Source: a virus
IMG/VR virus record: IMGVR_UViG_3300002223_000005
Span: 1 to 38,462 of that record
DNA: 38,462 nucleotides
Direction: 5' to 3' (one strand)
Shown here: piece by piece, positions 1-38,462 of the stretch
How the letters are laid out: each line of letters begins with the position of its first letter
How positions within the stretch are numbered: the first letter of the stretch is position 1
Notes under the pieces: generated by a model
Databases searched by the model: none
Told to the model about the DNA's origin: nothing
Seen by the model: only the letters and a program-made list of their open reading frames with translations
Program-made: the position numbers and the translations under genes

Positions 1-47
1 CCAGCCATAACAATAGGGCTTAATGGTTGACCGCCGCCGATCGGTAC
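1..47. repeat. Terminal direct repeat, copy 1 (circular-closure overlap)
   Basis: ccagccataacaatagggcttaatggttgaccgccgccgatcggtac is identical to 38416-38462. Confidence 0.95.
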
Positions 48-647
48 ATATCTAGCCTGTCTCGTCTGTGGATCATATTCAGGGTAGGCATATCCTGCAA
101 ATCCACCGCTTTCATTTGTCATTGCTAGAGGCGCGTTGACTTGTGCGCCTCTCATGACGCCCCCTCTCATCATAGGATCAGCTTCAATCGCCCCCGATCT
201 AACCGCGCCATCAATCACGCCGTCCAACTCCTGAATAGCCTGCTCGCCGCTCAGTTGCCCACCCATAATGCGCTGCATAAAGTCAATCGTATCCGAGGGA
301 TCGCCGCCACGTTGCTTAATTTTGTTTGCGCGCATTTTAAGCGCTTTTAGGGTCTCGGAAGTATTTCCTGACTGGATTAAGGGTTTGATCGCTAGCGCGT
401 CCCTGGCCATGTCGCCGAGCTGGAATAGAGTGGTTTTTCGGTCAAGCCCTTGCTGTGCAATTTTCTGATTAAGCAATTGATTCTGGTTGCCGATCTCCGC
501 GCCCTGTACCTGCGCATCTAATAACCGATTGCGCATAGGCGTTTGCAATACAGAATTGAAAGCCTGCTGTGTGCTTGCTGCATCCCTGAAATTCTCGCCC
601 AGGCTTGGCGTTGGCGCGTTTTGAAATAGAATATTTGCATTAGGCAT
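1..647 (-). CDS. Putative internal virion / DNA-ejection protein, N-terminal part of a 411-codon gene that wraps the circular junction
   Basis: ATG at 647 overlaps the TAA of the upstream gene (TAATG). I checked the frame codon by codon from 647 to 1 and found no stop. Through the 47-nt overlap it is in frame with 38415-37827. It is absent from the ORF track because it has no in-window stop. Confidence 0.7.
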   Translation of the reverse strand, partial: MPNANILFQNAPTPSLGENFRDAASTQQAFNSVLQTPMRNRLLDAQVQGAEIGNQNQLLNQKIAQQGLDRKTTLFQLGDMARDALAIKPLIQSGNTSETLKALKMRANKIKQRGGDPSDTIDFMQRIMGGQLSGEQAIQELDGVIDGAVRSGAIEADPMMRGGVMRGAQVNAPLAMTNESGGFAGYAYPEYDPQTRQARYVPIGGGQPLSPIVMA

Positions 648-1471
648 TATGCTGCCCTCGGTTTAAATTCTGCGGTAACCATTAAATAACCTGAATCATC
701 CTCAAAAACGGCATCAGGGCGAGTTTTAACAAGCTCATCAGCCATGCGCCCAATCATTAGCAGATCATCACCTTTGTAACGAAACTCATAAACGCCGCCG
801 AGATCATCCCGCCCGATTTCTTTAATGTCGGTTTTTAGACGTCTATCCGACGGAAACATACCTCCGCCGCCGAACATCGCCGCGCCTTGCATAAGCAGCT
901 TAGTACCACCAGAAACAGCCGAATTATTGATATTCTGCCGCGCCATGATGCCAGAGCTTAAAATGTCGCCTTGATTGCCTAAAATATTGCTGACGTTATT
1001 CGCAGAGTTGAGACTGTTTGCTGTCTGGCCTGCCGCGCTTGCTTGACCCATGTTCACGCTCTGCAATAGCCGGTTGAACTGGTTGTCTACAAACTGTTCT
1101 CCCTGGCCCAAATAATTCTGGAATAGTTGGTTGACCATGCCGCCAGAACCGTATTTCCCCTGCGCGGCCCCCGCTGCTTTGATTTGATCGCCTGAGTTAT
1201 TCACTGCGGCCTGAAACATTGGATTACTGTTTAAGTAGTCCTGCTGGCCTCCGCTGGTCATTAGCGCCTGGAACCCTGGCATATTAGCTAAGCCCTGATC
1301 AACAAACGGTTGCATTGTCTTTCTGGCCAGGGCATCAGCTTCTTTTTGGTAGGCTAGCTGCTCGCGTGACATGCCCATTTGCGCGTTCGTAGCATTTCTC
1401 GCCGCGTCCCGCTGATCGTCGTAGTTAGTTAAGCCTACCGCATCAGTTAAACTGCTTACCGCTTTGCCCAT
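647..1471 (-). CDS. Fibre/needle-like virion protein with a C-terminal intramolecular-chaperone (peptidase S74) autoprocessing domain
   Basis: The C-terminus SDRRLKTDIKEIG..VYEFRYKGDD..IGRMADELVKTRPDAV matches the S74 SDxRxK..I...Y.Y......G..AQE....P.AV pattern. The N-terminal ~205 aa are Q/N/G/A-rich and low in complexity. Confidence 0.65.
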   Translation of the reverse strand: MGKAVSSLTDAVGLTNYDDQRDAARNATNAQMGMSREQLAYQKEADALARKTMQPFVDQGLANMPGFQALMTSGGQQDYLNSNPMFQAAVNNSGDQIKAAGAAQGKYGSGGMVNQLFQNYLGQGEQFVDNQFNRLLQSVNMGQASAAGQTANSLNSANNVSNILGNQGDILSSGIMARQNINNSAVSGGTKLLMQGAAMFGGGGMFPSDRRLKTDIKEIGRDDLGGVYEFRYKGDDLLMIGRMADELVKTRPDAVFEDDSGYLMVTAEFKPRAA

Positions 1472-1839
1472 TTTAACACCTCGTAATATTTGTCATGCTT
1501 TTTAAAGCCGCACAGGCGCGCATAAACTGCGGCGCGTCTATCTGTTAACTCTGCAATTATTTTTTGGTAGGGCGTGTTCGACCACACCCATTGAACAGCC
1601 ATTTTCCCGGCATTGACCGCATATTTGCCGCGATGACTTGTTACAAAAGCAGGGTGAATTTCAATAACCGATTTGAACTTTTGGAGGATGAAAGCGCCGA
1701 CCAAATCAGGATCGTAAACGCCTAAAACTAAGGAATAGGGCGTATTAACCGGCAACCAATCAGGCCAAAATTCAGGGTAGGGAACACTATTTAAAAACTC
1801 TCTTGCTTCATGGTCTGAGGCAATTTGTTTTAAAATCAA
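1456..1839 (-). CDS. Hypothetical protein in the virion module (weak acetyltransferase-like look only)
   Basis: 127-aa ORF with a 4-nt overlap with the upstream gene and a 16-nt overlap with the downstream gene. I recognise no firm motif. Confidence 0.5.
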   Translation of the reverse strand: MILKQIASDHEAREFLNSVPYPEFWPDWLPVNTPYSLVLGVYDPDLVGAFILQKFKSVIEIHPAFVTSHRGKYAVNAGKMAVQWVWSNTPYQKIIAELTDRRAAVYARLCGFKKHDKYYEVLKWAKR

Positions 1840-2192
1840 GGCGTCTTAGGCGCGCCTGACTCATGATGCACCGTGATTGACGTTCCCGCCGAGGCAAGCA
1901 ACTGAATAAATCCGTTGTAAGCCATGACCGGCACAGTCACCAGGATGTAATCATTGGCCGGAACCGAGGCTTCTTTGACAAAATACTCATCATCGCTAGC
2001 CGATCCACCAGAGGCGATGGCGTAGCCGGTCACGGTGATCGCGCCTGCCGTGTAATTGACAACACGCAACACCAGATCACTCAATATTGTGCTTGTGGTT
2101 GCACCTGCCGCCGTGTTGAGGGTAAAAATCGTTACCGCGCCAGTCGTTAAGATGGTGGGTTCAAAGAGTTTTTTGTATGCGACTGAGGGCAT
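1836..2192 (-). CDS. Hypothetical virion-module protein
   Basis: 118-aa ORF translationally coupled on both sides. Composition is T/A/G/V-rich and beta-like. Confidence 0.5.
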   Translation of the reverse strand: MPSVAYKKLFEPTILTTGAVTIFTLNTAAGATTSTILSDLVLRVVNYTAGAITVTGYAIASGGSASDDEYFVKEASVPANDYILVTVPVMAYNGFIQLLASAGTSITVHHESGAPKTP

Positions 2193-2551
2193 TAGTTCAC
2201 CTGTGCTTCAAGGGTTGCAAGTTTCTGTTTGATGGATTTCAATTCTGGAAAATGGTTCTCTTTGGCTTCGAGCGCTTCGATGCGTTTGCGCAATGCTCTA
2301 AGTTCAGATGCTTGGCAAGGTATCGCGTCGATTCTTTCGGCTAGGTAAGACACTTTCTTGCTCAAATTTCTAAGCTCTGGAAAGCGTCTTGAGTCCTCTG
2401 TATCCATTGTCACAATCGCTGTTGACGTGAGATCAACAGGCCCGCCTGATCGCAACCAAAGCTGGTTTAAAACGTCAATTAGGACTCGCTTGCCGGTAAT
2501 GCTGTTTAAGTCGATACCGGATAAAACCGCGATAGGAGGATTTGCTTTCAT
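2192..2551 (-). CDS. Coiled-coil protein in the tail-needle/plug (P22 gp26) position
   Basis: The C-terminal half has a heptad-like sequence (LRALRKRIEALEAKENHFPELKSIKQKLATLEAQV). It lies immediately after the gp10-like gene. Confidence 0.4.
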   Translation of the reverse strand: MKANPPIAVLSGIDLNSITGKRVLIDVLNQLWLRSGGPVDLTSTAIVTMDTEDSRRFPELRNLSKKVSYLAERIDAIPCQASELRALRKRIEALEAKENHFPELKSIKQKLATLEAQVN

Positions 2552-3954
2552 ACCCCAACCTCAACATCAGCTTCCATGCGCAAAATATGAAAAGCTACCG
2601 GATCAGAAAACCGCACCTTAAAAACACGGTCTTTTGATGCGCCTAATGCGTGCCAGTAAAGTTCCTTTTTGTACTCGCCCATTGCGCCTAGGGAACGCCA
2701 ATTCTCCGCGCTCCATGTCCTGCCGCCGTTGTCAGAATAGGACATCATGACTTGTGGGTCTGAACCCTGTCCCGTTGCGATGGCGTCACCACTGTTCACA
2801 ATCATTTTGACGTAGTTGTAAAAGACTTCTTTGTCAGACTGCGCGGCCTGACCCGAGTAGACCGGCGCTGAGGTTCTTTCCCGAATCAATGCGCCTGAGT
2901 TGTCATCGAAAGTATCAATATCAAGCTCGTAAACGTTTCCATTCTGGTAGTCTGTGACTAAGTGCTTGCCGAAGGCGTAGCAATAACCATTCGAAAGGTC
3001 GCGCCCGCCATTCACGCCACTGGATAGCTCTAACCAAATTCCTGTTTCTTGCGAAAAGCACCACGTTTTATTGGCTGTCGGGAAACTGAAAATAACGAAG
3101 TTTTGGCCCTGAAGCTTTAGCGAATAAGAAAAGCAGTCTGAAACTGTTGAATAGTTTTCGATGGCGTTATTGATTGCCGCCGTTGACACCTGAACAGGCT
3201 CATAACCATCAAGCCGGTAGACTGTGCGATCATGGCCTAGAAAATAGACCGCTTGAGGTGTATTAGTAACGCAATGGACACCGGCAATGCCCACCGCCCG
3301 TAAGCCGCCCTCGATTCTGTCCATGGGAGGGTTCCCGACGCCTGAGTTATACCAAGGTTCCAGACTATCAGCGCCAAACATGATAATTTGCTGCCGGAAC
3401 GAATAGACGCGGATTAGCTCGTCACCGCTTGACTGAGCAAAAGCGAAATTCAGCGAGTTGATCGTGCCGCCATCGCCCGCGTCGGACACCTGGAACTTAT
3501 CAAAAGACCCGTCATAGATCATTTGTTGGTTCAGATAAGCGATGCTATTTGGCGACTCTAGGTTTGGGTCGGTTACCTGCGCTAATGTCGTTCCGTCAGT
3601 GCGATAAACTAAGCCACCAGTGACGATATACAAATAATCGTCATCCGTTTCAAATACACATCTACCAGAGCCGGGAATAGTCCCTAAGCTGGTTTGTGTG
3701 CCTGCCGAGTTGATCTTGTAAAGAGTGGTGCCGTTGACTGCATAGGCGTTGCTATACCATTCTTTTCGATAGATCCCACGATTTGCGCCTGAGCCCGTTG
3801 AAAATGACGCCTTTCCCGGCCATGACATAAGCGCCGCAGGGCTTGCCCCTGACGGTTCGGCCTCAAGGTACATATTGACGCAGTTTTGCACGCTGAGCGG
3901 GTTCGTGCGCGATTGATAGGTCTGGCCATTTATTTGAATAGGAATAACTGGCAT
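2548..3954 (-). CDS. Tail hub / packaged-DNA stabilisation protein (P22 gp10-like)
   Basis: 468 aa, close to the 472 aa I recall for gp10. The N-terminus MPVIPIQINGQTYQSR..NCVNMYLEAEP and the C-terminal ..VFKVRFSDPVAFHILRMEADVEV resemble gp10 as I recall it. Position after the gp4-like gene fits. Confidence 0.55.
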   Translation of the reverse strand: MPVIPIQINGQTYQSRTNPLSVQNCVNMYLEAEPSGASPAALMSWPGKASFSTGSGANRGIYRKEWYSNAYAVNGTTLYKINSAGTQTSLGTIPGSGRCVFETDDDYLYIVTGGLVYRTDGTTLAQVTDPNLESPNSIAYLNQQMIYDGSFDKFQVSDAGDGGTINSLNFAFAQSSGDELIRVYSFRQQIIMFGADSLEPWYNSGVGNPPMDRIEGGLRAVGIAGVHCVTNTPQAVYFLGHDRTVYRLDGYEPVQVSTAAINNAIENYSTVSDCFSYSLKLQGQNFVIFSFPTANKTWCFSQETGIWLELSSGVNGGRDLSNGYCYAFGKHLVTDYQNGNVYELDIDTFDDNSGALIRERTSAPVYSGQAAQSDKEVFYNYVKMIVNSGDAIATGQGSDPQVMMSYSDNGGRTWSAENWRSLGAMGEYKKELYWHALGASKDRVFKVRFSDPVAFHILRMEADVEVGV

Positions 3955-4307
3955 CAGTAATCGACCACTTTTATTTGCGTTGGGGTGTAGTACGAATTGA
4001 ATAGGCGTCGAATTGCGGGCTCTGCTTTTGTGTTATCGTTTGCTAATCGCATATAGCGCGCATCTGATACGCCGAGCATATCCGCGAGGCGATAGGCGAC
4101 TAATGAAGTGACATGGAAAACGTATTCATTTGGTACGCTGGCAGTTGATCCCCAATCGACTATGCCAAGCCCTGATAATTCATCATAAACTTCATCATAG
4201 GCCTGCAAAGCATCAGCGCTTAGCTGACCTTCTGCGCTTTCGTTATAGCTCAGTTTCCCCGCTCTGCGCAGTGCTCGTATCGCCATGTTCGCCCTTGTCA
4301 CTGCCAT
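3954..4307 (-). CDS. Head-completion / tail adaptor protein (P22 gp4-like)
   Basis: The N-terminal ANMAIRALRRAGKLS...ALQAYDEVYDEL pattern resembles gp4 (LVRAALRKLGVAS...DDLEAMMAEW). Gene order supports the call. Confidence 0.45.
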   Translation of the reverse strand: MAVTRANMAIRALRRAGKLSYNESAEGQLSADALQAYDEVYDELSGLGIVDWGSTASVPNEYVFHVTSLVAYRLADMLGVSDARYMRLANDNTKAEPAIRRLFNSYYTPTQIKVVDY

Positions 4308-4449
4308 TTCGTTTGCCTCGCTTTACTTCTTCAAAATTGGGGTGCCCTTGCATCAGTCTGTCGGCTCGCTTATGACTGACGATGATTGTGTCGCCTTCTG
4401 ACAGCACCAACGTGACCGCCTTGGCTCGTCCTTTGTATCGGTATTTCAT
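4243..4449 (-). CDS. Hypothetical small protein
   Basis: 68-aa ORF with a 4-nt overlap with the upstream gene. It overlaps the next gene by 65 nt, which lowers confidence in its 3' part. Confidence 0.35.
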   Translation of the reverse strand: MKYRYKGRAKAVTLVLSEGDTIIVSHKRADRLMQGHPNFEEVKRGKRNGSDKGEHGDTSTAQSGETEL

Positions 4450-5216
4450 CTCATGCTCACCGTGTCTTGGAGGGTTTTAATATCGTTTCCTGATTCAATG
4501 GCCCGTTGTATCTGCGCCATGCGTTCGTACACCTGACTTGCTCCGTAATGGGCATTAATCGCCCGTTCTAGTTGCGTCATTTCTTCTTTTGCGGCCTCTA
4601 GCTCTCGGTATCGTTCGGCTAGTTTGGTGATTTTGGTTTTGTGTTCTTCGACCATTTCAGCGTATTGGTTGGCCGGAAATGACATTTTTGGCCGGTCTTT
4701 GCCGTGGTCGCGGCCTTCGACATAGCCTGCTTTACCGAATGGTGACACTTCAGGGATTACAACGTTGATTCCTTTGCCTTTAGCAAAACCCACCCAGGCT
4801 TCCATACAAGGTCGCTGCCAAAAGTATTCGATATCATCTACAGCCATATCGACACCGTAGATTTCAATGTGCTGATAGCCCTTAAGAATGGCATACGCCA
4901 ACATGCAGGCAGGGCTTGACGTTAGATAAAGCGAGCCATAAAGCGCTACAGTCTCGGTATAGGGAAATATTTCGACATTTTCCGAAATTGGGAATTGCTC
5001 ACCCACAACCAGCGGAACATTTAAAGACAGCAACCACTCGACATAGGCATTTACATTGCCATGCTCGCTTAGGTTGTCGTGTATCTCGAAAATACAATCA
5101 AATCTTGGGTATTTGTTGGCTCTGTTGCCTAATACCCAAATCTCATAATTCTTGTCATCAAACGGTGCTAACAACTCGCTTGAAGGCCCGCCGCAAACAA
5201 TTGCTAATTTACCCAC
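4446..5216 (-). CDS. DUF115 / GT42-like (Maf or sialyltransferase-like) putative glycosyltransferase with a C-terminal coiled coil
   Basis: N-terminal KLAIVCGGPSS and later LTSSPACMLAYAILKGYQHIEIYGVDM parallel the IIAGNGPSL and ITSGVYMCAVAIALGYKEIYLSGIDF motifs of Cst-II-type enzymes as I recall them. Confidence 0.4.
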   Translation of the reverse strand: MGKLAIVCGGPSSELLAPFDDKNYEIWVLGNRANKYPRFDCIFEIHDNLSEHGNVNAYVEWLLSLNVPLVVGEQFPISENVEIFPYTETVALYGSLYLTSSPACMLAYAILKGYQHIEIYGVDMAVDDIEYFWQRPCMEAWVGFAKGKGINVVIPEVSPFGKAGYVEGRDHGKDRPKMSFPANQYAEMVEEHKTKITKLAERYRELEAAKEEMTQLERAINAHYGASQVYERMAQIQRAIESGNDIKTLQDTVSMR

Positions 5217-5743
5217 AAGACACCTATTCCCATTGGACGATCATCGTCTTGAATAATGATTTCTTCATGCCTGAAATTATTTTTGATTTCATTCCAGAAC
5301 CTAGGCACACCAATCTCCATTTCCCTTAGCTTAATGCCTTGGCCTGCAATGTCGTGGAAGGCGGTTATTCCTTGTTTGTATTTCTGAAAATCTGCTTTTA
5401 CTGCTTCATAACGGTGATCAGCGTCGATCAAAACAACGTCAAATCGCTCGCCTAGATTTATGCTTTGTGAGTCGCCAAAGACCACTTCTATGTCATAACT
5501 GAGTGCTTTTAATTCATTGGCGACATCCAATAGACTGCTTTGGCTATTGCCGCCCCAAGGCCCATTTGGGAGGTCTATTGCCACCCCTCTAGACCCTACA
5601 GGGAGGCTTTTCATTACTTCGTAAAACGTATCACCGTGACGCGCCCCAACTTCTAAATAAGACCGCGCCCCGGCAATAATTTGGATAAAACGAGCCAGTT
5701 CCCTAGGTTGCTGGCTCGCCTTTCTACCGCTCCTAGTCAACAA
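5204..5743 (-). CDS. Class I SAM-dependent methyltransferase (O-methyltransferase family 3 / CmcI-like)
   Basis: Motif I YLEVGARHGDT, an acidic beta-2 end in GVAIDLP, and FDVVLIDADHRYEAV resembling the F.FIDADK.NY signature. Confidence 0.65.
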   Translation of the reverse strand: MLTRSGRKASQQPRELARFIQIIAGARSYLEVGARHGDTFYEVMKSLPVGSRGVAIDLPNGPWGGNSQSSLLDVANELKALSYDIEVVFGDSQSINLGERFDVVLIDADHRYEAVKADFQKYKQGITAFHDIAGQGIKLREMEIGVPRFWNEIKNNFRHEEIIIQDDDRPMGIGVLWVN

Positions 5744-6212
5744 CGTAATACAGATCTAGCGTGATCGTACCTGTCGCCGTAGTTGCTGCATCCTTCACCA
5801 CGCCGCGAACAATAAATTCGCCGCCTGGATCAGATGTTTGTGCGTTGACGAAATCCCAAGCAGGCAAACCAACGTTAGCGGCATCTTTCACCACTAAAAC
5901 GTCTGATCCTGCTGAACTCAAAGCCAAGCCGTCATTGATAGCGTCAGGGTCATCTGTAATATTGCTATTAACAGCGATTAGACCGATATCTAAAGTCGGA
6001 GAACCAGAAGTCGCCAGATCGTCATTGTATAAACGAGACGATCCAAGAATTCGTGCGTTGCTCGGAATGCGCCCAAATGTGACGGTAGTGCCACTTGCAG
6101 ACGCGGCTAGTTCAATGGTGGCTGAAAGGTTTTTAACGCTGTAAGCGTCACCAGGGCCACCGACAACCAGATTTGCGGCTGATCGTCGTTGTGTTGCTAA
6201 GTTATCGGCCAT
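5733..6212 (-). CDS. Hypothetical virion protein, possibly head decoration
   Basis: 159-aa ORF directly downstream of the capsid gene. Function is inferred from position only. Confidence 0.4.
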   Translation of the reverse strand: MADNLATQRRSAANLVVGGPGDAYSVKNLSATIELAASASGTTVTFGRIPSNARILGSSRLYNDDLATSGSPTLDIGLIAVNSNITDDPDAINDGLALSSAGSDVLVVKDAANVGLPAWDFVNAQTSDPGGEFIVRGVVKDAATTATGTITLDLYYVVD

Positions 6213-6222
6213 GATTTACCCC

Positions 6223-7299
6223 TTATTGACCAGTTACGAACACGGAAACAACCCCGTGGTCTTTTGTGTTATAAATCAGCTTGTCGATTTCGTGCTTCAT
6301 CTCGACCGCTACCCCTGGCTGGAACTCGTAATCCTTAAGCCGGTCAACCTTAATGCTTGGGCGCTGACCCAAACCAAACCCAACTGCTTGAGCACCACAC
6401 AAAAACGCGGGCTCAACTTTCGTTGTCGCGTTGCCTGCGGTTGCGTAGTAAGTTGAGTTTGCGAGCAGGGTGCTAATCTCTGGAATTTCACGAATAATCA
6501 CGTTATCCCAAATCAGATCACCAGGCTTGAACAGCGGGTTACCTTCGCCGCGAGTGCCTGCATTTGAATGCAGCGTTTCCAGATCTTCTTGCAAATGCAG
6601 AAAACCTTGAGTACCGCAAAACAGAATGTAGGTTTCGACGCCATTAGCCAAACGAATTGGACGGATAATTGGGTCTGCTGTTCTGGCAATCTTTCGCGCC
6701 AGTCGCACAACGTCGCCGGTCAATTTATCGTTGGTCGTGTCGATATTTGCTAATGAAGCAGAGTGGTCGCTTGCTGAATAGTTGCTAGTCGCCGCGCCAT
6801 AAAGCACGCGGTCACTATTTGCCGCCACCCAAATATCAGCGGTGGTATTAATTGCCGCCGTGGTGTTATCAACAGTCACGCGAGTTCCTGTGCCGGTCAT
6901 AGAGCCAAGGCCGTACTTGATAATATCGTCGCGGGTTTTTTCCATTGCCCAATTCATCAGCGCTGCACGTGCGCCTTTCATCAGGTCGATGTTCGGCTTT
7001 TCGCGTTCTTCTGCTGACATTCTGACCGCGTTACGCCAATAAGTAGGCGTGAGTGTGTAGGCATAGTTAGCCAAAATCTCTTCGTTGCCGTCGAGAGTCG
7101 AGCTACCTGAAACGCCATTGCCGGAAAGTTTTGCAATCAACGGAATAGAAACGATCTTCTTCTCTTCTTTGATCACAATGGTGTTGTTAGAGCTTGTGCC
7201 TGTGTATGCGCTAAAGAGGTTATCCCGGACATATTCGCTGAAAAACTCAGATTCAAACCGGGTAACCACATTAGCCGAGGCTGTGGTTGTGTTAGCCAT
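6223..7299 (-). CDS. Major capsid protein (HK97-fold type)
   Basis: 358 aa, lying after the scaffold gene, with RBS aggtaggtaaaaaATG. The call rests on size, position and general resemblance to podovirus capsid proteins. Confidence 0.7.
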   Translation of the reverse strand: MANTTTASANVVTRFESEFFSEYVRDNLFSAYTGTSSNNTIVIKEEKKIVSIPLIAKLSGNGVSGSSTLDGNEEILANYAYTLTPTYWRNAVRMSAEEREKPNIDLMKGARAALMNWAMEKTRDDIIKYGLGSMTGTGTRVTVDNTTAAINTTADIWVAANSDRVLYGAATSNYSASDHSASLANIDTTNDKLTGDVVRLARKIARTADPIIRPIRLANGVETYILFCGTQGFLHLQEDLETLHSNAGTRGEGNPLFKPGDLIWDNVIIREIPEISTLLANSTYYATAGNATTKVEPAFLCGAQAVGFGLGQRPSIKVDRLKDYEFQPGVAVEMKHEIDKLIYNTKDHGVVSVFVTGQ

Positions 7300-7302
7300 T
7301 TT

Positions 7303-8025
7303 TTACCTACCTAATATTTTGTCTAAGGAATCCGGCTGATGATCATCACCAGCAGCAGACGTTTTGCTGTTTAACGATGGCGTAACCGACTCGCGCTTTA
7401 ACATTTTGTCAGAGTATTTAGCCTCAAACTCAGCTCTTACCTTTTCTTCAACTTCCGCCCTGATCTTGGCTTCCAATTGATCAACGTTGTCTAATTGCTT
7501 CAGCTTTTCGGCCTTATTCACTAGTTCAATCATTTCGTGGTAAGGGCTGACGGCATTAAAAACGCGATTTTGTAAGTTGGGATCTTCAGCAGTCATTGCT
7601 CTAAACGCTTCCAGCTTTTCCATCACAACGTCTTTTCCAAACTCGCGTTCGGCTAAAAATTGCGACATGTTTGCTTTCATGTTCAGAGAGTTATGGTTAA
7701 TCTGGTTCTGAATGTGGCTTGTAAAACCCTCTTGATCTTCAAAAACGTCAGGCGCTTTTTTTTGCGCTTTTGGTTGTTGAAGTTCTTGAAGTTTTTTCTC
7801 TAACTCTTGGCGTTTGCGCTTTTCGTCTTTGTACGCCTCAAATTGCCAGGATGCGTCTGCCTCTTTCTCTTTCTTCGGCTCCGGCGTCGAGTCCTCGGCT
7901 GCTTCCGGTTCGGTTTCTGGTTCGGCTGAGCTTTGCTCTGCTTCTTCCACTTCTACCGCTTCCGGTTCTGCTACCGCTTCGCCCGTTAGTTCTGTACCAC
8001 TTAAGATTGCGTCGAGATCTGACAT
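7303..8025 (-). CDS. Scaffolding protein
   Basis: Highly acidic, helical protein rich in E/K/A/Q, lying between portal and capsid. I prefer the ATG at 8025 (GAGGAAAACCAG ATG) over the track start at 8058. Confidence 0.6.
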   Translation of the reverse strand: MSDLDAILSGTELTGEAVAEPEAVEVEEAEQSSAEPETEPEAAEDSTPEPKKEKEADASWQFEAYKDEKRKRQELEKKLQELQQPKAQKKAPDVFEDQEGFTSHIQNQINHNSLNMKANMSQFLAEREFGKDVVMEKLEAFRAMTAEDPNLQNRVFNAVSPYHEMIELVNKAEKLKQLDNVDQLEAKIRAEVEEKVRAEFEAKYSDKMLKRESVTPSLNSKTSAAGDDHQPDSLDKILGR

Positions 8026-8097
8026 CTGGTTTTCCTCTATTGCCCGATAAACCGGCATCGTTAAAACGCCCTTCGCGGGTAGGCGTCACCCTGAAAA

Positions 8098-9921
8098 TTA
8101 CGTATTTACTGAAACATTACCGACCGGCTGCCGTGCAATTACCTGCGTTTCGACTGCCGCTTGTATGGCTTGCTGGTTGGTCTTTTGAATGGTGGCTATT
8201 TTGAGCTGGGTATCTGCGCGCTTGTTTTCTGTGTTTGCGGCCATCTCTTCCAACTTCGCTTGCATGGACGCCATCTGAATCTGCATCTGCTGCATCTGAA
8301 TCTGTTGATTCATCTGCGCCTGCTGCGGGTCGCCTTCCATCATGTCGATGATTTCTTTCTTGTTGCGAAGCTGGCTCATTTCTAACACTACTTTAAAGGG
8401 CACAGACTGCGGTCCGTAGACTTGAGCTAGGTTAACCAGCATTTCAAATTGTTCTTGCTGAACGTTCGCAACGTCTGCGACTTCGGAAATTGAAATATCA
8501 ACATCCAGTTCGGCCACATCGTTGCGCACCTCAGCGACTTGATTAAGGCGCGGATCTTGCGCGGCAATCATTTGTTGCAACACGTAGGCGGCTTGCTCGT
8601 CACCTTGTTGGGCTTTTTCTTTGAGCACTTCGCCTGCGGTCAAAGGCTGGTTTAGCCCAACAAACTTCAGATTGTTTTCGTTGTCGGTGACCCTGACCCA
8701 GCGCTCAGAATCCCAAAACTGCCTTATTCGGTTCCAGATCTGCCGATATATGCGCTTTTTAAAGTTGCGATGCGCATCAAACAGCGGCCCGACTTCGATC
8801 AAGTCTTTGCTGTCAGCCATCATTCTTGATCTGCCGCTAGCTTCTGGAGCCACTAACGATCGTGCGGCGATAGAATCAATTTCCGCCTTGGCTTCCATCA
8901 TTAGCTGGACTTGACCAGCGGCCAGATCATTGCCCGGATCTACGTCAAACCGCATACCCGGCGTAACTTCGATTACTCCGTCGCCCTTAGTCAGCTCAAA
9001 CCGAGCTTGATTGATATCGTCCACTGCTCCGCGATCAGCAATAACCTGTCGCCGTGACAACATATACAACGACTTGCTTCGGCGATGGTTAATCTCGTCC
9101 TGAATGTCAATAAATTGACGCACCCATCCGTACTTGTTTGATTCTCTGTCCTGATAGGCATAACCGAATTCAATTGGGCAGTAAGGCTCGCCGTTTTCGT
9201 CTAGATAGGGGCTTTTCTTGCTTTCAATTAACGTCACGTCACCGGAGAAGTAGCAGACATGCCAAACGCCATCTTTTTGGTAGTAGTGCTGGCACACCTT
9301 CAGGCGCTTTCGCTTCTTGTCTATCCATAGCGGCTTATCTTCCAAGCCTTCGTCGTTGTCAATGTCAAAAGCCCTGTCTATATCCTCGTTTACTTTAAAG
9401 GTACGCTTTACCTCGTCTCGATCCATCCATATGAACAAGCCTTTATAGGTAGAGTCTGAAAAGTCACGCTTTAGGCTGTGTGGATCAAAATAGACTCGAT
9501 CAAACGGGATTCGTGTTACCGATATTTCCTCGTCGATCCATTCAACAATCGCGCCCTCGATCCCCTCAACAATCAAATCCTCGAAGCAATCTGAGGCGAC
9601 TGAATCAAAGTCCATATTTTCGGACACGTACCGAAGCGAGTCCGTTACCGCATCCGCCGCTTCTGCGTGCTGTGGCGTCCTTGGCCATGCTTTCGGGTCG
9701 GTCTTGCCTTGTCGCTCAACTCCTATTAAAAAATCAACCTTCGGCCCTATGCGATTGATTACGATGGCCGCTTGGCCGCGCTCTTGCAGCGCTGCGGCTT
9801 CTTCGTCAGTCCATTGTTTACCGTCACGATAATCACGGTCACGGCGGGCGTCTTTGCGTGCGCTATCGGTAACGTCTGCCCAGTATTCAAACTGCTTTTT
9901 ATACTCTACATCGTTCGCCAT
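8098..9921 (-). CDS. Portal protein, P22-type with a C-terminal Q-rich barrel
   Basis: N-terminal ARKDARRDRDYRDGKQWTDEE resembles P22 gp1 ARREAKNDLFFSRVSQWDD. The C-terminal QQAQMNQQIQMQQMQIQMASMQAKLEE.. coiled-coil tail resembles the P22 barrel. The gene follows the large terminase. Confidence 0.8.
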   Translation of the reverse strand: MANDVEYKKQFEYWADVTDSARKDARRDRDYRDGKQWTDEEAAALQERGQAAIVINRIGPKVDFLIGVERQGKTDPKAWPRTPQHAEAADAVTDSLRYVSENMDFDSVASDCFEDLIVEGIEGAIVEWIDEEISVTRIPFDRVYFDPHSLKRDFSDSTYKGLFIWMDRDEVKRTFKVNEDIDRAFDIDNDEGLEDKPLWIDKKRKRLKVCQHYYQKDGVWHVCYFSGDVTLIESKKSPYLDENGEPYCPIEFGYAYQDRESNKYGWVRQFIDIQDEINHRRSKSLYMLSRRQVIADRGAVDDINQARFELTKGDGVIEVTPGMRFDVDPGNDLAAGQVQLMMEAKAEIDSIAARSLVAPEASGRSRMMADSKDLIEVGPLFDAHRNFKKRIYRQIWNRIRQFWDSERWVRVTDNENNLKFVGLNQPLTAGEVLKEKAQQGDEQAAYVLQQMIAAQDPRLNQVAEVRNDVAELDVDISISEVADVANVQQEQFEMLVNLAQVYGPQSVPFKVVLEMSQLRNKKEIIDMMEGDPQQAQMNQQIQMQQMQIQMASMQAKLEEMAANTENKRADTQLKIATIQKTNQQAIQAAVETQVIARQPVGNVSVNT

Positions 9922-11366
9922 GATGTTGTGTTGCCCTTTGGTCTACCCCAGGTGTCTTTGGGTTTATCTCGTGGTGTGGTTGGCGAAATCGCCTCATGCT
10001 GCTCATCCAGTGCGAGCCCGATCAGTGCGCACACATCAACCGCGTCATCGTTTTTAGCTGCCGGAAAGCTGCATAACTGCTCAATTAATCGGTCGCCCCA
10101 TTCTGAGTAGGGGATATGAACCTTGCCCGCTGCTGCCAGCGCTTGAAACGCTCTCGCCATTGCTGCTTTATTTGAGGAACGTGCAATCCATTCCTGACGA
10201 AAATAGATTTTTCGGGCATTGCGTTGTTTGATTAAAAAAGGCTCTATTGATCGCCGAATAACCCCCGATTCACCGAACACACACAGCGGCTTATGTTCTT
10301 TAACGAGATCGAGTAGGGCATCAATCCAAATGTCTGCGGTTTCCTGCCCATACCACCAAGCCTCGATCCAGATATCCATTTCGGTATCAAGTGCAAACAC
10401 GCCTAATTCGGTGTAATCCGCACTATCCGCGTCTGATACTGCGAAATCGGTCGATATGTAGCGATTAACGTGCTGCGGCAAGTCCTGCGCGTAATGACGT
10501 TTGAACCATTCGCGCTTAAAAAATGTGCCTTCAATGGGTTTTGGCTCTTGCTGATACAGTGCCGACCAATCACGCGGCCCGATTACTGCTTTGGTTTGCT
10601 TTAAAACATCAACGGGATACCATTCCGGCCACAATGCGCGCTCGTTTTTGGTATCTTCGTCTGCTATGGCCTGTAGACTGATAATGTGCCATTGATCGCC
10701 ACCTTGTTGCTGCGCCTCGATCAAACGACCCGCTAGATCATCCTCATGCCAACGGGTTAATATGATTACAATCGCGCCACCAGGCATTAGCCGCGTATAA
10801 AGCGTGCTTGTGTACCATTTCCACACCCGATCTCTGAAAACCTCAGAATCAGCTTCATCGCGGTTTTTAAACGGGTCATCTATCAGCGCTATGTGCGCGC
10901 CCCGGCCCGTAATCGCACCGCCAACACCTGTCGAGATATAAACCCCGCCTGCGTCCGTGTGCCACCGATTAGCGCTTTTACTGTCTGCGCTTAACCGTGT
11001 CTCAAATAGCCGACCATATTCCTCGGTTTGAACAATGCTTCTCACGTCGCGGCCAAAGTCAGCGGCAAAATCATGGCCGTATGTTGTGGCTATAATTTGC
11101 TTGTTTGGATTACGCCCTAGGTACCAAGCCGGAAACCGTCTAGACCCTAACTCTGATTTCGTGTGACGTGGCGGCGCAAAGATCATCAGCCGCTTTAATT
11201 CGCCGCTTTCAACCTGCTCTAAGGCTTCGCATATTATTTTATGGTGCTGCCCTGGCTCAAACTCGGGCAAGGTGTACTGAGTGAAATCAAGTAGCTTTTT
11301 TCTTGCCTTTCTTCGTGCTAAAAGCTCCGCTGCTGCCTGCTGCGGCGATACGTGCAAGCTCGTCAT
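9906..11366 (-). CDS. Terminase large subunit
   Basis: 486 aa with a Walker-A-like FAPPRHTKSE and a Walker-B-like AHIALIDDPF, plus a C-terminal nuclease-like region (STDFAVSD..). Position fits. Confidence 0.8.
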   Translation of the reverse strand: MTSLHVSPQQAAAELLARRKARKKLLDFTQYTLPEFEPGQHHKIICEALEQVESGELKRLMIFAPPRHTKSELGSRRFPAWYLGRNPNKQIIATTYGHDFAADFGRDVRSIVQTEEYGRLFETRLSADSKSANRWHTDAGGVYISTGVGGAITGRGAHIALIDDPFKNRDEADSEVFRDRVWKWYTSTLYTRLMPGGAIVIILTRWHEDDLAGRLIEAQQQGGDQWHIISLQAIADEDTKNERALWPEWYPVDVLKQTKAVIGPRDWSALYQQEPKPIEGTFFKREWFKRHYAQDLPQHVNRYISTDFAVSDADSADYTELGVFALDTEMDIWIEAWWYGQETADIWIDALLDLVKEHKPLCVFGESGVIRRSIEPFLIKQRNARKIYFRQEWIARSSNKAAMARAFQALAAAGKVHIPYSEWGDRLIEQLCSFPAAKNDDAVDVCALIGLALDEQHEAISPTTPRDKPKDTWGRPKGNTTSWRTM

Positions 11367-11709
11367 CGGTCATGTCATCCACTTTTTTAAACTCTATCGC
11401 CTCGCCATTAAGCCCGGTTAGCTCTGATCTGCTTAGTTTGGGCTGGGTATATTCGAGCAGTTCAGCAGAGGCGCGTTGGGCCATGGTTAGGAATTGCTGC
11501 CTAACGCTGATATGGTAGGTTTCGTTTTCGGATTCGCTTAAACCACGCTCGGCAATCGTTACCAGCGCTTGAGCTGGGCTGAACCCGCACTCAATCAATA
11601 CATCCAGGACTTTTTTAATGTTTGTCTTACAATTAACGCGCTTTTCTGTCGCTGGGATGTTTGCCAATTCTTGCAGTGAATTTGGTAATTTATGGCTTTT
11701 CATCGCCAT
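11287..11709 (-). CDS. Terminase small subunit (putative)
   Basis: 140 aa immediately upstream of the large terminase, with an HTH-like N-terminal half and a basic tail (KKGKKKAT). The 80-nt overlap with the large-subunit ORF is unusual. Confidence 0.5.
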   Translation of the reverse strand: MAMKSHKLPNSLQELANIPATEKRVNCKTNIKKVLDVLIECGFSPAQALVTIAERGLSESENETYHISVRQQFLTMAQRASAELLEYTQPKLSRSELTGLNGEAIEFKKVDDMTDDELARIAAAGSSGAFSTKKGKKKAT

Positions 11710-12017
11710 ACGCTGCGCGGATTATCGTTCGGATCGAGCACGACAACGCGGAAAAAATAAACTGGGGCGTCTGCGCTGCCTGTAGCAATCGTCAGTTTGA
11801 CCAATGCCGCGCCGACACTGTTGGCGGTAATCGGTGCGCTGGCTACGCTGCTAGTAAATGCGCTTGTTCCAATTGAGATACAGTTATCATCTGTTGACCA
11901 TGTAACCGTTGAACTGGTAACGCCCAACACCTGATCCAGCACAGTTAAATCGACTTCATACGTATAAACCGAATCAATATACTGCTCATGCGTATCAATG
12001 CGCATTTCTCTAGCCAT
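11700..12017 (-). CDS. Hypothetical protein with an Ig-like (Big_2-like) look
   Basis: TVTWSTDDNCISIG...ITANSVGAALVKLTI resembles bacterial Ig-like domain patterns. It is coupled to its neighbours. Confidence 0.4.
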   Translation of the reverse strand: MAREMRIDTHEQYIDSVYTYEVDLTVLDQVLGVTSSTVTWSTDDNCISIGTSAFTSSVASAPITANSVGAALVKLTIATGSADAPVYFFRVVVLDPNDNPRSVWR

Positions 12018-12216
12018 TTTTAATTACCATCATGCATCTATCGTCTGGTTCCGGCGTCATTTGTCGCTGCTGAATATTGATAAACATGCTTCTTGATCCT
12101 GGCGCTGGCGTCATGCGTAAAATGGTGTTTTGTACTGACGCAATAGATGACGCTGCCCATATCGGCCCCCAAACATCCAGCCAAACTGTATCGGCCCAAA
12201 CAGTACCCGTTAACAT
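12010..12216 (-). CDS. Hypothetical small Trp-rich protein
   Basis: 68-aa ORF (VWADTVWLDVWGPIW) overlapping both neighbours by a few nt. Confidence 0.4.
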   Translation of the reverse strand: MLTGTVWADTVWLDVWGPIWAASSIASVQNTILRMTPAPGSRSMFINIQQRQMTPEPDDRCMMVIKNG

Positions 12217-13412
12217 TAAACCCCGAACTCCGTACCCGTTGAGCCGTTGCCGGTGATTGTTACGCCGTTAATACTTTGAATGTTTGCATCTATTTCAAGA
12301 GCTTTTGTAAACGTGAGCGAATCGGTTTTTGCTTTGATCGCATCAACTACCGTGTCCACCGTTGCCAGTGCCGCCGCTGTGCCTAATGTACTGACTGCAA
12401 CATCCAGATTTGATGCCGTTAAACCCGTTACCGAGCCTACCGCGCCGGTTACGCTACCGACTGCCCCTGTGACAGATCCAACAGAACCCGATAAATTGCC
12501 AGTCACATTACCCGTTATATTTGCAGTTAAAGCCGTCGTGATTGATGTTGCCGCATTGCTGCCAGCGATAAACACCCCGCCAGCGGCCCCAGCCGTAGCG
12601 CTTGGAAGGAAATCTGTTTTTGTCTTGATTGCGTTAACCGTGGCTTCAAGCGTTGTCCCTGTGTCAGTTAATATCGCTGCCGTATCCGCTTTGATCGCAA
12701 CAAATCCATTAACACCATTTGCCAGCGCGTATGTATCGCCCGTCTGCGCAGTATGCCCAACTACCGACCCAACAGAGCCGGTAACGCTTCCAACAGCACC
12801 ACTGACAGCGGCTATGGTGCCTGCCGTCAGATTTGTTGTGCTGGCCAAAGTGGCGTTGGTTGGGAATGTAACCGTCCCAGCATTAACCACGGCATTTGTT
12901 TTGATTGTTTCAATATCAACCTTTTGTGTCGTTGCTATCGTTGTGCCTGTGAGCGCTAGTGATGTTGTCGGATTTTCGACATTACCCCAATCGATACCAG
13001 CTGCCCCGGTCGCGGTTACATCTAATGTCCGACCGGCCGTTGTTGGCTGCAAATATCCAGCCGCGCTTGCTGCATAAATCCCGTCATAAACAGCCTCTTC
13101 AATCACAACAAAATCAGCTCTGACTGGAAGGCATAGCGAGTCATCATTAATCACTACTGTCATATGTCCAACAGTGCCAGTAATGCCGCTTTGCAATGTC
13201 AAATGGTAGTAACCGTCTGCCGTTGTGATCGCTGCAAACGTGTAGCTAGATATGTCTACTACCGTACCATTATCATGCAAAATCACTTCTGCTTCGTCAG
13301 CCGTCGCTACTGATAGCGTCGTTACCGGGACGTAACCATTAGCCACCGCTACCACTGGCCCCACTACGACTTTATGAGTAGCATTTTGTCTAATCGGTAA
13401 CGCCATAATCAA
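12216..13412 (-). CDS. Fibre-like protein with G-S-V-(T/V)-G type repeats
   Basis: 398 aa rich in T/A/G/V, with repeated SGAVGSVTGSVGSVVG and GNVTGNLSGSVGSVTGAVGSVTGAVGSVTG tracts. The long plus-strand ORF 12280-13077 is its shadow. Confidence 0.5.
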   Translation of the reverse strand: MIMALPIRQNATHKVVVGPVVAVANGYVPVTTLSVATADEAEVILHDNGTVVDISSYTFAAITTADGYYHLTLQSGITGTVGHMTVVINDDSLCLPVRADFVVIEEAVYDGIYAASAAGYLQPTTAGRTLDVTATGAAGIDWGNVENPTTSLALTGTTIATTQKVDIETIKTNAVVNAGTVTFPTNATLASTTNLTAGTIAAVSGAVGSVTGSVGSVVGHTAQTGDTYALANGVNGFVAIKADTAAILTDTGTTLEATVNAIKTKTDFLPSATAGAAGGVFIAGSNAATSITTALTANITGNVTGNLSGSVGSVTGAVGSVTGAVGSVTGLTASNLDVAVSTLGTAAALATVDTVVDAIKAKTDSLTFTKALEIDANIQSINGVTITGNGSTGTEFGV

Positions 13413-13414
13413 AT

Positions 13415-13897
13415 CTACCTAAAATGATGCTGGTAATGGTACATAGCAATTGGTATTGCTAACCCGGCTGCGCTTACTGTAAAAGCAGGGCTAGCGACGA
13501 TCTGAGCCGCTCCGGTTAGCACTGCTGCCGGTATTGTTACTGTGATTGTTTCGGTTGACGTTATGTTGTAAGTGGCTTCAGCATCAAGCGTGATCGTCGC
13601 TACTGTGTCGCTTGTGCGCACTACATCAGCAATATCAATACCGACTTTAACAACTGCATCCCAACCAGCGGCCTCGGACTGTGCAGAATCAATGCCGTCA
13701 ATCAGTGCTTGAGTGTTAGCAGTTGCACCAATTGGGCCAGTACCAGCTGCGATAAACGTATCACCTGTCAGAGTGATAATGATCGTCTTGCCACCAGTGA
13801 CGATATCCGCTTCGGTGATTGACGCCGTGGCCGTGCCGGTTATCGCAGCGCTAGCGCCGCCACGACTGATCCAATACGAGCTATGCCTAATCGACAA
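13415..13897 (-). CDS. Hypothetical protein with repeated T-I-T-L type beta segments
   Basis: 160-aa ORF with recurring IIITLTGDTF / TITLDAEATY / ITVTIPAAV segments and a hydrophobic C-terminus. Confidence 0.45.
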   Translation of the reverse strand: MSIRHSSYWISRGGASAAITGTATASITEADIVTGGKTIIITLTGDTFIAAGTGPIGATANTQALIDGIDSAQSEAAGWDAVVKVGIDIADVVRTSDTVATITLDAEATYNITSTETITVTIPAAVLTGAAQIVASPAFTVSAAGLAIPIAMYHYQHHFR

Positions 13898-14221
13898 TTA
13901 AAGCTCCCAAATTTCCCAGGGAATTGTTGCTGTACCAGCCGATTGAGTCACTGTAAAAACGATTTCGTTTGTCGATGCCACTGGTATTGTAAGCACCACC
14001 GGAACGCTTTGAACGTGCTTATAAGTCGCAGCGTATGCCAGTCTGGTGGTGCCTACTGACCGCACTTTTAACTTAACTTTGACGACAATCGAATCACCCA
14101 ACACCATGTCATTGAGATCCAGACCAAGCACAAATGAGCCGCTTGTCGTTATCGTCGCAATCGTATCCTCAGTGCTTGATCCTGTAGTCGTTAACGACCC
14201 ATCACTATGACTCGTTGCCAT
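13898..14221 (-). CDS. Hypothetical protein
   Basis: 107-aa ORF abutting both neighbours with no gap. Confidence 0.45.
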   Translation of the reverse strand: MATSHSDGSLTTTGSSTEDTIATITTSGSFVLGLDLNDMVLGDSIVVKVKLKVRSVGTTRLAYAATYKHVQSVPVVLTIPVASTNEIVFTVTQSAGTATIPWEIWEL

Positions 14222-15040
14222 TTAGTTAATCCCCAATAATGCGACCGTGCGAATACGGTCAGTTGCGTCAGCCTCAGTTGATTGCATGCGTGCGGAAATC
14301 CGAGTCCCAGCCGGTATGAAAATGTCGTAAAACATCATCCCAGTATTTAACTCAGACGTGCCCCCAACACACCAATGATCTGCGATTATGTTTGACTCGC
14401 TACTAGCTGCGCCAACGGCTATATCAAACAGCATGCTTGATGCTGCACCAATTACCGCATTGTCGTTATTGCCAATCATCAGCACAAATCCGTAAATATC
14501 CTCGCCAGTGCTAGCAACCAACTCCGTATATGTTGTTGGTTTAGTGTTCGGCGTAGCCCCTGGGTCTACTGCTGTGCCGCGTGAGCTTGCTGTTACAATG
14601 CCATAACCCTTGGCTGATTGTCTCCCAATTGCACCAGTTGCACTATTGGCGTACAAGTTAACAATATATTTGAGCGTTGTTGCAGCCGTAGCCTGTGCTC
14701 GCATTACAACACGAGTGCCAGCGCCAATTGAAATCGGCAAACTGTACATGATAACTGGTGTTGTTGCGTCCTGTCGCCCGCTCCACGTCATTGACTCAAT
14801 GATGACCTGTTCAGAACTTGGACCAACGCCAATATCAATCAGAAATTCTTCTGGGGTGCTAACGTCATGCGTAAAAAACAACATGATATGATTGCTGTTT
14901 GCTGACGTACTCGCAATAATTTCAGTCCATGACCCCATCGAGCCGCTTCCTGATGTGATCGTTGACGCGCTGCTCGTGGCTGTGTCTGCGCCTGCGGAGT
15001 CAGTTAGTATCCAACCCTGGCTTAGTGGCATGTCCGGCAT
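14222..15040 (-). CDS. Hypothetical protein made of two tandem homologous ~120-aa domains
   Basis: Internal duplication is visible by eye: WTEIIASTS..FLIDIGVGPSSEQVIIES..YSLPISIGAGTRVVMRAQAT against YTELVASTG..MLFDIAVGAASSESNIIAD..YDIFIPAGTRISARMQST. Confidence 0.5.
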   Translation of the reverse strand: MPDMPLSQGWILTDSAGADTATSSASTITSGSGSMGSWTEIIASTSANSNHIMLFFTHDVSTPEEFLIDIGVGPSSEQVIIESMTWSGRQDATTPVIMYSLPISIGAGTRVVMRAQATAATTLKYIVNLYANSATGAIGRQSAKGYGIVTASSRGTAVDPGATPNTKPTTYTELVASTGEDIYGFVLMIGNNDNAVIGAASSMLFDIAVGAASSESNIIADHWCVGGTSELNTGMMFYDIFIPAGTRISARMQSTEADATDRIRTVALLGIN

Positions 15041-15387
15041 TATTGCACGATCTCACATCGCAGCATGACAGCGCCTGGAGCGGCATTGACCGTTTTAGCG
15101 CAAGGCACAGATTTAGCACCTTCGTAACCATCCTCAACAGTCGAGATCTGAAAAACATACGTACCTGGCACAACGTCTAAAATCGTGTGGCTTAGTACCG
15201 TCCCAGGCAAAGTAACTGCCGGTTTAGCGACATTATCAACGCTTTGATAGATACGATATTCTTTTTGACCGGTAATCAGCGATTGATCAACTCGTTTAGT
15301 CGCAGCGTCCCACGTCAGCAAAATATCTGTTGCACTGGCTACATTGCAGATCAGCAGTAATGCTGTAATCAATAACGCTCTAATCAT
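15040..15387 (-). CDS. Secreted protein with an FN3/Ig-like look
   Basis: N-terminal signal peptide MIRALLITALLLICNVASA followed by a beta-rich ~95-aa domain. Confidence 0.5.
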   Translation of the reverse strand: MIRALLITALLLICNVASATDILLTWDAATKRVDQSLITGQKEYRIYQSVDNVAKPAVTLPGTVLSHTILDVVPGTYVFQISTVEDGYEGAKSVPCAKTVNAAPGAVMLRCEIVQ

Positions 15388-15755
15388 TTGTCATCACCCC
15401 AGGCCATCTGGCCGAATAATCTAACCGCATAATACATAGCGTGGCGCGTAAAATAATTGACTTTGCACGCCTCCATTGCTTCTAAAAATAGTTCGTCACA
15501 ATCTTTGCGCGAGTAGTGATAACCGAGCGATTTACCCTGCTTGAAATACAGCCAGTCGTGCAACACGGCGGCAGGCATGTGGTCATCAATAACCGGAAAC
15601 GCAAATTGAAAAAGCCAGGGAATTGAGGCTAGGTCTGTGATAAACCCTCGTGGGACGATTACGGGAACGGCATTGACAGCCACATATTTGAGCATTGCAG
15701 TTAGCTCTAGTTTTGATCCGCCCGCAGGTTTTAGTTGGAGCTCTGTCGTAAACAT
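15384..15755 (-). CDS. DUF1353-family protein
   Basis: VPRGFITDLASIPW and AAVLHDWLY motifs are typical of DUF1353. It is adjacent to the lysis genes. Confidence 0.6.
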   Translation of the reverse strand: MFTTELQLKPAGGSKLELTAMLKYVAVNAVPVIVPRGFITDLASIPWLFQFAFPVIDDHMPAAVLHDWLYFKQGKSLGYHYSRKDCDELFLEAMEACKVNYFTRHAMYYAVRLFGQMAWGDDK

Positions 15756-15759
15756 ATTG

Positions 15760-15978
15760 TTAATCGTTGCCTCGCCTAAACCGCCATTTAAACCAAATGT
15801 TGAATGCTACTGTCGCAACGGTGCCGACTATGCCGACGATCATGCTCACGATGCCCCACTCGTCAGCAGTGAGACCCAGGATCGTCGTAGTGATCGTTGT
15901 CCCGAGTGCAGCGCGTGTCGATGCGACATCGACTAGATCAATGTGCTGTTCTAGTGCTGCTAAAACTCTATCGAGCAT
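15760..15978 (-). CDS. Holin (putative)
   Basis: 72 aa with hydrophobic segments (TTITTTILGL, WGIVSMIVGIVGTVATVAFNIWF) and a basic C-terminus (KWRFRRGND). It has a 1-nt overlap with the peptidase gene. Confidence 0.5.
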   Translation of the reverse strand: MLDRVLAALEQHIDLVDVASTRAALGTTITTTILGLTADEWGIVSMIVGIVGTVATVAFNIWFKWRFRRGND

Positions 15979-16412
15979 CAGTCCAGCAACTCCGTTTTTA
16001 GTCCCGTTGTCATAGCAAAATAAATGTCAGGATCAACAAACTGACCGCCGATTTTAACGTCGACATGAACGTGTGGAGTGATCCCCTCGTAAATCGTGCG
16101 CAAATCCTGAGCGCTGCCGATTACTTGCCCGCGTTTGATTTTTTGGCCTGCGTTGACATGAGGGGATAAATACAAATAGCGAATTAGTGCGCCATCCTGT
16201 CTCTCGATCTCGATCAGACGATAGAGCGCTTTATCTAACTCTGCGTAACATTGCCCGATGCGCGTTACTATCCCGTCGGTTGCTGAGCAGACCAGCGATC
16301 CAGGCCATGCAGCGTAATCAATGCCCATGTGCAACCGTGTGCCGCGTCGAGCGCCATACCTGCCGGAGCCGTGTCTATCCGTCGCCCGTTGAGGCGCAAT
16401 AATCGTAATCAT
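15978..16412 (-). CDS. M23-family metallopeptidase (endolysin candidate)
   Basis: HxxxD (LHMGIDY) and HxH (PHVHVD) motifs. I prefer the ATG at 16412 (AGGTG upstream), because the longer track ORF would run through two terminator hairpins. Confidence 0.75.
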   Translation of the reverse strand: MITIIAPQRATDRHGSGRYGARRGTRLHMGIDYAAWPGSLVCSATDGIVTRIGQCYAELDKALYRLIEIERQDGALIRYLYLSPHVNAGQKIKRGQVIGSAQDLRTIYEGITPHVHVDVKIGGQFVDPDIYFAMTTGLKTELLD

Positions 16413-16421
16413 TTGACACCT

Positions 16422-16453
16422 AAAAAAGAGTGCGCCCGGTACAGCATGGGCGC
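16422..16453 (-). terminator. Intrinsic-terminator-like hairpin (second of a tandem pair) just upstream of the late/lysis genes
   Basis: Minus strand reads GCGCCC-atgctgtacc-GGGCGC actc TTTTTT. Confidence 0.45.
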
Positions 16454-16478
16454 GAGGGGAAGGAGAAAACGCGGACAT

Positions 16479-16502
16479 AAAAAAACCCCGCACTGGGCGA
16501 GG
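16479..16502 (-). terminator. Intrinsic terminator (first of a tandem pair)
   Basis: Minus strand reads CCTCGC-ccagt-GCGGGG followed by TTTTTTAT. Confidence 0.6.
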
Positions 16503-16561
16503 TCTTAGCAGTTGAGACAATTCTCTCAACGTATCAAAAAGGTAGCATTTCCATTATCTGA

Positions 16562-16574
16562 TGTCAAATTGACA
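16562..16574. promoter_or_regulatory. Palindrome TGTCAA-A-TTGACA supplying back-to-back -35 hexamers for divergent promoters
   Basis: Plus strand: TTGACA (16569-16574), 17 nt, TATAGC (16592-16597). Minus strand: TTGACA (16567-16562), 17 nt, TACCTT (16544-16539). The -10 elements are weak. Confidence 0.35.
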
Positions 16575-16752
16575 CAGTTTTTTGATTACTTTATAGCCAG
16601 TTCATAGCTCTTGAACGTAGTCAAAATGACAACACAAAAATATTTTGAAAATATCTTAACTATTTATTGATTATGTATTACATATTCAAAACGAGGGGAG
16701 TAATATATCTACATCGGCTGAACAAACAGCTACCAACCAAGGAGAAAGCAAA

Positions 16753-16950
16753 ATGACAATCGCAAATAGCCTCTATAAAACCGTTGATGTAGATAGCTCA
16801 GAAGGTGTTAGAAATCAGGTTATAAACTGGTGTGCAAACAATGAACATTTAGTTGTTTCTGTAGAAAATGAGGGTTTATTTTCGCACGCTGTTTTTACGG
16901 ATCAGTCAGCTATAAGTTTTGATGACTATAGCGTTTCTGTTGCCGGTTAA
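16753..16950 (+). CDS. Hypothetical acidic protein, first gene of an opposite-strand cassette
   Basis: 65-aa ORF with RBS aaggagaaagcaaaATG, followed by a GNRA hairpin (GCGCCC GAAA GGGCG, 16960-16975). Confidence 0.5.
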   Translation: MTIANSLYKTVDVDSSEGVRNQVINWCANNEHLVVSVENEGLFSHAVFTDQSAISFDDYSVSVAG

Positions 16951-16991
16951 CCAACCACCGCGCCCGAAAGGGCGTATCTAAGGAGAACAAA

Positions 16992-17168
16992 ATGCAACGC
17001 AAAGCTGAAATATCAAAATTAGTGGGTAGTGGATGGTTATTAGAAATAACATCGAATGGCATAATTATTAAGGACAGCCAGCATCCATCTTATGCATATG
17101 CCCGTGATTCCGCAAAATTGATGGGGCTAGATGTCCCTATTCTGCCTCCATTAGGTCTACGCGCATGA
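16992..17168 (+). CDS. Hypothetical protein (58 aa; below the ORF-track cutoff)
   Basis: Strong RBS AAGGAGAAcaaaATG. Translation MQRKAEISKLVGSGWLLEITSNGIIIKDSQ... The stop overlaps the next start (ATGA). Confidence 0.5.
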   Translation: MQRKAEISKLVGSGWLLEITSNGIIIKDSQHPSYAYARDSAKLMGLDVPILPPLGLRA

Positions 17169-17335
17169 AAGGCGGCAAACGTGAAGGAGCTGGGCGACCG
17201 GCTCCAAACGGGGAGATGGTTAACATAACCGTCCGGCTCCCGATAACGATGGTTGATGCACTAGACAAACGAGCGCTTAGCCGCTCTGAGTTTATCCGAT
17301 ATGCAATAAACTGCGCACTCAAAAAACCTGCGTAG
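17165..17335 (+). CDS. Ribbon-helix-helix (Arc/MetJ/CopG-type) DNA-binding protein (56 aa; below the ORF-track cutoff)
   Basis: Translation MKGGKREGAGRPAPNGEMVNITVRLPITMVDALDKRALSRSEFIRYAINCALKKPA has the classic beta-strand/helix/helix RHH pattern. Confidence 0.65.
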   Translation: MKGGKREGAGRPAPNGEMVNITVRLPITMVDALDKRALSRSEFIRYAINCALKKPA

Positions 17336-17356
17336 CCCGTTAATTCGGGCTTTTTT
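17334..17356 (+). terminator. Intrinsic terminator ending the plus-strand cassette
   Basis: AGCCCG-ttaatt-CGGGCT followed by TTTTT. Confidence 0.65.
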
Positions 17357-17936
17357 ACGCGCTTTTTGCGTACAACTGCGGATTCAATCGCTTATCAATC
17401 TCGATCAGTTGCTGACACGCCGACTCCCGATATTCTAAATAAACGTCCAGGCTCATCGTAAAATAAAAGGCTATGTCGGCTTGGGTGTAATTCGCGCCGG
17501 TGCGCTTGTTGTACTTGCGCTTATACTCTGGCCATGTCGTGATAACAGTCGCCCTCAAAAGTCCGTCACGGCGCGTTCTGGCCGTTGCCTTGATCTCGTC
17601 GAGCATTGCCTTGGCTTGGCGCTGCTCGTTCGTGATGATGATGTTTCGCAGCTTATATGCGCGGTTGATCTCGCCGTCTTTGTGCGGGCTGTTTCGGTCT
17701 TGCTTTGCGTGAATAGGGCAGATCTCGCGCTTTTCGTCATTGCTGTCCTTTCTGTATTTCTTGCTTAACAAGCGCCTAATAATTCCTAGTATACGTTTTT
17801 CTTTGCTGCGTTGTTCCAGTGCCTGACTTAATCCAGTGCCCTCCTTTGCAATGCAGTCGATTAAATTATCATTGTCCGAGTATTCAAGCCACAAATTAAC
17901 GATCTGTTCAACCCTTTGGCAATCTTTATAATTCAT
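17355..17936 (-). CDS. Hypothetical protein; by position a candidate late-gene regulator
   Basis: 193-aa basic protein and the last early-right gene before the late-control region. I recognise no motif. Confidence 0.45.
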   Translation of the reverse strand: MNYKDCQRVEQIVNLWLEYSDNDNLIDCIAKEGTGLSQALEQRSKEKRILGIIRRLLSKKYRKDSNDEKREICPIHAKQDRNSPHKDGEINRAYKLRNIIITNEQRQAKAMLDEIKATARTRRDGLLRATVITTWPEYKRKYNKRTGANYTQADIAFYFTMSLDVYLEYRESACQQLIEIDKRLNPQLYAKSA

Positions 17937-17987
17937 CGCTAGACCTCAGTTTTTTTATCGGTTCAGATCGGTCGCAGTGAAAATTAC

Positions 17988-18143
17988 TCATTTTTTAAGC
18001 GCCTTTTCGGCACATTTTTGCGCATAATCCGGATCGGCTCGCTTGCGCCAATAGCAAACGTCGCATAGATGTTTGTCTGCTTTATCCCGGCCATTGCTGT
18101 TTAAATTGATCGCATAGCTGCCGCACATTGCACATTTATTCAT
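17988..18143 (-). CDS. Small zinc-ribbon-like protein (51 aa; below the ORF-track cutoff)
   Basis: Hand translation MNKCAMCGSYAINLNSNGRDKADKHLCDVCYWRKRADPDYAQKCAEKALKK contains two CxxC pairs. Confidence 0.4.
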   Translation of the reverse strand: MNKCAMCGSYAINLNSNGRDKADKHLCDVCYWRKRADPDYAQKCAEKALKK

Positions 18144-18154
18144 TCCGCCACACT

Positions 18155-18331
18155 CTATTTATTGCCCATAAATCTGCGTAAAAAATCGGAAATGTCTGTT
18201 TTTGGATCTAGCAGCGCTTGAATTTCTCTGTCGCAATCCTCGCAATAAACGACAATTCCACGTCTAACTTTTGCATCTCGCAAAGTGGCCATTGGCTTTT
18301 CGCATCGTCTGCAATCTAGTTGTCTGCTCAT
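18155..18331 (-). CDS. Small zinc-ribbon-like protein (58 aa; below the ORF-track cutoff)
   Basis: Hand translation MSRQLDCRRCEKPMATLRDAKVRRGIVVYCEDCDREIQ... contains two CxxC pairs. ATGA overlap with the DUF1064 gene. Confidence 0.45.
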   Translation of the reverse strand: MSRQLDCRRCEKPMATLRDAKVRRGIVVYCEDCDREIQALLDPKTDISDFLRRFMGNK

Positions 18332-18639
18332 GTCTCAAAAATCTCTATGCCGTAAATGGCCGCAATCAGTCGTTTTTTTATTTGGTAGACACTAGTTCGG
18401 ACGCCCTTAACATCCTCAACGATCTGTTTAATGCCCTGCCAATACCTGAAATCTGCCCGGTAAAATCCAATATTGACGCCGTTCACAACGAGATCATATT
18501 TCGGTTGCAGCTCCAGTCGATCTATCTCTCCAGCGCGTTCTAACAGCTTTAATTGCTGATATCGTGCTGCCTCCTTTTTTGAGTCAAACGTGATACCGTC
18601 AATGGTTGTTTTCACTGCGCCGTATTTTGTGCGGATCAT
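18328..18639 (-). CDS. DUF1064-family protein
   Basis: IDGITFDSKKEAARYQQLKLLERAGEIDRLELQPKY...ADFRY...VEDVKG..T.VYQIKKRL closely follows the DUF1064 consensus as I recall it. Confidence 0.75.
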   Translation of the reverse strand: MIRTKYGAVKTTIDGITFDSKKEAARYQQLKLLERAGEIDRLELQPKYDLVVNGVNIGFYRADFRYWQGIKQIVEDVKGVRTSVYQIKKRLIAAIYGIEIFET

Positions 18640-18655
18640 TTCGCCCCCTTGATTG

Positions 18656-18855
18656 TGATTAGTGCCCGTCTTTCCGGGCTGTCAGCGAGTTATCCCCGCT
18701 GATTACCGATTCCTGGTGCGCGTCCGTCGGGTACTCCCAACAGTCCAGGTGATACCTGTAGATTCAGGTCTAAGTTTGCGCCCTGCCGGTATTTACCGCC
18801 TGGGTTGTCTCACTGCTTCCCCATTGCGTCCGGCATTTTCTGTTAGGCGTTACGG
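18656..18855 (-). ncRNA. Candidate structured RNA or cis-regulatory leader (family unknown)
   Basis: A 200-nt ORF-free, visibly GC-richer gap in an otherwise overlapping operon. Helices: 18784-18789/18830-18835 enclosing 18797-18804/18820-18828; 18746-18758; 18727-18740; 18682-18702; 18664-18679. Confidence 0.3.
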
Positions 18856-19227
18856 TTATTCTCCACTATCAAAAATCTCGTTTAAAACTCCATCCGGCGG
18901 TATTGATAGCCCCATAATCCGCATTCCCTCAACGAGTCTGCGAAATAAACAAGCCTGCGCGCCGAATGTCTCAGTAAACCTATGTTTGTAGTGCGTCACA
19001 TTGAGCGGGTGATTGCTCGACACGTCATGCAGTTCGACCGGAACAGGCAAAATAAACCAGTGCCCGATTTCGACTTTATTGTGTTTTGCGCTACGGCCAC
19101 ACGGATGATGGACGTGGTAGCCAAAATATTGCTCATATCCAGGGTACAGATAGCCCAGCGTATAGCGTTCGATAAATAGGCAAACATGGTCTATAAACCG
19201 CTTCTGTGCTGCGTTTGGTTGTTTCAT
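18856..19227 (-). CDS. His-rich putative nuclease-like protein (DUF968/NinG-like look)
   Basis: GYHVHHPCGRSAKHNKVEIGHWFILPVPVELHD is reminiscent of HNH/His-Me finger phage proteins. The nin-like context fits. Confidence 0.35.
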   Translation of the reverse strand: MKQPNAAQKRFIDHVCLFIERYTLGYLYPGYEQYFGYHVHHPCGRSAKHNKVEIGHWFILPVPVELHDVSSNHPLNVTHYKHRFTETFGAQACLFRRLVEGMRIMGLSIPPDGVLNEIFDSGE

Positions 19228-19691
19228 GCCGCCCGCCTCAGTTCGTCTTTGTACATTTCGCCATCTGCCGCAAATCTAACGCCATGTTCTGCGCCAAAGC
19301 ACATCAAAAAATCAATAAAACCGTTCGCTTCTTTCACGTTAAAATCAGTCGTTGACGGCCTATGCGTAATAAACTCGTCATTATCCAGGCTTAGAACTGA
19401 CGTTGATCCGTGAGCTAGGTTCTCACCGTTGGCAATCAGTTCCTTTTCAAACTTTCTAACGAGGTACGCTTTCCAGTCCTTGAACGAGTACGGTCTATCT
19501 AACTTAATCTGCGTTGAAATCTCTGTAATCAACGCGTGAAACAGCCTATTTTGCTTATCCCTGCGCGATTCACGCCCCAGCGTCAGAATGACCTTACCCG
19601 CCGCTAAACCCCTCAAAATCAATTCAGAGATGGTTTTTAGCATCGGCTGAACTTGCTCTGATTTGTCGATTGCAAATTTAAGCATCTTCAT
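19224..19691 (-). CDS. ninB: NinB (Orf) family recombination mediator
   Basis: KVILTLGRESRRDKQNRLFHALITEIS parallels lambda NinB IVVTIQERNRSLDQNRKLWACLGDVS. I prefer the start MKMLKF at 19691. Confidence 0.65.
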   Translation of the reverse strand: MKMLKFAIDKSEQVQPMLKTISELILRGLAAGKVILTLGRESRRDKQNRLFHALITEISTQIKLDRPYSFKDWKAYLVRKFEKELIANGENLAHGSTSVLSLDNDEFITHRPSTTDFNVKEANGFIDFLMCFGAEHGVRFAADGEMYKDELRRAA

Positions 19692-19881
19692 CTTTCCGAC
19701 TCGCCCGTTTTGCAAACGCCCTGGTTATTTCAGTCACGCGATACGCCCCTTTTTCTGCGCTGCATCCAGACAGTTTGCAGTGCAACAGATCTTCAAACGC
19801 AATCCTTTTTAACGTGCATTCTGCTAGCTCGTTGTCATGCTCTATGACCAACTCGACCGACACGATTACGTTAGTTTTCAT
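19678..19881 (-). CDS. Hypothetical protein
   Basis: 67-aa ORF in operon orientation. Confidence 0.45.
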   Translation of the reverse strand: MKTNVIVSVELVIEHDNELAECTLKRIAFEDLLHCKLSGCSAEKGAYRVTEITRAFAKRASRKDEDA

Positions 19882-19891
19882 TTCGCCTTCC

Positions 19892-20821
19892 TCATGCTGC
19901 CGTTTCGTTCAAATCGTCTTCAAAAAGACTTTTCTGCTTTACTGAGTGCAAACAGTGAGGACTAAACCAGATCCTTTCTTTTTCTGAATTTTCACGGCCT
20001 TTGCTTTTTGCTTGCGATCCATAACCTCCAGATGCCTTCCATTCAACCTCGTGCCAGTTTTCAGGCATTTCATGCTCCCCGGCATAACCACAAAGCGCTA
20101 TCCGATAGAGTTTGTTATCGCCGTTTTCGATAGCCCATTTTCTGACATCATGCGCAACGTCCGCGCTGTCAACCGCATAGGATTGATTGCGCTCACTCGC
20201 ATAAGGTGGATCTAAAAAAACGCCGGTTGTACCGTGTTTAATTGTCACGCTATCACCCATCACCCGCGCCCAGTCGCCACACGCCACACGCACGCCGCGT
20301 AATCGTTCCGCTAGCTGTTCAAAATATTCAGCGATCCCCCGTCCTGCATCCCCGAGGTGGGGAAGCTTTCGGTTAATCCCCCGTCCTGCATCCCCGAGGT
20401 GCGGAATTTTAGCGCTCTCAGCATGACACCACCCATCACCAATCCATGAACACAAACCCCACACCCACCAGCCAGCTATTTTTGCATCGTAATATTCAGG
20501 GTCTTTTTTTATTCGCTCCCTGAAGTCGTTTTGAGCGATCAGCCATTTATGCCTAGCTAACAAATCAGCCTCGTTAACAGGCCAATCTGCGGCCTTCGCT
20601 GTGCCCTCTGGATCGTTTGCAATCGCTCGCCAAAAATTAGCCAGGTAACAATCCGCATCGTTCACGGTTTCAGTTCTTGGCTTTGTTGGCCTGCCGAGCA
20701 GCACAGCCAGCGACCCAGCAAACGGTTCAACATAATTCGAAACATCGCCAAATTGCGCCCAAACCAAATCGGACACTCGGCGCTTGCCTCCAAACCAGGG
20801 GAATGGTGCCTTTAAAATCAT
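19892..20821 (-). CDS. dam: DNA N6-adenine methyltransferase (Dam-like, D12 class)
   Basis: N-terminal PFPWFGGKRR, motif I EPFAGSLAV and catalytic DPPY (VFLDPPYASE). Confidence 0.85.
   Translation of the reverse strand: MILKAPFPWFGGKRRVSDLVWAQFGDVSNYVEPFAGSLAVLLGRPTKPRTETVNDADCYLANFWRAIANDPEGTAKAADWPVNEADLLARHKWLIAQNDFRERIKKDPEYYDAKIAGWWVWGLCSWIGDGWCHAESAKIPHLGDAGRGINRKLPHLGDAGRGIAEYFEQLAERLRGVRVACGDWARVMGDSVTIKHGTTGVFLDPPYASERNQSYAVDSADVAHDVRKWAIENGDNKLYRIALCGYAGEHEMPENWHEVEWKASGGYGSQAKSKGRENSEKERIWFSPHCLHSVKQKSLFEDDLNETAA
20334..20401. repeat. In-frame 42-bp tandem duplication inside the methyltransferase gene
   Basis: atcccccgtcctgcatccccgaggtg occurs at 20334-20359 and again at 20376-20401. 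It encodes (I/L)PHLGDAGRGI twice. Confidence 0.85.
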
Positions 20822-21027
20822 TTCGTCTTCTTCCCCGGTTTGTTCGCTTTTCCTGAACTTCCATGCGCGTAGTCAGTCTGCCCAAACACCCCGTTAGCGA
20901 TCTTTTTGACCTTGCCGCCCTTGCGCAGAAAGGCCTTGATATCTTGATCTATCTGATAACTTTCTTTGGTGCGAAGATGATTATTTGTTATCGCCATCGT
21001 TGCTGTTTCTTGGTTTCCAAATTTCAC
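20818..21027 (-). CDS. Hypothetical protein
   Basis: I prefer the GTG at 21027 (GAGGAG 8 nt upstream, GTGA overlap with the upstream stop) over the track start at 21036. Confidence 0.45.
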   Translation of the reverse strand: MKFGNQETATMAITNNHLRTKESYQIDQDIKAFLRKGGKVKKIANGVFGQTDYAHGSSGKANKPGKKTK

Positions 21028-21464
21028 GCTGCACACTCCTCAAAATCTTTTTCTCTGATCGAATCAGTACCCAATACTTCCATCGTCATATGCGTGGTCA
21101 CGTAGTGTTTCATCTGCGCTTCCCCGAATATTTCCTCGATCAGTTTTTGGTAGTGCCCGTCTGCCTCGCTCAAAATTCCATGGATCACCATATCGGCCCC
21201 TCGAAAGTACTTTTTGCCATCCAGCGCCTTGAATTCGACTTCAACGATGACTTTCCACTTGAGCTTTCGTCGCGAGGTCAAGCCGGTAAAAAAGTCCTTC
21301 GACTTGTGAATTCCGAGATCCTTAAGCGCGTTTCGGTGGCCTAGTTTGGTGTGCGTGATATCTGGATCAGCAGACAACGGATCGACTGACTGCCAGGAAA
21401 ACGTCGCGCCAACGATCAGCTCAAGGAACTTTTTATACTCGTTGTATTGCTTTCGCTTTTTCAT
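21024..21464 (-). CDS. Hypothetical protein
   Basis: 146-aa ORF with 4-nt coupling to the upstream gene. Confidence 0.5.
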   Translation of the reverse strand: MKKRKQYNEYKKFLELIVGATFSWQSVDPLSADPDITHTKLGHRNALKDLGIHKSKDFFTGLTSRRKLKWKVIVEVEFKALDGKKYFRGADMVIHGILSEADGHYQKLIEEIFGEAQMKHYVTTHMTMEVLGTDSIREKDFEECAA

Positions 21465-21757
21465 CGCACCACCTCAAGATGGGGCCTTCTAAATGCTGGC
21501 TCGTAATACGCATAACGGCGGCTTACTGGGTTGAATGATGGCTTGTCGCCCCGCCTTGCATGTGTTTTTTGGTCGTATTCAATCCAGTAGAAATAACCGT
21601 AATAATCAGGCATTTCTAAGACCAACAAACGATCTTCCATTTCGTTTAGTTTACATTCGATTTCCATCCAATCTTCGCCGAAGTCGAATGCCATATCCTC
21701 AGATCTAGGCTGCTCATTTTTGCGGACATAATCCAAAAGCATTTGATCGGTAATCAT
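21461..21757 (-). CDS. Hypothetical protein
   Basis: 98-aa ORF with 4-nt overlaps on both sides. Confidence 0.5.
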   Translation of the reverse strand: MITDQMLLDYVRKNEQPRSEDMAFDFGEDWMEIECKLNEMEDRLLVLEMPDYYGYFYWIEYDQKTHARRGDKPSFNPVSRRYAYYEPAFRRPHLEVVR

Positions 21758-23037
21758 TGAGCGCTCCTAATACTGGTCACATTGCTTTGCGAGTCTCTAA
21801 ATTTAAAATATGGCCCGTCATAACTAACCAAAATATCGCCGGTTGGGCCGTGCCTGTTTTTGCAAATGTGTAGCAACGTTTTTCCTTTTTCGCGCATGTC
21901 GTCATTTCGGTATAGCGTGATAACCTGATCGGCTTCATATTCACAAATTGAGGCGTCTGATAAGTGACCCATACCGGGCGGCCCGTCAATGCTATCGGCG
22001 GCCCTGGTTACTTTGGATATGCCGATAATCGGGATGCTAAGCTCTTTGGCGAGTTCTTTTAGTGCTAGGACAACTTCAGTCACTCGCTCAATGTCTCTTT
22101 GCGTAGCTGTAGAACCTTTAATTTTTTGGATGTAGTCAACCACCAGCAAGCCGATCTTGCGTTCTTGCTTCCAGCGTCGCGCCTGTTTTTGTATCGTGCT
22201 GATACTCATTGCAGGTTCGTCGTTAAAGAAAATCGGTTTATTTTTTATGTTCTCAACCGTTCTTGGCATCCGTCCGTATTCCATTTCAGTGAGGCTGGCC
22301 GACCTGAAATTCTTGGAATTTATTTGTCCTTCGATGCAAATTAACCTGGCTCCGATTTGTTCATAACTCTGCTCGGCTGAGAAAAACCCGACTGGAACAT
22401 CTGCGTTATATGCGAAATTGATTGCCATCGCGGTTTTGCCTACTGCGGGTCTTGCGCCCAAGATGATCAAATCGGAATCGTGGAAGCCTCCAAGCTGCTC
22501 ATCCACCTCGGATAGGCCAGAGGTGACACCGATAAGCCCGCCACGTTTAACCGCTTCTTCGTACGCTTCTAGCGCTCCAATAACAGCGTCCTTGGTCGTG
22601 TGCTCATATCGTTTTGATACCCTGTCCAGCTCCATCAGCGACTTGATTGCTTCGCTCACCACGTTTTTCTTATCGTGGTCGCTGTCTAAATCAAATAACG
22701 CTCTGTTAAAAATTGCCTTGGCTTTTCTGAGTTCTGAGGATGACTTTACGACTTGACTAAAATATTCCATGTTCTGCGGCTGCGAGGCGCACTTTGTAAC
22801 CAATTCGATCATAAACACCATGTCAACGCATGCACCGCCAAAATTCTGCTCTATGGCTTCACCGACCGACACGACATCAACCACGTGTTTATCAGAAATG
22901 ACTTTCTGAATAGCTTCAAAAATTACCTGGTGCGAATTCACGCTAAAATCTTGAATGGACAAATTGCACTGGGCGATTCGCGAACCATCATCGAGCAGCA
23001 ATCCAAGAATCTGTTGTTCCATGTTGATGTTTTTCAT
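21754..23037 (-). CDS. dnaB: Replicative DNA helicase (DnaB family)
   Basis: N-terminal EQQILGLLLDD, Walker A GARPAVGKT, Walker B LLVVDYIQ, and a typical length of 427 aa. Confidence 0.9.
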   Translation of the reverse strand: MKNINMEQQILGLLLDDGSRIAQCNLSIQDFSVNSHQVIFEAIQKVISDKHVVDVVSVGEAIEQNFGGACVDMVFMIELVTKCASQPQNMEYFSQVVKSSSELRKAKAIFNRALFDLDSDHDKKNVVSEAIKSLMELDRVSKRYEHTTKDAVIGALEAYEEAVKRGGLIGVTSGLSEVDEQLGGFHDSDLIILGARPAVGKTAMAINFAYNADVPVGFFSAEQSYEQIGARLICIEGQINSKNFRSASLTEMEYGRMPRTVENIKNKPIFFNDEPAMSISTIQKQARRWKQERKIGLLVVDYIQKIKGSTATQRDIERVTEVVLALKELAKELSIPIIGISKVTRAADSIDGPPGMGHLSDASICEYEADQVITLYRNDDMREKGKTLLHICKNRHGPTGDILVSYDGPYFKFRDSQSNVTSIRSAQ

Positions 23038-23804
23038 TGCTGCGCCACCGTTGGGAATGGTTTGATCTGATAACCGCCGATCTGTTGGCTGGTTGGTTGT
23101 TTAATCGGAATCACGTTTGTGTTTTGCATCCAAGCGGCCTCGAAGCCTGTCCATGATTTGTAAATAATCATTTCGAAACACTGGTCAACTGAATAACCAA
23201 GCTGGCTAGCTAAAACCAATTCCTTGCCAAGCTTGTCGATAACTGTTTGTGAGATTTTTGCTTTCTTGGATCTTCGGAGTTCTGTCCATTCCTTGAGAAT
23301 CTTTTCACTTGGCAAGGAAGGCCAGGATTTGTAATCCAGGTTTGTTTTTTGGGGCGCTGGCGCTACCGGCGCAATATCATTCTTTTCATTCTTAACATTC
23401 TTAAAACATTCTTGTTTATCGTCGGTCTGTTCGTCGCCTGTTCGTCGGTCGTTCGTCGGTCGTTCGTCGCTTTGTTCGTCGCTTGTGTTTACGTTTATAT
23501 CGTAAATGCTTGAATCTATTAGCTTTCCGACTGTTCCTGCCTTCGTCGCTTTGAACGTCGCTATTTGCCACATTTCTAAATTTTTCTTCGCAGTCCTGTA
23601 TTTTCTGTCCGTCAGGTTATATTCACCAATATCGCCTAAATGACACTCGCCAATTTCAAGTTTTGTTATCGGGCAAGGCGTTCTTCTGGCTCTTAAAGCC
23701 ATGACTGTGAGAAGAATAAATTCCTCATGGAATCCCTTCTTGATCATGGTTTCCAATGCGTCAGAACTGCGCATTAACTTTAAAAAGCCGGAGCCGTAAC
23801 TCAC
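23034..23804 (-). CDS. Replication initiation protein (lambda O-like role) carrying the putative origin
   Basis: Lies immediately upstream of dnaB with a 4-nt overlap. It has a winged-helix-like N-terminus, and iterons plus an AT-rich tract lie inside an acidic low-complexity linker. Confidence 0.55.
   Translation of the reverse strand: MSYGSGFLKLMRSSDALETMIKKGFHEEFILLTVMALRARRTPCPITKLEIGECHLGDIGEYNLTDRKYRTAKKNLEMWQIATFKATKAGTVGKLIDSSIYDINVNTSDEQSDERPTNDRRTGDEQTDDKQECFKNVKNEKNDIAPVAPAPQKTNLDYKSWPSLPSEKILKEWTELRRSKKAKISQTVIDKLGKELVLASQLGYSVDQCFEMIIYKSWTGFEAAWMQNTNVIPIKQPTSQQIGGYQIKPFPTVAQQ
23417..23481. repeat. Origin-type iterons: six (G/A)T(T/A)CGTCG units with 11-12-bp phasing
   Basis: GTTCGTCG at 23429, 23440, 23451, 23462 and 23474, plus TATCGTCG at 23417. 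An AT-rich stretch follows at 23484-23530. Confidence 0.6.
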
Positions 23805-23805
23805 A

Positions 23806-24102
23806 TTAAATCCCCAAACTCTCAGCGAGTTCTTTCACCGCTTTTTCATACTCTTCGCAGTCCAAATTGGCTTCAAAAAGATGCCTTTTTCCCTGCTCAT
23901 AGAGTTCATAAATGTTCTCTGTTTGGTCTTCTTTTCGTCGAAAAAACAGCACGTTTTGACCCCTTTGAGGCCCTGTATTTTTCCGCTTATCCAACTTGTT
24001 CGTCAGGATAAAATTTATTGACTCATCCATGCTCAGGTTAGGAAATTCGTTAGCTATTTGTTGCATCTGCTCGCCACTTATTTTTAGTGTCAATATGCTC
24101 AT
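23806..24102 (-). CDS. Hypothetical protein
   Basis: 98-aa ORF in the early-right operon. Confidence 0.5.
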   Translation of the reverse strand: MSILTLKISGEQMQQIANEFPNLSMDESINFILTNKLDKRKNTGPQRGQNVLFFRRKEDQTENIYELYEQGKRHLFEANLDCEEYEKAVKELAESLGI

Positions 24103-24135
24103 CTGTGGGCCTCAAAGGGGACTGCGTGGCGACTT

Positions 24136-24318
24136 CTACGCCTGTTTTTGTTCTGATACCGTCTGCATGTCTTTTAAGTACTGCTCAATAATATCGTGGG
24201 CTATTTGCGTCCTGGTTCGGCCATCGCGCTTTAACAGCTCGTTCAATTTTTCGTTGTTGTAATCGTTGAGCCTGATTTTTAGCTCGTGCTCCTTCACAAG
24301 TGATCTATCGTTGAGCAT
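24136..24318 (-). CDS. Small regulator, ribbon-helix-helix-like, in the cII position
   Basis: HELKIRLNDYNNEKLNELLKRDGRTRTQIAHDIIEQYL fits a strand-helix-helix pattern. GGAGGTGA lies upstream. Confidence 0.4.
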   Translation of the reverse strand: MLNDRSLVKEHELKIRLNDYNNEKLNELLKRDGRTRTQIAHDIIEQYLKDMQTVSEQKQA

Positions 24319-24342
24319 GATTTAAGTTCTCACCTCCAGGTG

Positions 24343-24368
24343 AAAAAAATGCCAGCGGTTAGGCTGGC
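24343..24368 (-). terminator. Intrinsic terminator between the Cro-like gene and the rest of the early-right operon (tR1-like)
   Basis: Minus strand reads GCCAGC-ctaacc-GCTGGC A TTTTTTT. Confidence 0.7.
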
Positions 24369-24373
24369 TAGGG

Positions 24374-24583
24374 TTAGGCGGCTTTAGTTTCGTTCGGGAA
24401 AAGGATTTCGATTAAGGTCATTTCTCCATTGCTAGCCTCTTCAAGGCGTTTTGCTAAACGACTAGATACCGACCCTTTAGCAATGGCGATTTGTTGGAAG
24501 TTTCCGAAAGTAGTACCGGCAGCGGTACAGACCTCCGTTATCCGTTGCTTACTGTTTATCTTGTAAAATTCGGTAGGAGTCAT
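24374..24583 (-). CDS. Cro/YdaS-like HTH regulator
   Basis: 69 aa and the first gene of the minus-strand operon, divergent from the CI-like gene. HTH-like segment ITEVCTAAGTTFGNFQQIAIAKGSVSSRLAKRL. Confidence 0.55.
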   Translation of the reverse strand: MTPTEFYKINSKQRITEVCTAAGTTFGNFQQIAIAKGSVSSRLAKRLEEASNGEMTLIEILFPNETKAA

Positions 24584-24620
24584 AACAAACCTGGCTGTTT
24601 AAATTATTCACAGGGCCAAA

Positions 24621-24648
24621 GTATTAGTTAAACACTAGTTTTTGTCAA
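24621..24648 (-). promoter_or_regulatory. PR-like promoter
   Basis: Minus strand: TTGACA (24648-24643), 16 nt, TAATAC (24626-24621). The ACTAGTTTTT motif at 24634 lies in the spacer. Confidence 0.5.
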
Positions 24649-24696
24649 GACATTGTAGTCAGTCAACAACTAGTTTTTATTTCGAGTTGTGACCAA

Positions 24697-24702
24697 TATA
24701 AT
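24697..24702 (+). promoter_or_regulatory. Consensus -10 (TATAAT) of a PRM-like promoter; the predicted transcript is leaderless
   Basis: TATAAT ends 7 nt before the ATG at 24710. There is no good -35 and no RBS. The second ACTAGTTTTT motif lies at 24669. Confidence 0.4.
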
Positions 24703-24709
24703 TAGTGAT

Positions 24710-25081
24710 ATGGAAATGAAAGAGATTCGCGTTAAAAACCTCAAATACCTGGTTAAGAAGTACGGGCGCAAATCCGTGGCTGAAGCGGCGGGCTATGCAG
24801 ACAGCAGTTTCTTTAGCCAGCTCGTGGTTGGCATTGGCTCATTCGGCCCAAAGGTTGCGGCAAAATTTGAGCAAGCCTATGATCTACCTGAGTACTGGAT
24901 GAGCACGCCACATATCGCGTTATGGGATGACGGCACAATGGCCAGCGGCAAGGATATTGATTTTCTGATTGATGAGCTTGAAGGATTGATCCCACTGCTA
25001 CCGCAAGGAGAGCAGCAGGATAAGGTTTTGCAGGCTGTTAACAGGATTCTTCGGCTAGTTCCGCCAAAACCTGGCTCCTGA
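24710..25081 (+). CDS. CI-like HTH repressor, short form without an S24 peptidase domain
   Basis: HTH segment RKSVAEAAGYADSSFFSQLVVG....KVAAKFEQAYDLPEYWM. It is divergent from the cro-like gene and lies upstream of the PL-like promoter. The start at 24710 is chosen instead of the track GTG at 24689. Confidence 0.55.
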   Translation: MEMKEIRVKNLKYLVKKYGRKSVAEAAGYADSSFFSQLVVGIGSFGPKVAAKFEQAYDLPEYWMSTPHIALWDDGTMASGKDIDFLIDELEGLIPLLPQGEQQDKVLQAVNRILRLVPPKPGS

Positions 25082-25199
25082 TGCCAGTTAGTTCTTTTTC
25101 GATTAATGCCTTTTCTTCTTGTTCTGAATTGTCGTAAATCTTTTTTATTGTCTTAAGCCTTTCAAGTATTTCCAACGTTTTATCATTGCACTGCCTCAT
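25038..25199 (-). CDS. Possible 53-aa coiled-coil ORF convergent with and antisense to the repressor 3' end (below the ORF-track cutoff)
   Basis: Hand translation MRQCNDKTLEILERLKTIKKIYDNSEQEEKALIEKELTGIRSQVLAELAEESC. GAGG lies 10 nt upstream, and an extended -10 TGATAGTAT lies on the minus strand at 25264-25256. Confidence 0.25.
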   Translation of the reverse strand: MRQCNDKTLEILERLKTIKKIYDNSEQEEKALIEKELTGIRSQVLAELAEESC

Positions 25200-25410
25200 A
25201 CCTAAATAACCTCTTCTTTACTGCTTTCATTATTTTTGCTTATTTTTCGATCAGCATACTATCACCTTTGTCGCGCCTCGCTATGTTACATATTGTAATT
25301 TTGCGAACCCAGCACAACCCCCCCCCAGCACCATCGAAACTACCACTAAATATATTTTTAGCAATTAGTGTTTTTTTTATTAAAACTAGCAAATAACTAG
25401 TAAATAATTG

Positions 25411-25439
25411 TTGACTAGCTACTAGTCAAATACTAATAT
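25411..25439 (+). promoter_or_regulatory. PL-like promoter with an overlapping inverted-repeat operator
   Basis: TTGACT (25411-25416), 17 nt, TAATAT (25434-25439). Inverted repeat TTGACTAG-cta-CTAGTCAA spans 25411-25429. Four ACTAG cores occur within 25385-25425. Confidence 0.65.
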
Positions 25440-25469
25440 TACCCCATCAACTCAACAAGGGGCGGGAAA

Positions 25470-26075
25470 GTGAATCAGTCAGAACTTAAGCAAATACTAG
25501 AAAAGCACCGGCTTTGGCTGAACAACGAAGAGGGCGGGGGGCGGGCGAATCTTTCCCGTGCGGATCTGAGTTATGCGAATCTGCGTTCTGCGGATCTGCG
25601 TTATGCGGATCTGAGTTCTGCGGATCTGCGTTCTGCGGATCTGAGTTATGCGGATCTGAGTTATGCGGATCTGCGTTCTGCGGATCTGCGTTATGCGGCT
25701 CTGAGTTCTGCGGATCTGCGTTCTGCGGATCTGAGTTCTGCGGATCTGAGTTATGCGAATCTGCGTTCTGCGGATCTGCGTTATGCGGATCTGAGTTCTG
25801 CGGATCTGCGTTCTGCGATAGGCAATCTACAGCAAATCAAATCCCTATTTTTGGATAGGTGGCCGGTTACTTATACCGCTGAAATACTTCAAATAGGCTG
25901 CCAAAGACACCCTGTAAACGACTGGTTCAGTTTTGATGATGATCGAATATCAAAAATGGATGCACAGGCGCTCGAATGGTGGGGCAAGTACCGCGATTTG
26001 ATCAAACAAACAATTGAGCTGTCACCTGCTCAACCAACAAATCACGAAAATAAAGAGGGGAAGGAAAGTGATTGA
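25470..26075 (+). CDS. Pentapeptide-repeat protein (18 A(D/N)Lxx units) with a ~90-aa C-terminal domain
   Basis: ANLSR ADLSY ANLRS ADLRY ADLSS ... is a canonical A(D/N)LXX repeat. GTG start with a GGGGCGGG RBS. It is the first gene downstream of PL. Confidence 0.85.
   Translation: MNQSELKQILEKHRLWLNNEEGGGRANLSRADLSYANLRSADLRYADLSSADLRSADLSYADLSYADLRSADLRYAALSSADLRSADLSSADLSYANLRSADLRYADLSSADLRSAIGNLQQIKSLFLDRWPVTYTAEILQIGCQRHPVNDWFSFDDDRISKMDAQALEWWGKYRDLIKQTIELSPAQPTNHENKEGKESD
25545..25814 (+). repeat. Tandem 15-bp DNA repeat (one diverged unit plus 17 units of GCGGATCTG[A/C]GTT[A/C]T)
   Basis: Units counted from 25560 to 25814. The 75-bp block 25560-25634 is repeated exactly at 25740-25814. 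Confidence 0.95.
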
Positions 26076-26214
26076 AGATGCAACTTACGTTTTTGCGCTT
26101 GGACTACTGCTTTTAGCAGTCGCCTTTGCATGGCGCGCTGCCAGGAATATTGCTAAGCGCGGGCTTAGCGAAAAGAGTCACTTTCACCCTCACTTTGGGA
26201 GAAAACCAGAATGA
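26068..26214 (+). CDS. Small single-pass membrane protein
   Basis: GTG at 26068 after GGGGAAGGAAA. TM segment YVFALGLLLLAVAFAW. 8-nt overlap with the pentapeptide gene. Confidence 0.45.
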   Translation: MIEDATYVFALGLLLLAVAFAWRAARNIAKRGLSEKSHFHPHFGRKPE

Positions 26215-26426
26215 ACTGCGCAATCAAATTACCAAACCTGGAAGCGGTAAAAGAGGCGCAATCTAAGCGCGCAGACTTGTTGGCAGATATTGCCGAGTGC
26301 GAGCTTGGTATTGAGCTAACTCTGGACATGCCCTGGCCACAGAGCGTTTGGCAAGAGCGATTATTGACCGGCGAGATCCAGCGCTTGCGTGAAGAGATTC
26401 GAATTCTTGGGAGGGAGGCCGCATGA
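26211..26426 (+). CDS. Hypothetical protein
   Basis: 71 aa, ATGA-coupled on both sides. Confidence 0.5.
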   Translation: MNCAIKLPNLEAVKEAQSKRADLLADIAECELGIELTLDMPWPQSVWQERLLTGEIQRLREEIRILGREAA

Positions 26427-26680
26427 GAACAATAGATGGAAAAACCGTTTTGTTATTCGGCCCTGAGTGGTCGCTATTCGAGCTTGCTGAGTTGTTTGGC
26501 AAACGCGGTTATCAGCTAAAGAGGCATGAATCTGGCGCCATTGAGATCGTTAAAAAGGTCGAAGCGCCCAAGGTCGTTCCAATTCGTAAAGGCGTTCGTG
26601 CAGATCAGCCGCGCATTCCTTTTTTGAGCAATATTTTTAGCTTCGACATGCCAGAGCATGACGGGCCAGGGGCGGCATGA
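26423..26680 (+). CDS. Hypothetical protein
   Basis: 85 aa, ATGA-coupled on both sides. Confidence 0.5.
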   Translation: MRTIDGKTVLLFGPEWSLFELAELFGKRGYQLKRHESGAIEIVKKVEAPKVVPIRKGVRADQPRIPFLSNIFSFDMPEHDGPGAA

Positions 26681-26898
26681 TGAAAGTCACAAAAGAAATG
26701 ATTCAAGACGCCGGTCTTTACCATGCCGCTGACCTGGCAATCATTCTTGATGCCTTTGTCAATGCGGAAGCAATCGGCAAGGACATGGTGGCAGAGTGCG
26801 CGAATCTTGGCGCTAAATGCACCTCGATTCAAATCATGCTTACAGCGCTTATGGCAAAGATCAAAGACCAGCAAGTGCGAATTGATGAGGTGGCGTAG
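26677..26898 (+). CDS. Hypothetical protein
   Basis: 73 aa, ATGA-coupled upstream. Confidence 0.5.
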   Translation: MMKVTKEMIQDAGLYHAADLAIILDAFVNAEAIGKDMVAECANLGAKCTSIQIMLTALMAKIKDQQVRIDEVA

Positions 26899-27005
26899 TG
26901 AAAACATTTGATGAAGTGTTTTTAGAGATTTTCGGCAAGCCAGAAGAAGAAAACGAAATAAACGAAACGGAAGAGGCAGAAGGCGATGAAAGAAGCCAGC
27001 AATAA
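26898..27005 (+). CDS. Possible 35-aa acidic mini-ORF
   Basis: GTG overlapping the upstream TAG (TAGTG). Translation VKTFDEVFLEIFGKPEEENEINETEEAEGDERSQQ fills the gap before the Rad52-like gene. Confidence 0.2.
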   Translation: MKTFDEVFLEIFGKPEEENEINETEEAEGDERSQQ

Positions 27006-27759
27006 TCTAAAGATATGGGATAGCTTCGGCAAAACTGACCCGAAGTACACAAAGGCCGCCAATGTAGACGGTAACGCTCAAACGTCGATCAGCGGTAACT
27101 ACATGGTAAAACTGGCGACTGAATCACTTGGCCCGATTGGTCATGGCTGGGGCTACCGAATTTTAGAAGAGCGCTTTGATAACACTCGCCCGATGATGAT
27201 TAGAAATGAATCCGGTCTGACCATGCTGAAAGATGGCGATCAGATCATTTGGGAGCAGAACCACACTATTTTGATTGAGTTTTGGCACAGCGACAAATCT
27301 AACTCATTTTCGCAATTTGGTCATACCAAATACCGATACATGAGCAAGGACGGTTCCAAAATGGTGGTCGATAACGAGTACGCCAAGAAGTCATTAACCG
27401 ATGCCATGAAGAAATGTTTATCGCTCATTGGCGTATGCGCAGATGTGTTTATGGGTGAGTTTGACGATAGAGCTTACCAGGACGCCGCCAAGCTTGAAAA
27501 CGACCTTAAGCGAGCTGATAACAGAGATGCGGAGTATGCCAGCAAGATCGAATTATTTGACGCCTACATTGCTGACACAGTTAAAGCAATCGAGCTTTGC
27601 CCAAGCGTTGAGGCAATGCAAAAAGTTTACGGTTTGGCAGCAAACAAAATCGACCGGGAAGCACCGATTCTTGGGTTAAATTCAGCGGACGCTAAAAAAC
27701 CAATTGACACAAAATACTTTGAAATGGTGAAGCAATTTAGTAAGGGGAAAGCAGCATGA
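26986..27759 (+). CDS. Single-strand annealing protein, Rad52/Sak-like
   Basis: YMVKLATESLGPIGHGWGY resembles the Rad52-family ..LNE.FG..GWS motif. KKSLTDAMKKCLSLIGVCADVF resembles ..A.TDALKRA...FG.G..LY. It lies next to Gp157 and SSB-like genes. Confidence 0.6.
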   Translation: MKEASNNLKIWDSFGKTDPKYTKAANVDGNAQTSISGNYMVKLATESLGPIGHGWGYRILEERFDNTRPMMIRNESGLTMLKDGDQIIWEQNHTILIEFWHSDKSNSFSQFGHTKYRYMSKDGSKMVVDNEYAKKSLTDAMKKCLSLIGVCADVFMGEFDDRAYQDAAKLENDLKRADNRDAEYASKIELFDAYIADTVKAIELCPSVEAMQKVYGLAANKIDREAPILGLNSADAKKPIDTKYFEMVKQFSKGKAA

Positions 27760-28253
27760 GATTGTACGAAATTACCGGCGCAATGCTTGAAGTTCAGCAC
27801 ATGCTAGACGATGGCATTCCTGCCGATCAACTGGCTGATACCCTGGCCGAGATCAAGATTGATTTTAACGACAAGGCAGGCTCGATTCTTTACGTGATCG
27901 CCAACATGAAAGGCGAGATAGAAGCCTGCAAAGCCGAAGAAGAAAGGCTCAATAGTCGTCGGAAGTCGAAAGAAACTCAGATCGAAAATCTCAAAGAATA
28001 TTTGCTGTACAACATGGTAGCGCTGAACAGCAGCAAGATCGACAACGGTTTGATGACTGCATCTATCCGAAAGGGTGCGCCAGTACTCCAAATAATTGAT
28101 GAAGACGCCATACCAAACGATTTTAAGAAGATCTCGACTTCGATAGCGACTGATAAACGCGCCCTGCTAGCGGCTCTAAAAGAGCTTAAAGAAGGCGAGA
28201 CAATAACCGGCGCTGCGATTGTTCAAGGCAAAAATTCACTAACGATTAAATAG
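27756..28253 (+). CDS. Siphovirus Gp157-family protein
   Basis: MRLYEITGAMLEVQHML..ADTLAEIKIDFNDKAGSILYVIANMKGEIEACKAEEERLNSRRKS..ENLKEYLLYNM follows the Gp157 family consensus closely. Confidence 0.75.
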   Translation: MRLYEITGAMLEVQHMLDDGIPADQLADTLAEIKIDFNDKAGSILYVIANMKGEIEACKAEEERLNSRRKSKETQIENLKEYLLYNMVALNSSKIDNGLMTASIRKGAPVLQIIDEDAIPNDFKKISTSIATDKRALLAALKELKEGETITGAAIVQGKNSLTIK

Positions 28254-28262
28254 GAAATTATC

Positions 28263-28643
28263 ATGGCGAAGAAATACGATGTAGTTGCTCGCGTTGGCTC
28301 TTATACCGACTCAAGCGGCCAAGAAAAGGGCAAGTTTGAAAACGTGGGCGCGGTTATCGAAAACCAGAACGGCGGGCTTAATCTGCTGCTGAAAAAGACC
28401 TTTAACCCGGCTGGACTGGCCGAGCCAGGAAAAGAAAGCATTATTCTAAGCTTGTATGAGCCTGAGCAAAAAAGCGCATCACAAGCGCCGCAGCAAAGCT
28501 ATCAGCAGCCACAACAGCACCAAGCTCCGCAGCAATACGCACAAGCGCCACAAAATAGACCCGCGCAGCAGCCAGCAATGAACCAGCGCCAGCCGAACCC
28601 AAGGCAACAGCCACCGGTTGATGATTATGCTGGACAGTTCTAA
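28263..28643 (+). CDS. Putative single-stranded DNA-binding protein (non-canonical)
   Basis: A ~70-aa N-terminal beta-rich domain, a Q/P-rich linker and an acidic/aromatic tail (VDDYAGQF) like SSB C-terminal tips. Position in the recombination module fits. Confidence 0.4.
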   Translation: MAKKYDVVARVGSYTDSSGQEKGKFENVGAVIENQNGGLNLLLKKTFNPAGLAEPGKESIILSLYEPEQKSASQAPQQSYQQPQQHQAPQQYAQAPQNRPAQQPAMNQRQPNPRQQPPVDDYAGQF

Positions 28644-28651
28644 CCATCCAA

Positions 28652-28675
28652 GCGGCGTTAAGTCGCCGCGTTTTG
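28652..28675 (+). terminator. Weak terminator-like hairpin after the SSB-like gene
   Basis: GCGGCG-ttaagt-CGCCGC G TTTT. Confidence 0.35.
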
Positions 28676-28685
28676 AGGATAATCT

Positions 28686-28958
28686 ATGAGTTGGAACCCT
28701 GAGAGCATAACCGAGCCGGTGGCGCGCAGAGATTATAACTGTAGCGCGTGTGAATGGGTTCACGATTGGATCAACGAACAGGTTTTCTCATTCGCCGAAC
28801 TGCGACTAATTGCCAAAGCAAAACGCGATGGATGGCGTATTAAGAAGGGTCAGAAGTATATAAAGGTAACGGGCAAGTGGGATGGTGATTGGTCTGTATT
28901 TAGAGCACGCCCAGAAATCAATGAACTGTGCCAAAAGCATGGCATTTACCAAGAATAG
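28686..28958 (+). CDS. Hypothetical protein
   Basis: 90 aa with GAGGA RBS. Confidence 0.5.
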   Translation: MSWNPESITEPVARRDYNCSACEWVHDWINEQVFSFAELRLIAKAKRDGWRIKKGQKYIKVTGKWDGDWSVFRARPEINELCQKHGIYQE

Positions 28959-28981
28959 ACGCGTTTTTGAGGAGATTAAAC

Positions 28982-29119
28982 GTGAAGGCAATCATTCTGT
29001 ACCTTGACATGCAATTTTGGATCTCTATTTTTCCTTACTCGATAAAAGAGCGGGATAAATATTATCAGGTCATGAATGACAGGCTAATGCAGTTGCATGG
29101 ATTTTGGGTTAAAAAATGA
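28982..29119 (+). CDS. Hypothetical small protein
   Basis: GTG at 28982 preceded by GAGGAG at 7 nt. It is in frame with track ORF 28928-29119. Confidence 0.4.
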   Translation: MKAIILYLDMQFWISIFPYSIKERDKYYQVMNDRLMQLHGFWVKK

Positions 29120-29331
29120 TTGAAACGATCACGATTAAAAAGGATCAGCTTAACGCGATGATCGACGACGCGGCAAAACAGATCGCAGATTTGCAGGTCA
29201 AAAATGAGGCGCTAATTAAAACAGCCCAGGCGGTCATTGATCGCTGGGACTCGCCAAACTGGCGCGACGGAACCCATACAGCAGAGTATATACACTCGCT
29301 GCGGGATGCGGTTAAAGCGTGTTTGAACTAG
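29116..29331 (+). CDS. Hypothetical protein
   Basis: 71 aa, ATGA-coupled. Confidence 0.5.
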   Translation: MIETITIKKDQLNAMIDDAAKQIADLQVKNEALIKTAQAVIDRWDSPNWRDGTHTAEYIHSLRDAVKACLN

Positions 29332-29344
29332 GGGGTAATAAATA

Positions 29345-29638
29345 ATGGTGCACATTTTTACAGCGAAGATGCAACCGGCGACCGATTTTATAGACGACTG
29401 CGGAGCGATACCGATCCATTTTAGCTTTAAATCTGACGATTTGCTTTATTGCCAATGCTGCAACAAAGAACACACAGCTAAAGATTGCGTTGTGCAGGTT
29501 TATTACGATGACACTAGCATTTGGTGCGCGCCGGGCAAAGGCTGCAAAGACCCGCACGTCATTGATGCGAAGAAGGCCAAAGAGTTTGCAAACAGAAGTG
29601 CTGGGCAAAAAAAACGTTATGCAAAATGTAACGCCTAA
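29345..29638 (+). CDS. Hypothetical Cys-rich protein; its stop lies inside structured repeat A
   Basis: 97 aa. The TAA at 29636-29638 is embedded in GCCTAAC. Confidence 0.5.
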   Translation: MVHIFTAKMQPATDFIDDCGAIPIHFSFKSDDLLYCQCCNKEHTAKDCVVQVYYDDTSIWCAPGKGCKDPHVIDAKKAKEFANRSAGQKKRYAKCNA

Positions 29639-29679
29639 CCCTGCATTCAGCGGGCATCCGCTGGAATGCCTTGTTAGGC
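29633..29679 (+). repeat. attC-like structured repeat, copy A
   Basis: GCCTAAC cct GCATTCAGCGG gcat CCGCT[G]GAATGC ctt GTTAGGC, followed by GGTTTTTT. Confidence 0.8.
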
Positions 29680-29823
29680 GGTTTTTTACGTAGGGGCAAC
29701 CTGGTCTGTTAGAAAGTGCGCATATCGACAGATTGGTTTGTGTTGGAACGATTATGGTTGTAAACGACCGCAATCTAGCAGAGTTCGATTCTCTGCCCCT
29801 GCTCTCTATTAAAAAGGTGATTT

Positions 29824-30021
29824 ATGGCAATTGAATGGCAAAAAGGCGAGCCACCAAAAGATGACAAACGATATTTAACAAAAACAAAAACAGGGATCAT
29901 TTGCTCTTCATCATATAGAGAGGGGCGAACAGGGGAACCCGTAAAGCATTATCTCGGTTGGCGCTGTGACTGTTGCGGTAGATTTGGAACGCCTGAATAT
30001 TGGGCAAATATTGACGCCTAA
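29824..30021 (+). CDS. Hypothetical protein (weak DUF551-like N-terminus); its stop lies inside repeat B
   Basis: 65 aa. The leader AAAAGGTGATTTATGG is identical to that of ORF 30720. Confidence 0.5.
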   Translation: MAIEWQKGEPPKDDKRYLTKTKTGIICSSSYREGRTGEPVKHYLGWRCDCCGRFGTPEYWANIDA

Positions 30022-30063
30022 CCCCAAGCACAACGGCTTGTCCGTTGGTGCGCCTTGTTAGGC
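30016..30063 (+). repeat. attC-like structured repeat, copy B
   Basis: GCCTAAC cccaa GCACAACGG cttgt CCGTT[G]GTGC gcctt GTTAGGC, followed by GGTTTT. Confidence 0.8.
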
Positions 30064-30082
30064 GGTTTTAACAACTAGGAGA

Positions 30083-30307
30083 ATGAAAGAAATGAGCACA
30101 GAACATGAAGAGCCTTGTGGGTGGATTCGCGGAGAGCCGCTAGAAGTTAGGAGGAAAGTTATCTCAGGGGTCAACGCTTTTATGGTAAGGCAGTCAAATA
30201 ATCTTAGGCGTCTTGATGGTGATTTTAATCCTGGCTGCATAGCATATAAGTGGTTTTATACATTTGATGAGCTATTAGACTTTTTGCGATGGTGGATGAG
30301 CGCCTAA
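30083..30307 (+). CDS. Hypothetical protein; its stop lies inside repeat C
   Basis: 74 aa. The ATG at 30092 has better spacing to AGGAGA than the track ATG at 30083. Confidence 0.5.
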   Translation: MKEMSTEHEEPCGWIRGEPLEVRRKVISGVNAFMVRQSNNLRRLDGDFNPGCIAYKWFYTFDELLDFLRWWMSA

Positions 30308-30349
30308 CCCCGCATTCAGCGGTTTATCCGCTGCAATGCTTTGTTAGGC
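30302..30349 (+). repeat. attC-like structured repeat, copy C
   Basis: GCCTAAC ccc GCATTCAGCGG tttat CCGCTG[C]AATGC ttt GTTAGGC. Confidence 0.8.
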
Positions 30350-30373
30350 GATTGATTTAGAAGGATTAAGGCA

Positions 30374-30652
30374 ATGGAAAAATATAGATGCGACGTCAGA
30401 GGAACTGATGTTGAAATATTCAAAACAGAAAAAGGCGAATTCTTGCCGTATGACGTTGTGAATATTGAAATTGAAGAACTTAGATGCGAGGTTGCCCGTT
30501 TGCGCCAAGCGCTTAGCGATATTGCTGATCCATTTGCGGCGTGGCAACGCAACTTAAAACAAGGGGAGCAACTTAATAGCGTAATGTGTGTAGTTTTAGC
30601 AAACGAACCTGAAACGTATAAACGGCGGGCTCGTGAGGCTTTAAGCGCCTAA
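30374..30652 (+). CDS. Hypothetical protein; its stop lies inside repeat D
   Basis: 92 aa with GAAGGA RBS. Confidence 0.5.
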   Translation: MEKYRCDVRGTDVEIFKTEKGEFLPYDVVNIEIEELRCEVARLRQALSDIADPFAAWQRNLKQGEQLNSVMCVVLANEPETYKRRAREALSA

Positions 30653-30694
30653 CCCCGCATTCAGGCGCTCGTCGCCTGGAATGCTTTGTTATAC
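30647..30694 (+). repeat. attC-like structured repeat, copy D (variant right box)
   Basis: GCCTAAC ccc GCATTCAGGCG ctcgt CGCCT[G]GAATGC ttt GTTATAC. Confidence 0.75.
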
Positions 30695-30719
30695 GCGAGA
30701 TCAAGACAAAAGGTGATTT

Positions 30720-30941
30720 ATGGACTTAATATTTTTGGCAAAAAAAACACTAAAAGAACAAGGATTCGGTGGACTATACCACGATGACTGTGGATGCGAA
30801 CTAGACGATTTAATGCCTTGCTGCGCTCCGTGTATTGATTGCACTGCTGGCTATAAAAGTACGCATAGCGTTACTGGAGAATGGGTTATCTCTGGCAAAA
30901 AGGACTTACCAGACGACAGGATAGAGGTGAATCATGGATAA
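30720..30941 (+). CDS. Hypothetical Cys-rich protein
   Basis: 73 aa (DDCGCELDDLMPCCAPCIDC) with leader AAAAGGTGATTTATGG. Confidence 0.5.
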   Translation: MDLIFLAKKTLKEQGFGGLYHDDCGCELDDLMPCCAPCIDCTAGYKSTHSVTGEWVISGKKDLPDDRIEVNHG

Positions 30942-31116
30942 AGTAACAGTAAGCGCCGAGCCACTGCGAGAAATACTTCAGGCGTTGATAGGTTCGCCAC
31001 ACCATATTAGAGAACTTCAAGCAACAATGACATTACCCGGCAACTTAAACCCGATAAACCAATTGTGCGAGGAATTTAATATTCAGGCGGCTAGGCACAA
31101 CAATAAAGACGTATAA
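30934..31116 (+). CDS. Hypothetical protein; its stop lies inside repeat E
   Basis: 60 aa with an 8-nt overlap with the upstream ORF. Confidence 0.45.
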   Translation: MDKVTVSAEPLREILQALIGSPHHIRELQATMTLPGNLNPINQLCEEFNIQAARHNNKDV

Positions 31117-31150
31117 CCCCAGCATTCAGCGGGATAATGCCTTATCAGGC
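31111..31150 (+). repeat. attC-like structured repeat, copy E (shortened, variant boxes)
   Basis: GTATAAC ccca GCATT cagcgggat AATGC ctt ATCAGGC, followed by GATTTT. Confidence 0.6.
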
Positions 31151-31174
31151 GATTTTAACACCGGAGATGAAGAG

Positions 31175-31390
31175 ATGAAGGTTTTCAGAGTAGTGACTGA
31201 ACGGGACGGGGAAACGACAAAAGAACCCGGCACAATATCTACAGAGATTGTTAAGTCTGAATACTTGTACGCGGCAGAAACGATTGAGCGGGTTTGGAAA
31301 GAAACTGAATTTCTGCGTGATAGTATAGGACATGAAATTATTGCGATAAGCGAAGTAGCACCGGCTATTACTGTGCTAATGAGCGCTTAA
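31175..31390 (+). CDS. Hypothetical protein; its stop lies inside repeat F
   Basis: 71 aa with GGAG 8 nt upstream. Confidence 0.5.
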   Translation: MKVFRVVTERDGETTKEPGTISTEIVKSEYLYAAETIERVWKETEFLRDSIGHEIIAISEVAPAITVLMSA

Positions 31391-31438
31391 CCCCCAAGCT
31401 AACGGGCGCGTAGCGTCCCATCGAGCACCTTGTTAGAC
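31385..31438 (+). repeat. attC-like structured repeat, copy F (diverged in sequence, similar in structure)
   Basis: GCTTAAC cccca AGCT aac GGGCGC gta GCG[T]CCC atcg AGC acctt GTTAGAC. Confidence 0.5.
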
Positions 31439-31554
31439 GACAGTCGTTTTTCCAGGTATTAGGCGACAGTCGTCTAATCAGGTAAAGAACGACATTTGAA
31501 ATAGCGTTTTGGTTATTGCAGAAAGTGGACAGAAGTTGGAATAAGGTGATTTGA

Positions 31555-31752
31555 ATGAAAAAAGTAATTATCACAGACGGCAGAATCGAAATATCAGGTT
31601 TCAACGATATTGATTTTAGGCGAGATCATTTAGGTTCTTGCCGCGATGTTATGAGAGTAGCACTGGCATGGGCTGCAAAACGAGCAAACGATGAGTTATC
31701 ACTAGATCTGATCGGTGACTGGGATAAGCAAAAAACTGTGCTGATGGATTAG
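31555..31752 (+). CDS. Hypothetical protein
   Basis: 65 aa with leader AAGGTGATTTgaATG related to the cassette leaders. Confidence 0.5.
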   Translation: MKKVIITDGRIEISGFNDIDFRRDHLGSCRDVMRVALAWAAKRANDELSLDLIGDWDKQKTVLMD

Positions 31753-31759
31753 GTGAAGT

Positions 31760-32089
31760 ATGAGCGAACTGTTTAAAGTGAGCGACTTGCACAAAGAAGT
31801 GCTGAATGCTTTTGAAGCGGCCGCTTATTTGCAGTTGGCTCCAAAAACAGTCAGAGCGATGACCTTAGAAGGCCGATTGCCCGGTAAGAAAGTCGGGCGC
31901 GAGTGGAGGTATCTAAAAAGTGTGCTTGAGAAGTGGTTATCTGGCGATTATTCTGAGCCTGAGCAAAATCCAGTGGGTGTTCTCAACAGAAAGGAGAACA
32001 AATCATGTCGCTCTTTAAACGTGGTGACACATACTGGGTCAATATTAGGCACAAGGGACGCCGACTACGAAAAAGCACTGGGACTGTAG
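31760..32089 (+). CDS. xis: Excisionase-family HTH protein (MerR-like HTH_17 type)
   Basis: LNAFEAAAYLQLAPKTVRAMTLEGRLPGKKVGREWRYLKSVLEKWL fits the excisionase-family DNA-binding pattern. It lies directly upstream of int and overlaps it by 85 nt. Confidence 0.6.
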   Translation: MSELFKVSDLHKEVLNAFEAAAYLQLAPKTVRAMTLEGRLPGKKVGREWRYLKSVLEKWLSGDYSEPEQNPVGVLNRKENKSCRSLNVVTHTGSILGTRDADYEKALGL

Positions 32090-33078
32090 AGCTTGAAAAG
32101 GCTCAAGAGTTCCATGACCAAGCGAAGTCGGATTTATGGAGAGTTGAAAAGTTAGGAGGCCGCCCAAGACGGACTTGGAAAGAGGCTGTCTTGCGCTGGT
32201 TGAAGGAGAACAGCCACAAAAAAAGCCTGGGATCGGACAAGCGGCGCTTGAAGCTGCTTCATGCCTGGATCGGCAATCTTTACATGGACCAGATCGACAG
32301 AGAAACCGTTGATCGCATTAAATATGATCGAGCTGGGCAGAACAAACTGAATTGCCAAGGCCAGGACACAGGCAAATGTGTGACCAATGCTGAAGTAAAC
32401 AGAATGCTGGCCTTGCTCCGAACCATATTAAAAGCCTGCTGTGATGATTGGGAGTGGATTGATAGCATACCCAAAGTGAAGTTGTTCAAGGAAGATAAAA
32501 TCAGGATTCGATGGCTGACACATGAAGATGCCAAGATTTTGTTAAATCATTTGCCTGATCATCTAAGGGCTATAGCCAGCTTTTCACTGTCCACCGGATT
32601 GCGTGAGCAAAATGTTGTGGGCCTGGAATGGTCACAAATTGATTTATCTCGTCGAGTAGCGTGGGTGCATGGTGACGAAGTAAAAAATAGCAAAGCGTTG
32701 GCGGTGCCATTAAATGAGGAAGCATTGGAAGTATTGAGAGAACAGCGATTCAAACACGATCGCTATGTTTTCACGTTCAAAGGTGACCGAATTTTAAGGG
32801 CAAATAACACAGGATGGCGCAAAGCGTTAAAGGATGCCGGAATCACCAATTTCCGTTGGCACGATTTAAGGCACACCTGGGCCAGTTGGCATATTCAAAA
32901 CGGAACAGCATTAAACACGCTGCAAGAGTTGGGTGGTTGGGAGTCTATCGAAATGGTGCGCCGTTATGCCCATTTAGCGCCCGAAAACTTAGCAAAAGCA
33001 GCAGCCGACAATTTAGCGCGTGGTCACGTTTTGGTCACAGACGAATTAGAGGCAATAAAAAAGGCGACCCACTCGTAA
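32005..33078 (+). CDS. int: Tyrosine recombinase, phage integrase
   Basis: Catalytic residues in order: GLR (R), KNSKALAVPL (K), HDLRHTWAS (HxxR), LGGWESIEMVRRYAHL (W/H..Y). It has a typical N-terminal MSLFKRGDTYW..G.R.R.STGT arm-binding domain and is adjacent to attP. Confidence 0.9.
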   Translation: MSLFKRGDTYWVNIRHKGRRLRKSTGTVELEKAQEFHDQAKSDLWRVEKLGGRPRRTWKEAVLRWLKENSHKKSLGSDKRRLKLLHAWIGNLYMDQIDRETVDRIKYDRAGQNKLNCQGQDTGKCVTNAEVNRMLALLRTILKACCDDWEWIDSIPKVKLFKEDKIRIRWLTHEDAKILLNHLPDHLRAIASFSLSTGLREQNVVGLEWSQIDLSRRVAWVHGDEVKNSKALAVPLNEEALEVLREQRFKHDRYVFTFKGDRILRANNTGWRKALKDAGITNFRWHDLRHTWASWHIQNGTALNTLQELGGWESIEMVRRYAHLAPENLAKAAADNLARGHVLVTDELEAIKKATHS

Positions 33079-33107
33079 CGTAATCGCCTGATTTATCTAG
33101 TAAAAAA

Positions 33108-33155
33108 TGGTGCCCGGTCTCGGAATCGAACCAAGGACACGGGGATTTTCAATCC
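33108..33155 (-). other. attP core: the 3' 48 nt of a tRNA-Phe(GAA) gene (anticodon stem 3' half to CCA), not a complete tRNA
   Basis: The minus strand reads GGATTGAAAATCCCCGTGTCCTTGGTTCGATTCCGAGACCGGGCACCA. This matches the E. coli tRNA-Phe 3' portion as I recall it, with one difference. Sequence 5' of it (tagta...) does not continue the tRNA. Confidence 0.8.
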
Positions 33156-33407
33156 TACTATTTAATATAAAACATTAATAATATCAACACCTTACTGATT
33201 TTGCTCAAATCTTGTGACCGTTGATAGACCGCTAAAACCGTTGAGGTATTGTCGAAGGTGGACACAAAATGGACACATCGGCATTGTACCAAAAGTGAGC
33301 AGTTATTACCATGAGCAACAACTTAACCACAAGGGATTTTAAGTCCGTCGCCGCGCTCAGCAGGGCTTGATTTTCCTGGCTTTGCGACTGGAAAAGCAGG
33401 GCACAAA

Positions 33408-35474
33408 TTATGCAACCAGTTTTCTATAATCACCACCTAACGGGATAATTCTCGGTATCGCCACGAATGTTCTATCAGCGTTACCTGTTTTCTTGACTGT
33501 AAAATTAAATGTACCCGAAGCTGGCATATTAAAATGCACGTAGAATCTACGCCAAGTCGTCCCAGTGTGTGTGTCACTCCACCCCCCAACAGTCACGGTA
33601 GTTGTAGCGCCTGCGGTTTCATTTTTAACATCGATAAACGCTGATATTGGTTTTCCAGCCAGATCTGGATATTGCGTAGCGTCTATTGTCATTCCGAATG
33701 ATTCAGATGTTGAAGTCGATGCGCCAGCATCTAATTCATAAACACTGATAAGTGGGCCGAGTCCATGCACTTCAGATGATGCAATAAACGTAGACGCAGC
33801 GCCTCCAACGATTGAAGTCCAGTTCGCCATTGAATCTAAAAGATTTATAGAATTTACGTTGTCTATTAAAATGTCCTGCTGCCCATCGAACCCTAACGTA
33901 GAATTTTCAATGACGAAAGGTTCAGTGTCGTCGTTGTGTGAAACAATTCGCAACCCACGATTACGCGAATACGCACTATTTGTTGTCGTGCTGCCATATG
34001 TTTTAACAAGAACTGTATTAGTGTCACCGACCAACATTGTCGGAGTATCTATATTTAGACCAATCGTGGACACGGCGTACACTAACGCATGACTTGGGCC
34101 AGCCCCTATTGAATAGAATGGAGCAGTGAATTTTACCCCCCTACACGGGTAAGCAGTGTCCATTGTAGTTTCGCTGCTAGACCCTTGAAGAATCACATCG
34201 GCATATACTGTTACTGCTGGCGTCGTAAATGTGTGTCCACTAGCTGCGTTATTATCAAAATAACAACTTGCATCAAAGGTCATTCCTTGAACTCCATACG
34301 CAAAAATAGCTGCTTTAGCGCATAGCTCCCATACGCAATTCACAAACCCTATACCGTAAGACGGCTGGAGTTTCATGCCAAACTCGGAGTGAGCCCCCCA
34401 TTTGCATCCAACAAATGTGTTTTGATTATTCTGGCCTTCGCTATTAATAAACCCTCTAACACCGGATATCCAATAACAGTTATACCACGTGTTATCCCAA
34501 CCATAACTGACGTCAGTAGATGCAACCAATGCGCCGTAAAACGATAAGTCCTTAAACGTGTTGAAATTGCAACACCCCTTCATACAGTAATCTGCTTTTG
34601 AGTTACCATTAAATATTATTGACTCAATAAAACTGTTTGCGAACTGGTTTGTTGCGCCTGTCGTCTGTGGCAATCGCACAATAGACGACATGATTGCACC
34701 AGCAATCAGTTCTGTTTTTGGTCCTTCACCCTGTAGTTTTAGTCTCAATGTCCTAGCCACTCCAATGTCAATAGGAGCATTTACTGTTATTTCTCCATTC
34801 GGTAGCGTCAGCGTGGATCGGCTTTGTATCGTGGATAGCAAGCTATTCAATATGGCGGCATTGTCTACGCTAACGCTTGTTACAGACACACCGCATTGTT
34901 CCGACCTCAAGACATTGCTTTCTCTATCCAGCATCCACACTAAACCATTAGCTGCCGTATGATTCTCGTATTCATCAGGTACCCAAGCACCATCGGCTTT
35001 AACCGCCCGCACTTCGGCCAACGTAGCAGCAGTATACTTGCCGCCACCTTTAGGTTCTAAAGTCGCCGCCCAGCCATCGTAGTAGCCTATCGTTCTGCAT
35101 GTGTCACCCTCTGCTGGCGATAGAGCTACCATTGCAGCAACTGTTGCAACGGTTTGATTCTCCAAAAATGTTGCCGCTAAAACGCCGCCGTTCAGGACGT
35201 TGAACGGATCAATCGTGTCTAAAACGCTTCCAGCCGCATTTTTAACTACAATCTTGTAAGTGATAGAGGTATCAAAATAAATGTCAGTAGGTGGCTTTCC
35301 GGCGCTGTTTAGCGTTAAACTTGTTCCGCCACTCGCCCCGGCTGAGCTGGTGTAATAGGGCGTAGGCGTACTGGTGCCAGTCAAATAGAATAAAACGGTG
35401 CCATTGACCATGAGCAAGCCGGTAGCCGGGTCGATGAACTGCTGTATAAACGGTTGGCCTTTGACGTATGCCAT
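33408..35474 (-). CDS. Tailspike / tail fibre with a predicted right-handed beta-helix (pectate-lyase-like) central domain
   Basis: 688 aa. It has a conserved-looking N-terminal head-binding segment (MAYVKGQPFIQQFIDPATGLLMVNGTVLFYLTGTSTPTPYY) and a central region with periodic N/G/C/W-rich coils (FNGNSKADYCMKGCCNFNTFKDLSFYG..NTWYNCYWISG..NTFVGCKWG). It is the last virion gene before attP, as in P22. I prefer the ATG at 35474 (GGAG upstream) over the track start. Confidence 0.6.
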   Translation of the reverse strand: MAYVKGQPFIQQFIDPATGLLMVNGTVLFYLTGTSTPTPYYTSSAGASGGTSLTLNSAGKPPTDIYFDTSITYKIVVKNAAGSVLDTIDPFNVLNGGVLAATFLENQTVATVAAMVALSPAEGDTCRTIGYYDGWAATLEPKGGGKYTAATLAEVRAVKADGAWVPDEYENHTAANGLVWMLDRESNVLRSEQCGVSVTSVSVDNAAILNSLLSTIQSRSTLTLPNGEITVNAPIDIGVARTLRLKLQGEGPKTELIAGAIMSSIVRLPQTTGATNQFANSFIESIIFNGNSKADYCMKGCCNFNTFKDLSFYGALVASTDVSYGWDNTWYNCYWISGVRGFINSEGQNNQNTFVGCKWGAHSEFGMKLQPSYGIGFVNCVWELCAKAAIFAYGVQGMTFDASCYFDNNAASGHTFTTPAVTVYADVILQGSSSETTMDTAYPCRGVKFTAPFYSIGAGPSHALVYAVSTIGLNIDTPTMLVGDTNTVLVKTYGSTTTNSAYSRNRGLRIVSHNDDTEPFVIENSTLGFDGQQDILIDNVNSINLLDSMANWTSIVGGAASTFIASSEVHGLGPLISVYELDAGASTSTSESFGMTIDATQYPDLAGKPISAFIDVKNETAGATTTVTVGGWSDTHTGTTWRRFYVHFNMPASGTFNFTVKKTGNADRTFVAIPRIIPLGGDYRKLVA

Positions 35475-35493
35475 ATTAAAAACTCCGGGCAAT

Positions 35494-35515
35494 AAAAAAC
35501 CAGCCGAAGCTGGTT
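35494..35515 (-). terminator. Intrinsic terminator between the internal-protein genes and the tailspike
   Basis: Minus strand reads AACCAGC-ttcg-GCTGGTT TTTTAT. Confidence 0.6.
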
Positions 35516-35526
35516 AGGGTGATTTG

Positions 35527-35790
35527 ATGGAAATAATTATTGCGGTCGCCGTTATAGCTAACGCGCTGTTACTGGCCGTGATCGTTTACATCTTGAGCGT
35601 GTTTGTGACGCGCAATAATGAAGATGATTCGAATTTTTTATTTCTTGAGAAGGTTAAGCGGATTACTCGCAAGCTAATCATTTACGGGTATTATTTGTTA
35701 ATGGCCTTTATTGCTTATACGGTACTAATGATGATCCTGTGCGGGAATCTGGTTCTGATTGACGCTTTAGGAGGCGTTCCAAAGCCTTAA
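35527..35790 (+). CDS. Possible two-pass membrane protein in moron position (opposite strand)
   Basis: ATG at 35527 after AGGGTGA. Two hydrophobic helices (IIIAVAVIANALLLAVIVYILSVFV, LIIYGYYLLMAFIAYTVLMMILCGNLVLI). It occupies an AT-rich ~190-nt gap with no minus-strand ORF, but its last 83 nt overlap the convergent 705-aa gene. Confidence 0.35.
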   Translation: MEIIIAVAVIANALLLAVIVYILSVFVTRNNEDDSNFLFLEKVKRITRKLIIYGYYLLMAFIAYTVLMMILCGNLVLIDALGGVPKP

Positions 35791-37825
35791 ACGCTTGCTG
35801 GTCGTTAATGTTGCGCTGCTCTTCAATGGTCTTCCCTGCCTTTTTCAAAACTGCACCAAATACAATCTCTTTAGGGCCTTTCACGCCATGCTGTCCATTT
35901 ATATCACGCATGGCGTTTTTTATCGCTGACTCCTGAACTCCTTGCAAGCTGCGTTCTGCTGTTTCGCCAAATCGTTTGTTGAGGATGTTATCTAGAGTGA
36001 CTAACTTTTTAACATCAACGTTTGATTTCCATCCTAGCTGCCGCGCAACGTCATCTAACTTAATTGTGGCTTTATCCAATACTGGCCCTGATCGGTAATT
36101 TGACATAAGCTTGCGCATTTCCTTACCAACTACGACATCAGGATCAGCTTCGTCTATTGTTTTTCCCATGGCTTTTCTAAAGTCATTCATGGCATCAATT
36201 GATATGCTTAATTTGTCATTGATCTTTGCGTAATTAGGATCGACTGCGCGAATAGCATCGTTAAGTGATGTTCTGACGGATCTGATTAACTTGTCTGCGG
36301 CATCGGTTAAACCGCGCTGCGGCATTTTTTCGTAATTGATCAACTGATCAAGTTGCTGCTTTAGGTCGTGGGCGCGTTCTGCGTTCGGTGTTGCACGGTA
36401 ACTGAGCAAGTCGATCACATCATTAATAGCTTTTTGCGCTGTCGGATCTTTTGCAATGCGTGAGCCTGCAAAATCATCTGGCGTTAATCTTCTGGCAAGT
36501 TCGCCGCGCTGATAAGGAACTTTTAACTTGTCCAGTTCACCAAAAAAGTTATTCTGTATTTCGGCAACGTCTAAACGCTGGTTTTTGAACTTTTGACTTT
36601 TTGCCAGATTGGAAAGCTTGGTTGTGGCTAATTCCGTTTTAGCATTGATAAATTCATAGCCCTCTAATACGTTGCGCCCAATTACGTCTGATGGCCTAAA
36701 GTCAAGAGCTTTGCTCTTAGTCGCGTATATTTGCTGTTTCATTTTCGCCATATTCATGGCTTCGCGCTTGGTGTCTCCATTCATTAATTTAACAGTCTGA
36801 ATGTCGCCAAGCTCGAACTGTTGGCGCATTGCCTCTTTTGCCAAAGCATCGTCAACGGGTCGGCCTGCATCATCCAGGCGATAAAGCGCAAGATTGCCTT
36901 CACCATCGCCGCGCTTGATTTTTTCCGCCATAAGCCTAGTGACCGCAACTTCAGGCTTGACGTTAATGGGCAGGTTTTCAACATCGTCCATAATGTCTTG
37001 GAAGGTAAGCCCTTTATTTTTTAACGCAACTTCAAGCGCTTTGGTAGGTTCACCATCAGGGGTGATCAACAGCTTTTGTTTTGGTGCCAGTGCTTTAAGT
37101 GTGCCCTTGCCAAGATTGGTTAGGGCGGTCGATGCCGCGCCCGCCCCAGCTATCCCGGTCACGGCCCCGGCGATCTCGGGCAACAATGCCGCGCCTGTGG
37201 CGGCAAGTGGGCTTCCAGTTCTTTCTAGTACTGTATCGCCTAGTGTGGCAAATGCGCCCCCCTTCCGTGAAGTTTGGTAAGTCTGCTTGGCGCTTTCAAG
37301 CGCTTGTTCGTCTGTAACCTGCGGGTTTTCACTTAGGGTTAATATGTAATCAGCTACGGCACCCATGCCCGACAATGGCACGTTTGCAAAGTCCACGCCC
37401 ATAGCGATAAGATCGCCCAGTTTCTTGACTCCCTTAGCGCCAAAGGCTGTTTCTGGTGCGTAAGTGGGTAGCTTTTGCTGTCGCTGCTTTATTGTTTCCG
37501 CTGCCGCGTCCAAATCTCCGCCAGAAGTTACCGCTTTAGCAACACCCTCAACGCCCGATATTAACTGATTTGACAAACCGCCCAGCACCGCTTGAACTGG
37601 TTCGATAACCATATCTGACGGATAGCCAAGAGGGAGCGCTTTTGGTTCTGGCTGCGCTTCTGGTTGCACTACTTGCGTAGGGTCGTTAGTGGCAGACTTA
37701 ACCGTGATAATGCCGCGCTTAACTGCTTCGTCAAACCGGGCGCGTTTATCAGGGTCAAGCTTGTCCTGTAAACCCCTATTAGCGATTTCCTGAAACCGTG
37801 CGATATTTTCTTGAGGTGTGGCCAT
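35708..37825 (-). CDS. Large internal virion / ejection protein (putative)
   Basis: 705 aa lying between the wrapped 411-aa gene and the tailspike, the position of the P22 gp20/gp16-type ejection proteins. I recognise no enzymatic motif. Confidence 0.5.
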   Translation of the reverse strand: MATPQENIARFQEIANRGLQDKLDPDKRARFDEAVKRGIITVKSATNDPTQVVQPEAQPEPKALPLGYPSDMVIEPVQAVLGGLSNQLISGVEGVAKAVTSGGDLDAAAETIKQRQQKLPTYAPETAFGAKGVKKLGDLIAMGVDFANVPLSGMGAVADYILTLSENPQVTDEQALESAKQTYQTSRKGGAFATLGDTVLERTGSPLAATGAALLPEIAGAVTGIAGAGAASTALTNLGKGTLKALAPKQKLLITPDGEPTKALEVALKNKGLTFQDIMDDVENLPINVKPEVAVTRLMAEKIKRGDGEGNLALYRLDDAGRPVDDALAKEAMRQQFELGDIQTVKLMNGDTKREAMNMAKMKQQIYATKSKALDFRPSDVIGRNVLEGYEFINAKTELATTKLSNLAKSQKFKNQRLDVAEIQNNFFGELDKLKVPYQRGELARRLTPDDFAGSRIAKDPTAQKAINDVIDLLSYRATPNAERAHDLKQQLDQLINYEKMPQRGLTDAADKLIRSVRTSLNDAIRAVDPNYAKINDKLSISIDAMNDFRKAMGKTIDEADPDVVVGKEMRKLMSNYRSGPVLDKATIKLDDVARQLGWKSNVDVKKLVTLDNILNKRFGETAERSLQGVQESAIKNAMRDINGQHGVKGPKEIVFGAVLKKAGKTIEEQRNINDQQAFKALERLLKRQSEPDSRTGSSLVPYKQ

Positions 37826-37826
37826 G

Positions 37827-38462
37827 TTAGAAACTCAGTAAGTCATCATCGCTTAGATTTGAAACGTCATTTTGTTGGCTACCAACAGCCTTACCCTTTG
37901 ATAACTGTTCCGCTTTTCTTCTAAAGATTTTTGATTTTGAATCCTGCCACTGAATGAAATTACCGATCATTTCAATTTTTTTCTTTGGTGTAATGTTCGG
38001 GTTTTTTACACTCTCTGAAAGTGTTTGCGCCCGCGCCAACATTTCCTTTTCAGACTGAGGGCCGGGAGGGTAGGGTATATCAGTTAGGACAATCGCCGCG
38101 AATTGCTCAAGCTCTGCCTGCGCATCTGCTGGGTTAGTGTTTCCGACAACTTTAGATAGCCCCATTGTCACAGCCTTGGATAACGATGTATTCGGAGCCG
38201 ATGCCATTACCTGTTCGATCTCCGAAACACCTTGATCATTTACCAAGCCAACGGAGGCAATATATTCTCGGTTAGCATCCCATTGGTCGGCTCTGTCTGC
38301 GAATGCTGCCGCGTTTTTGGCTTCTGCGCCTGCCAATTCAACATCCCGCTTTATTTCAGGCTTGTAGGTGGCATCTGACACGTTTTTAGCGGTTTGGCTT
38401 GCGCCTGATTTTTCGCCAGCCATAACAATAGGGCTTAATGGTTGACCGCCGCCGATCGGTAC
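37827..38462 (-). CDS. C-terminal part of the 411-codon gene that wraps the junction (see 1-647)
   Basis: The track ORF 37827-38423 starts at an internal Met. The frame stays open to 38462 and is continuous with 647-1 via the 47-nt overlap. Confidence 0.7.
   Translation of the reverse strand, partial: VPIGGGQPLSPIVMAGEKSGASQTAKNVSDATYKPEIKRDVELAGAEAKNAAAFADRADQWDANREYIASVGLVNDQGVSEIEQVMASAPNTSLSKAVTMGLSKVVGNTNPADAQAELEQFAAIVLTDIPYPPGPQSEKEMLARAQTLSESVKNPNITPKKKIEMIGNFIQWQDSKSKIFRRKAEQLSKGKAVGSQQNDVSNLSDDDLLSF
38416..38462. repeat. Terminal direct repeat, copy 2 (circular-closure overlap)
   Basis: Exact 47-nt copy of nt 1-47. Confidence 0.95.

Follow-up and report, generated by a model that had tools for sequence, protein, structure and literature searches.

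Integron attC sites are defined as imperfect inverted repeats bounded by RYYYAAC and GTTRRRY boxes with conserved AAC/GTT triplets; in attCaadA7 the extrahelical bases are G16 and T23 (PMC5027507). CALINs, clusters of attC sites lacking an integrase, have been published in phages, for instance in Tetrasphaera phage TJE1 (Qi et al. 2023, PMC9892861); of six phage attC sites assayed with IntI1, five were recombined, both TJE1 sites among them (PMC9892861). Since attC clusters in phages had already been reported by Qi et al., the novelty suggested in the initial annotation of the present locus, which knew of no description of a phage cassette array, does not hold. Phage TJE1 carries several attC sites between small ORFs and is devoid of intI. 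Its sites measure 50-60 nt and are built from a 7-bp box, a 3-nt spacer, 5 bp, a bulged G and 6 bp, as illustrated by the 50-nt site GTATAAC-ATT-GAGTT/AAGGCG-loop-CGCCTT-G-AACTC-GTT-GTTGGAT. In the sedentary chromosomal arrays, such as those of the Vibrio VCR type, highly similar attC sites flank unrelated small ORFs and the cassette boundaries lie inside the R boxes. In T4-type phages, small variable early genes lie between the conserved stem-loops of PeSLs, and these motifs delimit the insertions and replacements seen between related phages (PMC2839356, PMC4122927). Finally, the RNase III hairpins of the T7 early genes, which have sequence in common, comprise about two helical turns with an internal loop and directly follow the genes.

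The window, i.e. the whole stretch of 38,462 nucleotides that was analysed, belongs to a temperate phage and carries an array which resembles each of these systems in the traits just listed, including the layout of the IntI1-validated 50-nt TJE1 site and, in the reading proposed below, exchanges bounded by the hairpins. The differences are equally clear. Unlike those of TJE1, the sites of the window form a homogeneous family found in at least 22 viral or metagenomic contigs, their place in the early operon is between recombination genes and xis-int, and a stop codon is usually enclosed in the box; furthermore, the attC bottom strand is opposite the genes in TJE1, which is the canonical arrangement, whereas in the window it is the coding strand. 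Unlike the VCR arrays, the window has no IntI, attI or Pc, its sites are about 48 nt long instead of about 120 nt, its genes are mirrored relative to the recombinogenic strand, and the carrier is a 38-kb temperate phage. PeSLs, for which a mode of action through homologous recombination has been proposed, consist of an early promoter and a terminator-like stem-loop, whereas the elements of the window have no promoter and their boxes are integron core sites with cassette-type complementarity. The T7 hairpins are defined by RNA cleavage and have neither RYYYAAC/GTTRRRY cores nor boxes matching those of a neighbouring site.

All sites of the array are on the + strand. Site A (29633..29679, 47 nt) begins with the left box GCCTAA↓C (the arrow marks the putative crossover point), which contains the stop codon of a 97-aa ORF, and ends with the right box GTTAGGC at 29673, followed by T6. 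Sites B (30016..30063), C (30302..30349) and D (30647..30694) are 48 nt long and start with the same GCCTAAC; the right box is GTTAGGC in B and C (30057 and 30343) and GTTATAC in D (30688). The latter has two mismatches with its own left box and is the exact complement of GTATAAC, the left box of site E. Site E (31111..31150) has kept this left box intact, while its right box reads ATCAGGC (31144) and its 3′ arm is partly deleted. Site F (31385..31438) is a weak element with GCTTAAC at 31385, GTTAGAC at 31432 and a poorly paired centre. The coordinates and sequences given in the initial annotation were all recovered, and so was its remark on the stop codons: in 6/6 sites the TAA of the left box terminates the upstream ORF (ORF ends at 29638, 30021, 30307, 30652, 31116 and 31390). 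The same coincidence was found in 47/67 of the family sites catalogued, and positions 4-7 of the left box are TAAC in 63/67. Across 23 aligned sites, the TAAC/GTTA cores of the inverted repeat are invariant or nearly so. The sites are 47-48 nt long in the window, with a family median of 49 nt. They are thus shorter than usual attC sites, which measure roughly 55-140 nt, but one of the TJE1 sites recombined by IntI1 has an equal layout in only 50 nt.

In the fold of sites A to D, an outer stem of 8 bp is separated by a 3×3 or 5×5 internal loop from an inner stem of 11 bp, whose 3′ arm has a single bulged base and which is closed by a loop of 4-5 nt; the RNA folding z-scores range from −2.8 to −6.6. 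The symmetric unpaired central spacer was obtained in both RNA and ssDNA folds (3×3 in A, C and D; 5×5 in B, where the inner stem is GCACAACGG/CCGTT-G-GTGC), and the ssDNA folds are similar on the two strands. The extrahelical base, G in A, B and D and C in site C as had been noted earlier, lies in the 3′ arm, 8 nt from GTTRRRY, where attC sites carry the mark of the bottom strand. A T stands at the loop/stem junction, 7 nt 5′ of this base, in the short sites and in most of the others; the T-to-G spacing of 7 equals that of G16/T23 in attCaadA7 (PMC5027507). The motif CGCCTAACCC, searched with at most one mismatch, occurs seven times against 1.35 expected, and seven occurrences were reached in 0/100 shuffles. 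The proposal that the stems change by compensatory substitutions was borne out: double changes affect 9/11 pairs of the inner stem among 9 sequences and 10/11 pairs among 23, a score reached by 0/500 shuffles. Site E yielded no stable fold. Site F folds weakly, its own-strand ssDNA fold being no better than shuffles, and its right box pairs instead with the downstream GTCTAAT. Of the six hairpins originally proposed, A to D are near-perfect bulged hairpins, while E and F are decayed copies and not good sites.

The relationship to attC sites was evaluated with covariance models. We used a surrogate model (R2), which differs from IntegronFinder's own model and was built from canonical sites only, namely five sites from a complete integron (488 bits for its IntI on TIGR02249), the two IntI1-validated TJE1 sites and four sites of an attC-like array (L314); these input sites had been found beforehand by box pattern or by a first model. 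R2 matched A, B, C, D and F on the + strand with 45.9, 37.2, 43.8, 35.1 and 32.3 bits, respectively (E values 1e-9 to 4e-6). On the − strand the scores were about 20 bits lower (25.4 bits for site A), and the next best match in the 38-kb window reached 10.7 bits. A second model, R1, gave 67.1, 68.1, 73.3, 68.0 and 21.6 bits for the same sites; neither model matched site E, and the matches of both in the whole window were limited to these sites. Conversely, a model built from the phage sites recovered 6/6 attC sites of the complete integron and both TJE1 sites, which the same models match. The extrahelical positions line up with those of the canonical sites in the R2 alignment; counts of G-T versus A-C mismatches were uninformative as to the folding strand. 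A search of Rfam, at the gathering threshold and at E≤1, returned nothing relevant and no attC match in the region. The check on both strands that had been suggested for the locus came out, with the surrogate model, in favour of attC-like sites on the + strand. Bulged, strand-specific hairpins after stop codons could also be the ends or relics of another mobile element using single-stranded DNA, such as an IS200/IS605-type PATE, or REP/BIME sequences with a RAYT transposase. We rejected this explanation, which we consider extremely improbable, because no HUH or Y1 transposase was found among the window ORFs scanned, the boxes are the RYYYAAC/GTTRRRY cores of integrons and the canonical attC models match the sites.

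A further clue came from the boxes. In 34/46 junctions, taken from 22 viral or metagenomic contigs, the right box of one site and the left box of the following one are exact reverse complements, whereas the two boxes of one and the same site match in 15/68 only. In a discovery set with hand-curated boxes, the next-site match was perfect in 15/20 junctions, seven of them non-consensus, against 6/25 for own boxes (permutation p ~2e-5). The result was reproduced in an independent replication set of 21 new loci, with boxes taken automatically from the model matches: 19/26 perfect next-site matches, 17 of them non-consensus, and 9/43 for own boxes. Junctions off the pattern include E to F (three mismatches) and the first two elements of another locus, L159 (two mismatches); in TJE1 the complementarity to the next site is also seen (GTTATAC, then GTATAAC). 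Matching to the next site is the classical boundary signature of gene cassettes, and it shows that the boxes belong to the cassettes and not to the hairpins.

This pattern bears directly on the possibility that the hairpins serve as RNA punctuation, that is, as RNase III sites, 3′ mRNA stabilisers or leaky terminators of the early transcript, and are conserved for that role. They are transcribed with the operon directly after stop codons, they resemble RNase III substrates in total helix length (about 22 bp) and in having an internal loop, and attC sites themselves are thought to contain weak terminators (PMC9892861). As first noted, T-runs follow A (T6), B and E (T4 each); they follow no other site of the array. 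However, terminator-like sites are as frequent as expected (4 found versus 3.4) and most family members lack a T-run, so that the definition of an intrinsic terminator, a GC-rich hairpin with a T-run, does not fit, T6 occurring at site A only. An RNA function should moreover keep the two boxes of each hairpin complementary, in conflict with the counts given above, and RNA stability does not explain the TAAC/GTTA cores or the T and G at attC spacing. We consequently regard a purely RNA-level role as improbable; the RNase III or terminator activities put forward in the initial annotation may occur as side effects, but they leave the box pattern unexplained.

Taken together, these data lead us to propose that the intergenic elements are miniature integron attC sites and that the small ORFs between them are gene cassettes, a reading to which we assign a probability of roughly 0.6. 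The suggestion of an integron-cassette-like array carried by a phage is thereby supported by the R2 matches, the TJE1-like architecture, the box signature and the content of a related contig (L324, see below). Placing the boundaries at a bottom-strand crossover at AA↓C delimits the putative cassettes on the + strand. Cassette 1 (29639..30021) would consist of the centre of A, a 140-nt tRNA-like spacer and a 65-aa ORF (29824-30021) ending in GCCTAA↓; cassette 2 (30022..30307) of the centre of B and a 74-aa ORF (30083-30307); and cassette 3 (30308..30652) of the centre of C and a 92-aa ORF (30374-30652). Cassette 4 (30653..31116) would carry the centre of D with ORFs of 73 and 60 aa, and its ends, GTTATAC and GTATAA, depart from the consensus and complement each other perfectly. 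Homologues of the 60-aa ORF were found only in ordinary, tightly packed phage operons without hairpins, so that no cassette was encountered in two arrays. Cassette 5 (31117..31390), with the decayed centre of E and a 71-aa ORF (31175-31390), has ends that no longer match and is therefore probably fixed in place. A leader, AAAAGGTGATTTATGG, is common to positions 29812 and 30708, as had been pointed out.

Upstream, a Cys-rich 97-aa ORF (29345..29638, +) ends in the left box of A; since no recognisable site precedes it, it is either the first unit or part of the backbone. The upstream edge of the variable region is marked by a 71-aa backbone ORF (29116..29331, +), which is conserved in L324 and directly followed there by a half-site. 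At the other end (31439..31483, +), a direct repeat, TTAGRCGACAGTCG twice, precedes the left-box-like GTCTAA↓T, which is complementary to the right box of F, and the fold shows a long hairpin here; we infer that this terminus is an ORF-less remnant cassette and the junction with the backbone.

L324 is a divergent relative. Its flanking genes are 75-95% identical to those of the window at the nucleotide level, and none of the cassette ORFs is common to both. Nevertheless, positions 30644-30691 of the window are identical over 48/48 nt to positions 2154-2201 of L324; the identity stops after GTTA, and the two sequences differ in the upstream ORF as well as in the right box, so that a single fixed crossover point does not explain the junction. 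Apart from the sites, no DNA similarity was detected in these loci between otherwise unrelated phages, which speaks for the attC reading. Conservation extends past the right box into the SD region, an observation that could also be accounted for by PeSL-like linkers, patches of about 50-70 nt comprising stop codon, hairpin and SD, through which phage recombination genes would swap neighbouring genes between co-infecting phages with no site-specific recombinase, as PeSLs do in T4-type phages (PMC2839356, PMC4122927). Just upstream of the array are genes for an exonuclease and a Mu Gam-like protein, together with an SSB-like ORF, and the identical centre of D with two different flanks would fit crossovers on either side. 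Homologous exchange, however, creates no complementarity between the boxes upstream and downstream of an ORF. These 7-bp boxes exist in ORF-specific variants, which include the last sense codon, and match across 200-500 nt in 34/46 cases, which calls for a stage with paired ends, as in a circular cassette. In addition, promoter-like sites are fewer than expected (3 versus 6.4) and none is at the elements. Linkers of this kind are thus a distinctly improbable explanation.

The only tyrosine recombinase found in the 38-kb window is the phage integrase (32005..33078, +; Pfam Phage_integrase), which scores 32.8 bits on TIGR02249 for a cut-off of 265 and is not an integron integrase, in line with its first description as an ordinary phage type. 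It was rejected as the recombinase of the array because it is not IntI-like and adjoins a tRNA-Phe attP, and because the arrays of L159 and L324 have no adjacent integrase gene. No IntI-type motif was detected in the other family loci examined and no attI was identified, so that the locus is not a complete integron with intI, attI and Pc. With five model-positive sites within 1.8 kb and no integron integrase encoded in 38 kb, the array is classed as a CALIN, for which the host presumably provides an IntI in trans.

The lack of an encoded IntI also suits a fossil CALIN, which integron-type recombination would have put together in the past, be it in an ancestor or in another replicon, and which would now be a fixed piece of the early operon, with hairpins acting at most as RNA punctuation. 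The array is indeed partly decayed in the present phage: E has lost half of its stem, and F folds poorly with boxes that mismatch its neighbours. Moreover, in 7 other contigs of the same phage (of 11 on record) the array is identical where they overlap (at least 99.8% identity), and no ongoing rearrangement was seen among them. In contrast, A to D are near-perfect, with boxes, spacer and bulge intact, each of the 22 loci of this widespread family has different cassettes, and one site is 100% identical between phages whose common genes are only about 75% identical, which argues for recent exchange. A mere relic therefore appears unlikely, though less so than the other alternatives. Searches for further relatives gave little: a megablast search with the region found no match among 50,697 phage records, and TerL is at most 51% identical to that of any cultured phage. 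An integrase-based scan of 185,579 species genomes returned best relatives about 50% identical, none with the elements; relatives identified through a 90-aa upstream ORF (L311-L313) had no elements and were too divergent to inform. Exact 19-mer and 14-mer scans of IMG/VR gave mostly chance matches.

The orientation of the cassettes sets the family apart. In the window and in all family loci examined, the ORFs are on the strand matching the attC bottom strand, as the initial annotation had supposed for this array, whereas a canonical cassette has its ORF on the top strand, with attC 3′ of it, and is expressible from Pc. Strand calls were based on the ORFs ending at each site, which replaced calls on the longest ORF, unreliable in GC-rich control arrays. 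The controls, an IntI-positive locus (L167) and TJE1, showed the canonical orientation and L314 agreed in part, while three further IMG/VR arrays with attC sites of classical size and real methyltransferase genes (L168, L136, L163) were mirrored. The canonical Pc-driven logic thus does not apply: cassettes of this orientation would have the right reading direction in a phage operon and the wrong one behind a bacterial Pc. What looks new is this mirror orientation, with the bottom strand as coding strand and the stop codon at the crossover, together with the size of about 48 nt and the widespread phage family.

We propose the following mechanism. On the + strand, a site would begin with an R′ box, RYYYAA↓C, and an unpaired spacer of 3-5 nt, continue with the 11-bp stem, one base of whose 3′ arm, mostly G, is extrahelical, and end with the second spacer and the R″ box GTTRRRY, 3′ of which a Shine-Dalgarno sequence is often found. 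The hairpin would fold when the + strand becomes single-stranded, during replication or exonuclease processing. A host integron integrase acting in trans would cut between A and C of the left box, just past the stop codon, and recombination of two sites would excise or insert a circle composed of C, hairpin, GTTRRRY, SD, ORF and RYYYAA. In this way the array, at the distal end of the early operon, would serve as a platform on which accessory early genes are shuffled.

If these arrays are active, integron machinery would also serve the hypervariable accessory region that ends the early operon, variation there would not stem solely from illegitimate or homologous recombination, and phage gene shuffling would be linked to the host integron integrase. 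Very short, homogeneous sites on dozens of unrelated ORFs offer a compact system for the question of cassette and attC birth, and pipelines that search phage data for integrons should report the gene-carrying strand. More tentatively, and with somewhat less than even odds, temperate phages may maintain a cassette pool of their own, with mirror-image attC sites and a crossover at the stop codon, shuffled by host integrases. As integron integrases and prophages are both SOS-inducible, that shuffling might take place at the time of prophage induction. The mirror orientation would define this phage-side pool and set it apart from the bacterial one by strand logic: its cassettes would be expressed in a phage early operon but inserted backwards and silent in a bacterial integron, the reverse being the case for bacterial cassettes in a phage, and accessory early genes would be shuffled between unrelated phages by the integron integrases of their hosts.

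Sequence checking located all six attC-like bulged hairpins (sites A to F) and their boxes at the positions assigned by the initial annotation, the left 7-mers following the pattern RYYYAAC and the right 7-mers, apart from the aberrant one of E, the pattern GTTRRRY. Its claim that the sites start on stop codons also held, the stop of the upstream ORF being the TAA inside the left 7-mer in 6/6 cases. Sites A (29633-29679), B (30016-30063), C (30302-30349) and D (30647-30694), all on the + strand, fold well. Each has an outer stem of 8 bp and an inner stem of 11 bp, separated by an internal loop (3x3 or 5x5); the 3′ arm of the inner stem carries one bulged base, and a loop of 4-5 nt closes the hairpin. 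The same fold was obtained as RNA and as single-stranded DNA of either strand (z-scores -2.8 to -7.0). The last two + strand sites are decayed: site E (31111-31150) misses part of the 3′ arm, and site F (31385-31438) is weak, its right box pairing better with a downstream GTCTAAT. Covariance-model matches in the window are confined to these sites. As to the T-runs that had hinted at leaky terminators, a real run follows site A and no other; neither terminator-like nor promoter-like sites are enriched in the array region.

The sequence CGCCTAACCC is over-represented in the window (7 matches versus 1.35 expected). Its seventh exact copy, at 24330-24380 (-), lies 3′ of an ORF of the opposite strand and, in place of an attC-like centre, has an ordinary terminator hairpin behind it (GCCAGC...GCTGGC and T7). 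This copy is matched neither by R1, a covariance model made from phage-type copies, nor by R2, made from canonical attC sites, and is either a relic or a chance occurrence. After site A, a 140-nt ORF-free stretch (29686-29815, +) adopts a cloverleaf-like fold (z-score -2.5), in which GTAGGGGCA/TGCCCCTGC resembles an acceptor stem and GCAGAGTTCGATTCTCTGC a T-arm hairpin; neither ARAGORN nor Rfam made a call there.

Relatives were searched for by pattern scans of IMG/VR and metagenomes and then with R1, built from nine copies. To a first set of arrays with the same elements (loci L159, L108, L183, L220 and L324), two further scans added 21 loci (L272 and L336-L355). The median site length is 49 nt (range 40-95; 67 sites from 22 loci); the left-box TAA terminates, in frame, an ORF of 40 aa or more in 47 of these 67 sites, and an ORF stop lies at most 30 nt upstream of the left box in 15 more. 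When the window was compared with L159, L183, L220 and L108, the elements were the sole DNA similarity (78-93% identity), one flanking gene being conserved at the protein level only. The compensatory changes previously read in the stems are genuine. Over 23 sequences the inner helix covaries strongly, with double changes in 10 of 11 pairs, 87.7% of cells paired and an observed score reached by 0/500 shuffles; TAAC and GTTA vary little or not at all.

R1 also finds all the attC sites of L167, a complete integron (integrase at 488 bits with TIGR02249), and both attC sites of the Tetrasphaera phage TJE1, which are recombined by IntI1 (Qi et al., PMC9892861). At only 50 nt, one of the TJE1 sites has exactly the layout of the window sites. 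The inputs of R2 were canonical only (five sites of L167, two of TJE1 and four of L314, another attC-like array), these sites having themselves been picked by the box pattern or R1 of the same analysis. With this model, A, B, C, D and F scored 32-46 bits on the + strand and about 20 bits less on the - strand, and the rest of the window gave at most 10.7 bits. In the alignment, the bulged base and a T at the loop/stem junction fall on the canonical extrahelical G and T positions, and their spacing of 7 nt equals that of G16 and T23 in attCaadA7 (PMC5027507). The window elements are probably attC-type sites.

Crossover in integrons takes place inside the R box, so that the variable part of GTTRRRY should fit the RYYYAAC of the adjacent site and not that of its own. 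In the window, the right box of D (GTTATAC) is the exact complement of the left box of E (GTATAAC), both being off consensus at two positions, and D's own two boxes show two mismatches. In L108, complementarity is perfect at all five junctions, including three whose boxes depart from the consensus; L159 has three consecutive perfect junctions, two of them non-consensus (GTTATGT/ACATAAC and GTTAGCT/AGCTAAC). In the discovery set, with hand-curated boxes, next-site pairs were perfect in 15/20 cases versus 6/25 for own pairs (within-array permutation, p about 2e-5). A replication set, fetched after the discovery set and with boxes taken automatically from model matches, gave 19/26 perfect next-site pairs (17 non-consensus) versus 9/43 own pairs. 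This pattern is decisive: the boxes belong to the cassettes, not to the hairpins. It is directly explained if both ends of a unit are at some stage joined and paired with each other, as happens in a circular cassette. Cleavage of the hairpins by RNase III, possible as a secondary role, leaves the box pattern unaccounted for, since selection on an RNA hairpin would preserve the pairing between its own two boxes. Exchange through PeSL-like homologous linkers (PMC2839356) may likewise play a secondary role, but would not make one end of an ORF unit complementary to the other.

The proposed comparison of unit presence and absence was informative with L324, a divergent relative of the window phage: the flanking genes are common and the small ORFs all unrelated. 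Both share a 71-aa ORF immediately 5′ of the array (75% nucleotide identity), the 40 nt that follow the SSB-like gene (95% identity) and a large gene downstream; 0/5 small ORFs of L324 are related to any window ORF. In L324 the array opens on a half-site behind the conserved ORF and closes on a bare left box. One of its sites matches site D at 48/48 positions, the identity ending after the right-box GTTA, and the upstream ORF and right box of the twins are both different. This difference would need two exchange points, or one attC type repeatedly attached to different ORFs. Model matches, boundary signature, polymorphism between relatives, hairpin structure and covariation are direct observations, and the integron-cassette-like array suggested by the initial annotation is supported.

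The attC bottom strand reads 5′-RYYYAAC (R′) ... L′ ... L″ with the extrahelical bases ... GTTRRRY (R″)-3′ (PMC5027507). As expected, it lies opposite the genes in L167 and TJE1, and partly so in L314. In the window, as in all family loci, the bottom-strand equivalent is the coding strand, which had been suspected for the window; the same holds in IMG/VR arrays with classical-size aadA-like sites (for example L136, one L220 site and L168). Full-length DNA methyltransferase-like genes of L168 with DPPY motifs (6485-7231, -; 9873-10547, +; 10676-11209, +) stop precisely at the left box, on the bottom-strand side of the sites; mirror orientation therefore goes beyond tiny ORFs and the short site type. 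The classical aadA-like attC of L220 (962-1017, +), in bottom-strand orientation (GTATAACGCCTGAATTAACCGG...CGCTTGAACGAATTGTTAGGC), sits among short sites in a phage array, and the two site types are therefore mixed within one array. In the GC-rich IMG/VR viral contigs L163, L168, L142, L157 and L093, a classical-size attC is directly followed by CTGGCAGCCACCA(C/T)GCCCAGGGC, a second conserved motif forming a repeat attached to the right box. In this orientation the predicted AA|C cleavage lies immediately 3′ of the stop codon; the cassette would have the form C-hairpin-GTTRRRY-SD-ORF-RYYYAA. Qi et al. call their arrays typical or divergent in direction (PMC9892861), and no description of the mirror arrangement was found in the literature searched.

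The window represents a tailed, temperate phage, with terminase, portal and DnaB-like helicase genes on the - strand and an early operon on the + strand (exonuclease, Mu Gam-like protein, SSB-like ORF, small ORFs, array, 65-aa ORF, excisionase and integrase). The integrase is of the ordinary phage type, as cautioned (TIGR02249, 32.8 bits versus a cut-off of 265), and the window ORFs scanned included no HUH transposase and no second recombinase. Directly after the integrase gene, 33108-33155 (-) resembles the 3′ half of a tRNA-Phe, as judged by eye, with one mismatch to that of E. coli; it is probably the attP core. The window holds no complete tRNA. The aberrant right box of site E, TATCAGGCGATT (31143-31154, +), recurs at 31938-31949 (+) within the excisionase gene and, inverted, at 33082-33093 (-) just downstream of int; with at most two mismatches it has 7 matches versus 2.9 expected, and may be a motif bound by Int or Xis, or a chance recurrence. 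Outside the array, the phage also has a gene for a D12-class N6-adenine DNA methyltransferase (19892-20821, -). Two large ORFs of 694 and 705 aa (33408-35492 and 35708-37825, -) have no match in Pfam, NCBIfam or PHROG. Homologues of the 694-aa ORF adjoin the arrays of L159 (5764-7461) and L324 (about 4200-4460), which indicates that it is phage-owned and not host flank. No close cultured phage was found (TerL at most 51% identical). At least seven further contigs, drawn from several samples, carry the same phage (at least 99.8% identity), with the array unchanged wherever they overlap it. These contigs differ from the window only at the gene for a pentapeptide-repeat protein in the early region (25470-26075, +), where the alignment break between 25637 and 25739 suggests repeat-number variation.

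The belief that phage arrays were undescribed was wrong, as they are already published (PMC9892861); what is new is that the arrays are mirror-oriented, that their miniature sites form a homogeneous family, that they lie in the early operon and that they extend broadly across viral contigs. The invariance of the array in all copies of the window phage, the decay of E and F and the lack of an encoded IntI count against current activity. The best-supported reading is a CALIN, a cluster of attC sites lacking an integrase, whose cassettes were exchanged in the past and perhaps still are; we infer an integron integrase that would be supplied in trans and would act on the folded + strand.

Follow-up and report, generated by a model that had tools for sequence, protein, structure and literature searches.

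Attachment-site-like hairpins between early genes of a P22-like phage probably form a gene-cassette array without an integron integrase

Introduction

Phage genomes are mosaic, and the mechanisms that move single small genes are mostly unknown. Here we analyze a stretch of viral DNA of 38,462 nucleotides, referred to below as the window, in which six repeats (elements A–F, 29633–31438) lie between small ORFs. A preliminary description of this DNA noted that the right box of element D pairs with the left box of element E across two genes, raising the question of whether such boxes are boundaries of recombined gene cassettes or parts of ordinary hairpins. We consider it likely that the six repeats are attC-type sites forming a gene-cassette array without an integron integrase (CALIN).

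Position of the array in the phage genome

The window is a complete circular P22-like temperate phage of 38.4 kb, which encodes an exonuclease, a Gam-like protein and NinB. The array is located in the early-left operon, between the recombination genes and xis–int. Upstream of it lies a gene for a 97-aa protein (29345..29638, + strand) that ends GCC TAA; because this last codon and stop form the first left box, the gene is assigned to the platform side of the first junction, and upstream of it a box or hairpin is absent. Downstream of the array are genes for an excisionase-like HTH_17 protein (31760..32089, + strand; Pfam PF12728, 2.5e-11; PHROG excisionase families) and a phage tyrosine integrase, Int (32005..33078, + strand; PF00589, 9e-33), which is not an integron integrase. 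The core of the phage attachment site next to int is a tRNA-Phe 3' half (33108..33157, − strand) with 96–98% identity to E. coli tRNA-Phe, and ARAGORN finds no complete tRNA there.

Five sites detected by a covariance model and one remnant lie within 1.8 kb, in agreement with the definition of a CALIN (at least two close attC sites and no integron integrase nearby). Since the window encodes no integron integrase, we class the array as a phage-borne CALIN, a kind known from Qi et al. 2023.

Anatomy of the elements

Elements A, B and C carry the boxes GCCTAAC and GTTAGGC, which conform to the attC consensus RYYYAAC/GTTRRRY. Element A (29633..29679, + strand) scores 60.9 bits with covariance model R1 (E 3.5e-14) and folds as DNA at −19.5 kcal/mol (z −6.6). 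Element B (30016..30063, + strand; 69.6 bits) also folds and has a bulged G 8 nt from the right box, and element C (30302..30349, + strand) scores 68.6 bits with a fold z of −6.2. Element D (30647..30694, + strand; 61.4 bits) is a chimeric hairpin, GCCTAAC...GTTATAC, in which the inner stem is kept and the outer stem has two mismatches. Element E (31111..31150, + strand; GTATAAC...ATCAGGC) is decayed: its 3' inner arm has lost about 10 nt, and neither a fold nor a covariance-model detection was obtained. Element F (31385..31438, + strand; GCTTAAC...GTTAGAC) is a diverged hairpin with a weak fold, detected at 27.4 bits (E 3.4e-4).

In all intact copies, the outer stem measures 8 bp and is followed by an internal loop of 3x3 to 5x5 that corresponds to the unpaired spacer; the inner stem, of about 11 bp, contains one bulge and closes on a loop of 4–5 nt. 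Fold z scores range from −3.4 to −6.6. The inner stem covaries, with compensatory changes in eight of nine pairs and 94% of its alignment cells paired, as compared with 33–45% in slid controls. By comparison, the variable positions of the outer stem are frequently unpaired within one element. TAAC and GTTA are invariant among 19 aligned family members, and box position 3 is often A instead of Y (ACA, GCA, GTA). Site length in the family ranges from 45 to 123 nt with the same ends, as expected of a variable terminal structure.

According to Nivina 2016, the attC bottom strand is the one whose extrahelical base G16 lies in the arm facing AAC. In A–D and most short family members, a single bulge occupies this position, in the 3' arm at 8 nt from the right box, as judged also against the aadA7 bottom strand listed in Table S3 of Qi et al. 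2023. Where the 3' arm of a short element is longer by one base, the bulge is most often G (11 elements), followed by C (5), A (4) and T (4); the phage elements have one extrahelical base, whereas classical attC sites have two or three. Furthermore, the covariance model built from the window family matches PH101_attC2 (E 1.5e-5), a site for which Qi et al. 2023 (PMC9892861) report experimental recombination by IntI1. The elements show every testable structural feature of attC sites.

Cross-element complementarity of the boxes

The right box of D, GTTATAC (30688–30694), is the exact reverse complement of the left box of E, GTATAAC (31111–31117), and the complementarity reaches one base further, to an eighth base (GTTATACG / CGTATAAC). 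The left box of E is located 417 nt downstream of D, beyond the ORFs 30720–30941 and 30934–31116, and the right box of E, ATCAGGC (31144–31150), does not pair with it. The right box of E and the left box of F (GCTTAAC, 31385–31391) break the rule, an exception that we attribute to the decay of E through the deletion in its 3' inner arm and the loss of its fold. The boxes and coordinates given in the preliminary description are correct, but D/E had been thought the only informative pair: the right box of F, GTTAGAC (31432–31438), pairs with GTCTAA (31477–31482), so that the window contains two instances of the chimerism seen in attC arrays. The D/E pair alone is weak evidence, as GTA is the variable triplet in about 12% of the left boxes of the family.

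The comparison that had been proposed, a tabulation of adjacent pairs in homologous arrays, was strongly positive. Across related arrays from viral and metagenomic contigs, cross-gene box complementarity is perfect in 44 of 50 adjacent element pairs, while the two boxes of one element pair with each other in 13 of 50 elements, and 10,000 draws of randomly paired boxes average 6.0 and never exceed 15. The rule was replicated in an independent set (13/16 adjacent pairs), an eighth complementary base pair is present in 86% of cross-element pairs, and at one locus, L193, all seven cross-element pairs obey the rule with eight different box types in a single array. This family-wide test is decisive for the cross-element rule. 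Together with the attC structure, it supports the earlier proposal that the boxes are cassette boundaries from integron-type site-specific recombination, as opposed to compensation inside a hairpin.

The same statistics rule out that the elements are ordinary transcription terminators or mRNA hairpins in which the D/E complementarity is coincidental, since 44 of 50 pairs are complementary and 6 are expected. A run of T does follow element A, and a terminator scan detects three of the hairpins. However, a T tract after the stem occurs only at A, the scan reports 7 sites against 4.7 ± 2.2 in shuffled sequences and hence no enrichment, and a search against Rfam gave no family match.

Strand polarity and proposed cassette limits

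Read along the + strand, the bulge belongs to the 3' arm and is separated from the right box by 8 nt, which identifies this strand as the attC bottom strand; the crossover would then most likely fall at GTATAA|C, directly after the stop codon. In 78 of 102 family elements, an ORF of at least 40 codons terminates at the TAA of the box, and the longest ORF is on the bottom-type strand of the hairpin in 68 of 69 spacers. By comparison, integron ORFs have attC top-strand sense and are read from Pc, and in a genuine Vibrio integron used as a control the model matches the strand opposite the ORFs. ORFs in the bottom-strand sense with a TAA stop inside the box look new. Given this sense, the hairpin of a phage cassette precedes the ORF, and the last base of the stop codon would also be the last of the cassette.

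The preliminary description had placed the crossover in the right box, between G and TT, and had taken 30689–31150 as the unit. The recombination boundary within a box stands, but neither this crossover point nor this unit does. The canonical polarity, in which the hairpin travels with the upstream ORF, was rejected: it puts the bulge on the wrong arm, and in four comparisons a downstream hairpin body was never common with the upstream ORF. The D–E unit is most likely 30653–31116, that is, the body of hairpin D and both ORFs.

If the crossover is at TAA|C, five cassettes can be delimited, all on the + strand. Putative cassette 1 (29639..30021) would consist of the body of A and ORF 29824–30021 (65 aa), which ends GCC TAA; cassette 2 (30022..30307) of the body of B and ORF 30083–30307 (74 aa); and cassette 3 (30308..30652) of the body of C and ORF 30374–30652 (92 aa). 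Cassette 4 (30653..31116), the D–E unit with limits taken from the polarity, would contain the body of D, the right box GTTATAC and the ORFs 30720–30941 (73 aa) and 30934–31116 (60 aa), ending GTA TAA; its end boxes are exact reverse complements over 8 bp. Cassette 5 (31117..31390) would combine the remnant of E with ORF 31175–31390 (71 aa), which ends GCT TAA, and the pairing of its end boxes is lost.

Proposed cassette exchange

We infer that a cassette most likely begins with the C of a ...TAA|C box and stops after the TAA of the following box. It would comprise the body of the hairpin, a right box of the form GTTANNN, a region for ribosome binding, a small ORF or two, and NNNTAA (last codon and stop). 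Were such a cassette free and circular, its joined ends would make one perfect hairpin, and insertion into an existing site would turn every hairpin of the array into a chimera of two cassettes, so that the right box of D would pair with the left box of E and not with that of D. When single-stranded, the + strand (the attC bottom strand) may fold and be cut between A and C of AAC, after which one strand would be exchanged and the junction resolved by replication, as in integrons. The enzyme would be a tyrosine recombinase acting in trans, most likely a host integron integrase. For the D–E unit, the predicted circle junction is ...AAGACGTATAA|CCCCGCATTCAGGCG, in which 31116 is joined to 30653.

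Related loci show how the contents of the arrays vary. Loci L356 and L363 have flanks 94% identical and different cassette sets, and both junctions are located at left boxes, which agrees with the TAA|C unit limits. L138/L158 and L111/L158 have a hairpin body and the downstream ORF in common. L147/L181 and L111/L193 have an ORF in common and not the upstream hairpin body, indicating that exchanges near the right box, or replacement of the hairpin body, must also occur. In addition, one ORF lies without flanking hairpins in L099 and with them in L183.

ORFs shared without either flanking hairpin body also suit a different reading, in which the hairpins serve as conserved linkers between genes, possibly as RNA hairpins or weak terminators, and general or phage SSAP homologous recombination crosses over at them, swapping genes between phages with uniform but mutually different boxes. 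The exonuclease, Gam-like protein and NinB of the phage fit this reading, as do hairpin bodies that are identical across phages and carry different boxes (C type: window, L330, L002). We nevertheless regard it as improbable: the exchange-point sequence common to all elements is only 6–8 nt long (TAACCC, TTGTTA), and the eight compensated box types of L193 would need many precise double crossovers with separate uniform donors. Moreover, the conserved attC geometry, with the bulge at position 16 and the unpaired spacer, is not needed by homologous recombination, and the polar module at the array end described below would be unexplained.

Relatives lacking the D–E segment had been proposed as a check on cassette exchange, but all other assemblies of this phage are 99.8–100% identical there. 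ORF 30720–30941 has no homologue among 5.8 billion proteins, and homologues of ORF 30934–31116 lie in ordinary phage operons in which the hairpins are absent. Independent mobility of the D–E segment was not seen. Three contigs stop within hairpin D (at 30663 or 30678), and the two contig ends of one sample have 14 nt in common; instead of population variation, we read these ends as an assembly break at the hairpin.

A conserved module at the end of the array

The array ends in a module (31432..31483, + strand) with the order TTAGAC – 8-nt arm – 17-nt loop – 8-nt arm – GTCTAA and a direct repeat, TTAGACGACAGTCG / TTAGGCGACAGTCG, which we propose as a candidate attI-like platform site. At L343, L356, L363, L362, L181 and L370, the last cassette is likewise followed by this module; TTAGAC is invariant, the hairpin stem covaries, and the module is found in unrelated phages. 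Its layout, R–spacer–L, resembles that of attI1, with repeats in addition, and in the window hairpin F takes the place of the spacer. The attI1 bottom strand, GCCTAA|C TTTGTT TTAGGGC, agrees in layout and spacing with the phage NNNTAA|C ACTTTA TTAGAC. Arrays ending in a conserved attI-like module look new. The conservation of the module suggests a dedicated partner protein and fits poorly with many different host IntI enzymes.

Such a partner might be host XerC/XerD or a phage tyrosine recombinase such as Int, acting by the same logic of folded hairpin, one-strand exchange and circular cassette, with the terminal module as its dedicated double-stranded site. In line with this, the module is polar and conserved in unrelated phages, int of the window is placed, relative to the array polarity, as intI is in an integron, and the box with its flank (GCGCATAA|C) resembles the XerC arm of dif at what we take to be an equivalent cut position. 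We still think this attribution unlikely. The bulge is exactly at the G16 position, which is read by IntI, and a family member, PH101_attC2, is the reported IntI1 substrate. In addition, most array loci have no integrase nearby in the stretches examined, and the window Int, of the heterobivalent P22 type, has a tRNA-Phe attP of its own at a distance of 1.6 kb.

Search for a recombinase and a host

A tblastn search with IntIA found no match in the window or in any array locus, which also favors an enzyme other than IntI. The window Int scores 32.8 bits against TIGR02249, for which the cutoff is 265 and the IntIA control reaches 494, and no intI gene lies next to the array as it does in a complete integron. 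No other recombinase was found among 40 window ORFs scanned with Pfam and/or PHROGs (including every ORF of at least 150 aa on a chosen ORF list, with many ORFs giving no family), and a protein-pattern search with the upstream 90-aa gene returned nothing. No protein family is common to more than 3 of 25 array loci, so that no linked recombinase emerged. Relatives of the window Int (80 viral loci, at most 48% identity) have no such elements, indicating that the elements are not tied to this Int family.

BLAST searches of 50,697 GenBank phages with the array region, element B and the L158 array gave only integrase, SSB or single-ORF matches and yielded no isolate whose host is known. When 185,579 species-representative genomes were scanned with two exact patterns, no host integron with matching attC sites came up: CGCCTAACCC...TTGTTAGGCG had 0 matches, and a B-type 18-mer had 7, of which 1 is real and lies on a phage-like MAG contig. 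The near-complete lack of such hairpin types in representative bacterial genomes again favors the Xer or phage-integrase attribution.

The same scans bear on whether the array came from a host chromosomal integron, part of which was captured by imprecise prophage excision. Captures of this kind are documented (Qi et al. 2023; L320), as in Vibrio anguillarum phage Va_90-11-286_p16, but for the window we find this origin very improbable. The matching attC type was not found in the genomes scanned, and the array is embedded in the early operon, flanked by conserved phage genes, and does not adjoin host genes at the att end. Furthermore, the ORF polarity is opposite to that of integron cassettes, the same architecture occurs in about 35 unrelated viral contigs, and homologues of cassette ORFs lie in ordinary phage operons.

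Comparison with known systems

The array is similar to the morons and mosaic boundaries of lambdoid phages in its small accessory early genes, its short conserved borders and a gene content that varies among relatives. What defines a moron is a promoter and a terminator of its own, and we know of no paired-box chimerism or attC geometry in morons. In XerCD-dependent IMEX, such as the CTX phage with attP(+), a folded single-strand hairpin mimics the recombinase core site; a host tyrosine recombinase that the element does not encode exchanges one strand, and replication resolves the junction. However, IMEX elements integrate whole phage genomes at dif and form no cassette arrays, while the phage array lacks the 28-bp dif-like site and has a bulge of the G16 type, an IntI feature.

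Classical integrons (class 1 and sedentary Vibrio integrons) share with the array the R''/R' boxes, the unpaired central spacer, the variable terminal structure, an L stem with the extrahelical base at position 16, chimeric boundary sites and one polar array end. By comparison, the phage array has neither intI nor Pc, its ORFs have bottom-strand sense, and it is expressed by read-through of the phage early operon. We tentatively suggest that the arrays are a distinct, phage-specific integron-like platform, with an attI-like terminal site, 'inverse' cassettes insulated from bacterial integrons and a recombinase other than a linked IntI. If so, host XerCD, a phage integrase or an unrecognised enzyme would act on it, and early accessory genes would be shuffled among marine and other gammaproteobacterial phages.

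The array suggests that integron chemistry stocks and exchanges early accessory genes in a whole phage group. In other phages, such genes include host-takeover and anti-defence functions; we infer no roles for the window ORFs. The inverse polarity implies a cassette pool apart from, though presumably mechanically compatible with, that of bacterial integrons, and the missing integrase together with the attI-like terminus raises the testable question of which enzyme acts. The covariance model and the box rule provide a direct route to mining such cassettes in viromes.

Phage CALINs were described by Qi, Rajabal, Ghaly, Tetu & Gillings 2023 (Front Microbiol, PMC9892861), who report 2–4 predicted sites per phage in 17 genomes, for example in Pseudoalteromonas phage H101/PH101. 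As presented there, these CALINs and the window array both consist of attC-type hairpins between small ORFs without intI. The arrays of the window family are longer than those reported (up to 10 sites), very regular and present in many viral and metagenomic contigs. The results and supplement of that study describe no cross-element complementarity, inverse ORF polarity, in-box stop or conserved terminus. As in the window family, the genes of H101 are on the attC bottom-strand sense; unlike in the window, its stop codons lie outside the boxes and some cassettes have ORFs on the other strand. The adjacent sites of H101, as given in that study, obey the cross-element rule, the attC1 box GTTATAT pairing with the attC2 box ATATAAC.

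Repeat copies in the window and the D/E box pair

In the window, a repeat copy of ~48 nt follows each small ORF (29633–31438), and of the six copies A–D are intact, E (31111–31150) is decayed and F (31385–31438) has diverged. The preliminary description had paired the right (3′-end) box of D with the left (5′-end) box of E, and all its coordinates and sequences were correct on re-check. D (30647–30694) reads GCCTAAC...GTTATAC, E starts with GTATAAC, and each deviant box is the exact reverse complement of the other, with complementarity reaching the 8th base (GTTATACG / CGTATAAC); the D/E observation is real. E, now ~10 nt shorter in its 3′ arm, does not fold any more, which accounts for the E/F pair breaking the rule. 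D/E had been taken as the only informative pair in the window, but a second was found, in which the right box of F (GTTAGAC) faces GTCTAA at 31477–31482. The last codon of the cassette ORFs (ORF ends, 29636–31390) is set by the box: Ala (GCC or GCT before TAA) ends five window ORFs and Val (GTA) ends the D–E cassette, and the terminal-codon triplet recurs reverse-complemented in the 5′ untranslated region of that same cassette.

Independent metagenome assemblies of the same phage (L322, L323, L324 and L334) stop inside hairpin D, at window positions 30663 and 30678, and in one sample two contig ends at this hairpin overlap by only 14 nt. These breaks probably reflect an assembly or sequencing problem, not strain variation.

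Cross-element pairing across homologous arrays

Since a single pair was insufficient, the proposed tabulation over homologous arrays was carried out. IMG/VR, JGI metagenomes and GTDB genomes were scanned by pattern and then with a covariance model derived from 19 short element copies, which recovered arrays of the window-type element in ~35 contigs. Among adjacent elements (no more than 450 nt apart), the right box of element n paired perfectly with the left box of element n+1 in 44 of 50 pairs of a deduplicated first set and in 13 of 16 pairs of a second, independent set, as compared with 13 and 2 perfect pairings between an element's own boxes; pairing the boxes of the first set at random gave a mean of 6.0 and a maximum of 15 (10,000 draws). 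Where element n was internally mismatched, 32 of the 37 first-set pairs were perfect across the gene. In contig L193, all seven pairs obey the rule with eight different box types in the array. In 86% of pairs the cross-gene complementarity includes the 8th base pair, and at times it spans 10–13 bp. Chance is excluded as the origin of the pairing, and a hairpin-internal model cannot yield the observed pattern.

The only match in representative bacterial genomes was L330 (2539–3164 of Spongiibacteraceae MAG contig CBDUPD010000276.1), a 4.3-kb phage-like contig carrying three elements whose hairpin bodies are nearly identical to those of window A and C and whose boxes differ (ATA/ACA). Two array contigs share the motif GCGAAACGGGAGCCGCCCCGTA some way from their arrays, on the minus strands (L003, ~6790–6830; L343, ~5900–5950), where it may belong to an attachment site or a small RNA.

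The elements carry attC anatomy

The window-family elements have complete integron attC anatomy: an 8-bp outer stem built from RYYYAAC/GTTRRRY boxes, an unpaired central spacer, an inner stem whose pairing (94%) is preserved through compensatory changes in 8 of 9 pairs, and a variable terminal loop, with a total length of 45–123 nt. One base bulges out 8 nt from the right box, at position 16 on the arm opposite AAC; the extrahelical base is named G16 and is used to define the recombined bottom strand (Nivina et al. 2016). The aadA7 bottom strand as printed in Qi et al. 2023 (PMC9892861) shares this geometry. Furthermore, the covariance model matches PH101_attC2 of Pseudoalteromonas phage H101 (E 1.5e-5), a site shown to be recombined into attI1 by IntI1 (Qi et al. 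2023, PMC9892861). Rfam held no family matching the elements, and a terminator scan gave no enrichment of terminator-like sites.

Polarity and predicted cassette limits

The bulge of the window elements lies on the 3′ arm of the + (coding) strand, which thus corresponds to the attC bottom strand. By comparison, in a genuine Vibrio chromosomal-integron fragment used as polarity control (intIA plus cassettes in phage Va_90-11-286_p16), the strand that matches the covariance model is the one opposite the ORFs, and the extra base, when read directly, falls on the coding strand's 5′ arm. In 78 of 102 elements the left-box TAA terminates an open frame of at least 40 codons (6 and 2 for the other two frames), and 68 of 69 spacers have their longest ORF on the bottom-type strand. 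Within AAC, IntI cleaves the bottom strand between A and C (Nivina et al. 2016), so with the coding strand as bottom strand the crossover is predicted at NNNTAA↓C, directly after the stop codon, and a cassette would comprise C, the hairpin body, GTTANNN, the ORF(s) and NNNTAA. The segment 30689–31150 had been proposed as the once-circular unit; the limits move to 30653–31116 once polarity is corrected. The cross-element rule is valid under either polarity. With this revision, the box rule across the family and the attC anatomy support the cassette interpretation and its integron-type boundaries at the level of sequence.

In phage H101 (L321, 4520–4600 and 5930–6000), a ~90-nt stretch is duplicated upstream of two attC sites beside unannotated minus-strand ORFs, so some of its cassettes appear to have classical ORF/attC polarity and its annotated genes the inverse one.

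Cassette exchange between related arrays

Contigs L356 and L363 have 94% identical flanks and different cassette sets. At the left junction, homology runs as far as ACATAAC↓C and the two first hairpin bodies are different; at the right, the variable triplets (ATA vs ACA) each match their own last cassette and homology restarts at TAAC ACTTTATTAGAC. These junctions are comparative support for the NNNTAA↓C limits. A hairpin body with its downstream ORF is common to L138/L158 and to L111/L158, and in four comparisons the upstream ORF is shared without the downstream hairpin body. Against this simple picture, the upstream hairpin body is not shared either in L147/L181 and L111/L193. Moreover, one ORF (80% identity; array coordinates 1582–1788 in L099 and 766–968 in L183) abuts its neighbours directly without hairpins in L099 and lies between attC-like hairpins in L183, its stop context being CATAA↓CCC in one contig and CATAG↓GGG in the other, a pair that may show a cassette arising or decaying. 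Exchange at or close to the right box, or substitution of hairpin bodies, must therefore take place as well. Homologous recombination at linker sequences is an unlikely cause, as the universal sequence at the exchange points spans only 6–8 nt and many box types occur within single arrays.

The D–E cassette was not seen as a unit elsewhere in the collections searched, nor were relatives lacking or relocating it, and the collections examined held no population variants of the window phage. ORF 30720–30941 was an orphan in the homologue search; homologues of ORF 30934–31116 lay only in ordinary phage operons.

A conserved terminus resembles attI

Eight arrays have NNNTAAC, 5–6 nt (ACTTTA) and TTAGAC after their last cassette. 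Six of them (L343, L356, L363, L362, L181 and L370; L362 ends at the contig edge) continue with an 8-nt arm, a 17-nt loop, an 8-nt arm and RTMTAA, and L118 and L099 have only the first part. The terminal stem covaries, with 6 of 14 pairs compensatory and 86% paired vs 25–39% for slid controls (six sequences), and the module was never found upstream of or inside an array. In the window (31432–31483), hairpin F replaces the short spacer, and the invariant TTAGAC, a distal GTCTAA-like box and a direct repeat (TTAGACGACAGTCG / TTAGGCGACAGTCG) are present. The arrangement R↓C–6 nt–TTAGAC, with R variable and derived from the cassette, matches the attI1 bottom strand GCCTAA↓C TTTGTT TTAGGGC, a sequence confirmed in at least 5,000 plasmids. 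When the window is read in canonical integron orientation, its order of int, terminal module and cassettes is that of intI, attI and cassettes. We infer that the terminal module is the putative primary insertion site.

A phage CALIN and its likely recombination

Searches by tblastn with bona fide IntIA gave no match in the window or any array locus, and the window phage Int reached 32.8 bits against the integron-integrase model, whose cutoff is 265 (control 494). The other scanned window ORFs yielded no recombinase (40 ORFs against Pfam and/or PHROGs, many without a family), and no protein family was common to more than 3 of 25 array loci. Because no integron integrase was found, the window array is a CALIN (clustered attC sites with no integron integrase) in a phage. 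This kind is already known, phage CALINs having been described in 17 phage genomes (Qi et al. 2023, PMC9892861). Inverse polarity, a stop codon in the box and a conserved attI-like terminus are nowhere described in the literature searched, and this architecture, which is widespread among viral contigs, appears to represent a variant without earlier description.

The best-supported mechanism, judged from sequence, is site-specific recombination of circular cassettes through folded hairpins and one-strand exchange, as in integrons, the enzyme being provided in trans. On substrate geometry, that enzyme would be IntI. A different tyrosine recombinase, with host XerCD or a phage Int as candidates, is the less probable alternative; for it speak the lack of linked IntI in the window and array loci, the conserved array terminus and the scarcity of such hairpin types in representative bacterial genomes. 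A captured host integron fragment would not explain the array's position within an operon, the inverse polarity of its ORFs or its recurrence in unrelated phages.

The phage genome around the array

Nucleotides 1–47 of the window repeat 38416–38462 and an independent contig reads through from its end into its start; the 38,462-bp window is therefore a complete circular genome, belonging to a temperate phage of the P22-like kind. Its products include a P22-type portal, a gp7-like ejection protein, a capsid protein and a terminase. The early operon on the + strand comprises, in order, a regulator, an exonuclease, a Mu Gam-like protein, the small ORFs, an excisionase and a tyrosine integrase, after which the 3′ half of a tRNA-Phe forms the attP core. 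On the minus strand, a cro-like gene ends (24340–24385) in ...GCC GCC TAA CCC, the stop context of the cassettes, and what comes after it is no attC-like element but a usual terminator hairpin (GCCAGCCTAACCGCTGGC with a run of T).
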